A stretch of DNA of 64,000 bases from Ascidiella aspersa. Lineage: Eukaryota. The translations under genes and the position numbers were made by a program. The stretch covers positions 9,734,001-9,798,000 of the forward strand of contig OZ004608.1 of NCBI GenBank assembly GCA_963924565.1, written 5' to 3'. A model generated the notes under the pieces. The model was not told where the DNA came from, did not search any database, and was given only the letters and a program-made list of their open reading frames with translations. This document shows, one piece after another, positions 1 to 64,000 of the stretch; the first letter of the stretch is position 1, and each line of letters opens with the position of its first letter.

Positions 1-329
1 CATCAGATCAAAGTAGAAACTTGTTGAAAAAATGACTCTGATTCTGGTATTTGTTGAAAATGTGTCTATAGGACTAGTGATTTCAAGATAACCTGTTTAC
101 TGCAATGTAATTTCGTGACATATTCCGCTTAAGTTGTATTTAATTATAAAGATTCTACTAATAGCCTACCAACGCATAACAATACTTTAGTTTAGCCCCT
201 AGTTTTTCTCATATAAAAATCGCGACCAAAACCACCTGGGTGTGCTTGGACATTTTTTTCTTGTTAAAAGACCTTATTCCAACTGTAAAAACGTATTTGC
301 TAAAGTTACCGTTTGCGTTTTTTCGACAG

Positions 330-3300
330 ATATTTCAAATATGCCAACCTAAACCCGCGCATTGCTGCTTTCTTGGGCAAGCAGGACCCAAAGAACATTC
401 TCAAGCGATCTAAAGGTGGAAAAACAGATGGGAAAGAAGGTGCAGCGAGCGCACCGAGCGGCGGCATTATGCCTGGCGAGTACGGTAACGATTTGAGCCA
501 AGAGGCTAGGCGATTGCTCCCAGAAATCGGCCAAAACATGTCGTTTATGAATCCCTTTGGGGACGATTCGTTTGGACAGTCTAGGCTTTCCTTTACCAAC
601 GATATCGACGACCCTCAACGTTACCAGTTCGAAGAGACTACATTCGCGGCTCCGAATATTTTACGCGAGCTGGCTGATACACTGGCGAGGTTTAACAGCT
701 CGTTTAAGGAGTACGTGAATCGAACGACGCTGTACGACCCAGATACCGGTGACGCGCTGACCCCAGAAAACACAAATCCGTCTGTGCTCCTGCCAGCCGG
801 CGTTACAAACCTGTTGTGTATAGATTGGGACAGCGCCGTGGCCGAAACGGTCTACACTCCTCGGGCCTGGCAGACCACGGCCTATAAGGCGGCCTACAAC
901 TTTAGTCAAATGGCTGGGGCGCCAACGCAGTCTCCAAACCAGAAGGAAAACTCGCAACAAATAGCTGAAAAACCTGCAACGGCAAGTGGAGCCTTGAAAC
1001 CGGAGTTAAAAGGCATGGCAGATCTGCTGGACGAGGTAAAAACGAAGCCGCAAAGCAAACGAGATGGCGACCCCGAGTCCAGGGTCAGCGTTGACACCAA
1101 GAAAAAGTCGAAGTCAGTTTCAAAAGAAATCTCTCTTCATGCGCTAGCCCTCCCAGGTAAGAATATAGTCCTGTCCCAAAATGTTCTATTAAAGATAAAA
1201 ACTTCCGCTCGGCTTTTTTGAACTTAAAGTACAGATTTGTTCATAAAATCGAAGATTTATCTTTGTGGTTAAAAAGATTAGGTCGCTAGTTGATGGCGCC
1301 GAGCTCCCGTTAATAACGTTTCATAATCCGTAATACGATCTGTTAGGCTAATATTATTATGAAACAGTTATACACGTTTTTAAAGCGTTAAAGCTGATTG
1401 CGATCTCAAGTTGTCCAAAATATCTTGCCCAAAAAATTATTTGCATATCGTTCGCGGACCAAACACAGTTTGTCACATAAAAAAGAAAATAGTTTATTTA
1501 ACAGTTACAGGGAGTCGAACCGTTTGACTTTTCCACTTCAGGTTCGATTCGGGTTAAAGGATTTTTTCAGAATTCGGTTAAGTTCCGGTTAAAAACCGGG
1601 TTATAAACTTTCCGGTTCGACTCCCTGTTTGTTTGGAACCTCCATGTTGGTAACCACTGCTCTGTTTTAACCTGAAATTTTGTAACCATAACCGAACAAT
1701 TTGAATACATTTTCTGATAATTGACCACTTAGCCTGAATGTCCCAAATAGAATAAAGTTCCGAAATTACTGAAGTAATTGATGTTCGCGAGTCACAGATA
1801 ATGGTGTCAGGCCTGGGTTGGGAATATTTCAGACCACACCATATAAAGTAGACATATAACTTGCTGCTATTGTTACATCATAATAAACGCATTATACTGT
1901 ATTTCAGTCTTTGGTCACAAGCACATAAATGACTAAGAGAGTATAGTTAGGGAAATTTATTGGTGGTAGTGCACGTAAATTTCTGCAAATATGTATAGCA
2001 AACAAGAAGAAGAAGATAGTGAAGAAAGAAACATTAACCTTGACATTGAAGAACTTTTTGTTTTTAAATATGTGTCCCCCGATCCAAGTGATAGACATAT
2101 TGTGGAAGAAGGTATCATGTAACATTTAAAAATACTGTGTTTAAGATTTTATAAGGCCTTAAGTGAGTTATAAATTAAAACAGGCTTGTGGTATATTACG
2201 TTATCAGCGTTTTTGTTAGTTTTCGTTTAGAAAGTGTCAGATAAAGAGGGTAAAAGACACTAGAAATCAGGCAACAGCAGTTTAGACAGAACAGATGGCT
2301 TCTCCGGACGCACCAACTTATGGAGAACCCAGCGTCAAAAGACGTAGCACAGGCAGAGTCAGGCGTGTATCAGTTTTAGATCCAATTGAGGTCGCAGGTA
2401 TGGTAGTACAAGCTATAAATAAACCAAGAATTACAGTAACAAAAATACTGGAAAAGCGTTGTCCTAATAATGGACTTTATGTAGGCTACATGGTTTTACT
2501 TGTAATACTGAAAAGCTTTGTTTTGTGTAACTTGCAACAAAATGCAGCTCAAAACCGTAACTTGGCAACGCGAAAAAAACTTGTAGCATTTTTTTAATTA
2601 GTATTTTTTGCCGACCTCGTTTAGAGTTAAAGAACAGCCTCCGAGATAAATCACAAGACAGGAAAGTACCATTAAAAGAGCCATCCCAGTCAGCCTTAAA
2701 ATCCAAAGCCAAGAGGCCACAAAGGCTACAAAGGCCACAAAGGCGTATTCCGGTCAATACCCAACCATCGAAGGCACAGTTTTCAAGACTCATTGGAGAT
2801 GAAAAGAAATTCAGTTCGGGTGATTAAACAATTTTTCGGTTAAAATATTTGTAAACCTTAAAAAGTGTAAAGCTATCTCAAAACCACAACAACATGACTT
2901 AAACTTCTTGGCAAAATGAATTGACTTGACTTATTTTTGACATATGACTTGAGTTAAAATTAACTGTTTTCAGTTAGCAATTTTTTATAAAATTAGGTTA
3001 TTTATCTTGAGTGGTGGGATTTAATCGATTCGCGCGAACTGCTCCCTGAGAGTTGATTGTTGACCTTTAAAAACAGGTAATTAGGCGGCCAATTGTTAAT
3101 TATTTGAATCCCGCCATTGACTGAATGTTATTAATATAGAAACATATTCGTTTAGCAACTTTGTAGTTGTGTTTCACATATAGTTTTTAATTTACTTGAG
3201 GATCTTGTGAACACTTTTGTTTCTAAGTTAACAAACTTTTATTTCGCCGCACAATTTCTTACAGCCGACCGCCAGATTAACAACGGATTTAATATATATA

Positions 3301-6300
3301 TTTTTGTGTTAAAATGTCTTGGCCTCAATTTTTTTATTACGCAGTGGCCGGCTTACCAAAAGGCAAAGACTGGGCGCTTCGATCAAATGCCAGTATTTTG
3401 GGCGGCCAGGAAAACTACCACGGTAAGAATCGGTAAAATTGTTCACAACTGTCTAATTTATTGCAAAGCCAAGTCGGTATTTTTTTAGGCTCTGTTAATT
3501 TCATTAGAGTATTAATCAAATTTTTTTTCAAAAAATCGAAGAAGAGTGAACAATGTCCGCTTTCTAGTCCGGCTTATCCGACTAACAGCTAATTCTTACT
3601 ACTTGAAAAAGACTCAAGCGCCACACAAATGTTAATTTATATTTCCAAAGGATTGCCAATAAATTACCATAAAGACCAACATGTTTTTTTTACAGACAAG
3701 ATCGCTCGCGGCAACCAGACAGTCAGTTTCAACCTTTCGTCCAAAAAAGCGTTAGATGAAGGGTGGATCGTAAAGACGCAACCCGACGCAGATATGGAGA
3801 AGAACAATGTGCTGGAATGGGCCACGGGAAGATTGCAGTCCGCCATCAAACAAAGGTATTACATACCAAAATAAAAACAGAAAAATAGAATTTGACTACC
3901 TTTTGATAAAGTTACAGATAACGGTTGATATTTCAACTAAAGTACTTCACCATATTCTTAGTTCTGTGTTATAGAGATAAAATTTTAGCTGCATGATCTC
4001 ATTCATTAGCTAGAATCCTAGATAAACAGAAAATTATACCAAAAATAATACATCATACCACACAGACCAATGATGCAAGCAATCGCAGGCTAGAAAAACA
4101 ACTACCATACAGTGAGTTACAAACTCACTACCTCTGTTGATACCGGGACTGTCCCCTCACTGCGAGTTAATTGTTTTGTCTAGCCTGCCTTGCTTGCATC
4201 ATTGATCGACTGATTCGGTGAGACTGCGACGACTTGCGGTGTACTATGATCCGTAACCCTGTATCGCTGGTCAAAAAGCAGCTTCAGAAGAGCTAGATCA
4301 CAGCTGTTGAACACGTTTGTGTGTCTATCTTTTATATAATGTATTACCTATTTTGGCTGGAATATAACTTCGGCAAGTGTTGTGAATACGACACAATACT
4401 GTTGTTTTCTTTCCAGGGATGAGGAAAACGAAAGTGCGAAGAAGTCCGGATGCAACAAGCCGGTGATTATCCGTTACTACGGTGACAGCAGAAGGGACAC
4501 TTTGCTGAAACTCTACAGGTGTGAGCAAAACCGCTTTTTGCGCTTTTTTAAGCCCGTTTCTCCGTTCGGCCACCAAATGACGCCATTATTGTAAAAAATC
4601 GTCAAATTTGATAAATTTCTATGTTCGAAGTTAATTGTTTTAGGCCTAAAATGGAGATATTAATTTGGTATCGGATTGCTAGGACACTGCATCCAAGTAT
4701 AGGACGTGTACCAATACCAATACTTGGCATTTCCGCTCCGATCGAAAATTATCGCACATCCCTATAGATCAAAGGTTCTTAAACATTTTTTACCGCGGAC
4801 CCCTAAATTTATTTTTTGCTTCGCCTGGACCACAGTAGGCATGACATTTTTAAAAATGACGTCATAAGTTAAGGTCACTCTATACGTATAGACTTCAGAA
4901 ATATGCTGATAGTTTTCAGAAATTTTCGTTAAATTATAAATAGACTTTCAGAAATATGCTAAACGTTTTATTTTTATTTAATCTGTTTTATTTGAAATAT
5001 GTTTTACTTTTTTAATTTATACTAATAGTTTAATTAGGCCTTCACGGACCCCCTAAATCTAGTTCACGGACCCCCAAGGGTGCATGAACCGTAGTTTCAG
5101 AATCCCTGCTATAGATCTAACCCACGTTTCTTGGCGACGCAGAAAAGGCAACGAGACGGACGGTAAGGCGGCGGCGGTGGCGGCAGGCCTTCTGCCTGGA
5201 CGCAAGACAACCGGTGGTCTAAAGATCCCGCAGCTGAGCAAAATGGAAAACACTTCAAAGGATCGGTTCATGGTGCAAGTCGCGGACGGATCCACTACCG
5301 TCTAGTAAGAAAAGTTTGATTTTATGTAAAGGGGAATGAGTTTTGTGGTAGTCGTTGCGTGTAAAATATCCAAGTCAATTGTTTTCCCAAAATAACTAGT
5401 CAATTCCCAGTCATGATCATTAGTTGCCTAAGTGAAATCTATGTCTAGTCATTATAGAGCAAGTCACACTTAAGCCATGTCATTTATATAAAAATAAAAG
5501 AGAAACCAGTAAAATTGTTTAACTTGTCCGATTATGAGTTACTAAAATAACAAAAAACAGCACATTGCAAAAATACCGGCATTTCTTTTAAATTTCTTGC
5601 AAATTTTATTATATTGCCGAAAATAAAAAAAAATAGGGAAAAATATATGTCCAACATTTTGAATACGTTTAATTTTTTGCACTTACGTAATTAAAATATG
5701 TGAAATGGACTCGTGTCTAATTTGTCAAAGAGGCGGGGGGCCGGTTGCCGAGCCCCTGGTTTACACTATTGTCCTTTTAATAAACATTTAGTTCATTTAA
5801 AAAATAACCTTAATCTACCTAGCTAGGCAATTTGGATATATGTAGCTTTATATGATATATATATAGTTATATTAACGCGAGATGAAGATATACAAATAAG
5901 GTGTTGAACTGTACCGACAAATTAAGCCGCGCGTTGACTTATTTTTTGTAAAAATATAAAAAAAAATCCCACTAATTTATAAAACCGCAACTACAGCTAG
6001 AACTATTCACCCCTCTACTACTGTATTCAAGTCTAACCATAAACCTTTCAACTGCAGTTACCCGAAGACAGGCGAGATTGCGTTTATGGCAAGCGCAGTA
6101 CCCGAGTATCCAGGTCAGCTCTACACAAACGTTTTCGCCAACGACGAGAATCGCACTTGCCTAGCCAGCTTCACGCCTTACGGAAAGGTAAAAAAGGGAA
6201 AACGAGTTTTTTTTGCAGTTTCGAATGGTATCTGTCACGTGTGACCGAGCAAACCGCAAAAGTTGGTTTTGGTTGAGAGCGCATTTTGACCAGAGTTGGA

Positions 6301-9300
6301 TTAATAACGTGATTTCAGTTTATTTTTAACTATAATACAACTACGCTGTGATTAAAACATAAACGTTTTTTCGACAATTTTTGAAAACATGAAAGATGCT
6401 TTACCTTACTCTTAAATCTGTTTTCAATTAAATTTCATACGAACTAATTTTGCGTTTAATTCAATGTAAAATTCCCCAAAATAATAGGCCAAAAACTTGT
6501 ACAACTGGATACAAGAAACAATAACATATCTTACTTTTTCGTAAAATGTATACTGTTTTTTTGTGATTTTTCTTCAACTGTTTTAATTCACAAAGAAAAT
6601 ATTTGTGGACCTTTAGGGTTGAAAGTGAACATTAGTGTAAAAATCCTGATCTAATCGAATAATAACGAACTCGCAATAATAAGGTCAGCCATGAGGCCCA
6701 TGAGCACTGCCTTAACATTATTACTGCCTTGCCTTTCCTTTCGCCCAGTCCTGCTGCTCTTATGTTGTACTGTACTAACGAAATCACTTAGGCCATTAGC
6801 AATGCCCTTTCTTTCGCTCAGTCCTGCTGCTACCACAAGAACGGCGCACCAGGCCTGATCCTAACCGACCAAGGCGGCCTACTTAAGAACGAGGACGGTT
6901 CAGTGCTAAAACGCTGGGAGTGGCCTGGGCCCGGACTCAAGCTCAAGGACAACGTGGTATTCCACCTTAACAAGGAGATGTACGTGCGAGTGGGCAACCG
7001 CAACAACGTAACACTCCATTACACAGCAAATCGCGAGACGATGAAGATGAACGTCGGTGCGCTGCCGGGACTCGACGGGCCGTCGGCCATGCCCGATCAG
7101 GGGGTAAGACGCGTTTTTTTAAGAACCTGCCCTTCTTTTAGCTATTTCGGGCCAATTTTATCCTGAGTGTCTTACTTAGCGGACCACGTTTGCGTTTAGG
7201 CGGATTAGATCGCTTTTATTTTTTTCACAATCTTTGTACTGTGGCAGGGGCGTATCCAGAATAATGACGTAATACATAAATAAAAAACTAATCAGATACC
7301 TAATAACGTCCAGCAGAAGCGAAACTTAAGACGCAAAGCGAACACGTGCGTCGTCAAAAATCCTGCCAGGCGCCAGCTGCAAAAACATCTTCATATGCAA
7401 TCGTTAACTTTAGGCGAGAAACTAAACCAAGACCATGAAATGTGTGTGATTGATTTTGGTAGATCCTTGTACGGGAGTTGGCTAAATTGCAAGCACGTCT
7501 CTCGCCACCTGCAATATTAAACGAAGATCGTTTTCCCGGGTGTTATTCTATTAGCGCAACATCTGCGTGCAAAGTCAGCTAAAAAGGGATGTGTGCTAAG
7601 TCAGCTAAAATACAACACGTTTTGCAGACTTACAACAACAACAGATATTAGCAGACAGCAAGCAGCAAGGAACATCAGCTGCGCCTAACTCAACGTTTTT
7701 AACGAGAAAAACGAAAACCGCTTGATTTAGTGTTTTTAATTGTCAAACACACTTGCTGATCAGCCAACCGGAACGAATAACGATAGAGTAAAAATCCTGC
7801 GTTTAACGGCGTTTTGCGTTTGTTTTTGGTTTCGCATAAGCTTAAGACGCGTTACCTAATTACATTAAAAACATTGCCGCTCAGGACGGTGAGTAAAACC
7901 CTGACAAAAACGAACAAAAAACGAACGAAAAGGGGGGTCCGACCCCCCCCTCAATGCCTGTACTGTGGGTATTTATTGATGGGTAATTTCCAAACTATGT
8001 GCTTTGAGGGACTCTTAAGGGCGCAGCGGAGCTATTTGTAATTTTAAAAGTTAACATTTTAGTAGAACCGCGGATTGAGCAGCCTTGCTTTAAAGTTTAA
8101 ACCGTGGCTCCCTAACCGTGTGCCTCGAGAGATTCTCGAACGGGTGTCGCGAAATTTACTGTATCTGAAGAAAAACCCTTTTTGTGTATATTTGAAAAAA
8201 AATGAATCTTTAAAAACACTTTTTTTCCAGTTGCAATGAACTGTTTTGAAAACTTCATTATTTCCTCAATGGTATTCTCACTTTCCCTACAATATTATTT
8301 CACCTCTTTTTTATACTGATTACTACAAAACACTTCAATCTAGTGATTTTTTTTTTTACATGGCTATTTACGATACGGATAAAATACATATAAATATATA
8401 TATACCTCTTCTGTTTTGTTTTTCTTATACGTATCACCCGACAAAGCTCACCGTGATACTTTTGTATGCTTTGTCCTGTCTCTTCGCAACGCGTACGGAT
8501 AGCACCTAAACACCAGAAAGGTCCCCGTACTCTACATATACCTACTATCGGGTATACGCTGCATTACTAAAGGACATTTAGAATGTGGTTTGCGCTTTCC
8601 AGAACGTTCTGCGATCTGGCTACAAGTATTCCTCCAAGGCTGCTTCCGAGTTCCAGCAAAGCTACAGAAAGGAGGAGAGAATTCAAAGAGGTGGCAAGAA
8701 GGGAAAACAAATGATGCGAAAACCGGTAAAGAGTATTTTTATTCTCTTTAAATAGCAGTGCCGCATATCATTCACTCGGTGCACATGTCACACACCGATG
8801 CCTTCGTCGAAATTTACTGACGTTTTTGCAAACTGTAATCAGCTATATTAAGCTATTTTTAGGAATTTTTTAACGCACAGTGGATATTAATTTTTCCCTA
8901 TTTTTCCCAACAACCCTAGTTAATCCTTGACACGGAACTGCAATGGTTTAAATTTACTCGTGCGCACAACTTGTATTACTAAAGATCCAGACACTGTGGA
9001 CCATATTTTTAATTTCCAAATCCTCCAGTGCTTCTTACAGTTTCTTAAATACCAGCGGTATAGAATGAACGACTGTGACCTTGTTGGGCCTAAAACTCGA
9101 CCCAGTCAAAAATCAATAAGTTTTCACAGTACACTAGACGCGTTTTGCGTCTGGCGTTAGCTTCTGGCGCAAAACGCTAGCGTCGTCAGTTCACACATAA
9201 CGCGTTGCCAGCATTAACGTCAAATTTCCTCGCTTCGAATCGAAAGCGTCATAGTTAAGGTATTTTAACTTTCCGCAACCGTAAAATCTCTTTAGGCGTC

Positions 9301-12300
9301 GACGTATCCGTTAATGCAAAACGCGTCTAGTGTGAACTCAGCAGGTGGTGCAGTGCGCCACATTTTCCATTTCGGAAGCCTCCCGTATCAGTCATACAGT
9401 TTCTCAAAGACCAGCGGTACAATAAACGACTGCAACTTAGGTCGGCCTAAAACAAGGCAATGGCAAAAAACAACAAGGTCGTGTTCGTGACCGCTTCCTT
9501 ATTCCGATAACGACAACACAATCTCAGCAGGTGGTGCAGTCTCGCAAGTCGATCGAGGTCGAAGAGCTGAAGCATTCGCTCGACCCGCCCGAACGCTTTC
9601 AGTTCGAATCACAGGCTGACCGCGAACTGCGTCGGTTGCAGGACAAGAGCAAGCACGTGGTCGACGAATGGATGGAGCACTATCGCATCGCGGTAGGCCT
9701 CAGCTCGCCGGCACTCAAGAAGATGCTAGACCAGCCCGTGGTAAGCCGTTGAAGTTAGTAAGCCATAGAAAGCCATTGGTTCTTTAAATTTCTTTGATTG
9801 TCTTTGAATTGATTTGCATATTGAAAATTGTTTAAGAACCCTGTGTTTTTTGAAAAGTATGAATTTGTTTTATGCGCAACTTAAGTTATGTGTTTTTAAA
9901 GTGCCGATGTAAAATAACTTTTTGTAGGCTACTTGTTTTTAGAGTTGACAATGTCATTTATTCTGTTTTGTTTTTGACGAATTTTTAAATGTCTTTGATT
10001 GAATTAATTTGCATATTGAAGATTATTTAAGAACACGTCTGTTTTTGGAAAAGTCTGAATTTGTTTTGTGCGCAACTTAACTTATGTGTAAAAGTGCCGA
10101 AGTAAAATAATTCCTTTAAAGTTAAACAGTTTGTTTTCGTTTAAATCTGATTAATACAAGCCACTTTATAACGCTTTAGGGACGATTAAGTTTGCCAAAG
10201 CGCAGAAGAAAGCTTTCGAAAACAGCCATTTTCACCCCGTTTGTTTGGCCGCATAGAAAGTAGCCCACCCTTTCCTCCGTTTTATTGTTACCGAAAAAGA
10301 AACAAAGAAATTTAAAGTTACTTTTAAATAGACATTTTATCACAATTTATATATAGGTCAGAGGTTTGTAAACCTCTCCTGTTTTTCTTGTGTTGCCATA
10401 CCCATAAAGAGTCGGTTAATTAGGTGACCTGAGTCACCTGAATATTCATGACATATATATCTGGAAATCAAAGGAGTGCCGAAACGTTACAGTAACATTA
10501 TACCCGATTCTTATCAATATGTTTACATGGACACCAAAAACTTTAATTTTCGCGTTTTTTCAACTAATATTCGATTTCGCTATTATCGCTAGGCAATATT
10601 TACAAGTGGCGAATATATAGTTAATTTGGTTATTCTTCGGCAGATTAAAGGCGCCCACAGGAAGGTGCAGAGCGCCCGCGAGCGGAAGGAAGCCGACCGT
10701 GACGAGTCGGAGGAGAGGATCACAAATTTCCAGTCCTTCCGTTCCCCCTCCGCTCCTCCGAGACACATGGTGCCCGGACCTCACGTAAGTTGGTCCACTA
10801 GATCAGGGGTTCTTAACCAGGGGTACGTGGACCCCTTAGTTGTAAGATTCACCAAAGTAAGGGGTAAGACATGCAGTATGAAATTATGCGCTATTTAGGG
10901 ATATTTGTGATGAACGCGTAATTTACGAAAAGCATAAACAAAAAGCCTTTAGTAAATTGACTGATCGTTTGTGTGTTGTAAATATTGTTGAACTTACAAG
11001 ACTGTATTTAATGCATTTTTTTTAATTGCTATTAGTACAATTTATTTACTTCTGTCGACCATGATAGAGGGGCTACGAGAAAATTTCATAAAAGCTGAAA
11101 GGGAAAAAATTTCATAAAAGCTACCTTTACCAAAATTGTGCATATAACAAACATTTTAGTTAAAATTTCTATTTCAGGTAAAACGTTCCATTTTTGGACG
11201 GTGCACCATTTTGTTGATAAATAATAACTCCTCGCCCTTGCAAGAAAAAGGCGACAATACATTTAAAAACGAGCGAATATTCAAGTTTCGTTTGAAGAGA
11301 CTGAACAAGCCTTCCTGGCGAAACTCGTCTTTATTCACATCTTACAAAATAACTGACTTTGATTACGACATTTTAACCGCAGAACAACTAAAACCATAGC
11401 CGTTAAAAAGTTGCGCATATAACAAACATTTTAGTTAAAACGTTTAGGTCGGAGCCCTATGATTTTCAGTTTAAACTAATACATACATTAATATTCCAAA
11501 CCACCAGTAAAATAAAAAAAAAAACAATGCTCACAATATTTGTTTAATTATTCTCAGACTAGTGGTTTAAATGTAAAGTTAAAAATAAAGGACATCATTT
11601 TAGCAATTTTCGATTTAAATCTTCAAAACGAATTTGTACCCCTAAGCATAATATTATATATTGTAATTAACCTAAATAAATATCTGATATTTCTATTTAG
11701 CTTGTGACACTATTTCAGCTAACAGAAGTTAAGTTCGAAATTTATAAGGTCAAGGTGTAGCTGAAACATATGGTTTGTTACCAATAGATTTTCACGCTTA
11801 AAACGCCAAAACAAACTGGCCACTGATTCTTCGGCGTTTTCGCTCAACTCAAAGGTCTTGTTTTCTTTCGTAGGCCGTAATGGTGAAGGAAGACAAGCAC
11901 CGGAAGGGTGCCACGTCATCAGTGGCGGGTATGACGTCACGAAAGAGTCATGACGCGCACGTGCGCATCGACGACACCCCGTCAGTGGTGGTGGAATCCC
12001 CAAGTGAGTGCTGGGCTGACAAATCGCACATTTTTATTCTCGGAATCTTTCTGTTGCTTTTACCTTAAAAGGGCGGTAATGAGCATACATACAGCTGAGC
12101 AAACTGAATTTGTTAAATAAGAAAGATATCTCCTCGCCCCCGCAATGACCTCGGATTAGAGCAAATATTCGTTAGACTTTACTGTCTTAATCAGAGTCAA
12201 TCAGGAACACTAAACACGGATCTGTTCATATTCTTCAGTAGAAAGAGAGTGGCCCAAATAATAGGTAAAAGATTCATTCTTTTATTAGCAAACGTTTCGG

Positions 12301-15300
12301 CAAGTTCTTTTGCCATCATCAGTGCGGTAAGTCACTAAAAAGAGTCAATCATTTATAAAAGAAATTTGTTTCGCCACAAAATAACGCATTATTAGTCTTT
12401 TAATTCGAATGAAGGGACTGGCGATGCCTTATGTGTGGCGAAATATATTTCCCTTATACCTGACCGACTTTAATTAAGACAGTAAAGTCTAAAGACTATT
12501 TACTCATAACGCTAACTCCTTTGAATTTGTGGTGTACTTCCGCTTTGCAGTCCGCTGTGTTTTAAATAGTACGCTTAAAAATTTGAATTACGCGTGTAAA
12601 ATCATTCCAAAATTCTCGATGTTCGGTCGTTATTATTTATTTTAATAAATTTATTGACCTTGGTTATTGATTTCATAGTAAAGCGTTTTTAACTCGACTG
12701 CCTTGTGCATTCGCCCAAAGTTTAACGATCAACATACTATTCGTTGTATTTTCAATCACCAGTTAAAACTTGGTCATAATCGCTTTTAACGAGTAAGGCA
12801 ATAAACTTGACACTTCGTATTCACCTCCGCGGGGTATTTGTGTAATGTTGGGGTCTGCGACGCTGTTAAAAGTATTCGCTTTGGTTTAACGACCTTGGCA
12901 GCCCTATCTTAAATTACGGCCCTATCTTACTGACAAGGTTTTCAAGCGATAAAAACGTCCAATTAAGAGCGACAAAAAGAAGCGAAATTAGTTCCTTAGG
13001 TACAAAAAGTCACATTTATTTGCCTAGCTCGCCTCCGATTTTGTATCTTTTAGGGTTCATAAAATTAAGAAATTTCTTGAGAAGGGAACTTTAAATAAGG
13101 CTTCTTTTTGACAAAACGGGACGAATTGATTTTCCAAGAACGTCCGAAACCTACCAATTGTAAAATTGTTTTTCCGACAAATATATATATATATAATTTT
13201 TAAATATTACAATTTGTACAATAGCTGTCGGCAACAGTATTTTCTACATAATGCAAGCCACAAAAAAGCTTATTTTCCCAGGCAAGGATGTCATCAGCCC
13301 CCAGCGAAGCACCCAAGGGTCCCGGCAGCGCCCGGCCACCCAGGGCTCGCGGACCCTGCACCGGCCCCAGCGTTCCTCGATGCGCACCAGCTCGAGCGCC
13401 GGCAGCGGGCCTGGGAAAGTCCCCGAGAAAACGTGGAGCCCGGCGCCGGAGTGTTGTCCCGTTGTTACGCGGAACACGCTGCTTTACGACGGTATGTATA
13501 TCGGTCGATGATGCATTGTACTTTTTTACAAAACGACTGGTACAGACACCGCTTTAAAATAGTTATGAGCGACGAAGTTTTGGCGATTAGTGTTGTGTCC
13601 CCTTAAGACAGTTGTTCCAAACCGGGGTGCCGCGGCACTCTAGGGTGCCATCTTTACCGCTTAAGGGTGCTGAGATATATTTCAAATTCTTCAGGTTGTC
13701 AACTTCTGCTCTATTGGTAATCTTCTTGATACAATTTTTTATGTACGATGAAAGTGCAAAAATTAGAAAAAAAATTAGAAAAGGTTCTTTTCCATCTTGT
13801 TGCACAGTTAATGTGTGCTGTTTTATCTCGTTTATTGCAACGTTAACAGTTAACTACTCAGCAAAAATGCGAGCAAGGGTGCCGCGAACTAGTCATAATT
13901 TATGTAGGGTGCAGCAAGCCAAGAAAGTTTGCCAAACACTGCCTTAAGACAAGGGGAGTTAAATCTCAGAACACACGGTAACGTAACGCGGTAATTCGAG
14001 CTGTATAAGACTGAGTATAGTGGAATGGTGTCAATTAAAATGAATCGGGACCCGCCCGAAACAGAGACCGTTCGCTTTGGGCGTTGGTCACACGTCAGTT
14101 TTTTAAATTAGATTAGAACTAAAATTAGATCATTTCGGTTTTTCAAAACTAGATTAGAATTAGACCATTTTGAGTTTTCTCAAATTAGATTAGAATTAGA
14201 ATTACCGAGATTAGAATTAGAATTACCGAGTTCAAAAAAAATCGAATTTAAACTAGAATTTGAACTAGAATTGCATTTGATTATTTACATTCAATTTCAT
14301 TTAAATCGAGAAGTATTCTAGTAAGAGTGTGGATGGTCAATATATTTGTGCTAAGATGTCTTTTAGATTAGCATATGTTTTTCAGACTGTAAAAATTAAG
14401 TTCAAACCAAAGAGTTTTAATTCAAATTCTTTGTTTTGACTAAGAGACTAAGAATGGCGTTAGACAAAGTCGCATTTTTGGAAAAATCCGAATTAGATTA
14501 GAACTAGAATTAGAGCACACAAGCAATTCATAAATTAGATTAGAATTAGAATTAGCCGCATTTTGCTCTAATTCATTGAATTAGAAAACTCGAATTATCT
14601 AGTTGTCCAAGTCTGGTGTCCGGCAGTATAGCAGTGGTTCCTAAACTGTGCACCGCGAAACTTTTTGTAAGTTTTGCAAAACAACTTCATCATTTTTTTA
14701 AATAGACATTCACGCAAACGTGTGAGATTTTAATGCACACTATCCATTCGATAACTAATAGACTTTAGAATAGGAATCTTTACAGTTCATATTCTAATGA
14801 AAATATAAGGCAATTGCCTCTAAAATGTTTTAAAATTGAACTTAACTTGAATAAAGTCTTTCTAATTCGGGTTTTATTATTGTTTTGGTCTTTGGTTATT
14901 GTTTTCACAAACTTTACAAACCTAAAGTGGATCTGAACAATGCCATAAAAATAGTGAAAACAGACTACGTATTTTACTTTGTCATATACGAGACCCCCGA
15001 CAAGCAGTTCACGCGCAAACTGTGGCTTGGACAAAAGCGAATTGTACAGAGCAAACGGACCAGCTGAGGCATATGAATCTCTATGCATATCTTATTATTA
15101 TAACAGATTGCAATTTCATCTCAATTATTTTTAAGTTTGTTTGATGAAATGTTTCTTTGTCGGACTTTAGTTTAATTTATTGTTTTTCGCAAATTTTTCA
15201 TAAGAAAACTAAACTCTTAAATCCCAATGGGGTCTGGTCAAAGCTAAAAACAAATTATCCCTTCTTTGTTAGACACGAAGCACCCGGAAAAGCATTTCAC

Positions 15301-18300
15301 GTGCAAGTGCAGCAAGCACCGGATCCCGCACATTCACGACCTCGAGCTCGACTACTACCTCCGCATGGTGGCGCCCGTGGCGCAGCTGGTCGTTATCTGT
15401 GTGGTGAACACGCTCTATCCACAGGCGAGCCCCTACGACACCATGTTCGATAAGCTCTACGTAGACAGGAACAAGTGAGTGAACGCGCCCGTGATTTTCA
15501 CGTTTGTTATATAATAAATATTCATTATATACTAAATTTTTTCAAGCCTCAAATTTTGATTAAGTGTTTTTTGTTAAGGCCTAATTTTTTTAGGATCTTT
15601 CAGTTTTTTAGTTTTTTTTGTTTTCTACACCTCAAACATTATCATTTTTTACGATTTTTCTTTATAAACAAAAATCGCTTTCAAATTTAACATGCTCCTA
15701 AATAAAGTCATACTTAAAACGTACACAAAGGTTAACAGTTCGGTGTTTAAGGCACTTTAATGGGGGATTTTTTCACACTTGTAGTGGCTGGAAAATATTC
15801 CACCCTGTGCTATTCTACGATTCAGTGTGTGACCTTACTGGTCCCAAACTTCCAACTCCGCATATCGGACTCGGGACTTCAATCCAAAATAACCGAGTCT
15901 GGCTATGACCCCGCAGGTTTAATGTAACACGGAGAAGTTTCCCTTGTTCAAAATTATTACTAAGTCACATTTAGGAGTATTGTCGCATGGGTAACGAAAC
16001 GCGGCATAACGCAGCAAAAGTAAAACATGAAGATTTTTTAGTAATACTTATACGAGTAGGTAATTCCGTTTTTACTATTGCCTCGTTTAAAAAGCTGCAA
16101 AGGAAACATATCGCAGCGTGCCGCCCTACATTAAAAAAAACTTTTCAGACATTTCTAGTCCCCACTTTCAAACAATGAGAACAATAGACTATAAGTCACC
16201 ATTTTAACTGGCATAAAATTGCTTGGAGAGCTTAGCCAGTTAAAAAATTGTTTGGATTAGCAAGTTAACCGGTTTAAACACATGCAAAAAATGTGATTAC
16301 ATAATTGAATGTATAGCAAGCTTCATACCAAAGCCCAGAACCCAAATTGTGCGAGGTTGATATCCCTAGTTTCAGCTGGTGTTGACCTGGAAGTTAGCAA
16401 CATCTGTTATTATACCTTTCCAGGAACCGCTCTAAACCGTGTTCACAGTCGCGTCACGACCAATACCGCATCCTTAGGTACGACCTGGCCGTCGCCAAGC
16501 TGGGGTCAAACCGACCAGCCCCTCTACTGCTGGGGAGACACAACGTCGTGCCCGGGATGACACTGGTGATTGATAAAATATTACTTTTTTGCGTAATTTA
16601 TTATTTGACAGCTTTCTATTTTTTGACAGATGATGCTGGTGATTAAAACAAATATTTTATACAAATTTTTCAACTTTGTTGTTTGAAAACTGCAATACTT
16701 TTTTGCGGCCAACGTATATATAACAACCAAGAATCTTATTGTTAGAGTGATAATGAATTAACATTTTTACTAAAAATACGAACGTTTGCTTAATATTTAG
16801 GATTTGGTGCATTTTATGATAATAATCACCAAGTATAGTTCAACGTTAAACATGCAGAAGATAAAAGTTGGCTAACGTTACCCTGGAATGATGTAAGTTA
16901 AAAGCAATTCACAAAGCAGCAGTCTTAAATAACGTTGATTTTTTAATGTGTCGTTGAAGTGCAAATATCAAGAAGCCAAAAATTGTCGTGGCACGCCAAA
17001 AAATCGCTTAAAAGAAAAAAATAACGCGGTTTACAATCGTTTTCCTATACAATTCAATGTCCTAATCCAAAACCTAACCATCCTAAATACGGCAGATGTA
17101 CTGTGGTGGCCGTCTGCTCTTCGCCGACCACATTTTTAACGGATACGGCAACGCGCGCAACGATTTCCGCAAGCAGGTCTACAGGACGAAGCGAGAGTTT
17201 CTGCTCGGACACTTTCTGCCGGACGATTTTAGGTAAGGCGTTACCCTTTTTAAACATATTTGAATTGCCTTGTCGGCGGCCAACGCTAGTTTCTGTTTGT
17301 ACGATTTTGTTTGTGCTAGGGTTATATTTGTTATCTTTTAATTATTCCGTAGGGGTGATTTTAGTGTAAATTGTATAGTGGTACAGTATTCTTGATTTGA
17401 TGGCTGTATTGATTCTAGAAATGACGTTAGTACTTATAATTTAAGAAACATGTTTAGTCACGTATATGAAATTCCTGGCAACTTGTGTCGTAAAAACGAA
17501 AATTTGTTAGCATTTCTCTTTTTTCCCAGCCATTTTTCTATCTTCCGAGCCTTTGAAAAAAATCACTTTTCAATTTAACATGTTGAAGGTCCTTAACCAG
17601 CCCAAACTTCAGGCATGCACAAAAATTCAACTTTGTTTGCATTTCTCTTTCCCCGACCTTTTTCTTTATTTTTTGTTTTCCGAGTCGTACAACTTCAATT
17701 TCAAATTTATAACATGGAAGGCCCTATACTAAATAAACGCAAAATTTGAGCGAACACAAAGATTTCTGAATCCCCGTTGTTCCCTATTTTCAGGTTCACG
17801 CCGGGTCGTGGCAAAGCGGGTTCCAGGGCTGCCTGGGGCGGTCAAATGGGCGGCGCCGGTGTGGACGGCAAGGGGTCACCTGGGCTGTTCTTCAATAACC
17901 CGGGGGTCAAGGCCAAGTCGGCCGACTTCAACCCCCCGGTCCAGTCCGACGAGACCAGGTCCCTGGGTGACGTCACTTCCGATTCGACATTGGATTTGAA
18001 GATGCAGACCTCGAAGTGAGTTGTTGTGAAATCCTATCGAAAATATATAAGTTGTCCGATCTCGGGCGGTTTGGTCTCCGTAGATTTGTGAGCTCCAATT
18101 TTAATTGGTATATATCATTTATAACAATTATTTACGTCCAGTTCTTGGGCAATGCCACCCTACTCGACTTATTTTTTCCCTAAAATTTCCAGTTTTCTAT
18201 AAAGATTAAAGATGTAGACCTCGAAGTAAATTGTTGCCTTGAAATTTGAACGTAAACATTTTAGTTGCATTATATCTATTGTGAGGTCATAATAGCCCGT

Positions 18301-19024
18301 GTGGGGTACTGTCGTCATATATTTTGATGCTAACCGTAAAAAATTCAGTCCAATTCTATACGTGAAAAAAACGATTCTGTTCTGTTTAATTTTATATTGA
18401 AATGTTTACACCAATTATCGTGAAATTGGTATTTCTACGAAAAGTTTAGGCATCGTTTCCAAACACAATATTGAGCGATAATACTAAGATTTGTTCTCAA
18501 ACTTTGGCGATATACCGTGGCAATTAAAAAAAGAGCCGTTTTGGTCGGCATACTTGGATTATAACAAAGTCACGTCAATATTAGTAAAATGCAAGTTGTT
18601 CGCTGTGGTGGCTTTAAATATGCAATTTTACCCTTGGGTTTGTAACATGCTTTTACATTTAAAAGCCAAGTATAAAGCACTAATTTTTATTCTACTGTAT
18701 AGTCTCCAATTTGTTAGCCCTAAAATTGCTATTACGTTTTGGCTTAAACTCTGTCGCTCCACTTTTTTTCCCAGAAGTTTCGACACGGCGCGCGACTTCG
18801 TGCAATTCACCCTCTCCACCAAGATGTACGTCATACCGCCGTCGGCCAATCACAAGCGCAGTCGGACGAGAATCGACCACCGCTCGCACTCGACCGCCAC
18901 CTCGCGGTACGCGCGGCACAACTCGAGCTTTCCGCCAGCGGGCGCCACGCCGCACTCGTCGGTCAACGACGACGGTTCGTTGCGTCAGCTGAGCAGTTTT
19001 TCACGGCTGCAGACTGTGAAGTAG
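330..19024 (+). CDS. C3orf20: FAM194-domain protein, C3orf20/ERICH6-like (multi-exon, 5' end probably incomplete)
   Basis: GT-AG exons, approximate: 330-1156, (2290-2397?), 2624-2819, 3345-3422, 3696-3854, 4417-4519, 5141-5304, 6058-6187, 6821-7103, 8602-8725, 9531-9740, 10644-10783, 11874-12003, 13282-13491, 15273-15473, 16423-16568, 17096-17232, 17794-18015, 18775-19024 (TAG). Translation includes ADGSTTVYYPKTGEIAF...FANDENRTCLASFTPYGK..CCYHKNGAPGLILTDQGG..LKRWEWP (FAM194-type) and HNVVPGMTLMYCGGRLLFADHIFNGY..FLPDDFR, which resembles the C3orf20 C-terminus as I recall it; no search was run. Confidence 0.72.
4066..4325. mobile_element. Two head-to-head fragments of the tRNA-derived SINE (- copy ~4066-4154, + copy ~4156-4325)
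   Basis: 4156-4325 aligns with the body of the 30001-30230 element (ctcactgc..ttgcatcat..gattcggtgag.ctgcga..ggtcaaaaagca). 4066-4154 is the reverse complement of its head/body junction. Confidence 0.75.
4770..5108. mobile_element. hAT-type MITE (same family as 19239-19579, opposite orientation)
   Basis: Degenerate CAGGGGTTCTTAAAC-like termini and internal ggacccc repeats. Similar to 19239-19579 and 50577-50877. Confidence 0.6.
9126..9340. mobile_element. Palindromic MITE-like element
   Basis: Inverted termini: acactagacgcgttttgc ... gcaaaacgcgtctagtgt. Confidence 0.6.
12159..12506. mobile_element. Foldback/MITE with ~47-bp terminal inverted repeats, interrupted by a 137-bp insertion
   Basis: gagcaaatattcgttagactttactgtcttaatcagagtcaatcagg (12159-12205) is an inverted match to cctgaccgactttaattaagacagtaaagtctaaagactatttactc (12459-12506). 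The inner arms resume after 12341. Confidence 0.7.
12288..12325 (-). ncRNA. Minimal type I hammerhead ribozyme (Penelope-like element type)
   Basis: Minus strand reads GCA-CTGATGA-T-GGCAA-AAGAAC-TTGCC-GAAA-CG-TT-TGC. It has an intact CUGAUGA/GAAA core, a 5-bp stem II, a 3-bp stem I (GCA/TGC), a palindromic loopless stem III (ACGT) and a GUU cleavage triplet, and is followed by AATAAA. Confidence 0.72.
13609..13941. mobile_element. hAT-family MITE with perfect 8-bp TSD
   Basis: Termini cagttgttccaaac ... gtttgccaaacactg, flanked on both sides by ccttaaga (13601-13608 and 13942-13949). Confidence 0.8.
14100..14605. repeat. Degenerate (AATTAG/ATTAG)n tandem repeat array
   Basis: Repeated aattagattagaattag units at ~14106-14270 and ~14490-14600. 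Confidence 0.7.
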
Positions 19025-19238
19025 CGACGGCGGATCTTGGTCGTTTTTGTGAAAAGTTGCTGGCTGTTTTCGTAGCGTAGCACGAAAAAACACAGAACTG
19101 CGGCCTTCTGGCCGGCGTCTGAAACTTCGGTTTGATTTTTGATCAAAAAAAGACGCGCTTTTATTTTTGATAAATGAAAATGGAAAAAACAAAAAAAAAT
19201 GAAATGAAATAAAAAGCAACGGAATTTAACTTCGAAAT

Positions 19239-19579
19239 CAGGGGTTTTTAAACTGGGGTCCATGGACCCCTTGGGGGTACGTGAACTAGTTTTAGGGGGT
19301 CCATGAAACTCTAGTTGAAATATTAGTGTATATTTAAAAAGTAATCATTTGTTTTGAAGAAAAGTGTTGAATTAAAAATAAAACGTTTTGCACTGAATGT
19401 ATATTTGGACTCCATTGCGCTTTTACATTTTTTAACCGGAAACAGCACATTTTTGAAGTATACTTGCATTGTGACATCAGTTTTTGACGTCATCTCTAAA
19501 TTCCCCTGCCTCCACTGGTCCACGCGAAGCAAAAATATTTTTTAGGGATCTGCGGTAAAAAAAAGTTTAAGAACCCCTG
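19239..19579. mobile_element. hAT-type MITE
   Basis: TIRs caggggtttttaaact ... agtttaagaacccctg, with imperfect 8-bp flanks ttcgaaat/ttctaaac. Confidence 0.72.
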
Positions 19580-20478
19580 TTCTAAACGGCCTTTAATTTT
19601 GCTAATCTTTGGCATGGCTATTCCTTGACACACATAGGCTATGCGTGATTAGAGATAACTTATGTTTTATTCAAGCACAAGTACACTATTTTTTTTCGCT
19701 TAGTAGTACAACAAATTACAACTCACCAGTATATTGCAAAATGATTCCTCAATTTGTAAATGCTTTTTGAGATGCCAAATCCGTAGTTTTCTTTCATCGT
19801 TTTATCGAAGTTTAGCGATGTTTTGAATGCATGCAAGTTGATCTGTTTTTCAAGTGTTTGTGAAGCTTTTTTACTTTTTTTAATTTAGACACAATATACG
19901 TTTCCTATACACATACTTGATGGGTGCACTTTTATTGGAACTAGAACAGCACAATTTGAGCGAGGTTGTAAATAAGCCTTTGCACATCATTAGCGACATT
20001 ACAGTATATTCAGTCCGATATTATAAATGAACTTTTGATTAATTGGCAAATTATGTTGTACTTTCAAATTTAGGCGAACTAATACAGTAGTTTGTTTAGT
20101 TAATAATCTTTACTTATTTTTCAGCAATACAGTAATACAGGAACAAACTTGGCAACTAGAAGTCTAGTTGTCTAGCGCGACTAATGCACTCAACATGCTG
20201 CTAATTTATATCTAATTATTATTATTAACGAAAATGCTATTTTGCAATTCGAACAAAATTGCTAACTTTGTGTAACTATAATTCTCATCTTATAATTGGG
20301 AAAGCTCAAAAGCAGTAATTTAAAGTCTTATCTAATGAGTAAAAAGCTGAAAAGATTCTTCTTGTTGAAGTCTGTATGGAATGGATCTGGCTAAGAGCCA
20401 AGTTCGGACAAAAACTGAACTACGGTATGGGTTATCTTCCTCAGTCTGAATGAATGCGAAATATTAGTCTAGACCAGA

Positions 20479-21279
20479 CCAGGGGTGTCCAACTCAAACA
20501 TACTGGCGTGCCAATTTTTATTCTATAACCTCTTTCCGTGCCAAAGTTTAGTAACTATAATTCTCTCTGATAATAAAAGCGTTTCTTTACTAATAATGAA
20601 AACGTGTAGCAGCAGTGCGCATTACTGTATCTAAATGTCCGTCGGTGAGCTGACTTTTGCTTCTTATTTCTTCACACCAAACTTTATAGTTATGTGAATG
20701 CTAGCCTTCAGTGCAATATAATGTTATAGTATTAGAAGTAATTGCTGTAAGTTGTCGTAATTGCCGCGATTATTTTATATTGCGAATAAACAATAGCAAT
20801 TTACCGCTTAAAAAATAAGTATTTCTTGACAATTGGCTGAATAACAAATTAAGTATTGGGGATTGCGTGACATTTTTTATTAGGTCGCGTGCCACATTTG
20901 GCACGCGTGCCGCTTGTTGGATAGACCAGCGGTTCTCAAGCCTGGTCTAGACCAGCGGTTCTCAAGGTGGGCCATAAAAACATTTAAGGTGGGCCACAGA
21001 CCAATTTAAAAAAGCTAGATTTAGTTTCATTTGTGTAATTATATTTAATTTTACAGGAATAATGGTTTGGCGAAGAATTAAAAAGGAATGTAAATTTATT
21101 GTTCAGCCGCAAGTATCTAACTAATGCACGGTTGAATAAATAATCTGTTTTGAAATATGTTCTGCGGTGTTTTGTTCTAAACCTATTTTACAGTTTTTTC
21201 ATTCATAAAAAAATATTGGGCGACATAATTTTGTTGCAACGTAAATGGGCCACGAAAGAAAAAAGGTTGAGAACCACTG
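20479..21279. mobile_element. Two adjacent hAT-type MITEs (~20479-20920 and ~20953-21279)
   Basis: caggggtgtccaac...gttgga, then cagcggttctcaagg...ggttgagaaccactg. The junction contains tagaccagcggttctcaag twice. The second element matches 45039-45647 in reverse orientation. Confidence 0.65.
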
Positions 21280-21798
21280 CTCTAGTAAATCACTAAGCCA
21301 TGGGTGAAAGTAGAATAATTGCCATACAGAAATGCGTGGTGATGTCATAGACTTACGTCATTACGGAACTCCATTAAGCAAGTGACCTTGAGAAACGAAA
21401 TGTTATCGTTCGATCTCGTGTAGAAATCTCAGTATTCAAAGAACTAGCGACAAATTATTTGTGCAACAAGAAAATAGGTTTATTGGTTTTCAATTGAAAA
21501 ATAAAAGTAATCTAGATGGGACGTAGGGCATTCGATCCAAAAAAATTGACGCATTGCTCGATTTATTGGTATTCAATTTTTTGTTGCAATAACATGATTA
21601 CAGTATAAGGTAAAATGAGTAATTTCGATAAAAAAATATATACACTATTTTGACCAGCACACCGCTCTAGATCCGTCCTGGCTTACTTACACTACACTAT
21701 GGATCGGTGAAATAGTGTTGTTTTAAACTACCATAAAAAAGTGTTGCTTTGCACTACAATAGCGCACATGAAAAAAACGCAGTCGACACAAGTCGTTG

Positions 21799-23108
21799 TC
21801 ACTCGTTAGTCGAAATAATCTCGCTCAGGTCGGACCATACGTCGTCCAACGGCGGTATTGCTCTGGTGCGAGCAACCACGCTGCTCAGAGGCGGAATGTG
21901 GTGGAAAACGGTCGAGGCGGTGGCGGTAGGCACAGCGTAAACCGGCGCCACGCGGTTCGCAATTGTTTCCAGCCCAGCCAAGCTCACAGTCGAGTGCTTA
22001 CTAATCAGATGCGTGGGAATTTCATCTTGTACTTGCGGCGCTTTGTTGTACCCATTTAAAATAACCGGCTTTACTTCAACTGTTTCCCCATTGGTTGGCG
22101 CGTAAAGCCCGGAGGCGTGTGATTGGTCCTTGGTTCGGCGTCTGTTACGTGGCGGTGACGTCATTTCGGGTTCGTTGGAGGCGGCGGCGGCGTCGATGGC
22201 GTCGATCATGTTCAGGTCGTCGTCGTTGCTGCACCAGAATCGCCTTCGCTCCTCAAAGTCTCGCTTGCCGTCGAGGCAGTCGCGCAGGAACTGAATGTAG
22301 CGACTCGCCAGCTGTTACAAAGGACAAGGTTTACAGGATATAGGCTGCTGGAAAATCACGTGGACTTCTACTATGCTAGGTCATACCACTAGGGGTATTT
22401 TGTAAAATGTACCATTTCTGGAGCTTAAATCTCAAACAAAATTTTAGATGATTTGCTTTTATACTGGCCTCAGTTAAACGCTTTTTATTTTTTTATTTAA
22501 ACAGCAAAAAGATTTTATTCAAATGCGAAACCGTGAACGGTATTTAAAAAGAAATCACGTGAACGGTTGCCTACAAAATCTAATATAACTTTGAAAGCCT
22601 GAAATGTGAAATATGGCCAAGCTTTTCTGCCGTCCATTAAAAAAACAGCTTTAATGCCACTACACACCAAGTTACTCAAAATAATCTGTTAGAAAAAACA
22701 CTTTTGGGATTTGTAAAAATAATTTAGTTTTCATACAGTAAACATGCTTTTTCCCTGGCGTTAAAATAGCTTAGGCCGAAAGACTTCAAAGCACGTTAGT
22801 TCTTAATTAGTTGATATAATTTGCAACTACCGGACAAAATAGCTTGTAACATTCAACCATTGTAAGGCTATCTCTAAACAACTCACCTGAAGAGTTTGCT
22901 TTTTGTGCAACTTTCTTCCGGCCGGTAATCGAACTGGGATGACCTTTTGGAGCGATTCCAGAGATTCATTAAATACTCTAAGTCTCTCCCTTTCTCGAAC
23001 GGCAGCGTAGGGCTTCTTCGGGGGTTGGGACTTGAAAAAAGGCTCGTGGTAGATTTGAACAGAGTCCTCCTTTTTTGACTTTCTCCTACCGCCTTTTCGC
23101 GCTGGCAT
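21799..23108 (-). CDS. Divergent group-A bHLH transcription factor, cluster member E (~244 aa)
   Basis: Exons 23108-22887 and 22311-21799 (phase 0, GT-AG). Translation: AAVRERERLRVFNESLESLQKVIPVRLPAGRKLHKKQTLQ|LASRYIQFLRDCLDGKRDFEERRRFWC. Confidence 0.88.
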
Positions 23109-26100
23109 CTTAAAATTGATTTTAGTCGCGGCTTGACTGCTGATTTTAAACTTGAACTTGGAAGGTCTAGCTGGTAACGCTCACTTCTTGCAGTTTGTTC
23201 TTTGGTTCAAAATGGCTGAAACTGCTGGTTATCATTGACAGTTACACTTATTAGGTTTGATCTTTATCCAATAGCCTATTCAGGCTTTTTCTTTCACACA
23301 TATATTCAAACCAAACTAAAATTTGCTCTATATTGTATTTTCTGGACCAGCGGACTATATGTGAGCAATCAGCAAACGAACTTTAGTTAACTTCTTCATT
23401 TGAAATTAGTAAAACCGCAACTGGTAAAAGAAAAACGAGCTTGCCTAATGCGCTATACGCGCATGCCGAGCTTTCGCAGCCGTGGTAGGCGATTTAGGCC
23501 GTTGTAAGGATGTACAGTTTCCGTATTGCTTCACGCAAGCGCCAGCACTCGTTTCAAATCCATCACACAGCCGTTGCATGGAGTAACGGCGGTTCAAAGC
23601 GGTTTTACTGCGCTGGCGGATTGTTCAAGGTACAGCCTAAAAATAAGTGTTTACATTTTGTTGTGAGAACAAAAGCACTCAAAAACAATAGTGTACGAAT
23701 TTAATCTAATTTATTAAAGCTCCGCTAAATCTTAAAATTTATTAAATACACAACATGTTGTCTTTTTTGTTATAACTTTAACGGTAATTCAACAGTAACA
23801 ATGGTTATAGAAATTTGAGGTTTGTGAAACCAAGTTTAACATATTATGTTGTCTGCTGCTAAAAATTACGCTACTTGTGTGTACACTTTTGTAAACTCTA
23901 TTACTTTGGAAATTACTGTGTAACGTAAAAAAGGTTCTTCCATATAGGTCGTTAATACATAGCGGTACATTAAATTAGAATTTACTAAGTATTCGGGTAT
24001 TGTATTGAAGTACAATGGCGAGTTCCATCGTAGGTAATACAACTTAAGTTCCCAATTCTAATCTCTTTTTATTGTCTACACTTCGCAGTGAATTTGTATA
24101 ACAGCGTGATTATTTGCCCAGGTGAACAGCGCTGTGGAAGTTATAGTTGGACTACGGTTTAAAAAACCCGATCAATCTTTTTTGCCGCCGTCTATTTTAA
24201 ATCGGAAAAACACACAAAGGTCTTACGCAAATAAAAGCCAGCGATACGTACCACTGTCCGGCGGCTTGCGTTTTTGCACCTTTGCAATTCGCTGTTGCGA
24301 CGTTGTGGCGTATACGACTTAAAATATTTAATAACACACTTTTGACATTTTGTTTTTTAGGGAGGGGGTACGCTTTCGTGACAACTTTTGACTACTGTTT
24401 GTTAAAACAACCAATATGTGACTTTCCTTTCGAAAATGTCCTGCGTTGTTTATGTATCTATAAATGTATTCTTACTTACAAGTAGAATACATTTATAAAA
24501 AATCTAAAAAGAAAACACAAAAATCGTTTATAGTTTGTAAGACAAGCTGTGTTAAAAAACTTTATACTCAAAATTAACAGAAACATGTTTGTTTTATACT
24601 TTTCCGTTGCACTTTTATAGCGTGTTTGGCAAACACTGAGGTAAAATTATCTCACTTAAATCACACACGTGCGTCGTACGCTTAGCTTTTTGTTGCAAAT
24701 AACATGCGCGGCAAAAATTGCTAGGCAATACTGCCGTTAAATGTTATTACAGCGAATTAAGTTTTGCGTTAAGCACGGTAAACTTTCGCTATCCGGTAAA
24801 AACTGTTGCGTGAGAACGAATATTTGTCGAACTGTTAGTTTCCACTCCCAACAGGTCCGCGGGGAAATATTATTTTGTCGGTCCATGCATTGCTTCCTAA
24901 CGAAAACACCGTGTTGGTAATTCTTAAGTTCTCACGAAAACGTTATTTGTTTTTGGTTTTTGCAAAAGTAGCCGTGGGATACAAAATGCTAAACATTTTA
25001 AGTGTTACTGTACAAACATATCTAAAAATTAATGTTACAAAAAAACATAAGATATTTAATTCATCGTGTGAATAATATTGCGCAATTCGAGTAATCCTCT
25101 AAATAAGTTTCAGCGTAATGCAATAGCTTACATAAAACTTTTTTTAATGAAGTTGTGCTTTCTTTACCAATCTATTTGTAATATAGTAGAGATAAGCATG
25201 GAAAGAGTGCTTACGTATCACATTTAATGCCGTACTCGCATATTTTCAAATTAAAAAGTAGAAGTTCGGACAGTACAATTTAAATGAAATTCAATGTAAA
25301 GTCTAAAGATACGTACTTACCATATCAGATAATTCTCGATACTTCAATTAAAAAAAAAATATATATAAAGATGGTTTTAAAAAGAATACACCGTGATGCT
25401 GTCACACGAAATAGTCAAATATTACACTTTAGTGAAATTATACCGACTATATTCCAACACCAGTAAATTAAAAAATATTCCGTTCATTCTTCTTTTATAA
25501 ACATATACGATATTTCAGTTTTGAATTTGTGACAATATCGGTTTGGAGCCGATACCAAACGCCAAGTGGTATACCAGGGCGGTATCGGTGTCTATACGAT
25601 ACTAAATTGATATCGGAATTTTTTTAAGCTTTGCGATCCAACGAATCTATTCTAGTTTGAAATCAAAATTTATTAAAGAATATAATATAAATAACCACCG
25701 GGTGTAACTACATTTTTAACTTTTTGGTTTAATACCCTGGTATAAACATTAGCTTTATACGTTATTATTTAGTTTACTATGCTTGTTAGGGCATAGTAAT
25801 GAGCCGTTTGGTATCAAAGCGGATCGCGAAATTTTTTGGCCGAAAATATGAGGTATTCGAAAAAAATTAAGGAACGGACATCCCTAAATTCGATCATGTC
25901 CAATTTGCCCGTACACCAGCAAACCTAAAGGTAGATGATGGCGTATAGAAGCCGAGTGACGTGTCAAGTGCGAGATTTGTTGACCAACGCAGCAGGTGAT
26001 TGCGTCACGAGAGCAGTCGGCGCTTTCAAAGCTACGCCTCGTGCGTCCGACCCTGGTCCCGCAAAGAATCGAGTGCATAGGTGAGAACCCTGGAATAACT

Positions 26101-26918
26101 TCCGCCTTCCGGGCGTGACGTAAGCTCGCTCGAGCCCAATCAGCGATGAGACGAAACGAAATTTTCAGATGTGGTGTTATTTTTAAATTAAAAATTATTC
26201 CCCAATACACTTAATATTTTTCTTAACAATTGCGTTCTTTAAATTACAAAAATATATGTTTTAAAACAAGTTGTTATAGCCTATACACCATTTTAGATTT
26301 TTAATTTTAGAATTTCGTTTATGTTGCGAGTGTTTGAGAAGTCCGATAGATATGGCCAGCATATCAGTTAAGGTTTTTTTAAATAACGAAATTTTTTTTT
26401 TAAATACGTATATTATAACATGCTAGATTTTGAGTATACTATATTTGCCTCTAGAAGTCATAAATGCTACAGCGCAATATAGCAACGATATTCGAAGCTG
26501 TAAACCGCCGCCGGGTTAAAAAAATGATTTGCTACTTTTTCGAAAACGGAGACCCAGCGTTCCAACAGTTACATAAACAGCAAAACCCTGGGTAAACACA
26601 AGGATGAAAACAAAACCGGCGTCAGCAGCCCAGCGTAGGCAAACAGATCCACGGAAAATTTCCTCAAGGCGAAAGGCGGGCTTTTGAAAAGCGCCGCCGA
26701 CTGTAGGTCGGATGTCCACATTCAGCCCAGCATCCGACTCAAGCCTCATTGTCACTTGCCGCCCAGCAACCCTTGGGCCGGTCGCGCCTGGAGATGGCAC
26801 AGGGGCAGTCCGTCTGGGCCTTAACTCCCCCGGGCCGACGCTCTCCCCTCTTTGGGGGATATCTGGCCGGATATTGGGAGGCCGAAGAAAAAGTGCAAAC
26901 CCTGGCTGGGCAAAATCG

Positions 26919-26925
26919 TATAAAT
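26919..26925 (+). promoter_or_regulatory. Probable TATA box of bHLH gene D
   Basis: TATAAAT ~130 nt upstream of the ATG at 27049, at the 3' edge of a GC-rich island (~26600-26915). Confidence 0.5.
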
Positions 26926-27048
26926 GCCTCGCGCTTTCGATGAGAGGACACTATTCGATTTGAATCGACCAGCATCTAACATTGCATATAATTAAAGGTT
27001 TACGAATTTTGAGCCTTCTTACCGAAGTTAATATACTCTAAATCAAGA

Positions 27049-28877
27049 ATGTACGGCTTCGAATCGAATTCTTACCAGTCCGAGGATTTCTTTCAGGTAA
27101 GAAGACCTACAGTGTGTTTAGAATTACATTATCCTTTTATCGGTATTGCAAAATAACCGCTTGTTATTATCAAGACTATTTAATATAAAGATACCATTAT
27201 AAAATAACCTACAAATTTCGAAAAAAAAGCTTAACAGTTGGTAATTTTTTTTAAGCTTGGACCATGCGGTAGTAGTTTGTAGAATGTAGATGTATGTCGG
27301 CAAAATTCTATAATTTCAGTCCATGTTTGTGAAATGTATCGAAAATTTTGTTTACCCCTCCAACAAACCAAATCAAGTTCAATGCAGTTTAATAGCGAAC
27401 AAAAAATAAATGCAACTACTTACCTTACAGCATCAACCGGCAGCAAATAGCTCGGCAATGCGCGCATCTTCGAAACGCAAACTTGACTGTGACATCGGAC
27501 CCGGCGAATCGAGTGACGTCAGCAGTCAATGCAAGAAACGCCGATCCGGAGCGGCAGGGCGCGAGCGCGTCAGACTGCGTCAGTTCAACGAGGCCCTGGA
27601 AAGTCTGCAGAGCGCGATTCCGATCAGACTGACGCAGAATCGAAAGCTGCACAAAAAACAGACGCTTCAGGTAACTATTAGAGAGAGTCAATAGAGACGC
27701 GCCTTTCGTAACACAACATAGACGAGCGATTTCATTTGAGTTGTTACACATTTTATTTTTGTTAAGTACATACAAACCATCTGCCATTTTTATTGCCTGT
27801 TTAAATTGCGATTATACAATTAATATTTTATATTTAATTTTAAACTGCGATGCCTCGTTTATTCAATATATAGTAGTTGGTACAAAACGATTTATTTTCT
27901 TGATTAACAGTCAAATCTTGGCCCTATTTGATGTGTTAGATGAGGCTAAATACCTTCCGTATATGATTTAATACGCTTTGACACAGCGGGAAAAATATAA
28001 ATGCCACAATGTTGCGCCACGTTCGACAACTAAAAGATACATTGCTTATAAGTTACTTCACAATGAAAAAGTCAGTTAATTTATGGTGTACCTTTTTGGT
28101 TTTCAGCTGGCCATTCGTTATATTAACTTTCTTAACGGATGCCTGTCGGGAGAGCGCCAGTGGTCGGAGAGAAGCCGATTCTGGTGTAAGACAGAGGACG
28201 AGCTGATGATTGACGCCATCGACGCGGCAGGGGAGAGAAATGAACCCGATCCTCTACCGAACCAACTTCTTCAAGCAAGTACGCAGTTCACGCCCTACCA
28301 AGAACCAAGTCAACACATACATATCAATAAAGCAGATGAGCAACCGGGTTTCTTCCAACAAGGAGAGCATTACAATCACCTTCCTGTCCATCAATATTAT
28401 CATCATCAGCAGCAGCAGGAGATCAATGTAAGGCCTCAACAGCAACCCTTTCCTGCCATCTACGAGCCGCTGTCCCCTTACGAAAGCGAATCATCTTCGA
28501 ATGGAAGTCAAACCATGGCTCCGGCGCATTCCTATGATCACCAGCTTTACCAGAAACATGAGCTCTCGCCACAGGAGGTTCCCCAAATGGCATTCAACTA
28601 TTATCAGGTGCCACATTTTGTCCACCAAGAGCAAATATTCCCCAATTGCGATGTCTACCCACCAGCGCCGCGCGATCACTTTCAAAAGAGCCAAGTCCAG
28701 CAAACCTACGCAATTTACAATGCGCCAAAAGAGCAATGTTACAGTCACGACGCTCACACACAATCCAGTAATGGTGCCAACGCCGGCATCATGAATCTTC
28801 TTGCATCAGCGCAAGACGCTTTGAACCCCGAGAGTCCGGAAAGTGGATTCGTGTCGTCGGTTTCCTACGAAATGTAA
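27049..28877 (+). CDS. Divergent group-A bHLH transcription factor, cluster member D (~352 aa, Gln/Pro/His-rich C-terminus)
   Basis: Exons 27049-27096 (MYGFESNSYQSEDFFQ), 27431-27670 and 28107-28877, all phase 0. Translation: AAGRERVRLRQFNEALESLQSAIPIRLTQNRKLHKKQTLQ|LAIRYINFLNGCLSGERQWSERSRFWC. AATAAA at 28957. Confidence 0.88.
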
Positions 28878-30000
28878 GCGTGCAACGCCATTTTTCTTCT
28901 GTTACTATTTGTGATATTTATAAATTGTGATGTGCCTGCGCAAATCGCTTTGTAAAAATAAAATTTATAAATGTTATCGAATCGCTGTTTTTACATAAGT
29001 GACACAACCCATAGAATACATAATCACTTATTCCAAGGTAAAACTGTTATCTTGTTAAAAGGTTTTTCAAAATATATCAGTCCTTTAAGGATTTGCAGAT
29101 AAGGTTAGACCAGAAAAAATGCATACTAGAACCTTGCCCCCAGAATGATGGGTATCAAACAGCATATTTATGTATATGTTGTGTACAGATTAAGGCCGAT
29201 CAATGAGCTAAACTGAATAATAAAGTAAAAATGATAATAATAACACATATGTTTTATATTTTAGACTAGAATATTTTTTCATTTGCCTGCGACGCACAAC
29301 TTTCCATGGCGCACCGGTTAATAGGCACTGGCATAAAGTATAGATATAGACAGAACTAGCGCAATCTAAAATGCTAAAACATACATTACTGTACTGTCAA
29401 ATATGCCGAATATGATTTTTATTACACTTGACTGTCATCAATGTGAATAATATTGTTTTTTGGTGAACCATTGAATTTTTTACAAAATCTGTATCGTACA
29501 TTACACCCTATTATTTGTAACACCCGAGTTATTTAACAAGTAACATGTGAATTTATATATTTTATTCAGCACTTGAGCTGTACGCAAACGAGGGTATTCC
29601 AACAATTAGATAAGTTTAGCTTTTCTCTAGAATGTAAATTTGTTAACAGAATACAATACTAAACTTCGGTTTTCATAGACTACTTCTATACTAAACGCCT
29701 TGATTCCTTGTATTATGGGAGCAACTCTAGGCCTCAAGCGAAAGACGTTGATTAATTACATTCCAATTAAGACATTTGCGCTTTATTAATTGAAATGGCT
29801 GTATGCTCAAATTGTAGTTTTTATACGAATTTAGAACCTGTTGTTTATCATATTCTATTATTTAAGTAGAAGTTTTTCTCGTATGCAAAACAAAATGCAA
29901 CACAAGTTTAAGGGAAATTTTGGTGATCCCGCCTTTTCTTTCTATGTTCTATTTAAATCTGTAGTCATTTATGAACAATACACATTGTTCTAGCTTCTGA

Positions 30001-30230
30001 GCCTGCATAGCTCAGTTAGTAGAGCGACGGTCCCGGCTTGGCCGGAGGTCGTGAGTTCGAACCTCACTGCAGGCTAGTTGTTTTTCTAGTCTGCCCTGCT
30101 TGCATCATAGATCAACAGATTCGGTGAGTCTGCGATGGCTTTCGGTGTACTAATTATACGTAAGCCGTAGTCGTTGGTCAAAAAGCAACCTCGAAGGGCC
30201 AAATATCAGTTATTAACACACATATGTGTG
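30001..30230 (+). mobile_element. tRNA-derived SINE (tRNA-like head 30001-30075 plus ~155-nt body)
   Basis: 7-bp acceptor stem GCCTGCA/TGCAGGC, D arm GCTC..GAGC with A box TAGCTCAGTTAG, and T arm GTGAG-TTCGAAC-CTCAC (B box). The anticodon arm is non-canonical. The body recurs at 4156-4325. Confidence 0.78.
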
Positions 30231-30382
30231 AATGTTTCATTGAAAACATATTGTTATACACAAAATATTGATGACAGCCGTGGACTATTTTTGGTTGTAT
30301 TAAACATGCGAAAACGAGGTACCAAAAACAAACAAACGAACAAACAGTGGCGAAATAAAAACACTTAAAACTTCGCTAAAAA

Positions 30383-32324
30383 TCAAAAGTCAATTGAAGA
30401 GCCGAAACCGCTTTCTGGGCTCTCGGGCCCGCTGCTGCAGGCTTTTGGCGAAGCAATAATCGCCTCTAGGTAGCTAAACATGTCATCGACTGTCGTTTGT
30501 GATAATGCCGATTTGACGTTGTCCGCTTTTAGCGGAGATCCACAATTAAAATATGTGCCTCGAGGTGGCGACGTTGCGACAAGGTCTGTAACCGAAATTG
30601 AGTTCAAATCGTCGTCACAGACGGCGGCTTTCACAATAGGAAACGGGTCAAACTCAGTGAGTTGGTCAACCTTTATTGAAGTCATCAGGTTGAATTTACT
30701 TTTGACTGAAACAGACTCAGAATTGCTGGAGTCGTCACAACATGATACTGGACTTTCAATTGGAATCAAGCTTTTGCCGAGTTCCATCCAAGGTGTCGAG
30801 TTAAGGTCGCTGCAATCGCTGCTAACATTGAGGTTGGCAGCCGAAAACGAGCCGTCGCTTTCCAACTCTGGTTTTGGCAGCGAGCGAAAGTCATAGGCGA
30901 CTTTATTGTCTCGAAGCGGGATTACTTCAGTGCTTCTACCGCCAAAGTGGTGGAAGGTCAATTTTGCAGACTGCGATTCAAGCGGTTGGTCGCATTCAGG
31001 GAAATATTCTTGCTCGCGAGGTGTGCTGGGAATGTAATGGTCTACAGGCGACTGGCCTTTGTCGAAATTTAGGTTACCAACGCAACGCTCGTTGTCAGCG
31101 TTTTCTTTGATGCACGGGCGAGCGTGAAAATATGTAGCATCGTATGAGGGCTTTGGAAAACTTTGTTGGAACTTTATAGCCTCTTCGCGGGAATAAGGAC
31201 CACCTTGACCAAATGTACTGTCGACTTGATTGACCACGTCAACGGCTCTAGGATCCATGGTGTAAGTGTATCCTGGCACATTGTGCGTTTCCAACGGCTG
31301 TACAGGATCTGGTTGGCCCATTTCGGCGATGGCGGCGTCGGCGCCGACCGCTGCGGCGTCAATTGCGTCAATAGCGACGTTGTCTTCGCTCCGACACCAG
31401 AATCTGCTGCGTTCGCTGAAGTCTCGACTCCCGTCCAAGCAACCTCGAAGGAATTCGATGTAACGGATGGCGAGCTGAAAGTTGAAGAATAAATTCTTGT
31501 TTAGGGATTTTCGGCACGTACCTTATTGCGTTAGATTGACTGACTAACAAAACGCACATTTTCCGTAAGATTAAATGACCCATGTGCGTTGTCTAATGCT
31601 TTATTGCGTTAAAAAAACAAGATCTTTAGAAACAGTATGATTACTTAGCTATAGTCATGAAGGAAATACTTTTGTAATTAAGAATTGTATGATACATATT
31701 TTTTAATTTCTATTTAATAATTAATTCTATATGTTCAATTCATTACTTAATTTTGCTCATTAAGCTATCTCTATAACATTGTGCTGATCTATGGTGAATC
31801 ATATGTTCGCTATTTACCTGGAGAGTTTTCTTTTTGTGGATTTTTCTGTTGTCGGTCAGTCGGATTGGAAGTACACCTTGCAGGGATTCTAGGGCGCCGT
31901 TAAAATCCTTGAGTCTCTGACGTTCTTTACCAGCTGCTTCCTTGCGACGGCGTTTTGGTTTAGGTGCTTCCCCGCATGGTGACTGCCTTTTCTTCGAGTT
32001 AAATTCATTCAACTGATTCTGAAAAAAATAACGTTTAAATTAGGATATTTAAGACACCCCACCAAATAGATATATGATAAACAAGTAGGTAAGTTATTCA
32101 GTGAAAGATTGGCAATCAACTTGTTTTTCAGGATTCTTTGGAAAATATCCCACTTATTTACAATTACAGTGTACATTAGTAAACAAAGTTGTAATCCATA
32201 GAAGACTTATGTTGAATACTTATAAACCTACCTCTTCGTGGTTATACGATGTATGGCTTGCATTGGCGATTTGGAGAAACTCTTCCAAGTTGTAGCTTTT
32301 AGGGGCATAATGCAGAGTCGTCAT
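30383..32324 (-). CDS. Divergent group-A bHLH transcription factor, triplicate copy A (~461 aa)
   Basis: Exons 32324-32232 (MTTLHYAP..NHEE), 32018-31818 and 31474-30383. Translation: AAGKERQRLKDFNGALESLQGVLPIRLTDNRKIHKKKTLQ|LAIRYIEFLRGCLDGSRDFSERSRFWC. Confidence 0.88.
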
Positions 32325-32399
32325 GATTCTACTGTACACTTGAAACACTTTTAGACTTGCAACAACGGTAAAGCAACAGAAGCGAATGATCAACTTTCG

Positions 32400-32730
32400 A
32401 TACCCGTGTGCATTTAAAGGCAGCACTTTCCATTTTTTTCGGCTGAGGACTTGGGTAAACACGGCAACGGCGCCAGGCCCCTGCCCAGGCCGTCACGAAC
32501 TCCGGCGCCGTCGCATGCAGCAAAGCTAGAGAGGGCAAACGCTGAAAGCCTTCCATTTCCGACTTTGGCGGCGACTTGAATCGCGTCGCCCGCTACTCGA
32601 CAAACTTCGATTGAAACACGGGAAGGCTTAGACGTGGCGTGTAGAGAGTCTGCGTCAGTCGGCCCCTACCTGGATCGCGCTTTGGGCGGTGGACAAACAG
32701 TCGCTTTCCGACTCAGCTTTCATTGTTTTA
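32400..32730 (-). promoter_or_regulatory. Conserved proximal promoter of bHLH copy A (paralogs ~36890-37240 and ~41950-42300)
   Basis: GC-rich non-coding block that is nearly identical in all three units, ending in a TTTAAA TATA-like element just upstream of the 5' UTR. Confidence 0.6.
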
Positions 32731-33309
32731 ATGGTGTGAGGCCTGGAATGAGGCAAAATATAATCGCCAAATGGCGTTTGTATTTTTGATTGATGTATTT
32801 ATTTCGATTAACAACGTTTTGTTGGTTAATTTGAAGTCTTTGTTTCAAATTGTTTCAGGATGTGATGAAAATGAACTGTTGTAAAACAACATTTTTCCCT
32901 GTTTAATATTATGCTAGATTAAACACGGGCAAAACATACAGGATAGCTCTGATCAATTGCTCCTATTATTGCATTTGATTGTGGAATTCTTTGGAATCCT
33001 GTAGAGTGTAGATGCACATATTAAAAAAAGTTTTTTATTGACACAATGTATAGCTTATTTGATAGGTGTGGCTTTGATGACCGTTTCAGTTTCACTAAAA
33101 CTCTAAAAACACTTATTTTTTTATTCCATTTTAACATTATCACACTTAAACACTGATATATTATTGAGTGTAGGGAATTTGGAAAATTACTAAACTGTTT
33201 TGTAAAAAACAAACATTGCGTAGTGAAATCATACGTTTGGTATGTTACATAAGAGTTCAGAATTCAGAACGTTAAAAAATAGCAGGGTAAAAAAATATCG
33301 GACCAATTT

Positions 33310-33610
33310 TAAACCGCATTTGTGATGCCACGCCGAGAACACGCGTGGCACACGAATCAAAATGTTGACATTATAAATTAAACGTGGCGGGAGACGTTCT
33401 TTGTTTGCACAGCAAGGTCAGCCAAGTTGAAGGCAGTGGTCAGATCCGCGACCAATTTCATTGTTTGCTTTGTGCAGAAGTCGCGCAGCGAAAGTAACTA
33501 TATACGCAATAAACCACGCGACCAAGTTAGGGGTGAACACGTTATCCACACCTTGGTCGTGGCAGACAATTTTGTATAAGCTTTCACGCACGTCAGATGA
33601 CAAGACGCGT
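33310..33610. promoter_or_regulatory. Conserved distal non-coding block, candidate enhancer (paralogs ~38255-38545 and ~42738-43030)
   Basis: High identity across the three units (ggtcagatccgcgaccaatttcattgtttgcttt; ggggtgaacacgttatccacac), while the sequence between it and the promoter has diverged. Confidence 0.55.
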
Positions 33611-34862
33611 TTTTGTGACTGCCAGTAGGAAAAACTGTAAAGCTGTTTGCTTGCTGCGGGGTAAGTTTAAGTTTTTAAGTTGCGATAGAAAGTATTCAGT
33701 GCTTGGAAGTAATGTTTCGTTTAAACCAAGCATCTCGGTTAGTTGAGGCTTAAAGTATTTTTTGACCTGCAAATTTACCAAACCAACACCGTAAAGCTGC
33801 ATGTAAACTTTCGACACGAAATCCAACCGGAATCGTTGTAATCTCTGGTAATGCTATAGCTTTACAAACTCCTAACAAAAGTACACAAAATATACAATGT
33901 AGAATACGACTTCAAAACGGTGGACCTATACTTGTACTACATTTTTGTTTAACGTCAACTAAACACAACCTTCATATAAAACGGCTGTTTTATATCTAAC
34001 AGACAAATTTGTTGAAATTAATAAGTTTGGAAATTTCAAAACTCTCAAACCTAAGTTCAATTGCACCAAACTATATTTAGTTAAATTACCAGGCTATGAC
34101 TGTAGTTACGTGTCCATCGATTCGCCATTTTTAGGAGGCTGCAAATTCATTTTTTTTTACGATGCTTTAATTTATAGATGAACAGAGAATTTCCTTAAGT
34201 TACTTTACCTCTTGTAAAAAGAAATTCTTACATGTTTTAAAATGCAAGTATTTACCAGCAGCAAAAGTTGATAATTGTGTTAACAACAAAACTTATTATT
34301 CCACCATACACGAATTTTTATCTCAATATTAAAATCATTCATAGCAGAGCATCACCTAATTAAAAGCTAATTAGGCTGTATATGCAATGAAAACTATTTA
34401 TTTGAAATAAAGTCCGAGTCATGTTAATGACGTTTGTTTGCAGTAACCCGTAAAGCATCATTCAAGTCTTTCCAATACGCAAGTTGAGTCAGTGTAATTC
34501 GAATAGTAATTGACTTGTTTTTCAAGGCATTGTCTAACTCTCCGGTCTTACGAAGTACCAAATACAAACCAACTATTTTATAACCACTGTACTGTCTGAA
34601 CTTTATGCTTCACACAGGATTTTCTATCGCTATGGTCAAAATGTAATCCTGCTTTTTTTCATTAAACGAACTTGCTATCCTTATCTTTTTTCAAATCACT
34701 TATAGAAGTTACACTTAACTTTTAATAATAATTAGGACAATCATTTAGACGTATATCAAATTTAATGTTTTTTATTGTATTAAATATAAAACAATACGGA
34801 GGCAAAAAATAACAAAAATTTCAAGCGACTATCAAACGAAAACAAAAATGACGCTGTAAAAA

Positions 34863-36814
34863 TTAAAAGCCAATTGAAGAGCCGAAACCGCTTTCTGGGC
34901 TCTCAGGTCCACTGCTGCAAGCTTTTGGCGAAGCATTGATCGCCTCTAGGTAGCTCATTATCTCGTCAACTTTTGTTTGTTGGAATGGCGAATTACCGTT
35001 AAGGGACGAGTCGTCGGCCTCTACCGGAGATCCACCATTAAAATATTTTCCACAAGGTGGCGACGTTGCGACTAGGTATGTGACTGAAATTGAGTTCAAA
35101 TCGTCATCGCATGCTGCGGCTTCCACAACGGGAAAAGGATCAAATTTGGTGAGTTGGTCAACCTGAATAGAAGTCATCAGGTTAAATTTACTTTTGACTG
35201 AAACAGACTCAGAATCGCTGGAGTCGTCACAACATGATACGGGACTTTCATTTGGAATCAAGTTTTTGCCGAGTTCCATCAAATGAATCGAGTTAAGGTC
35301 GCTGCGATCGCTGCTAACATTGAGGTTGGCAGCCGAAAACGAGTCGTCGCTTCCCAACTCTGGTTTTGGCAGCAAGCGAAAGTCATAGGCGACTTTATTG
35401 TCTCGAAGCGGGATTACATCAGTGCTTCTACCGCCAATGTGTTGAACAGTCAATTTTGCAGGCTGCGATTCAAGCGGTTGGTCGCATACAGGGATATATT
35501 CTTGCTCGCGATGTGTGCTGGGAATGTAATGGTCTACAGGCGAATGGCCTTTGTCGAAATTTAGGTTACCAACGCAACGCTCGTTGGCAGCGTTTTCTTT
35601 GATGCAGGGGCGAGCGTGAAAATATGAAGCATCGTATGAGGGAGTTGGGAAACCTTGCTGGAATTTTATAGTATCTTCGCGGGAATAAGCAGCACCTTGG
35701 CCAAGTGTACTGTCGACTTGATTGACCACGTTAACGGCTCTAGGATCCATGGTGTAAGTGTATCCTGGCACATTGTGCGTTTCCAACGGCTGTACAGGAT
35801 CTGGTTGGCCCATTTCGGCGATGGCGGCGTCGGCGCCGACCGCTGCGGCGTCAATTGCGTCAATGGCGATGCTGTCTTCGCTCCGACACCAGAATCTGCT
35901 GCGTTCGCTGAAGTCTCGACTCCCGTCCAAGCAACCTCGAAGGAATTCGATGTAACGGATGGCGAGCTGGAAGTTGAAGAATAAATGCTTGTTTAAGGAT
36001 TTTCGGCAAGTACCTTATTGCGTTAGATTGACTGACTAACAACACGCACATTTTCCGTAAGATTAAATGACCCATGTGCGTTGTCTAATGCTTTATTGCG
36101 TTAAAAAAACAAGATCTTTAGAAACAGTATGATTACTTAACTATAGTCATGAAGGAAATACTTTTGTAATTGAGAATTGTATGATACATATTTTTTAATT
36201 TATATTTAATAATTAATTCCATATGTTCAATTCATTACTTAATTTTGCTCATTAAGCTATCTCTATAACATTGTGCTGATCTATGGTGAATCATATGTTC
36301 GCTATTTACCTGGAGAGTTTTCTTTTTGTGCATTTTTCTGTTGTCGGTGAGTCGGATTGGAAGTACACCTTGCAGGGATTCGAGGGCGCCGTTAAAATCC
36401 TTGAGTCTCTGACGTTCTTTACCAGCTGCTTCCTTGCGACGGCGTTTTGGCTTAGGTGCTTCCCCGCATGGTGACTGCCTTTTCTTCGAATTAAATTCAT
36501 TCAACTGATTTTGAAAACACCCGTTTAAATTAGGATATTTTAGACACCCCACCAAATAAATATATGATAAACAAGTAGGTAAGTTATTTAGTGAAAGGTT
36601 GGCAAGCAACTCGTATTTCAGGATTATTTGGAAAATATCCCACTTATTTACATTTACAGTATATATTAGTAAACAAAGTTGTAATCTATAGAAGACTAAT
36701 GTTAAATACTTATAAACGTACCTCGTCGTGGTTATACGTTCTATGGCTTTCACTGGCGATTTTGAGAAACTCTTCCAAGTTGTAACTTTCAGGAGCATAG
36801 TGCAGAGTCGTCAT
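34863..36814 (-). CDS. Divergent group-A bHLH transcription factor, triplicate copy B (~463 aa)
   Basis: Exons 36814-36722, 36504-36310 and 35966-34863, with an intact ORF. Exon 2 uses a downstream AG because the acceptor seen in copies A and C is mutated to AA. Confidence 0.82.
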
Positions 36815-37482
36815 GATTCTATTGCACACTTGAAACACTTTTAGACTTGCAACAACAGTAAAGCAACAGATGCGAATGATCAACTTTCGACACCCGTGTG
36901 CATTTAAAGGCAGCACTTTCCATTTTTTTTCGGCTGATGACTTGGGCAAACACGGCAACGGCGCCAGGCCCCTGCCCAGGCCGCCACGGACTCCGGCGCC
37001 GTCGCATGCAGCAAAACTAGAGAGGGCAAACGCTGCAAGCCGCTCGCTGGCCTTCCATTTCCGACTTTGGCGGCGACTTGAATCGCGTCGCCCGCTACTT
37101 GGCAAACTTCGATCGAAACACGGGAAGGCTTAGACGTGGCGTGTAGAGAGCCGGCGTCAGTCGGCCCATACCTGGATCGCGCTTTGGACGGGACGCAAGC
37201 GCTGTGGACAAACAGTCGCTTTCCGACTTAGCTTTTATTGTTTTACCGCTACAATGCCTGGATAGTGGCAAAAAATAACCGACAAATGACGTTTATACGG
37301 TTGGTTGATGAATTTATTTCGAATCAAACGTTTTTTGGTTATTTTGAGTCTTTGTTTTCCTTGTTTCAGAATTTGATAAAAACGAACGTTTGTAAAACAA
37401 AATTTCCTATATTTGAAACAAATTGCTGTCCCAAACATTTTTATTAAAGTTAGACCGGTGCAGTCTATCAGGTTTCTTAGTC

Positions 37483-38078
37483 CAGTGGTTCCCAACGCAT
37501 GGGTCGCGACTCAAAGTTGGGTCGCCTTAATATTTTTTTGGGTCGCTTGTTTTTAGGCATAACATTTCTTGAACGAAAAGATTACAATAAAAAGGTTTAA
37601 AACATGAAGAGATCTCAAAACTGGAAATTTAAATAGAAGTCACGAAGCGTTTTATGTCGAGACATCGGAAAGCTTTCTAGCATGTTCGTAGTGCAATAAC
37701 ATTTAACAGTTTTCCTTTTACTTATTGTTATTATAATATTATTATTATTATTGTTATTGCTGAGTGACCTATATTTAAATTAATTATTAGGCTTGCGAAA
37801 AATGGCAAAACGATCATACAATAAAGACGGTAGTTGAAGCCGACATGCGGCTATATCCCAAAAACTCATTGACAGCAAGCGAGCACAGCTATCTCATTAG
37901 TGATTTAATAAATATATTATTTTCGAAAAAAGTTACTGCTTTTGTAGTGCAGTTTGTTTGTAACGCAATCTTGTATAGCTTTAAAAATATTACGACAATT
38001 TGCTTGGGACGCAAGATTTTACCGCACTGAATTTTTCTTATAAAATGGGTCGCCTTAAAAACGTGTTGGGAACCACTG
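37483..38078. mobile_element. hAT-type MITE present only in triplicate unit B
   Basis: TIRs cagtggttcccaac ... gttgggaaccactg with internal tgggtcgc repeats. Absent from the corresponding positions of units A and C. Confidence 0.75.
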
Positions 38079-39901
38079 TTTTAGAGCAACGGCTTTGGTG
38101 AACGCGAATAATTTTTATAAGCAATAACTCAACTAAAACTTGACAAAAACGCAATGTATAGCACCAACATGTTTTACGTGCAAAACTTTAATAAACCGAT
38201 ATTTATGAAAACTTATTAAATGAAAGCACTTCATTTGAACCCAAGTGATTTGACACTATGCCGCATGTATGATGTCACGCCGGGAAGACGCGTGACACAC
38301 GAATCAAAATGTTGACATTGTAAATTAAACGTGACGGGAGACGTTCTTTGTTTGAACAGCAAGATCAGCCAAGTTAAAGGCAGTTGGTCAGATCCGCGAC
38401 CAATTTCATTGTTTGCTTTCTGCAAAAGTCGCGCAGCTAAAGTAATACGCAATGAAGCACGCGACCAGTTTGGGGTGAACACGTTATCCACACCTTGGTC
38501 GCGGCAGACAATCTTGTATAAGCTTTTACGCACGTCAAATAACAAGAAGCGTTTTTGGGAAACCAAGTAAGAAAAACTGTAGATAGGTTTGGATGTGTAT
38601 AAGTTTGAAAGTTTTGCAGCAGTTCGATAAGTGTAATGATAATTGAGTTGCGAGATAAAGTATCCAGTGCTTGGAAAATGTCTCTTGTTTGAGCCAAGCA
38701 TCTCGGTTAGTTGAAGCTTAAAATGTTTTTATCCCGCACATTTACCTAAACAACAACGTAAAGCTATATGTAAATTTTCGAACTGAAATCTAACCAGAAT
38801 CGTTGCACAAGGACAGCAACCTTTAACGCACCTCCTCTAAAAATTATACCGACGATGCATAGTCGCTCAACCGTTTTGCTAATCATGCTTTTTCTCATAA
38901 TTCTTTAGGTTTAAACAAAATTACATAAAACCTAACAAAGTACACCAAACTGCACATTGTAGAATGCTTTAACTTTAAAAAGATAGGTCTACACTTTTGT
39001 TATATTTTCTTGACCTCAACTGAAAATTATTCATATAAAAAGACTGCTTTATGTGTAATCTAACTGACAAACTTTGGTGAAATCAAATTATTGAGTTCAA
39101 AAAATCCTTAACTCTCAAACCCTAACTCATCTGTATAAAACTTTATTTTTTAGTTACATTAGTAGCTTATGGCTGCAGTTATGTGTCCATCGGTCCTACA
39201 TTTTTATGTGGTTACGAATTCATTTGTTATTTTTACGATGTTTAATTTATAGATCAAAGGAGATTTTCCTGAAGTTTCTAACCTCCTCTAAAACAAATTT
39301 TAAGTTGATAATTATGTTAACAACAAAACTTGCTTTTCCACCATATTAGTATTATTATACCCATAATTAAAAATATTTATAGCTGAGCATCTCTAGATTA
39401 AATACTAATTAATCAATGCATGCAATGAAAACTATTTATTTGAACTAAAGTCTGAATCACGTCAATGACGTTTGGCTTGCAGTAACACGTCAAGATTGAT
39501 TCAAGTATTTCCAATACGCAAGTTGAGTCAGTATAGTTCGAATAATAATTGACTTGTTTTTCCAGGCATTGTTTTAACTCTCCGAAGAAGTAACTACAAA
39601 CCAAATATTTCATAACCATTGTACCGCCTAAACCTTATATTTTACATTGGATTTTCTATAGCTGTGGTCAAAAATGTAATCCCGTCTTTTTTTCGTTGAA
39701 CGAATTTGCTATCCTTATCTTTTTTCAAATCACTCATATAAGTTATACTTAACTTTCATCAATATTTAGGACTATCATTTAGAAATATGTCAAATGTTAA
39801 TGTTTTCAATTGTATTAAACATAGAACAGTAAGAAAGAGCGAAAAAGAACAAATACATCAACGCCACTACAAAATGAAAACAAAACTTAACGCTTTAAAA
39901 A

Positions 39902-41875
39902 TTAAAACTCGGTCAAAGAGCCGAAACCGCTTTCTGGACTCTCAGGTCCACTGCTGCAGGCTTTTGGCGAAGCAATAATCGCCTCTAGGTAACTAAACAT
40001 CTCGTCAACTTTTGTTTGTCGGAATGGCGAATTACTGTTAAGGGACGAGTCGTCCGCCTCTAGCGTAGATCCACAAATAAAATTTAGGCCGCGAGGTGGC
40101 GACGTTGCGACGAGGTCTGTGACCGAAATTGAGTTCAAATCGTCGACGCAAACTGCGGCTTCCGCAACAGGAAAAGGATCAAATTCAATGAGTTGTTCAA
40201 CCTCAATTGAAGTAATTAGGTTGAACTTGCTGTTGGCTGAAACAGATCCAGAATCGCTGGAGTCGTCACAACATGATACGGGACTTTCATTTGGAATCAA
40301 GTTTTTACAGACTTCCATCAAAGGTATTGAGCTAAGGTCGCTGCAATCCTTGCTAACATTGAGGTTGGCAGCCGAAAACGAGCCGTCGCTTTCCAACTCT
40401 GGTTTTGGCAGCGAGCGAAAGTCATAGACGACTTTACTGTCTCGAAGCGGTATTACATCAGTGCTTCTACCGCCAAAGTGGTGGACGGTCAATTTTGCAG
40501 ACTGCGATTCAAGCGGTTGGTTGCATACAGGGAAATATTCTTGCTCGCGATGTGTGCTGGGAATGTAATGGTCTACAGGCGACTGGCCTTTGTCGAAATT
40601 TAGGTTACCATCGCAACGCTCGTTCTCAGCGCTTTCATTGATGCAGGGGCGAGCGTGAAAATATGTAGCATCGTATAAGGGCTTTGGGAAACTTTGCTGG
40701 AACTTCATAGTATCTTCGCGGGAATAAGCAGCACGTTGGCCAAGTGTACTGAAACAGTCGACTGGATTACCCATGTTAACGGCTCTAGGATCCATGGGGT
40801 AAGTGTATCCTGACACATTGTACGTATCCAACGGCTGTACAGGATCTGGTTGGCCTTTGTCATCGATGGCGGCGTCGGCACCGACCGCTGCGGCGTCAAT
40901 TGCGTCAATAGCGATGTTGTCTTCGCTCCGACACCAGAATCTGCTGCGTTCGCTGAAGTCTCGACTCCCGTCCAAGCAACCTCGAAGAAATTCGATGTAA
41001 CGGATGGCGAGCTGGAAGTTGAAGAATAAATGCTTGTTTAGGGATTTTCGGCACGTACCTCATTGCGTTAGATTGACTGACTAACAAAACGCACCTTTTT
41101 GCGTAAGATTAAAGGATCAGATGTGTTTGTCTAATGCTTTGTAGCGCAATGATTTAAAAAGCAATGTATACTTAGAAACAGGATGACCACTTAACTATAG
41201 TCAGGAAGGAAATATCTTTCTATTAGAGAATAGTAGAATACATATTTAATTTACTATAACTCTGTTTATTTTCTACTTATTAATTAAATCTACCGTGTTC
41301 ACTCCTTCGCATAATTTTGTCCAATAAACTGTCTACAACATTTTTGATTGGAATCATGTGTTCGCTATTTACCTGGAGAGTTTTCTTTTTGTGGATTTTT
41401 CTGTTGTCGGTAAGTCGGATTGGAAGTACACCTTGCAGGGATTCGAGGGCGCCATTAAAATCCCTGAGTCTCTGACGTTCTTTACCAGCTGCTTCCTTGC
41501 GACGGCGTTTTGGTTTAGGTGCTTCCCCGCATGGTGACTGCCTTTTCTTCGAGTTAAATTCATTAAGATGATTCTGAAAAAATCAGTTTTTATTAGAATG
41601 TTTTAGACATACCACCAGATAGATATATGATAAACAAGTAGGTAAGTTATTCAGTGAAAGATTGGCAAGCAACTTGTTTTTCAGGATTCTTTGGAAAATA
41701 TCCCACTTATTTACATTTACAGTATATTAGTAAAAAAGTTGTAATTATTAAAAAATTGTACATGCGAGTAATATAAACCTACCTCTTCGTGGTTATACGC
41801 TGTATGGCTTGTACTTGCGCTTTGAGGAAACCTTACATAGCCGTAACTTCCAGGAGCATAATGCAGAGTCGTCAT
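39902..41875 (-). CDS. Divergent group-A bHLH transcription factor, triplicate copy C (~467 aa)
   Basis: Exons 41875-41783, 41573-41373 and 41011-39902. All phase 0, canonical splice sites, intact ORF. Confidence 0.88.
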
Positions 41876-44282
41876 GATTCTATTGCACACTTTATACACT
41901 TTTAGACTTGCAACAACGGTAAAGCAACAGATGCGAATGATCAACTTTCGACACCCCCGTGCATTTAAAGGCAGCACTTTCCATTTTTTCGGCTGAGGAC
42001 TTGGGCAAACACGCCAACGGCGCCAGGCCCCTGCCCAGGCCGCCACGGACTCCGCCGCCGTCGCATGCAGTAAAGCTAGAGAGGGCAAACGCTGCAAGCC
42101 GCTCGCTGGCCTTCCATTTCCGACTTTGGCGGCGACTTGAATCGCGTCGCCCGCTACTTGGCAAACTTCGATCGAAACACGGGAAGGCTTAGACGTGGCG
42201 TGTAGAGAGTCTGCGTCAGTCGGCCCATACCTGGATCGCGCTTTGGGCGGGACGCAAGCGCGGTGGACAAACAGACGCTTTCCGATTTAGATTTCATTTT
42301 TTTACTCGACCAAGCCCTGGAAATGGGCAAAATATAACCGTTGGTTGATATATTTATTTCGAATCAAACGTTATTTGTTTTTTTAAAAGTCTTTGTTATT
42401 AGTTTTTTCACGATTTGATAAAATCGAACGTTTGTAAAACAAAATCTCCTCTGTTTGAAATATAATGTAGGCCCCTTTTTCTTATTGAAATATAAGGTTG
42501 TAGCTTTGGTGATCGTTTTAGTTCCTAACAACACTGAATATATTTTTTTAACTGACCTATACTGTGTTAATTGGGTGTTGAGAATCTTGACAGTTATTCA
42601 ACTACTTTGCAAAAAACAAACATTGTATACTGAAATGATACGTTTAACATTTCACATGAGAGTTTAAACATTCCAACTTGGGAGGTTAGACTTCCGAACA
42701 AACATAATGCTAAGTAAAGCAAAATATTGGATGAATTTTAAACCGCATTTGTGATGTCACGCAGGGACACGCGTGGCACACGAATCAAAATGTTGACAAT
42801 ACAAAATAAACGTGACGGGAGGCGTTCTTTGTTTGCACAGCAAGGTAAGCCAAGTTGAAGGCAGTGGTCAGATCCGCGACCAATTTCATTGTTTGCTTTC
42901 TGCAAATGTCGCGCTGCGAAAGCAACTATATACGCAATAAACCACGCGACCAAGTTCGGGGTGAACACGCTTTCCACACATTGGTCGCGGCAGACAATAT
43001 TGCATAAGCTTTCACGCAAGTCAGATTACAAAAAGCGTTTGCATAATTGCCAGTGAGAAGTTAGACTAAAACTTTGTAGAAATGAAAGAAGAGTGACCAA
43101 ACACATCTACAACCATCCCAGATGCACATGCCTACACTAAATTAGAAAAAAAGCTTAACGTGACTATATCTTATTTTACGTTAGTCCATTAATCAGGCAC
43201 CACTACTGGCCACGTTTGGCAGACAACATTTTAAAGTGTGGGATAAATTGCTGCCAAAAACATGTATAATTAAAGTGAATGGAAGTTTAAATTAAAACAA
43301 ATTTGTCGGTATCAATTGAATAGAGTGTTTTTCACACCCAAAGGTTTGAAAATGTATACAGAACAAATTAGCAACAACAAAGACCATAAACTAACAGTTT
43401 GGTCATGAAATCATTCGGATAAATTTCACGTATAGTGGTTTTAACACGACTATGGAAAGCTGGACTAAACGCACAATCAAATGCACTTCTTCCCAACAAA
43501 CGTTTGTCACTTCGCGACCTACAATCTTCTTGCGTATTACAATCCCTGGACGCAGCAGAAGGACAAACAATCGGTCACATTTAATCACCCGTGTAGGTGG
43601 TGTTCGATTGCTTTGCTGGTATGCGCCGATTACAATAAGCAGTGAAACCCGACGCGCTCGTATCCAACGCTATATTGTTGTCATGTCGGAGCGACGATGG
43701 CCACTAGGGTAATTAACCTTTTCAAACGGCGTTAGCTAAGCCCCGTATTACCTGTAATGTTGCTCGGATTGTGGTAGTGTATTGTTTGTATGAGCATGAA
43801 CATACGGTTCTAAGTACAAATATTCGTTATTTTGAGAGCTTAAAATGAAGGGCTACCCGCCGGACGAAATATAAGCATAGCCATTGGTAGTCTTTCAGGC
43901 GACGAAAATATTGCAATGTGTGTAGACAAGTTACCAAGTAAGAGAGTAATAGGGGACTATTTAAGGGTATAAAAATAAAACTACTGTTTTCCTCAGAAAG
44001 TTGCGTTTGCGCTATTGGATAATAGGTCTTATATATAACTTCTTAGGTCAGCGTGCAATTTGCACAAGCATGTTGCAATTCGCACAAGCATGTTCATCAT
44101 TTATTCATATCAATTATACCCAATTTATGCAATTATTATACAACAGGTGTTGTGCCAATAACGCCGACTCCAATCTCTTTTAAAGAGCTTAGCATTGCAT
44201 TTAAAGCTTTGCAGGTGAAATAGCAACACTGGAGAATACAGGGTATAGGTTTCTTACATGGTGACTACTGCGTAAAGTCAGG

Positions 44283-47200
44283 ATGGGCAGTGCACCGAGC
44301 AAAGTGCCCAGATCTCGCAGTGGCCTTTCCTTTGTCTCCACTTCGTCCGTTTCTTCGCTCACAACGTGCGCCTCCGATAATGAAGATGAACCTTCAGGTG
44401 GGGGACAATAAATCAGTTGCAAAACTTGTGGTGGGCACATCTAACTAAATTTTACAAAAAATATTTAATAAATTAAAGTCAAGTCATATGTCCGAAAACC
44501 CGAAGTGAAGTCAAGGTTTATATAACAGTGAGTTGAGTACACATATAAGTCAAGTTATTGACTTAAGTTAAAAACACACTACAAATAACCATCTTCTCCA
44601 CTTACAAGCATATTCAACTCTAATGTTTTTCCTGAATTAACACGAAATCGTTTCATGCCTATAGGCCACGAAAGCGCCGAAAACTTCATATTCGATGACG
44701 TCACCACGAAATCGTTCTGCGTGAAGTGGTCGCCACCGAAGCGTGTCGACATTGCGTCATATCAAGTCAGGATATTTCCACCAGACAAAATAAAGTCGCG
44801 CACCTTGGTGAGTTTTGAATAGTTTATTTCCCATTAATTAGCGGTTTAACATGTAGCCTACCCAGTCTGTAACATTCAACTAGAAGTGCAATAGTCACTT
44901 ATGGCCAGTGTTGTAAAACGACAAAACAGTGACTATGGCATCGAATATTTGTAACGAAGTTTAAACGTCAGCTGCGGGGGCGAGGTCAAATTTACCGAAA
45001 AAATCCAAGCAACCCATTCTTACTTTTGATTGCTAGCACAGTGGTATCAACCTTTTTTCTTTCGTGGCCCATTTTCGTCGCACAAAAATCTGTTGCTCAA
45101 TAATTTTTTATAAAAAAAAATATAAAAAGGGTTTAGAGCAAAAAACAGCAGAACATATTTTAAAACAGATTATTTATTCAACCGTTTACAGTACAGTTGC
45201 ACTGCGCTGAGCTGGGCGTTAAATTGTTTTCACTACGGCTGGACTGAGCTGCGCTGGGCGCAAAAATCGCTCCAAAACGTAACGTTTTTCTATAGCTGTA
45301 CTGGGCTTGAGTTTAGCAAAGCGTTAAAATTGCTCTAAAGCGTATTTTTCCAGCTGCACAGGGCTTGAGCTGAGCAAAGCGTAAAACGCTCGTCACAATA
45401 GAATTTAAATGCAAATTACGCTTTGCTCAGCTCAGTGCAGCTCTAGTGTAAACGGGCCTTTAGTGAGATACTTGCTGCTGAACAATAAATTTACATTTCA
45501 TTTACATTCCTTCTTAATTCGTCTCCAAAAATTAGGTATAGTGACACAAATGAAACCTAAAAATTTATAAATCTATTTTTTTCAAATAGGTCTGTGGCCC
45601 TACTTAAAATGTTTGGTGGACCATGGTCCACTGGTTGAAAACCCCTGTGCTAGAAGATAGGGATATATGTTACCGGGTCGGATCGACTCCCGTCCATTTG
45701 AGAACATATTTTTGACCAAAGAAAAATTTTTATTTGCAGTTGCGAGCGTTGCCAGCACCCGAGTACACATTCTGTCGTCTGCATTCGGGAACCTCATACA
45801 GCGTCGCCGTCATCGCCACCAAATTAAACGGGGAAAGGGTGCCTTGCTCGACGGCACACGTTGCAACACGTAAGACATGAAACCGACGTTGGCAAAATCT
45901 GGAAAAGCCTTTTTATTTTACTTGGTTGAAATTAATTTCATCGAATGAACTGTATAAGCTTTGCGCCCCACTTCACTTTTTAAATGATCGCCTCGGTTTA
46001 GAAAATTTTAGTACTGCTTGCATTGTAAAGGCAGCCATACTCGCAGCATTCCCGGGTAAAATAAATTTTATTAATAAAAAGTGTTAAAAAATACAAATGC
46101 AAAATTAACTTGTACAATGTAGATTCAGTAAAAACTCGTACTAGGTTACTGCAGTGCACTTATAATATAAAACTCTTTTATCAAAGTAAACTTTAGGACT
46201 TAGCGCAATTAGTGTCAAACAAATATATTCGTCCGTTAACCTTTAAGTTCGACATTTTAACATAGCAAAAATTAATCCATTTTTTCTCGCTGTTTCGGTA
46301 GTTCCCCGCCCTCCACGCAACATTGAGTTTCCCTCGCAAGCGACCAGCAGCGCTGTGGAAGTAACTTGGCGCCATTCCAAGGGCAAGCGAGACTGCTACG
46401 AGGCTAGCATCGAACCCACCGAAGGCGTGACGTCACCTTGCAACGTCACGAACCTGACGTCACCAGGTCACGTGTTCAGCGGGCTGGTGCCGGGCGTCAG
46501 GTACACGGTTTCGGTTTTCGCGGTGGCGAACAGAGTGAGGAGCGAAGCCTTGGTTGGCGAGTTTACAACAGGTAAGTGCCTTTTCTTTGTTTCTTTTTGG
46601 TTTATCGGCTGTTTATTAATTCGAAAGTCAGGGAAAAAAATATTTTTCTCCCTGGACACAACTTTTAGGTTGGTGCCTTTACTTTCGTTCGTTTTTACTT
46701 TTTCTGTTTTCAAATTTTGGGATTATGACAAAAACAACTTTCTCCCTGAAAACAGTTGGAAAATGTTTGGTGATTTCGTTTTTTTTTTTGTGGTGGAAAT
46801 GTAAACCGATGAAAATTTGACTCTCTTACAACTGTCGTTTTTATGAATTAGACATTTTTAACCTAGCCTATACAGAAAGTTTGTAAATTAAGTTTCGTGA
46901 AATGACAAAGCAAAGTTTTCTTTCGTAAAACACAGTTACGTGATATGAATATTACAAACAAATGCCAACAGGCAAGTCATGCATTTTTCAGGTGGTTAAA
47001 CTTTAATTCCTAAAAGTCCGATAATGTTTTTCATCATATCTATGATGCATAAAACACTATATTAGTGTAAATATTTTTATTTCGTTTTTTTTTATCTGTT
47101 TTCAGGCCCGCGTCACGTTTGTGACCTCATATTTGCTGACGTTTTAAAAAAATACCGACAATAACGCAATTTATTTTAGGGGCCATTATTGGTACTTTAT

Positions 47201-50200
47201 ATCGGCACAATAAACTATGCTACCCTTAAAAAAGTTATGCGACGTACGGATATCATAGAAAACACAAGCTTGTTAGTCGTTATATTTATTTCATGACGTT
47301 GGATTTTAAATTTTTATCTTCAGCATGCCAAATGGTCGTATCGCATTTGATATTATCAATGGCAAAAACGTAATTTGAAGGTTTTGGATGTAACAAAACA
47401 TCCCATTCAGTGAAACAAAATAAGTTTTATTTCGTTTTTTATCTGTTTAAAGGCCCGCGTCACGTTTGTGACCTCATATTTGCTGAAGTCACCCAACACG
47501 AGTTAACGGTCCAATGGAAGGCTCCAGAAGGAAAAGTGGAGGGTTATAACTTGAAACTCACGCAAACCGATCACAAATCAAGTAAACTGAAATGATGCTT
47601 AACATAAAAAAAGTTATTGTAAAAATGAAAATGAAAATGATAATTATGAGGTTGCTCGACCGTACAAAAAATATTTTCAATGTTATGGTTATCTGGCTAT
47701 TTGCGTAACAATATTGTAAAAATTAAAATTAAAATGATAATAAAGAGGTTAAACGACCGTATAAAAAATATTATCAACGATATGGTTAAAAAAAAAAAAA
47801 AAAAAAATCTTGTCATCATTGGTTTCTGTAATATACTTTTTTTGGTAGTGGATCGCGGTGATGCTTAAAAGTGATATTATTGTTTGGCATATTTACGTTA
47901 CACCTATTCAATTTTACGTTGCCTTTTTTGATAGTCATTCTATGTTATTATTTGCCCAAATACTATTTTCATAACAAACTCAGACCAATTTATTTTTAAT
48001 TTGTCTTGAATGTAACATGTTTCATACATTTCACGTAGACGAACCTGTTCAGATCAATAAACTGACCAATCTCAGCTACACCTTCAACGGGTTGGTGCCC
48101 GGTCGTTTGTACGACTGCACCGTCACCAGTGTGACCCTCGACACACAAAGCAAACCTCGGACTTACACGTGTTGTACAAGTAAGTGGACCTATATGTTTA
48201 CTACTAAAAATAATTCCTGTTTGTGCATTCGCGTATAGCTTGTCAGTCTGCTGTCTAAAGGTTACATTTGTACAGTCTGCGAAATTATATTAATTTAAGG
48301 GTAAACCCAGGCATATATGTGCTGCACAAGAGCGTATAGATCTTTATAAACTTCCACGGGTGGATCTAAACTTTAACTTCTAAAAATAAAGCACATTAGG
48401 TACGTTGACGCAGCCCTGAATTATGTCGCATTTTATTTACAGGACTCGATTTACAAGAAAAATAAAAAATGCTCAAGATCTAGTTTTGCCGTAATTAAAA
48501 AAAAAAGTCCATGATAATCGAAGAAACTGTTGACGCAGTGAATTTAGAAAACAACAACTTACTAATAAAAATTTTCTGTACAATCTAGTCCCATCTCAGG
48601 CCAGTGACGTCACAGCTCGCGAAATCGGGCCCGAGGAAGCCCTGGTCACGTGGTCACCCGCTACCGGTGACGTCGACGACTATGACCTCTTCTTGACCCC
48701 AAAGGAGGGAGCGTCATGTAATACAAATCCTAGCGGCGTCAAGGGCACGAAATATCACTTTAAAGGTAAGACCAAATAACCGTTTTTCAAATTATTATTT
48801 GAAGTAGCTTACATTCTACAAACTAGATGAATCATGTGACACAACCGTGATGTGCGAAAGCTTGTCGAGAATTCAATACAATTATCTTTATATAGTGCCA
48901 CCTGATTTCTCTTTTTATAATTAGACAAATACGGCCATTTACAAAGATTCTACAACCTGTTTAACTTTTGATTTGTCATCATATAGGCCTGGTGCCCGGA
49001 ACAACGTACAAACTCGGGATTGTCTCAAATTCAAAGGATAAAAGCAGCAAGAGGGTTGTCGCGACCTTTATAACTGGCAAGTTGTGATATAAAACTAAGG
49101 ATAAGCTATGCTGTTTAACGAAGAATTACCCTGCTCAACAAAAAAAAAGTATTTTGAGGTCTCAACAAACTTAAATTATGTAATCTTCTTGTAATTAATT
49201 GAGCAAACAATTATGGAGTATTTGAGTCAAAGGCACCCTGTCTTGTTTGGCCTAATAAGTGCAAAGTTAGGGCGGGGAGGAAATAGAAAAAGACCACTAC
49301 AATGCTTTAAATGAGCTTTTCGATTTAGATAAAAATTCAGTCAAGATTTGATTAGAGGTTTAACTATTCATCAAAACATTTTCAACAGAACCCGGTTTGT
49401 CAGGCGATTTGGATTTCGTGAAAGAAGGAAGTTCAAGGCAAAAACAAATGGTGAAATGGCGCCCTTCAAAGGGAAGAGCAGACTCGTACATTGTTTACGC
49501 CAGGTAACAGTATTTATAACGTAGAATTTGTTCTAGAAGTCAGTATACTAGAATAAACTCTTATATATTTTACCTTTTAATTAAGTCCAAAGAGTGAAAC
49601 CTTATGTCATACACCACCGTGAATCCTTTGGACAAAGCGCCAGACACGGCAAATAAACTAGCATATTGTAAATCCAAGCCCATGACCTCGACCGTTTCAG
49701 AGCTGCCGTAATGCTTTTTGTGGTGTCACCGAGTGTTATTTAAATTGAAACTTTACAAATGTGTATATACTTCATCGCAAAGTAAGGTATAAATTTCGTA
49801 TACCAATCTAATTTGTCAAAATTTATTCAGCACCCCCAATTTACTTTCCCTGTTTGTTTTTTTGCAGAAGATCGGATAAAAAGGAACCTGGATGGAAACT
49901 GGATGACGTATACTCTCCCGAGTGTTGGTTGAACGATCTCACGCCGGGTACGTCATACCAGGTCGACGTGACGTCATTGAGCGACGGAATGGAATCTTCG
50001 GCCCTGAGTGGTACCTTCGCAACTGGTGGGTAGCACATGCAACCATGCATTATGTCTTTAATATCTCTCGTTTCGCCTCCAAGATTAGAATGTAATTTGG
50101 GGGGACATTTAGGACAAATGTAATTTATATGTATATTGTTAGCAGTAGTTCTTTTTAGGCATTTACTTGCAAGAAGGTATCTAAAAAATCAAAAATATTA

Positions 50201-53200
50201 TCTTTCTGTTAAAAAAGCTTGTTCTATAGAATGTTGTTATAGAACTAAATGTACTTTTGGAAATGATTTGCTTTTGGAAAATAAGGAGGTACCATACGTC
50301 AAATATCGACATGCCCGCATCAATGAAACAGATCTGGTTTGAAATTTATGTTTATAGTTTATCTGAAAGTGTTTTGACTGTTTGTTTTAGAGCCCAACCC
50401 TGTATCAACCTTAAGCTTCCCACACGAGGGATGCGCTTGGGACAAAGTGCAGTGCGCCTGGGATAAGGCGGAAGGAGGTGTAGAGAGTTACAAGCTTACA
50501 GTCAAGCTTGATGGTAAGCCTGTTTGTTGTTCACAATGGGCGTATGTATATGTTTGTATATAACATACTTTCTATAGCAGGAGTTCTCAAACTTCTTCAT
50601 AGGTGACCCCTAAAAAATATTTTTGTTTTGCGTGGACCAAGGTTGGCGTGAGACGTCATAAATTGACGTCATTGAACAAGTAGAACTAACAAACCTGCTG
50701 TTTTAGTTATAGAAATATGAAACTGAAATAAAGTCTAAATACACTTTAGCGTTTTTTTCTGTGTAACTTTATTTGTATGAAAAATTATCTAACTTTTTAA
50801 ATAATGCAGTAGGTCTTTAACTGGGCCTTGATGAACCCCTTTAAACTAGTCCCCTTTAAACCCCACTTTGAGAACTCATGATCCATAGGCATTTGTGCGT
50901 CTTAACCGAGTGTGTTTTCTTAGTCATAAAACTCATACATTTAACGAACACCTATTTTAGGCGCAGTTGCTTTGGAAAAGCACGTCGACTCGGATTTATT
51001 GAATTACACGTTCACCGGATTAAAACCATCGACGATCTACGAGTTCGTTGTGGAAGTTTACAGCAATTCGTTGCTGAGCACTTCTGTCACGGGAAAGCAC
51101 AAAACTGGTGAGTAAAAAGCTTTACAAAAATGTCGCGACATATTTCAAACAATATCAAGGCTGATGGTAGCCCTTGAAACGAAAACTAAACCGAAAGTGA
51201 TATATATGTTCATATAGTTACTACACCAATTGTATATTTGTGTGTTGCGTTCCCGTCTATACCAGTTCTCGTTTGTTAATTTTTGCAGGAATATGTAGAA
51301 TGCTAGGTCAAAACCCTTAGACTTAAAGATGTAGAAGATTTTTATTTCCAAGCATACTATACTTTGCTCTATAATCAAAATGTAATAGATTACAAAACGG
51401 CAAAGGCACGACATTTTCTAAATTTATAGTGCACACTGTGTTCCTTGTGTGTTCGCTCCTTACCATAACCTCTTCCCGTTCGCGCGTTTTTTGACAAACG
51501 AAAAAACACACCTAAAGTCAGACATTAAAACCATTCACCGAACCGATTGCAAAGGTCCCTGCGCGATCTCGAACCTTCGATTGGAGCAGAAAGGCAAGAG
51601 GGAGCTCGCAGCTGAGTGGGTAGCTTCGGACGGTGGAGCGGACGACTACATGCTCACCATAGATTCACTGGGCGACGCGGAGCCTAAACTTTCGACCACG
51701 TGTGAGGAAACCAGCACTAAACACAGCTTCAGGGATCTAACACCGGGCACGCAGTACAGGGTAGGGGTCACTCCAAGGTCGAGGAAGATATGCGGGCCGA
51801 CAGCCGACGCCGAGGCGTACACCAGTAAGTGCTGTTTTTCGAATAGTGCTGGACATTACCCAGGCCAATCTTTCATTTCTCGCTGTTTGAACAATTAAAC
51901 TAATTTGAGCCTAATCCGTTATATGTATGCGAGTATGCCATTCATCAATAGTAAAAGAAGGCAAAAGGCTTACAACTAAAATTTAGCTATTAATAGGGTT
52001 TACCCAGAGATGTTCATTGGGGTATTACGTAGTCAGTTTCGTATAGGCTTTTTAGCTATACGCTGAATTAACACTTTTATATACAGATTGTGTTCTTTTT
52101 TAGGATTATCAAGTGAAAATACTACATCGGCTAAATGTAATAAACACTAGTAATGGCTTAACAATATATAAACAGGTCACTTATTCAACAATAATCCATC
52201 CAAACTAGTCGTGCGGATTTTGTTTTAACGGATCTTATTCCTCGCAGAGCCTGGTGACGTCACGAACGTCCACATCCCGCAAGCTTCCGTCAGCAAGGAC
52301 ACGATCGTACTCAACTGGTCCGGAGTGGAGGGTAACTGCAGGTCGATGGACATCACGCTCACTCGCATCCAGAAGATCGATGAGGATCAGCTCTCGGCGG
52401 CCGCCGTTATCATCAAGGAGGAGTACATCGAAAGATGCGAGAGCGGACTTAATGAGCGAATATACGATGGTTTAGACGAAGCCACCATCTACGGATTCCG
52501 ACTCAGGTCTAATGGGGAGGCCGGGGTGGGAGATGATGTTGTTGTAACCCAAGCGACTCTCTCAACCAAGCCAGAACCGCCTCCCGTTGAAGATGCGAAG
52601 CCTCCATCTCCGATTACATTACCCAAGGAAAAAACGCCTTCCCCTGAACCTGAGCTCTTAGTTAACGAAAGTCCGGAGCCAGTTGTTAAGCTACCTGAAT
52701 TTCACGATAAGCCTCCATCACCAATCCTACAACCCAAGGCAAAAACGCCATCGCCAGAACCCGAAACTCAAGCTCGTGATAGCCCGGAGCCAGTTATTCA
52801 ACCACCTGAAGTCCGTGAGAAAACGCCATCTCCCATTCCAGAACCAAAGGCAAAGACGCCATCACCAGAGCCTGAAATTCAAGCTCGCGAAAGCCCAGAG
52901 CCAGTTATGAATCCACCTAAAGTCGACGAGAAACCTCCTTCTCCAATTCCAGAGGAAAAAATACCAACACCCGAGCCTGAACCCCCAGCTCGCATAAGCC
53001 CAGAGCCAGATACTCATCTCCCAGAAGCCAATGATAAACCTCCAACTCCCATTCCATTGCACGAAGAAAAACCACCATCTCCAGTTCCCGAACCCACGAA
53101 AAGTCCTTCTCCTACCCTAGAGCCCGAAAGAAAAACTCCATCTCCAGTCGTCCCAGTAAAACCACCATCACCATTTGAACAACCACGAGAGAAAACTCCG

Positions 53201-53698
53201 TCTCCACAGGAAATCAGACCGGTTTTGGTCTTAAACGGGGGTAACCTAGAATCTCATGAAGGGGAAACTACGAAAGTATCCGAAGCCCCTTCGAGTCCTC
53301 AGCCTAGTACCAGGCCAAGCTCCAGTCCGAAGCTAATAGATTCATCAAACGTCAATCCAAGCCCCAATCTAAGCCCTAAACCTAGTCCCAAACTAAGATC
53401 TAGTCCCAGTCCTAAGCCTATTGAAATCTTGACATCTCAACCCAGTCCGAAGCCAAGTCCCAAATCAAGTCCTAAAAGTCCCACATTAAGTCCCAATGCA
53501 AGTCCCAAATTAGGTTCAAAGCCCAGTCCTAAATTGAGCCCCAAACCCAGCCCAAAACCTAGTCCGAGACCTAGTCCCAAACCTAGCCCTAGACTGGGTA
53601 ACCAGCACTCAGTGACATTCGCGGACTCAACAAAGAAGGATTCTGGCGAGTCGGGTAAAAGCTCAATGCCTCTTCTTGCTGAGCTTACGTCGACATAG
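44283..53698 (+). CDS. Protein with 8 fibronectin type III repeats, N-terminal MGxxxS motif and Pro-rich repetitive tail (~1152 aa)
   Basis: Frame-consistent exons 44283-44397, 44665-44807, 45740-45869, 46302-46571, 47453-47581, 48039-48179, 48589-48765, 48987-49076, 49389-49503, 49868-50025, 50391-50513, 50961-51107, 51555-51824, 52248-53698. FN3 motifs (P..L......V.W...G..Y...L.PG..Y.V.V) recur with phase-1 domain boundaries. Confidence 0.85.
45039..45647. mobile_element. hAT-type MITE with a nested palindromic element (~45185-45455)
   Basis: Outer termini cagtggtatcaacc...ggttgaaaacccctg with TSD tgctagca/tgctagaa. Inner inverted arms tttacagtacagttgcactgcgctgagc...gctcagtgcagctctagtgtaaa. 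Confidence 0.72.
50577..50877. mobile_element. hAT-type MITE
   Basis: caggagttctcaaa ... tttgagaactc termini. Body similar to 4770-5108. Confidence 0.6.
52598..53590 (+). repeat. Coding tandem repeats: ~4 x 111-bp (37-aa) units, then (SPKP)n-like repeats
   Basis: KPPSPI..KTPSPEPE..ESPEPV units start at 52598, 52709, ~52820 and ~52931. SPKP/SPKL/SPRP repeats run ~53360-53590. Confidence 0.85.
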
Positions 53699-55313
53699 AT
53701 ATGTTAACATTCGATCCTGTGGAAATTGAAAAATGTCTCAGACAAAAGTGCCTGAAGAAACTGTAGTTGTCTTCGTGTAAGTTTGTTTGTCAAACCTTGC
53801 CCCAGGCGATAGGTTGTGCCTTCCAGTTTGACCAATTTTGCAATACCTTTTTGACAAATTTTTTTTGGGCAAAATGTGGTCTTTTCAAGATTTGTTGGTG
53901 ATGTTTAGTTTACAAGTTAGTATTATCGGCACTTTCTTCTTTATTATTTGTGGATTATTTTTGTAAACTGCAAACTTACACCGATCAAAAATGGAGAAAT
54001 GTGTTCCTGCCAGAATGTGATTTATTTTATGACAATATTTTGCTGAAACCATTTGGCCGAACAGCCTTAGAGAAGCAGTTTAAATCCAATTTCACATGTC
54101 TACATAATTTTGACATATCGTTGTATGACATACCACCTAATCAAGTCAATTTTACCAACTGACCCGGGTGTACAAATGTTTTAACTTACTAAGTATAAGA
54201 AAAGAATCAAAGACCGCCGTTGATATTTTTTGTTTTTGTATTTCTTCATACGGGATTTACTTTACTGTTTAATATATTGTTTTATTCGTTACACAAAGTG
54301 TGCGCAAATTTTCGGCCTACTATTTTTAGGTTAAAGGTATATATATAACGAGTTATTACGTCGTTTAGGAATTTTGCAAAGAAATCATAATTATTATGCT
54401 AATATATGCGAAAAGGCTAGTAAGTCTAAATAAGGAAGAACATATATATCCCGAAAACAAACCTGTCAAAAACGAATGACTGTTTATTGCGAAGAAACAT
54501 ATCGCCAAAAGATGGCGAGTGTTTGTTGAAAAAACCAAGACGGTAAATAAAAGAGAAAAAAGGGTTGATTGAACTTTTGTCGCAATCATTGCGTAACCGT
54601 AATACTAGCCTACTATCAGGCCATAAAAGATATGTCATCTGCCAGCATTTTATGCTCCAATAAGCAAAACGATAAGCAGTTGGGATGCACAGATCTGTAA
54701 TGTAGCGCTTGAATATGAATAACAAAAAGCGATCGAGTAAATCAAAATGATCTTGAGAAAGTCGTTTCAATATGTACTTGTATCATTATCAATTAAATAG
54801 CATTATAATAGCGAAAGAGTGCCTATAACCTGGCACCGATTAAATCGGCTTGTATAGCTACGTATTTGTCAACAACTAAAAAAGCTGTTGCATGTCAGTG
54901 CTGATTTACTTATGGTACAGTCAACCCCGAAATTATTCCCACTCCTATAGGCGCCGATATTGTGATATACGGAAAGTTATAGCCTGTTTTGGTAATAACA
55001 ACTTCCCATCTTCTCACTGTTGTATATTTAGGTTATAGAGGCAACAAAAATCTAACATCCCCAATAGTGCCGGATTAACCATTAGGCTACTAAGGCTATA
55101 GCTTTAGGCCCTAGAAAAGTTCGGCCCTCAATTTTGTTTAAGGTTATATTTTTTTTGAAGGCTGATAGACATACCGATCCGTATTTCTATTGCTTTTTGT
55201 AGTTTGGTTTGCAAAATAGGCTTTCACTCTAGTAAACAGCCTTAGGCCTACAATTAGGCCTACGAAGAATAACGAAAACAGTTAAAATACAAGCCCACCA
55301 CTAAACCCCGCCG

Positions 55314-58300
55314 CTACTCATTACAAGTGCGCTCCAATTCCAGGCCTTCGCATGTAGCGCACCTGACCTTGCAGCACCAGTCGAAGGCACAGCGACAGGG
55401 GCTGGTCCTCTGCACCAGCTTGGTACCGTAGCCACGACCGCAGCACAAACGCTGACAGGCGTCTTCGGACACATCTGCGCACCGCCGGCCCCGGGTTCCA
55501 AGGATTCCGAGGCGCGTGCTCCGGTGACATAGGTTAGGAGGCTTCCGGGCGTAGGCCAGCTTACGCTTGCTGATCTTGCGCGGGCGCCGCGACCCTAAAG
55601 TGTGCAGGAATTCTTATGTGGGTCTGAGTGCGAATTTCAGAGAGTTTTCGTGCGTTGCAACAGTTATGTGATATATTAGGTTTAAATAGGATGAGCTATC
55701 GAAGCACGGAAAGTTTGTCTGTTAGTCACCTTACTACCCGCCCTTCCATTAGAACAAATCAGTGTTGTAAACGAATCATTTTGAAATGACTTAAGCTAAG
55801 TCAAGTCATTTTGTTCGAAGGACTTAAGTCAAGTCAAGTCATTTAAAAACAATGACTTGAGGGTACTAAGTCAAGTAAATGATTTAAGTCATTACAACAC
55901 TGGCACAAATGTGTCTAACAACTAAGGTTCATAAATTTTACCATGACTAAAGTCTTTAACCAATCATGAAACGTGTCAAACTATTAGAATACTTTCGAGT
56001 TTTACTGTACATGATAAATAAACTAGACCTTACTCGACTATTAAAAGTAAGGGTACTGCATGCATAGGTTTTTACTCGCAAAAATGTAAGCGCCAGTTTG
56101 GAAAGTCAACTAGAAAAACAATGCTGTTGGTCAATAAAAGAAAAAGATATGAATTGCTATTCTAGCCGTTTACCTTGTACGAGTATTGTAAAAAACAACC
56201 TGGGTTTTGGTCAAAGCAGCACGCACACCTGTGATGGTCACTAATAATATGGTGGTTATGTAGCCTCATCTGACCGCTATCCTTGAGCTTATTTTTATGA
56301 ATATTGTCTGGCTTGCACTTGTCGAGTTTATACTTACCAGAGAATAAATGCTGAGACGACTTCCGCTTTTTCTGTTGTTGCTTCGAGACGCGCTTGGCGG
56401 CGAAGTAAGCATTCTTGATCTGCTTGACCACCACCCTGAGGTCGGCCTGCCTCCGCCAACACGTCCTGGTTGCACAGGACGCCGTTAAACCGTGGCACTT
56501 GCAGAGAAGCACCACTGATTTCTCGTAAATCTGCAACGCAAGCCGGTTCACATCAAGAATAACAACAGTGAAACACTTTTGGCCAAATGAATTCATTAAC
56601 TTGAGAAATGATCAAAAAAATCCAAAACTTTATTTTAGTTTAGGGCTAATATAGCAAAAAAAGTCAAGAATGTTTCACCAACCGTTTAGTTTTTACTTGA
56701 ATCATCATCAGTTAAACGAAAAAAACACAATAAGATCTATAAATCGACCATATCTATAAGGAGGAATTATTTATAATATAGTAGCATTAAGACCATCGAC
56801 ATAAGAAAACCAGATACGCAGTAATATCTACAACGAAATATTATGGAAAATCGTCTGAGTAAGACCTAAACCTGTCGTGATAAATCCCTTAAAACGAGCC
56901 CTGTTTTACCGAACTGTTTGCCCTCGTTTAGGTTTAGGGATGGGAAATCGCCACGGTAAGACGACAATTTGAGATAGATTGAACTAAACCGATTTCGATT
57001 TTATACCAAATATTAGGTATTAGTTCTATTTTGGTCTTTATTCCGACGATCAGTGGCGTAGCCAGCCGAAAAAAGAGGGCCGAAGTTTGAACTTTTTTGT
57101 TTAACTTTTACCATTGTATTAACTGCCGTAACGAACACAAATAACAATGCTAGCAAACCGTTTCGAGCGAGCAGCAACTGGCTAAGTGTTAACGCAATTA
57201 TTAAAAAAACATTCAAAGAGCAAAAGCTGACTAGTAAAACTACATTCACAGGATTTTAAAAATAGTTTGCTTCGCAAGAAGTTAAAAAAATACGTGGATA
57301 GAACTTAGATTTGCGTTATCGCATCGATTCGGTAAAAGAAAGTTATAAAATCGTGTTTAAAGATTTCAGATCAAGATTGTCGCGAATAATATTTTACAAT
57401 CGATATCCCGAACGAGCCATCCTATGAGCACGTCATAATCGTAATGACGCCAACTAGAAAAGCGCCACTTTTATTGGGCCGTTGCTTTGAAGTTTGGGCA
57501 GGGGTAGACGGGTACGTAAATTGGGGCAATTACCAGACGGGCCAGATATGCCTGTGAACGAGCTTGTGACAAATCAGAGAGCTAAGGAATGGTAAACGAA
57601 TGTTCTGGAAAATTCATTGCCTCGTTTAAGCACTACGGTCATACAAGCCTTTATATTTTAAAATCAGCAAATTTGCTAAACGCAATCGATTTTAAGGTGA
57701 GCCTGTATAGACATCATATTACACAAATGAATAGTAACCGATAGCACGTTCTAGATTTGCCTTACAGTGTTTTGCAGTGGCGGTACAAAAAACTTTTTTA
57801 ATGATTATTTTTTTGGAACAAGTGTTGCACTTTACTTTACACCACAAAAACGCCATTACTATTTTACGATTAGACGTAGTAACTTTTCAAAGTTATGTGA
57901 AATGTTCAAAATGATATCTAATTGTGTATGAGCTTCGATATTCTTACTGTACGTCTTATTACAACTTTTAACTATTCTGCTTCAAAATTTCACGTTTAAA
58001 ACTTTCGAAACCAGAAGAACATCAGCAGGAATTTGGTATCGAGCTTAGTTGGCGTGCGACAGCAGCACAAAAACCTCAACAAGAATACAGACAAACACTC
58101 GACCGGTCGTTTTCCTTTTCCGTCGTTTAAAGAGCGATCGAATCACTCAAGGGCAATTTCGAGCTGATGAACGTTACGTCGCCCGCCCAATAAACACCGT
58201 CGCGGGATTTTTTAACGCGCGCAATTTTCGGCCAATTGCGCAAAAAGCGACAATTTCGAGCAGTCGCACTCCGAGCAATAAACGTCGGCGACGGCAACCC

Positions 58301-61300
58301 AAACAAAAACCCTGTTGTCGGCGAGACTGTTGCCAAAAGCGAATCGGCTATTTGTCCCGGGCAATTTTGATTTGTAAACGCAAAAGTGTTACAATTCTGA
58401 CGATCCGAATTGTGTAGTTTATACATATTTACTCATAAATGCCTGCGAACCAAGCGTTTTGATAGCAATAAAAACGCAATTTATAAAAGGGGATTTCGAA
58501 ACGAAACATTTACGCGCAATTTCTCACATTATACTATCTGAAATTGTTATTATAACAAGTATGACTCAACCTATTACCTAAACCTTAACAGCAAAGTTGA
58601 AGTTCAGCATTCCAACAGACCACAAACTATGATTGCAGTTAGGTCATATTCAATAAAAAGAATGCGTCTCCTTTTAAAAAATAAGGCTCCAATATTGTAT
58701 TTGAACAAACTACTATTTACCAACCTTCAAGCCAACGTCCGCATTGTGCAAATTGATGCGATCAGACAAGGAGAGCTTCCTTACATTCCTAGTGGCGATC
58801 CCCTTTTCGAGATGCTCCTTGCTGAAACGGACGGCAAACTCGTCGACGTGACTTAAGTTTCCCCACAACCAATCCTAAAGCAAAACTTTGTTTCTACCTC
58901 TAACAGACCGGGTGGTAATCTGTTTTAATTATGGACGTAATGTTAATTACTTGGTACACATCATTTCACATTTAAAAAAGTGAAAGCTAAAATCAAACTC
59001 CTCTTGGTTACGACAAATTCAGCTTCAAGGCAGTGGGTTCTAACATAGGTCTCTTTTTATATTTAGAAGTGGCGCATTCTATTAATTTATATTTAGGAAT
59101 GGCGCATTCTATTTATAATTTCTTGGGGTGTGGTAAGCGAACCACTGCGTCCTGAAATGTTTCTTCAATTATCTTAGTTTAATCAAGTAGAAAAGAATTG
59201 CTTATTTTATACACTGAACCTGTCTATATACGTGAACCAACACCATTCGAAAACGTTATGGGTCCTAATTTGTGTCAGAGCGTACTAAAACCAAGACCGA
59301 ACCCGAGTCTGACGTGCGCATGCACAGTATGACATTTAAAAACTATTAAGGCGGCAAAATGTAAGTTGTAAAAGTGTAATAGCAAATGGTGAAATATTTT
59401 TAAACCATGTAATGCGGGTGGATCAATTATGACACCAATATAAGTGGAATGCAGAAAATCCACCTTAACTTAGTTGCGTAAATGGGTAAAATACAGGCTG
59501 CAGATTCAGAGCTGGACTCGGCACTCGACAAAATCTTACATTTGTCCGGAGTCGGACTCTGGACTCGGGAGTCGGACTCGGGTGTATTTTTTTGGCCGGA
59601 GTCGGACTCGGGAGTCGGACTCGGGAGTTGGACTCGGGTTGTTTTCAACCGGCTCTGCAGCCCTGGTTTTAAGCCAAAATGAACATTTTTATTTGTATAA
59701 ACACCTGCAACCGTGCCATGGTGACTATCACGCGCTTTCTAATTGACTTTGAAATGTGCGGCAGCTTTAGCTTATCCATGGGCGTTCTCCTTATGGCTGC
59801 TGTCAGGCTGGAGTTGCTGGTCATTCGTGTCTCTTCTTGCAGACAGGCCACCATGTGTCGTTTCATGCAGGAATCGCCGACGGCGTGGGCTATGGCTGCC
59901 CTTGTAACCGCGTAGTAAAACGCCGATTCCTTGGTGTCTGCGGCAAACACGATTATAGACTTATTTTTTATTTCTTCGGCCAGCATATATAGCTTTAGAT
60001 GCATGGTGTTTTATATACAACAACCCACTTATAGAGGTGTGCAATTCCATAAAGAAAGAAACGCTAGCATAACGTTGTATTGTAGATATTTGTAAAGTAT
60101 TCTGTAGCGGTTTATATCACCAGTTTAAGACGTAGGCTAATCTAAAAAAATAGACCAAAAGGTGGTCCATTGTAACATATTTTTAAGAACCAATAATTAC
60201 GAATAAAATTCGGTTACACCTTTAAGTCCGATCGGAAGAACGCGATCGTCATATCGGCCAACAATTCTGCTGGTGTCATTTTTCTCTGGTAATGCTCGAA
60301 AGTCCCGAACCAGACTGCAGTTCCACCTGAATAATTTTTTTTAGTATAGACAGTCATTTTTAGCATTCAGCTTTCAATTGACTATAGTACTGAACGCACA
60401 TTTCGTGGTAGAACACTTCCTCGCAAAGCTTGATTGCTCTTTCGTAATGCTGTACCACGGCACGAGCAGCTACTGGGTCCATGGAACAAATTCCCCGCTG
60501 TAATGCTGTCATTTCTGTATAAAATAGCAGTTCTGTAATACGTATAGATCTTTGCGAATAATGGTGAACATAAAAAGAGCCTACTGGCTTAACATAGTTT
60601 AGGGTCAAGACATTTTGAAATAATATAATCACAGAACAAAAACTTTCAATAATGAACAATTTTCCTATTAGCAAACGAAATCGCACGAATTGAAAATAAT
60701 CTTTAATGTGGAAATTTAAAGCGTATCGGTTAACAAAACAGGTTAATTTTCTACAAGTATAGCATGAATTAAGAGACAACAGTCTAAACAAATATGAAAT
60801 TCATTTTAGCAATGTATACAAAACCATGGTACTTGTGTCATCGGTGAGCGTTTAACCTTTAATTTTTTTTAATAAATTGTCAATTGTTAGTCCAGCGGCA
60901 TTTCATAACTATCTAAGCTTCGGTAAAACACCTTAGTACAGTGATTCCCAACCTTTTTTTGGCGCGACCCTTATTCGGGTGTGGCAAAAATCTTTTTCGA
61001 TGGTCGAATAGTCACCGTTTAATTTATATTAGACAAGGCCATTAGTGTAAACTATATGCTTTGGTCGCTGACTGAAAACAATACTTATTGTCATAAACAC
61101 GACTGGTTTACTTGCAAGTCCCATCAACACAATTGTTAGATTGGCGGATGTTCTTGCCCCCTTCTACTGCTAAGATTTTACATATTGTTTGTTGTTTCTT
61201 GTCTTTTTTTCGTTTCCTGTCAAACTTTCGATCAACAAATCGTACATGGCAAACCCCCCTGACAACCTATTGCGATTCTCTTGGTGATCGTGACGCCCAG

Positions 61301-61951
61301 GTTAGGAACCATTGCCCCTAGTAGTTTCAGCTATAGACGAAATAAGATTCGCGGCTACTGTCGGGACAAATTTAGATTTCACCTTGGTCGCTGAGACACC
61401 AATCAGGAAGTTGAACTGCGATGAGCGAGGTTGGGGTGGAGGGGGGAAGGTAATCGTTGACCGAGAAGTGGGAATGCTGAAGCGGATGCTGGGAGATCAT
61501 AAACCGGGGTTTTCTAGAAAAAAAAGGTTTCCAAGTATATAATATATAATAACAACCAGTTAGTCTATATATATTTTAGCAATCAAAGCAGTATTTTTAA
61601 TTCTTTTCAGTTTCAATTTTTAGCATCGAGTGACGACATTTCTAATTGATTTTTCTACCTCTCTTTTTGAGTTCAATAATTGCACAATGAAGGACTCTAC
61701 TAAATAATATTATTAAAAACGACTTTATAAATCTAATAAATTTGAGTTTTAAATTTACTAACCAGCTATGAAAAAAACATTTTTTTAGAAAATCAATTTT
61801 GTAAACCATCTTCCAATAAAACTGCTTCATTTACTCACACAAGCGCAGAATCAGTTTCCACCCTGAGCGCCCAGTGGCTGTCAATCAAAAGAATAAATAC
61901 CAGCAACACATTTCGACAGAAATCGATAGTTCCTCGGCAGGCAGCAAGCAT
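55314..61951 (-). CDS. Wnt: Divergent (orphan) Wnt ligand, ~440 aa, 8 exons
   Basis: Exons 61951-61839 (signal peptide MLAAC..VLLVFILLI), 61513-61383, 60514-60400, 60326-60220, 59937-59705, 58874-58725, 56530-56338 and 55594-55314, all frame-consistent. Motifs: WNCS, DTKESAFYYA, NLHN..G, CKCHGLTASCATRTCW, GTRGRRC, CCGRGY, CRCAFDWCCKVRC. Subfamily not assignable by eye. Confidence 0.93.
55760..55901. mobile_element. Small MITE with internal (AAGTC)n/GACTT repeats
   Basis: TIR cagtgttgtaa ... ttacaacactg with an internal gacttaagtcaagtcaagtc array. Related relics at ~2890-2955 and ~44470-44570. Confidence 0.65.
59510..59665. repeat. (GGAGTCGGACTC)n array with MITE-like end
   Basis: Repeated ggagtcggactc units, ending in gctctgcagccctg. 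Confidence 0.65.
60939..61314. mobile_element. hAT-type MITE in Wnt intron 2
   Basis: cagtgattcccaacc ... ggttaggaaccattg termini. Flanks ccttagta/ccctagta. Confidence 0.6.
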
Positions 61952-63422
61952 TTCAGTGATATTTCAACTTCCGATTTCCTATACCAAATCGCTCTCAAAC
62001 ACAATAACGAACTCCCTTGCACCTTTACGATCCATTTATGCTCTCTGCAATTCTTAAGAAGTGAGTGCTTCGCTATTCGTGCAAACTTTAGAAACTATCA
62101 CATATAGTTTGGCTAAACTGCCGCAGGTAGAACCGCCTTTTTCTGCGCCAAATTTCAGCTGAACGCCATTATATCACGATATAGCGCAGTCTGGCTGTTC
62201 CAAGATTTTTAGCCTTGACGTAACGGATTACGTATTATTGTGACGTCTCGAAACCACTCACTTTGCTTGATCAAACGTGATCAGACTCTCAATGCCAATA
62301 CGGTAGTAATTGTAGCTAAATAATGCAAAGACATATATTATATGCCTCAATAGCGAGTAAAAAACAAAAGGTATAAAATGATTGTTTTAGACAGGATAAA
62401 ACGAGGTCGACTTTCTAATTATTATTTTTAATTATAGCATTTTGTGTATCGTTCTTCTTGCCAGTATTAATAAATGCCAGTTTCAGAGCAGTTGCAGTAT
62501 TCTACGTTTTTCAAATCAAGTCTGTCTTGATCTTTCTAAAAATGTACAAGAATTCACCATGATTTTTTGAGCCATTTATCTTTATTCTAGGTTAAAGAAA
62601 GCAGTTTTAAAACAAATTATATAGGGCTGTCAAATAATTCATTCCTTGGTGATGGACGATTTGCTGTTTCGCGCCGAGTGTCTCTTTTCCGGTTTTGCAC
62701 AGTTTGACAAAATGTTATGTTGCTTGAAGATACAGTCGACAGTTGAAAGTTTATTTGCGAAAATAGTTTAAGAAAAACATAGGCTGTGTTAGCTTCAAAC
62801 GTTAGTTCACTTGAATTTTTGTTTTGTAGAAATTCACTATTTAAAATAGAAAATATGCCGCTCATGCCTAAAATGCACATCGGTAGCAATACAACTTAGT
62901 ATTATTTATTGCCTTTGATCAGATAGCATCGGACATAACTATATAAAACAGGTTTCTGGTACTATAGTCAAATAAGCAAATACATTGGGATAACTGTTTC
63001 AGGGTTATAAATATTTGTTTTAGCGATTAACAGTGTGATTAGTTTTAGTTGTTATCGGATTTTGTTCTGTCAAAAATATCTTTCAAGGTAAAAATATGAA
63101 TTACATCGATCACAATCGGTTGTTAAATCGCCTATAATAATTTAAAATCGAAAGGCTACTGATACCAACTTAGCATGAAAAGAAAACCGATTGTATTGCT
63201 TTGCATAGAGTGTGGACTACGCGCTGCGTAACTGCGTTTTTACTCAATGTTCTCCCTTGATGGTATTTTTTTGTTAAAGTTTTATCTAGCTAATACCATT
63301 TTACATAATATTGTTAATACTTTTTATAAAAGGCACGACTTGCCGCGGATCTGTAATGTTAAATTTCCATAAAGCTTGCTAAACGGAAAGTATCCGAGGT
63401 TGTGTGCAAACAAGAAAGCCCA

Positions 63423-64000
63423 ATGCTTAGTTCTCAAGAGAATACACAGCTTTCAGAAGTGGAAACGAAACTCTTCAAGCGAAGATGGGTGTTTCTTGTC
63501 GCGCAGTGTTCGCTTCAAGCTTTAAGCGGATTATCGTTCAGCTGTTTTGGCGAAATCAGCAACTTTTACGTGGAGTACTTTGATGTGTCGTACTGGGAGG
63601 TGGACTGGCTAACTTTGACCCACGACATACCTGCTTTTGTCATAACGGTTCCACTGGCAATTCTCACTTTGTACGAATTTGTTCAGCTTCGAAACTTGAC
63701 GCTGATATCAACATGTTGTGCTACAGTTGGATTTGGTTGTTTCACTGCGTCGCTTACTAATCGTTCTATGGTTTTAGTCATGATTTTGGGACAGTTTTTT
63801 GTTGGGACAGCAGCTCAAATAATGCAAGCCATCCCGCCTATATTCGCTGCACTTTGGTTCCCAGAAAACGAAGTGGGTACTGCTATTGCAAGCCAAATCA
63901 TGGGCATGTACATTGGCTGCGCTATGGGCGCACTTTTGCCAGTTACCGTCATACAAAAGGATTCCGACATCCAGGGTAAAAAAGAAACGTTGTTAATCCT
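63423..64000 (+). CDS. MFS transporter, SLC49 (FLVCR/DIRC2)-like; 3' truncated by window edge
   Basis: Open frame from ATG 63423 to the window end: MLSSQ..KLFKRRWVFL..YFDVSYWEVDWL..ILGQFFVG..PPIFAALWFPENEVGTAIA.., with several hydrophobic segments. KRRW, VDWL and WF..E..TA are typical of SLC49. Confidence 0.8.
   Translation, partial: MLSSQENTQLSEVETKLFKRRWVFLVAQCSLQALSGLSFSCFGEISNFYVEYFDVSYWEVDWLTLTHDIPAFVITVPLAILTLYEFVQLRNLTLISTCCATVGFGCFTASLTNRSMVLVMILGQFFVGTAAQIMQAIPPIFAALWFPENEVGTAIASQIMGMYIGCAMGALLPVTVIQKDSDIQGKKETLLI

What the first reader, a model, noticed from the sequence alone, without database searches (positions are those of the whole stretch)
21799..41875. Five-gene cluster of an atypical bHLH family
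Seen: five genes share one bHLH type, an identical phase-0 intron inside helix 2 (TLQ|LA) and deviations from group-A consensus. There is no Asn before the ERxR basic motif (AAG[RK]ER, AAVRER), helix 1 reads FNxAL (FNESL in E) instead of LNxAF, and the loop/helix-2 reads K[LIM]HKK[QK]TL instead of KLSKxxTL. Arrangement: E(-) and D(+) are head-to-head, D is convergent with A, and A/B/C are tandem. Known: tunicates carry lineage-specific bHLH genes, and LAIRYI plus the missing Asn recall Mesp/mesogenin. Inference: a locally expanded, possibly undescribed developmental TF family with both old (D, E) and young (A-C) duplicates.
Basis: partly seen in the sequence, partly recalled or inferred. Interest (0 to 1): 0.8.

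Follow-up and report, generated by a model that had tools for sequence, protein, structure and literature searches.

The report
Sea-squirt Twist-like bHLH gene cluster
The five clustered genes are real, but they belong to the ascidian "Twist-like" (Twist-r) family of mesenchyme regulators known from Ciona since 2003, here enlarged by a recent local triplication, so this is a new instance of a known family.

Summary
Five intact bHLH genes lie at 21.8-41.9 kb. The "undescribed family" reading is not supported. Every supposedly atypical feature is shared with Ciona Twist-like1b, Phallusia Twist-like1a, C. savignyi "Kotato" and relatives in Clavelina and Styela. The shared features are AAG[KR]ER, FNxAL, KLHKKQTLQ|LAIRYI, the ERxRFWC...IDAIDAA motif after the bHLH, and the C-terminal PESPESGF.

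- Gene E is the Twist-like2/Kotato-type copy.
- Gene D is the Twist-like1-type copy, sister to Phallusia Twist-like1a.
- Genes A-C are a recent tandem triplication (86-91% DNA identity, dS about 0.17) of a second Twist-like1-type gene. The bHLH is under purifying selection (dN/dS 0.1-0.2).

The genome holds only these five copies and no canonical Twist. In Ciona robusta the three family members carry consecutive gene-model numbers on chromosome 5, so a cluster is likely already on record there.

Transcription could not be tested, because no RNA runs exist.

One residual point of novelty remains. The family groups (100/100) with an amphioxus orphan bHLH and a jellyfish gene, so it may be older than tunicates.

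The parts
22887..23108 (-). Gene E exon 1 (74 aa): start codon, basic region, helix 1, loop and the start of helix 2, up to TLQ
   Evidence: ORF. Donor CAG|GTGAGT. Pfam HLH E 1.5e-5. Groups with the Twist-like2/Kotato clade at 86/80.
21799..22311 (-). Gene E exon 2 (170 aa plus stop): LASRYIQFL, the motif after the bHLH, and the Twist-like2-type C-terminus DDVWSDLSEIISTNE
   Evidence: Acceptor ACAG|CTG. 70% identity over 46 aa to C. savignyi Kotato. The C-terminal motif is shared with the Clavelina Twist-like2-type protein (E 5e-5).
27410..27670 (+). Gene D exon 1 (87 aa): start codon through TLQ of helix 2
   Evidence: Pfam HLH E 2.9e-6. 68% identity to Phallusia Twist-like1a.
28107..28877 (+). 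Gene D exon 2 (256 aa plus stop): LAIRYINFL, the motif after the bHLH, a Q-rich disordered region, and the C-terminal NPESPESGFVSSVSYEM
   Evidence: Sister to Phallusia Twist-like1a at 97/97*.
32232..32324 (-). Gene A first coding exon (31 aa, MTTLHYAP...)
   Evidence: Conserved ORF and GT donor in all three paralogues. Resembles the Ciona Twist-like1b N-terminus MTSLQYEQ. No RNA evidence.
31818..32018 (-). Gene A bHLH exon (67 aa)
30383..31474 (-). Gene A last exon (363 aa plus stop)
36722..36814 (-). Gene B first coding exon (31 aa)
36310..36504 (-). Gene B bHLH exon (65 aa). The acceptor is shifted 6 nt downstream relative to A and C, and stays in frame.
34863..35966 (-). Gene B last exon (367 aa plus stop)
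41783..41875 (-). Gene C first coding exon (31 aa)
41373..41573 (-). Gene C bHLH exon (67 aa)
39902..41011 (-). Gene C last exon (369 aa plus stop)

Best explanation
This is the Twist-like (Twist-r) bHLH gene cluster of an ascidian.

- Gene E is the Twist-like2 / Twist-r.c / 'Kotato'-type member.
- Gene D is the Twist-like1 / Twist-r.a/b-type member.
- Genes A-C are a recent tandem triplication of a second Twist-like1-type gene. That gene had already separated from D before this lineage split from Phallusia.

By analogy with Ciona (inferred, not shown here), the proteins are group-A bHLH factors. They would pair with the E-protein Tcf3, bind E-boxes through the retained Glu/Arg of the basic region, and act downstream of FGF and Hand-r. 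They would specify larval mesenchyme and trunk lateral cells, with the Twist-like1 type switching on the Twist-like2 type.

What is shown: the gene structures, family membership, subtype assignment, copy number, age order of the duplications, and purifying selection on the bHLH. What is inferred: expression, partners, targets and roles.
For: Homologues and shared features:
- The closest proteins are Ciona intestinalis twist-like1b, five C. savignyi paralogues, Phallusia Twist-like1a and Clavelina proteins.
- Alignment shows that they share every 'atypical' feature. These are AAG[KR]ER, FNxAL, RKLHKKQTLQLAIRYINFL, RDWxERNRFWC...IDAID and the C-terminal PESPESG[YF].

Reach of the family:
- A full HMMER scan of 1.84 billion proteins gave 26 clusters at E<1e-10 (all but two tandem-domain Ptf1a-like proteins are family members). 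After that came a flat background of generic bHLH hits near 45-50 bits.
- Named members include Ciona F7B554/NP_001071844, C. savignyi 'orphan bHLH Kotato' and three Styela clava proteins.

Trees:
- E groups with the Twist-like2/Kotato clade at 86/80. This placement is not rejected on exon 2, p-AU 0.25. E shares the Twist-like2-type C-terminus VWxD[IL]xEII.
- D plus Phallusia Twist-like1a has 97/97* support, and A-C form one clade at 98/95*.

Copy number and age:
- The genome has five copies, all in this window.
- The tandem units are 86-91% identical.
- dN/dS is 0.09-0.19 in the bHLH exon and 0.38-0.54 in the last exon. All ORFs and splice sites are intact.

Literature:
- Ciona has three Twist-like genes expressed in mesenchyme and trunk lateral cells, with gene models KY.Chr5.355/356/357 (PMC7693978).
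- Twist-like1 specifies mesenchyme and activates Twist-like2 (PMC5703972, bioRxiv 10.1101/2022.05.16.492211).
Against: - There is no expression evidence for any of the five genes. No RNA run holds the locus, and the two runs that were laid are genomic contigs.
- Placement of E with Twist-like2 has only moderate support on about 45 columns.
- The name 'Twist-like2' for Ciona F7B554 is my inference. It is the only Ciona intestinalis family member left after the two Twist-like1 copies. It is not a label given by the database.
- Adjacency of the Ciona genes is inferred from consecutive gene-model numbers.
- The trees for the window genes therefore rest on the two exon parts separately.
Confidence: 0.9

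Rival explanations
1. A previously undescribed, lineage-specific bHLH family, perhaps related to Mesp/mesogenin.
For: - Pfam recognises only a generic HLH.
- The last exons have no Pfam family.
- The family is well separated from all other bHLH proteins by a long branch.
Against: - Named and functionally studied members exist in Ciona, C. savignyi and Phallusia with the same diagnostic motifs (PMC7693978, PMC5703972).
- Ciona has its own single Mesp gene (PMC7693978).
- The nearest solved structure is TWIST1, followed by NeuroD1 and TAL1.
Confidence: 0.03
2. A-C, or some of them, are untranscribed or decaying duplicates, and only D and E are working genes.
For: - There is no RNA evidence at all.
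- dN/dS in the long last exon is 0.38-0.54, which indicates relaxed constraint.
- B has lost the acceptor AG used by A and C.
- C's first exon differs at several residues.
Against: - All three keep open frames of 461-467 codons and all GT/AG sites.
- dN/dS is 0.09-0.19 in the bHLH exon. Only 1-2 replacements occur in the first 45 codons of the last exon, and the C-terminal PESPESGF is conserved.
- B's alternative AG keeps the frame.
- About 0.4-0.6 kb upstream of each start codon is part of the duplicated unit.
Confidence: 0.12
3. The genes are fast-evolving true orthologues of Twist. On this view the grouping with amphioxus and jellyfish orphan genes is long-branch attraction.
For: - The genome has no canonical Twist. 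A Twist query finds Hand best, at 50% identity.
- TWIST1 is the best solved match to the family profile, E 1.4e-8.
- Twist is the nearest neighbour of the clade in the best tree, at 74/99.9.
- The genes play a mesenchyme role like Twist (PMC7693978).
Against: - A clade of tunicate genes plus Twist that leaves out the amphioxus and jellyfish genes is disfavoured, p-AU 0.017.
- The loop is two residues longer than in TWIST1.
- The C-termini carry PESPESGF or VWxDLxEII, with no WR/Twist-box-like motif seen by inspection. The definition of that motif comes from general knowledge.
- Best human BLAST hits reported for Twist-r.a/b are ATOH1, NEUROD6, PTF1A and NEUROG2 rather than TWIST (PMC7693978, Table 1).
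Confidence: 0.3

Closest known systems
Ciona Twist-like1a/b (Twist-r.a / Twist-r.b) and Phallusia mammillata Twist-like1a
   Same: - Same bHLH signature, same motif after the bHLH (ERNRFWC...IDAID) and same C-terminal PESPESG[YF].
- D is 68-87% identical to Phallusia Twist-like1a in the conserved parts and is its sister at 97/97*.
- A-C fall on the same side of the family tree.
- The genes are multi-copy and clustered in Ciona too (PMC7693978).
   Different: - A-C have an extra 5' coding exon.
- A-C have a much longer last exon of about 365 aa, so the proteins are 461-467 aa against 277-306 aa.
- A-C differ in the bHLH itself, with K[IM]HKKKTL, DFNGAL and RDF in place of RDW.
- They are a separate, species- or lineage-level triplication that is independent of the Ciona duplications.
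Ciona Twist-like2 (Twist-r.c) / C. savignyi orphan bHLH 'Kotato'
   Same: - E shares AA[IV]RERERL, FN[ED]SLE.LQKVIP and ERRRFWC.
- E shares the one-residue insertion in D[ED]DLNMI[ED]AIDAAA.
- E shares the C-terminal VW.D[IL].[ED]II motif.
- E lies next to a Twist-like1-type gene, as the Ciona gene-model numbering suggests (PMC7693978).
   Different: - E has PYAAV where the others have PNAAI, so the Asn five residues before the Glu is lost.
- E reads LASRYI against LACRYI.
- The assignment rests on about 45-column trees (86/80) plus motifs.
Bona fide Twist (human TWIST1, insect Twist)
   Same: - Both are group-A bHLH factors with a role in mesenchyme.
- TWIST1 is the best solved-structure match.
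- Twist is the nearest neighbour in the best tree.
   Different: - The match to TWIST1 is only 38 bits and has a two-residue loop gap.
- There is no Asn in the ANxRER position.
- No WR/Twist-box-like C-terminus is present.
- A helix-2 intron is present.
- A 100/100 split separates the family from Twist.
Amphioxus orphan bHLH (B. floridae LOC118412441; B. belcheri Bbelb_191640; auto-named 'FERD3L' in B. lanceolatum) and a jellyfish (Sanderia) bHLH
   Same: - They share RPNAA.[KR]ERERL.VFN.A...LQ and KK..L..A.RYIK[FY]L in the bHLH.
- They group with the tunicate family at 100/100* against 35 other group-A bHLH proteins.
   Different: - They have no motif after the bHLH and no PESPESGF tail.
- Their HMMER score, 50.7 bits, is no better than that of generic bHLH proteins.
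- Their branches are long and they sit nested inside the tunicate clade, which suggests attraction. Tunicate monophyly is not rejected (p 0.24).

Membership tests
Ascidian Twist-like / Twist-r family | bHLH domain (Pfam PF00010) | tested here: met
   All five exon-1 pieces match at E 3e-6 to 4e-5, above the gathering score.
Ascidian Twist-like / Twist-r family | Family-specific bHLH signature: A[AGIV][KR]ERxRLxxFNx[AS]L...LQ..[IL]P[IV]RL....RK[LIM]HKK[QK]TLQ-LA.RYI.FL | tested here: met
   Alignments of the window exons with proteins from Ciona, Phallusia, Clavelina and Styela.
Ascidian Twist-like / Twist-r family | Conserved motif right after helix 2: C[LM].G.R[DQ][WF]..R.RFWC ... [IM].AIDAA | tested here: met
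   Present in A-E and in all full-length family members, including Styela.
Ascidian Twist-like / Twist-r family | Subtype C-terminal motifs: Twist-like1 type ...SP....PESPESG[YF]; Twist-like2 type VW.D[IL].[ED]II | tested here: met
   A-D end in PESPESGF. E ends in VWSDLSEIISTNE.
Ascidian Twist-like / Twist-r family | Placement inside the clade in a phylogeny | tested here: met
   Family clade at SH-aLRT 97 and 100/99. D plus Phallusia Twist-like1a at 97/97*, and A-C at 98/95*. The exon parts were analysed separately.
Ascidian Twist-like / Twist-r family | Phase-0 intron after TLQ in helix 2 | tested here: met
   Seen in all five window genes. In other species, the 11 exon-1-only family ORFs printed and one more fragment aligned run on as T[LIV][QKRE]V (that is, GT), and exon-2-only ORFs start at [LM]A.RYI. 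Genomic DNA of the annotated Ciona genes could not be fetched.
Ascidian Twist-like / Twist-r family | Twist-like1-type and Twist-like2-type genes adjacent in the genome | tested here: met
   In the window, E and D are head-to-head and 4.3 kb apart. For Ciona this is known only from the consecutive gene models KY.Chr5.355-357 (PMC7693978). For C. savignyi it is suggested only by consecutive UniProt accessions H2ZP87-91.
Ascidian Twist-like / Twist-r family | Expression in mesenchyme and trunk lateral cells, downstream of FGF and Hand-r | not testable with these tools
   No RNA run holds the locus.
Bona fide Twist | Highly conserved Twist bHLH with a short loop (...IPTLPSDKLSKIQTLKLA.RYIDFL) | tested here: not met
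   The family profile matches TWIST1 at 38 bits with a two-residue loop gap. A 100/100 split separates the family from Twist. The best hit in this genome to a Twist query is Hand, at 50%.
Bona fide Twist | C-terminal WR motif / Twist box (definition from general knowledge) | tested here: not met
   The C-termini read ...PESPESGF... or ...VWSDLSEIISTNE. This was by inspection only.
Mesp / mesogenin | Grouping with Mesp bHLH domains | not tested
   No named Mesp reference could be obtained from the tools. Indirect evidence: Ciona has a separate single Mesp (PMC7693978), and TWIST1, NeuroD1 and TAL1 are the best solved matches.
Delilah | Grouping with insect Delilah bHLH | tested here: inconclusive
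   The Atlas feature search puts both Ciona Twist-like2 and the amphioxus orphan nearest 'delilah-like' clusters at 0.91-0.92 (a lead only). In the tree, fly Delilah (P0141, named) lies across the 100/100 split. Delilah as the neighbour of the clade is not rejected, p 0.395.

The most novel reading that the evidence does not exclude
On this reading the ascidian 'Twist-like' genes are neither tunicate inventions nor diverged Twist. They would be the tunicate branch of an older, unnamed eumetazoan bHLH family that also includes an amphioxus orphan (LOC118412441 and its orthologues) and a jellyfish gene. Vertebrates would have lost this family. Tunicates would have lost canonical Twist and used this family for mesenchyme. 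Within the family, A-C would be a new, structurally distinct subtype with an extra exon and a long tail that evolves quickly.
Probability: 0.25. Interest if true: 0.5.

Novelty: new member of a known kind. Interest (0 to 1): 0.25.

Why it matters
Twist-like1 is the key switch for larval mesenchyme in Ciona, the tissue that gives rise to blood, tunic cells and body-wall muscle. A species with five copies instead of three, including a young triplet with a conserved DNA-binding part and a tail that changes quickly, is a useful natural case for studying how duplicated master regulators divide or change their roles. It does not change what is known about the family. The possible link to amphioxus and cnidarian orphan genes bears on a modest open question: whether tunicates have a real Twist at all.

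Tried and rejected
- **Expression.** No RNA run holds the locus. The two runs laid are genomic contigs and show no splice joints. Transcription is therefore untested.
- **Joining exons.** This was left out. Every search, alignment and tree used exon pieces or proteins already annotated in other species. As a result, no single tree covers the complete bHLH of the window genes.
- **Structure.** The AlphaFold2 model of Phallusia Twist-like1a with the family alignment gave confident helices for the bHLH only. The motif after the bHLH forms short helices at pLDDT 60-70 and the rest is disordered. I judged a fold search pointless.
- **ESM Atlas.** The first query was not held. The two that ran gave 'delilah-like' as the nearest named cluster for both the amphioxus orphan and Ciona Twist-like2. 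The tree did not confirm this.
- **Word-indexed search from the amphioxus protein.** It found only amphioxus orthologues.
- **Literature search for an explicit description of the Ciona cluster.** It found only the gene-model table in PMC7693978.
Full report
**What is in the sequence**

A six-frame motif scan and ORF listing find five copies of one bHLH type between 21.8 and 41.9 kb, and nowhere else in the window. In each copy the reading frame ends ...HKK[QK]TLQ directly before GTRA, and resumes after a YAG as LA[IS]RYI.FL. This is one and the same phase-0 GT-AG intron inside helix 2.

Pfam HLH matches each first piece above its gathering score, at E 3e-6 to 4e-5. Each match breaks off at profile position 43 of 53, which fits the intron.

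A-C also have a 93-bp upstream coding exon (MTTLHYAP...). Its ORF, GT donor and downstream acceptor are conserved, so these are three-exon genes. In B the acceptor AG used by A and C is CAA, and the next AG, six bases on, keeps the frame.

**What the genes are**

The last exon of gene A finds Ciona intestinalis "twist-like1b" and C. savignyi bHLH proteins. Searching with the conserved part of twist-like1b adds a second C. intestinalis copy, five C. savignyi copies, Phallusia mammillata "Twist-like1a" and two Clavelina proteins.

- no Asn in the ANxRER position (AAG[KR]ER)
- FNxAL
- RKLHKKQTLQLAIRYINFL
- a strongly conserved motif right after helix 2 (RDWxERNRFWC....IDAID)
- a C-terminal PESPESG[YF]

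A profile of these ten proteins, run with HMMER against 1.84 billion representative proteins, gives 26 clusters below 1e-10. All of them are family members except two Ptf1a-like proteins with tandem bHLH domains. After that comes a flat background of generic bHLH proteins at 45-50 bits.

Cluster look-ups name further members:
- Ciona F7B554/NP_001071844
- C. savignyi "orphan basic helix-loop-helix factor Kotato"
- one more Clavelina protein
- three Styela clava proteins

Ciona is reported to have exactly three Twist-like genes, and the two Twist-like1 copies have the same bHLH (PMC7693978). I therefore take F7B554 to be Twist-like2 (Twist-r.c). That step is my inference.

**Which copy is which**

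The operators asked that exons not be joined, so I analysed the exon-1-encoded part (46 columns) and the exon-2-encoded part (43 columns) separately.

- On exon 1, E falls with the Clavelina, Ciona and Kotato proteins of the Twist-like2 type at 86/80. D sits with Phallusia Twist-like1a, and A-C form one group on the Twist-like1 side.
- On exon 2, D plus Phallusia Twist-like1a has 97/97* support and A-C have 98/95*. E with the Twist-like2 type is not rejected, at p-AU 0.25.

Motifs settle E:
- It shares ERRRFWC.
- It shares the one-residue insertion in DLNMI[DE]AIDAAA with Kotato (70% identity over 46 residues).
- It shares the Twist-like2-type C-terminus VW.D[IL].EII.

A-D instead end in PESPESGF.

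D groups with the Phallusia gene to the exclusion of A-C. The split between D and the ancestor of A-C is therefore older than the split between this species and Phallusia.

**The triplication**

- The A, B and C units are 86-91% identical over 2.4-3.2 kb, including 0.4-0.6 kb upstream of the start codons.
- Synonymous divergence is about 0.16-0.18 in the last exon.
- dN/dS is 0.09-0.19 in the bHLH exon and 0.38-0.54 in the last exon. Almost no replacements occur in the motif after the bHLH.
- All frames and splice sites are intact.

This pattern suggests working genes with a constrained DNA-binding and dimerisation part and a tail that evolves quickly. The tail is predicted to be disordered in the AlphaFold2 model of the Phallusia orthologue.

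The genome (308.6 Mb, 75 contigs) contains only these five copies.

**How it most likely works (inferred from Ciona)**

In Ciona, Twist-like1 (Twist-r.a/b) is the key specifier of mesenchyme. It is expressed in the A7.6, B7.7 and B8.5 lineages, lies downstream of Hand-r, activates Twist-like2 and Myc, and is needed for mesodermal tissues of the juvenile (PMC5703972; PMC7693978; bioRxiv 10.1101/2022.05.16.492211).

The window proteins keep the basic-region Glu and Arg residues that read the E-box, and they keep the HLH core. The likely mechanism is therefore heterodimerisation with the E-protein and binding to E-boxes. None of this could be tested here. No RNA run holds the locus, and the two runs that were laid are genomic contigs.

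**Relation to other bHLH families**

Among solved structures the family profile matches TWIST1 best (1.4e-8, 38 bits, with a two-residue loop gap). NeuroD1, TAL1 and Myf5/MyoD follow.

I built a careful tree of 15 full-length tunicate members, 35 diverse group-A bHLH proteins from the HMMER list, three amphioxus proteins and two cnidarian-type proteins. The outgroup included an ant Twist, a fly Delilah and Ptf1a-like proteins, named. The tunicate genes group with the amphioxus and jellyfish genes at 100/100*.

AU tests:
- Tunicates plus Twist, without the amphioxus and jellyfish genes, is disfavoured (p 0.017).
- Twist is the nearest neighbour of the whole clade in the best tree (74/99.9).
- Delilah as neighbour is not rejected (p 0.395).
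- Tunicate monophyly is not rejected (p 0.24).

Caveats:
- The alignment has only 58 columns.
- The amphioxus and jellyfish branches are long.
- The outgroup lacks several families (Mesp, Hand, SCL, NSCL, Figalpha, Paraxis, MyoR).

A Twist query against the window's own genome finds Hand best, at 50% identity. There is therefore no canonical Twist here, which agrees with what is reported for Ciona.

**Verdict**

The interpretation as a new family is not.

This is the Twist-like/Twist-r cluster of another ascidian. Judged by the D gene, Phallusia is the closest sequenced relative. The cluster holds one Twist-like2-type gene, one Twist-like1-type gene and a young triplet of a second Twist-like1-type gene.

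The modest novelty lies in two places. One is the triplet, with its extra exon, long tail and altered loop (K[IM]HKKKTL). The other is the unresolved possibility that the family is older than tunicates.

- The look-up of encoding contigs
- the first Atlas query

Noticed in passing
window 30001-30075 (+), wider 29992-30365: A tRNA-like sequence (Rfam tRNA, 51 bits) heads a very high-copy element. Summed contig depth there is 10^5-10^6, against about 50-200 in the flanks. This is probably a tRNA-derived SINE. It sits directly 3' of gene A's stop codon and abuts the edge of the A/B/C duplicated unit (30367/30377).
   Followed up: partly
window 36496-36517 (-): In gene B the acceptor CAG used by A and C for the bHLH exon reads CAA. 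The next AG, 6 nt downstream, keeps the frame, so B would lack two codons (NQ).
   Followed up: partly
window 27374-29991: One of the two genomic runs (X2) has no contigs at 95% identity or more over the whole of gene D and its 3' flank, while X1 covers it. This could be a divergent haplotype or individual, or an assembly gap.
   Followed up: no
window 31562-31796: One genomic contig of run X1 skips 233 bp inside the helix-2 intron of gene A. This is probably an allele or paralogue with a shorter intron, not a splice event.
   Followed up: no
G000:C8:2270312-2270476 (L008) and G000:C5:33848899-33849078 (L009): The best matches in the genome to a Twist query are a Hand-type bHLH (...[26 protein letters not shown]) and a second Hand-related gene. 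No canonical Twist was found.
   Followed up: partly
P0041/P0183/P0184 (amphioxus), P0080 (Sanderia jellyfish), P0071: A conserved amphioxus orphan bHLH and a jellyfish bHLH group with the tunicate Twist-like family at 100/100* in a 58-column tree. The amphioxus protein has been auto-named 'mediator of DNA damage checkpoint protein 1-like' or 'FERD3L'. This may mark an older family, or it may be long-branch attraction.
   Followed up: partly
window 56162-56596 (-) and 59669-60004 (-); 46355-46804 (+) and 51449-51898 (+): Wnt-family exons and fibronectin type III exons flank the cluster on the right (Pfam E 4.5e-12, 7e-6; 1e-5, 2e-6). The 302-aa ORF at 313-1221 has no Pfam match. These could serve as synteny markers against the Ciona chromosome 5 locus.
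   Followed up: no

What the first reader, a model, noticed from the sequence alone, without database searches (positions are those of the whole stretch)
56455..56505. Wnt with Thr in place of the palmitoleoylated Ser (CKCHGLTASC)
Seen: the thumb hairpin reads CKCHGLTASCATRTCW. Known: the consensus is CKCHG[LV]SGSC, in which the first Ser (Wnt3a S209) is acylated by Porcupine and is needed for Wntless transport and Frizzled CRD binding; Drosophila WntD is the classic non-lipidated exception. Inference: this ligand is either Thr-acylated or lipid-free and Porcupine-independent. The adjacent Gly>Ala change also alters the hairpin.
Basis: partly seen in the sequence, partly recalled or inferred. 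Interest (0 to 1): 0.72.

Follow-up and report, generated by a model that had tools for sequence, protein, structure and literature searches.

The report
Sea-squirt Wnt with threonine lipid site
A sea-squirt-type Wnt signalling gene has threonine where Wnts normally carry the serine that receives a fatty acid; the same swap recurs in other animals' Wnts, and this protein is likely still fat-modified on the threonine rather than fat-free.

Summary
The motif is real: minus strand 56503-56456, Thr codon ACG at 56485-83, unchanged in raw DNA reads and in contigs of two further runs. It lies in an intact 8-exon, 440-aa Wnt model (splicing inferred; no RNA reads). The gene sits on a very long branch and its subfamily is unresolved. 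Thr at this site is not unique. It occurs in 3 of 10 Wnt loci of this genome, in Clavelina and Styela Wnt2, in 5 of 93 readable thumbs from a public set and in 6 of 101 metagenome thumbs. In the 93-thumb set the site held only Ser or Thr, while neighbouring positions vary freely. The other residues that a 2026 study shows Wnt3a needs for Wntless export are kept, except Gly210 (Ala here). Porcupine and Wntless genes are present. Best reading: Porcupine acylates the Thr (70%); lipid-free about 15%. That Porcupine accepts Thr is recalled from a 2014 paper I could not open. A separate oddity: both cysteines of the hairpin-1 pair are gone. Ten paper searches found no report of natural Thr-site Wnts. 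The scan earlier noted a lamprey Wnt5 without the serine, a different case.

The parts
61839..61951 (-). Exon 1 (inferred): ATG and hydrophobic signal-peptide-like stretch
   Evidence: GT donor; peak 9-residue hydropathy 3.9 at residues 15-23; no RNA support
61383..61513 (-). Exon 2 (inferred): carries the first conserved Cys; chosen because its phase links exons 1 and 3 and gives the C-x5-hydrophobic-x3-Q-x3-C spacing
   Evidence: least certain exon, other acceptors possible
60400..60514 (-). Exon 3: first helix and Cys equal to Wnt3a C77
60220..60326 (-). Exon 4: WNC motif
59705..59937 (-). Exon 5: KESAF helix, C128 and C136 equivalents; Gln (59839-59837) in place of C138; basic insertion of about 34 residues if the donor at 59705 is used
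   Evidence: Pfam wnt E 5e-5
58725..58874 (-). Exon 6: hairpin-1 WxWG with both Trp kept; Leu (58856-58854) in place of C155; NLHN helix
56338..56530 (-). Exon 7: thumb hairpin (hairpin 2)
56456..56503 (-). CKCHGLTASCATRTCW motif with all four hairpin Cys, K204, H206, G207, S211, T216 and W218 equivalents
56483..56485 (-). Thr codon ACG at the acylation site (T299 of the model; Wnt3a S209)
56480..56482 (-). Ala codon GCG at +1 (Wnt3a G210)
55314..55594 (-). Exon 8: C-terminal domain with the hairpin-3 WCC (55379-55371) and stop

Best explanation
This is an intact, fast-evolving tunicate Wnt gene with Thr at the tip of its thumb hairpin, and Porcupine likely attaches palmitoleate to that Thr, so the ligand would still leave the cell through Wntless like other Wnts. 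Shown: the Thr, the open reading frame under the proposed splicing, the four hairpin cysteines, the kept export residues, and Porcupine and Wntless genes in the genome. Predicted: the hairpin fold with Thr in the tip loop. Inferred: acylation of the Thr hydroxyl, possibly less efficient than on Ser (by analogy with GOAT), then Wntless transport and Frizzled binding. The +1 Ala probably affects the fit in Wntless more than acylation.
For: (1) Hydroxyl kept. Of 150 representatives, 93 had a readable, standard-spaced thumb: 88 Ser, 5 Thr, no other residue. Position +1 held 6 other residue types, and the non-acylated Ser at +2 went to Ala, Gly or Thr in 8 cases, only 1 of them Thr (Fisher p 0.005, or 0.03 after counting one deletion case and merging the two ascidian Wnt2 rows). 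(2) Old, stable Thr lineages. Wnt2 of Clavelina (PTQS), Styela (KTGS) and this genome (PTGS) group at SH-aLRT 98 in one quick tree. Five metagenome thumbs read VTGS at 69-75% mutual identity. 3 of 10 Wnt loci here carry Thr. (3) Residues whose loss blocks or cuts Wnt3a export in PMC13434646 section 7 (W150, W152, K204, H206, G207, T216, W218, W333) are all kept. G207T abolished lipidation there, and G207 is kept here. (4) AlphaFold2 on the exon: strands 6-13 and 21-28 with Thr16 in the loop between, mean pLDDT 86. (5) Porcupine: a 573-codon open frame, E 1.5e-74 to 7URA, His of the LHG motif aligned. Wntless is present. (6) The related enzyme GOAT acylates Thr at a reduced level, and bullfrog ghrelin is naturally Thr-acylated (PMC8316800 passages). 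(7) Recalled, not read: Rios-Esteves 2014 (PMID 24798332) reports that Ser or Thr, but not Cys, can be acylated in Wnt3a. (8) 4 of 4 listed variants in the thumb exon are synonymous.
Against: No acylation, secretion or expression data; RNA run X7 showed no exon reads. Wnt3a G210T stayed acylated but lost surface transport and secretion, so a side chain at +1 can block export; Ala is untested. This gene has the longest branch of the ten paralogues and has lost the C138/C155 pair, so constraint may be relaxed. Of 6 exon variants checked outside the thumb exon, 3 change the protein. In a further 149 proteins (mostly vertebrate Wnt3/3a and Wnt6) there were 0 Thr, 1 Ile and 4 unreadable. No close orthologue was found (best 51% on the last exon), so conservation of this gene's own Thr across species is unknown. 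The Wnt2 grouping was not recovered in a second tree.
Confidence: 0.7

Rival explanations
1. Lipid-free, Porcupine- and Wntless-independent Wnt, like Drosophila WntD, with a remodelled thumb.
For: Two changes at the tip (S>T, G>A), loss of both hairpin-1 cysteines, a basic insertion and the longest branch among the paralogues. WntD lacks the Ser and is unmodified (PMC2427328 passages). Wnt5a S244A still binds ROR2 (10.1101/2021.04.29.442059 passages).
Against: The replacement keeps a hydroxyl. All three Wntless-binding hairpin motifs are kept. Thr recurs in conventional Wnt2 orthologues.
Confidence: 0.15
2. The gene is under relaxed selection or barely expressed; the protein is poorly acylated or poorly exported and the Thr-Ala is drift.
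For: Extreme branch length. No RNA reads in one run. 3 of 6 checked variants outside the thumb exon are non-synonymous. G210T blocks export in Wnt3a.
Against: The 1323-base model has no internal stop and GT-AG introns throughout; exon GC is 0.54 and third-position GC 0.63 against 0.40 for the locus. 22 of 24 Cys are kept, and the two lost form one pair. Thumb and last-exon variants were synonymous in 6 of 6 checked.
Confidence: 0.1
3. The lipid has moved to the neighbouring Ser (Wnt3a S211 equivalent).
For: That Ser is present.
Against: Wnt3a keeps S211 yet loses all lipid when S209 is mutated (as summarised in PMC2427328). The +2 Ser is the freer position in the survey.
Confidence: 0.04
4. 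Assembly error: the true codon is Ser.
For: ACG is one base from TCG.
Against: Raw reads of X6 and contigs of X1 and X2 agree with the window at this codon.
Confidence: 0.01

Closest known systems
Ser-palmitoleoylated Wnts (human WNT3/WNT3A; PDB 6AHY, 7DRT; hairpin peptide with PORCN 7URD/7URE)
   Same: Same thumb spacing, four hairpin Cys, H206, G207, S211, T216, W218, the two hairpin-1 Trp and WCC.
   Different: Thr for S209, Ala for G210, no C138/C155 pair, WxWGN for WxWGG, hairpin 1 about 34 residues longer in the model.
Ascidian Wnt2 (Clavelina lepadiformis XP_076820358.1, Styela clava XP_039265163.2, own locus L041)
   Same: Thr at the acylation site.
   Different: A different paralogue; these keep the hairpin-1 cysteines. 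Their acylation is also untested as far as my searches show.
Drosophila WntD (PMC2427328)
   Same: Lacks the conserved Ser.
   Different: WntD is shown to be lipid-free. This protein keeps a hydroxyl at the site and the Wntless-contact residues. I did not align WntD itself.
Thr3-octanoylated amphibian ghrelin and GOAT (PMC8316800)
   Same: Natural Ser>Thr swap at an MBOAT O-acylation site that stays acylated.
   Different: Different enzyme, lipid and substrate; an analogy only.

Membership tests
Wnt ligand family | Pfam PF00110 domain | tested here: met
   3 of 4 exons scanned hit, two at E <= 2e-12; the hairpin-1 exon alone did not hit
Wnt ligand family | Conserved 22-24 Cys pattern | tested here: met
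   22 Cys after residue 40; C138 and C155 equivalents absent
Wnt ligand family | N-terminal signal peptide | tested here: inconclusive
   hydrophobic stretch in inferred exon 1; no signal-peptide predictor, no RNA
Wnt ligand family | Secreted and signals through Frizzled or co-receptors | not testable with these tools
   needs cells
Canonical Ser-acylated Wnt | Ser at the S209 position | tested here: not met
   Thr
Porcupine substrate | Hydroxyl residue at the tip of a Cys-stapled hairpin with H206/G207 | tested here: met
Porcupine substrate | O-palmitoleate on that residue | not testable with these tools
   needs mass spectrometry or click labelling
Wntless cargo | Hairpin-1 Trp pair, hairpin-2 K/H/G/T/W, hairpin-3 Trp | tested here: met
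   8 of 9 Wnt3a positions mutated in PMC13434646 section 7 are identical; G210 is Ala
WntD-like lipid-free Wnt | No acylatable residue at the site | tested here: not met
   Thr has a hydroxyl; whether it is used is untested
WntD-like lipid-free Wnt | Secretion without Porcupine and Wntless | not testable with these tools
   needs cells
A named Wnt subfamily (1, 11, 16 or A) | Supported clade with reference members | tested here: inconclusive
   AU test rejected none of 10 placements; Wnt1 best (weight 0.51), Wnt7 0.22; Wnt8, 9 and 10 not in that test. Several reference labels are recalled, not from a call

The most novel reading that the evidence does not exclude
A naturally lipid-free or lipid-poor chordate Wnt: the Thr-Ala tip, the lost hairpin-1 disulfide and the basic insertion together mark a ligand that has left the Porcupine-Wntless route, a chordate counterpart of WntD. 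A milder and likelier novelty is that ascidians run several Wnts (3 of 10 here) on Thr acylation as a tuning device, perhaps matched by the Asp353>Glu change in their Wntless.
Probability: 0.15. Interest if true: 0.75.

Novelty: new variant of a known kind. Interest (0 to 1): 0.38.

Why it matters
Reviews state that Wnts are acylated on a conserved serine, with WntD the exception (PMC10112924, PMC13434646 passages). Natural Thr-site Wnts make the rule 'hydroxyl' rather than 'serine'. They mean a missing Ser should not be read as 'lipid-free'. They also offer natural substrates, in an animal group used for embryology, for testing whether acylation efficiency tunes Wnt output or range. If this ligand proved lipid-free it would be a rare chordate case.

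Tried and rejected
Orthologue hunts failed: thumb exon, 0 hits among 10 candidates; last exon, 1 hit among 18; representatives search, best 51% identity; mixed profile, 120 listed, mostly vertebrate Wnt3/3a and none named as a tunicate. The ESM Atlas gave no result. No RNA holder was listed; the one RNA run laid gave no exon reads. Subfamily: two mixed quick trees, a 33-row tree with clade tests, profile and BLAST scoring, a careful tree and a 10-way AU test all left it open. My early guess of Wnt11 is not supported over the others, and profile scores favour paralogue L050 as Wnt11. Folding Porcupine without an alignment gave pLDDT 42 and was discarded. No complex prediction was run: an enzyme-substrate pair would not separate Thr from Ser. 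Papers: 10 searches found no report of natural Thr-site Wnts or of S209T. The three key biochemical papers (Rios-Esteves 2014, Lee 2019, Liu 2022) are not in the library and Takada 2006 was not looked up, so absence from print is weakly tested. The supplements of PMC6060547 (ascidian Wnt table and alignments) could not be read and would probably name the orthologue. Rejected: assembly error; uniqueness of the Thr.

Full report
Observation. The minus strand encodes CKCHGLTASCATRTCW at 56503-56456. It aligns without gaps to human WNT3 and WNT3A, putting Thr on S209 and Ala on G210. Raw DNA reads of run X6 (depth 4 at the codons) and contigs of X1 and X2 show no change at either codon, and the 4 listed differences in the exon are synonymous. 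X1 may be the source sample. The one RNA run laid (X7, about 6% read) gave no reads on the exons, so expression and splicing are unverified.

The gene. Eight exons from 61951 to 55314 join with GT-AG introns into 1323 bases and 440 residues with no internal stop. The model has a hydrophobic N-terminus, 22 Cys after residue 40, and exon GC 0.54 against 0.40 for the locus. Exons 1-2 and the donor at 59705 rest on phase and motif fit only. Against Wnt3a the protein lacks both C138 and C155, which pair in hairpin 1 (pairing recalled), and that loop is about 34 residues longer in the model. It keeps W150, W152, K204, H206, G207, S211, T216, W218 and W333. AlphaFold2 on the thumb exon with 33 relatives gives two strands with Thr in the connecting loop, mean pLDDT 86.

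The organism and subfamily. The genome search found 35 Wnt exon matches at 10 loci, a lower bound. One paralogue groups at 98-99 with a Ciona savignyi protein, and another with Clavelina and Styela Wnt2 in one of two trees, so this is a tunicate, probably an ascidian. PMC6060547 (section 5 and passages read) describes long ascidian Wnt branches and lineage-specific losses. Our gene has the longest branch of the ten. An AU test rejected none of 10 subfamily placements, Wnt1 scoring best at weight 0.51. No close orthologue was found.

How unusual is Thr? In this genome the site is Ser in 7 of 10 loci and Thr in 3: this gene, L041 (PTGS) and L050 (MTGS); L004 has Ser-Ala. Among 150 representatives picked by likeness to the last exon, 93 had a readable standard thumb: 88 Ser and 5 Thr. 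The other 57 were dropped as fragments or non-standard; one of them, a Glandiceps protein, has a one-residue deletion there. Two of the five are Clavelina and Styela Wnt2; one unnamed protein has Thr-Ala (P0133). Its pattern allowed only S/T/C/R/W at the site. Five of the six TG form one group at 69-75% identity; I take them for cnidarian Wnt8 from recall only. A third set of 149 proteins, mostly vertebrate Wnt3/3a and Wnt6, had no Thr, 1 Ile (not traced) and 4 unreadable. Thr is therefore a recurrent minority state, and richer in this genome than in the representatives (3/10 against 5/93, Fisher p 0.03; the sets are biased and not independent).

Mechanism. In the 93-thumb set every departure from Ser at the site was Thr. 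The nearby non-acylated Ser went to Thr in only 1 of 8 departures, and +1 took A, Q, H, N, K and R (p 0.005-0.03). This pattern is expected if the hydroxyl is still used. In PMC13434646 (section 7 and passages), W150A, W152A, H206A, G207T, G210T and W333A blocked Wnt3a export, K204A, T216A and W218A reduced it, and only G207T lost the lipid. This gene keeps 8 of those 9 residues. The ninth is the +1 Ala, so the Gly>Ala change bears on Wntless fit more than on acylation; it is the main mechanistic doubt. The genome holds a full-length single-exon Porcupine (E 1.5e-74, His of the LHG motif aligned) and Wntless, with D301, E356, R357 and Q360 kept and D353 as Glu. The sister enzyme GOAT acylates Thr at a reduced level, and bullfrog ghrelin is naturally Thr-acylated (PMC8316800 passages). 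I recall that Rios-Esteves 2014 showed Ser or Thr, but not Cys, can be acylated in Wnt3a; reference lists confirm the paper exists but I could not read it. I put Thr acylation with Porcupine and Wntless dependence at 0.70, lipid-free at 0.15, relaxed or poorly exported at 0.10, acylation on the next Ser at 0.04 and error at 0.01.

Comparison and novelty. It is a Wnt, not a Ser-site Wnt, and not shown to be WntD-like: WntD lacks the Ser and is unmodified (PMC2427328 passages), whereas this protein keeps a hydroxyl and the export motifs. Ten searches found no paper on natural Thr-site Wnts, but the main biochemical papers are outside the library. Other papers seen: PMC10112924, PMC12612157, PMC8189181, PMC11066868 and 10.1101/2021.04.29.442059 (passages); PMC8220140 (term search, no hits for lipid terms). 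An earlier scan note (e1-9950488) describes a lamprey Wnt5 that lost the Ser and other finger motifs; I did not check it, and it is the contrasting case.

Verdict. A real, modest variant: interest 0.38. What is worth keeping is the pattern (recurrent natural Thr sites, three in one ascidian genome) and the lost hairpin-1 cysteine pair in this gene, not a claim of Porcupine independence.

Noticed in passing
L031 and L032 (G000:C3, 23.334-23.343 Mb): Wntless appears twice in tandem, about 6 kb apart and 98.7% identical over 1.37 kb; a recent duplication or an assembly artefact. Both copies have Glu at human D353, a residue that coordinates the acylated serine oxygen in PMC13434646.
   Followed up: partly
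L041/L012, P0026, P0028, L133: Ascidian Wnt2 has Thr at the acylation site in Clavelina, Styela and this genome; an unnamed metagenome contig (L133) that groups with L041 has it too.
   Followed up: partly
L050/L017 (G000:C7, 10.70 Mb): A third Thr-site Wnt (MTGS), scoring best as Wnt11 by profile, with a long Arg-rich insertion before the NLHN helix.
   Followed up: partly
L068, L070, L116, L132, L138: A group of metagenome Wnt thumbs with conserved VTGS, Wnt8-like by recall.
   Followed up: partly
P0004 (Glandiceps talaboti XP_077998206.1): A hemichordate protein with two tandem Wnt domains, both reading CRCHGFKGC: the Ser is absent and the loop one residue short, a stronger candidate for a lipid-free Wnt than this one.
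   Followed up: no
window 21800-41600: Five bHLH exons (22994-, 27563+, 31925-, 36417-, 41480-), Mesp-like by recall; three are near-identical tandem units about 4.5-5 kb apart, with open frames of about 380 codons nearby.
   Followed up: partly
window 46247-53695 (+): A fibronectin type III repeat gene with a long Pro-rich repetitive exon, convergent with the Wnt gene.
   Followed up: no
window 6792-7163 (+): Exon matching FAM194 (PF14977, E 2e-16).
   Followed up: no
L054:721-2439: Porcupine is encoded in a single 573-codon open frame.
   Followed up: partly
L004/L042 (G000:C9, 18.05 Mb): The Wnt6-like paralogue has Ser-Ala at the tip, Tyr in place of the hairpin-3 Trp, and lacks three late C-terminal Cys.
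   Followed up: no
window 55760-55860, 57020-57170, 59300-59620: High-copy repeats inside the Wnt introns; they account for nearly all RNA reads laid on the locus.
   Followed up: no
L031:2517-3275: Retroelement-like open frames (by recall) directly behind the first Wntless copy; observed only.
   Followed up: no
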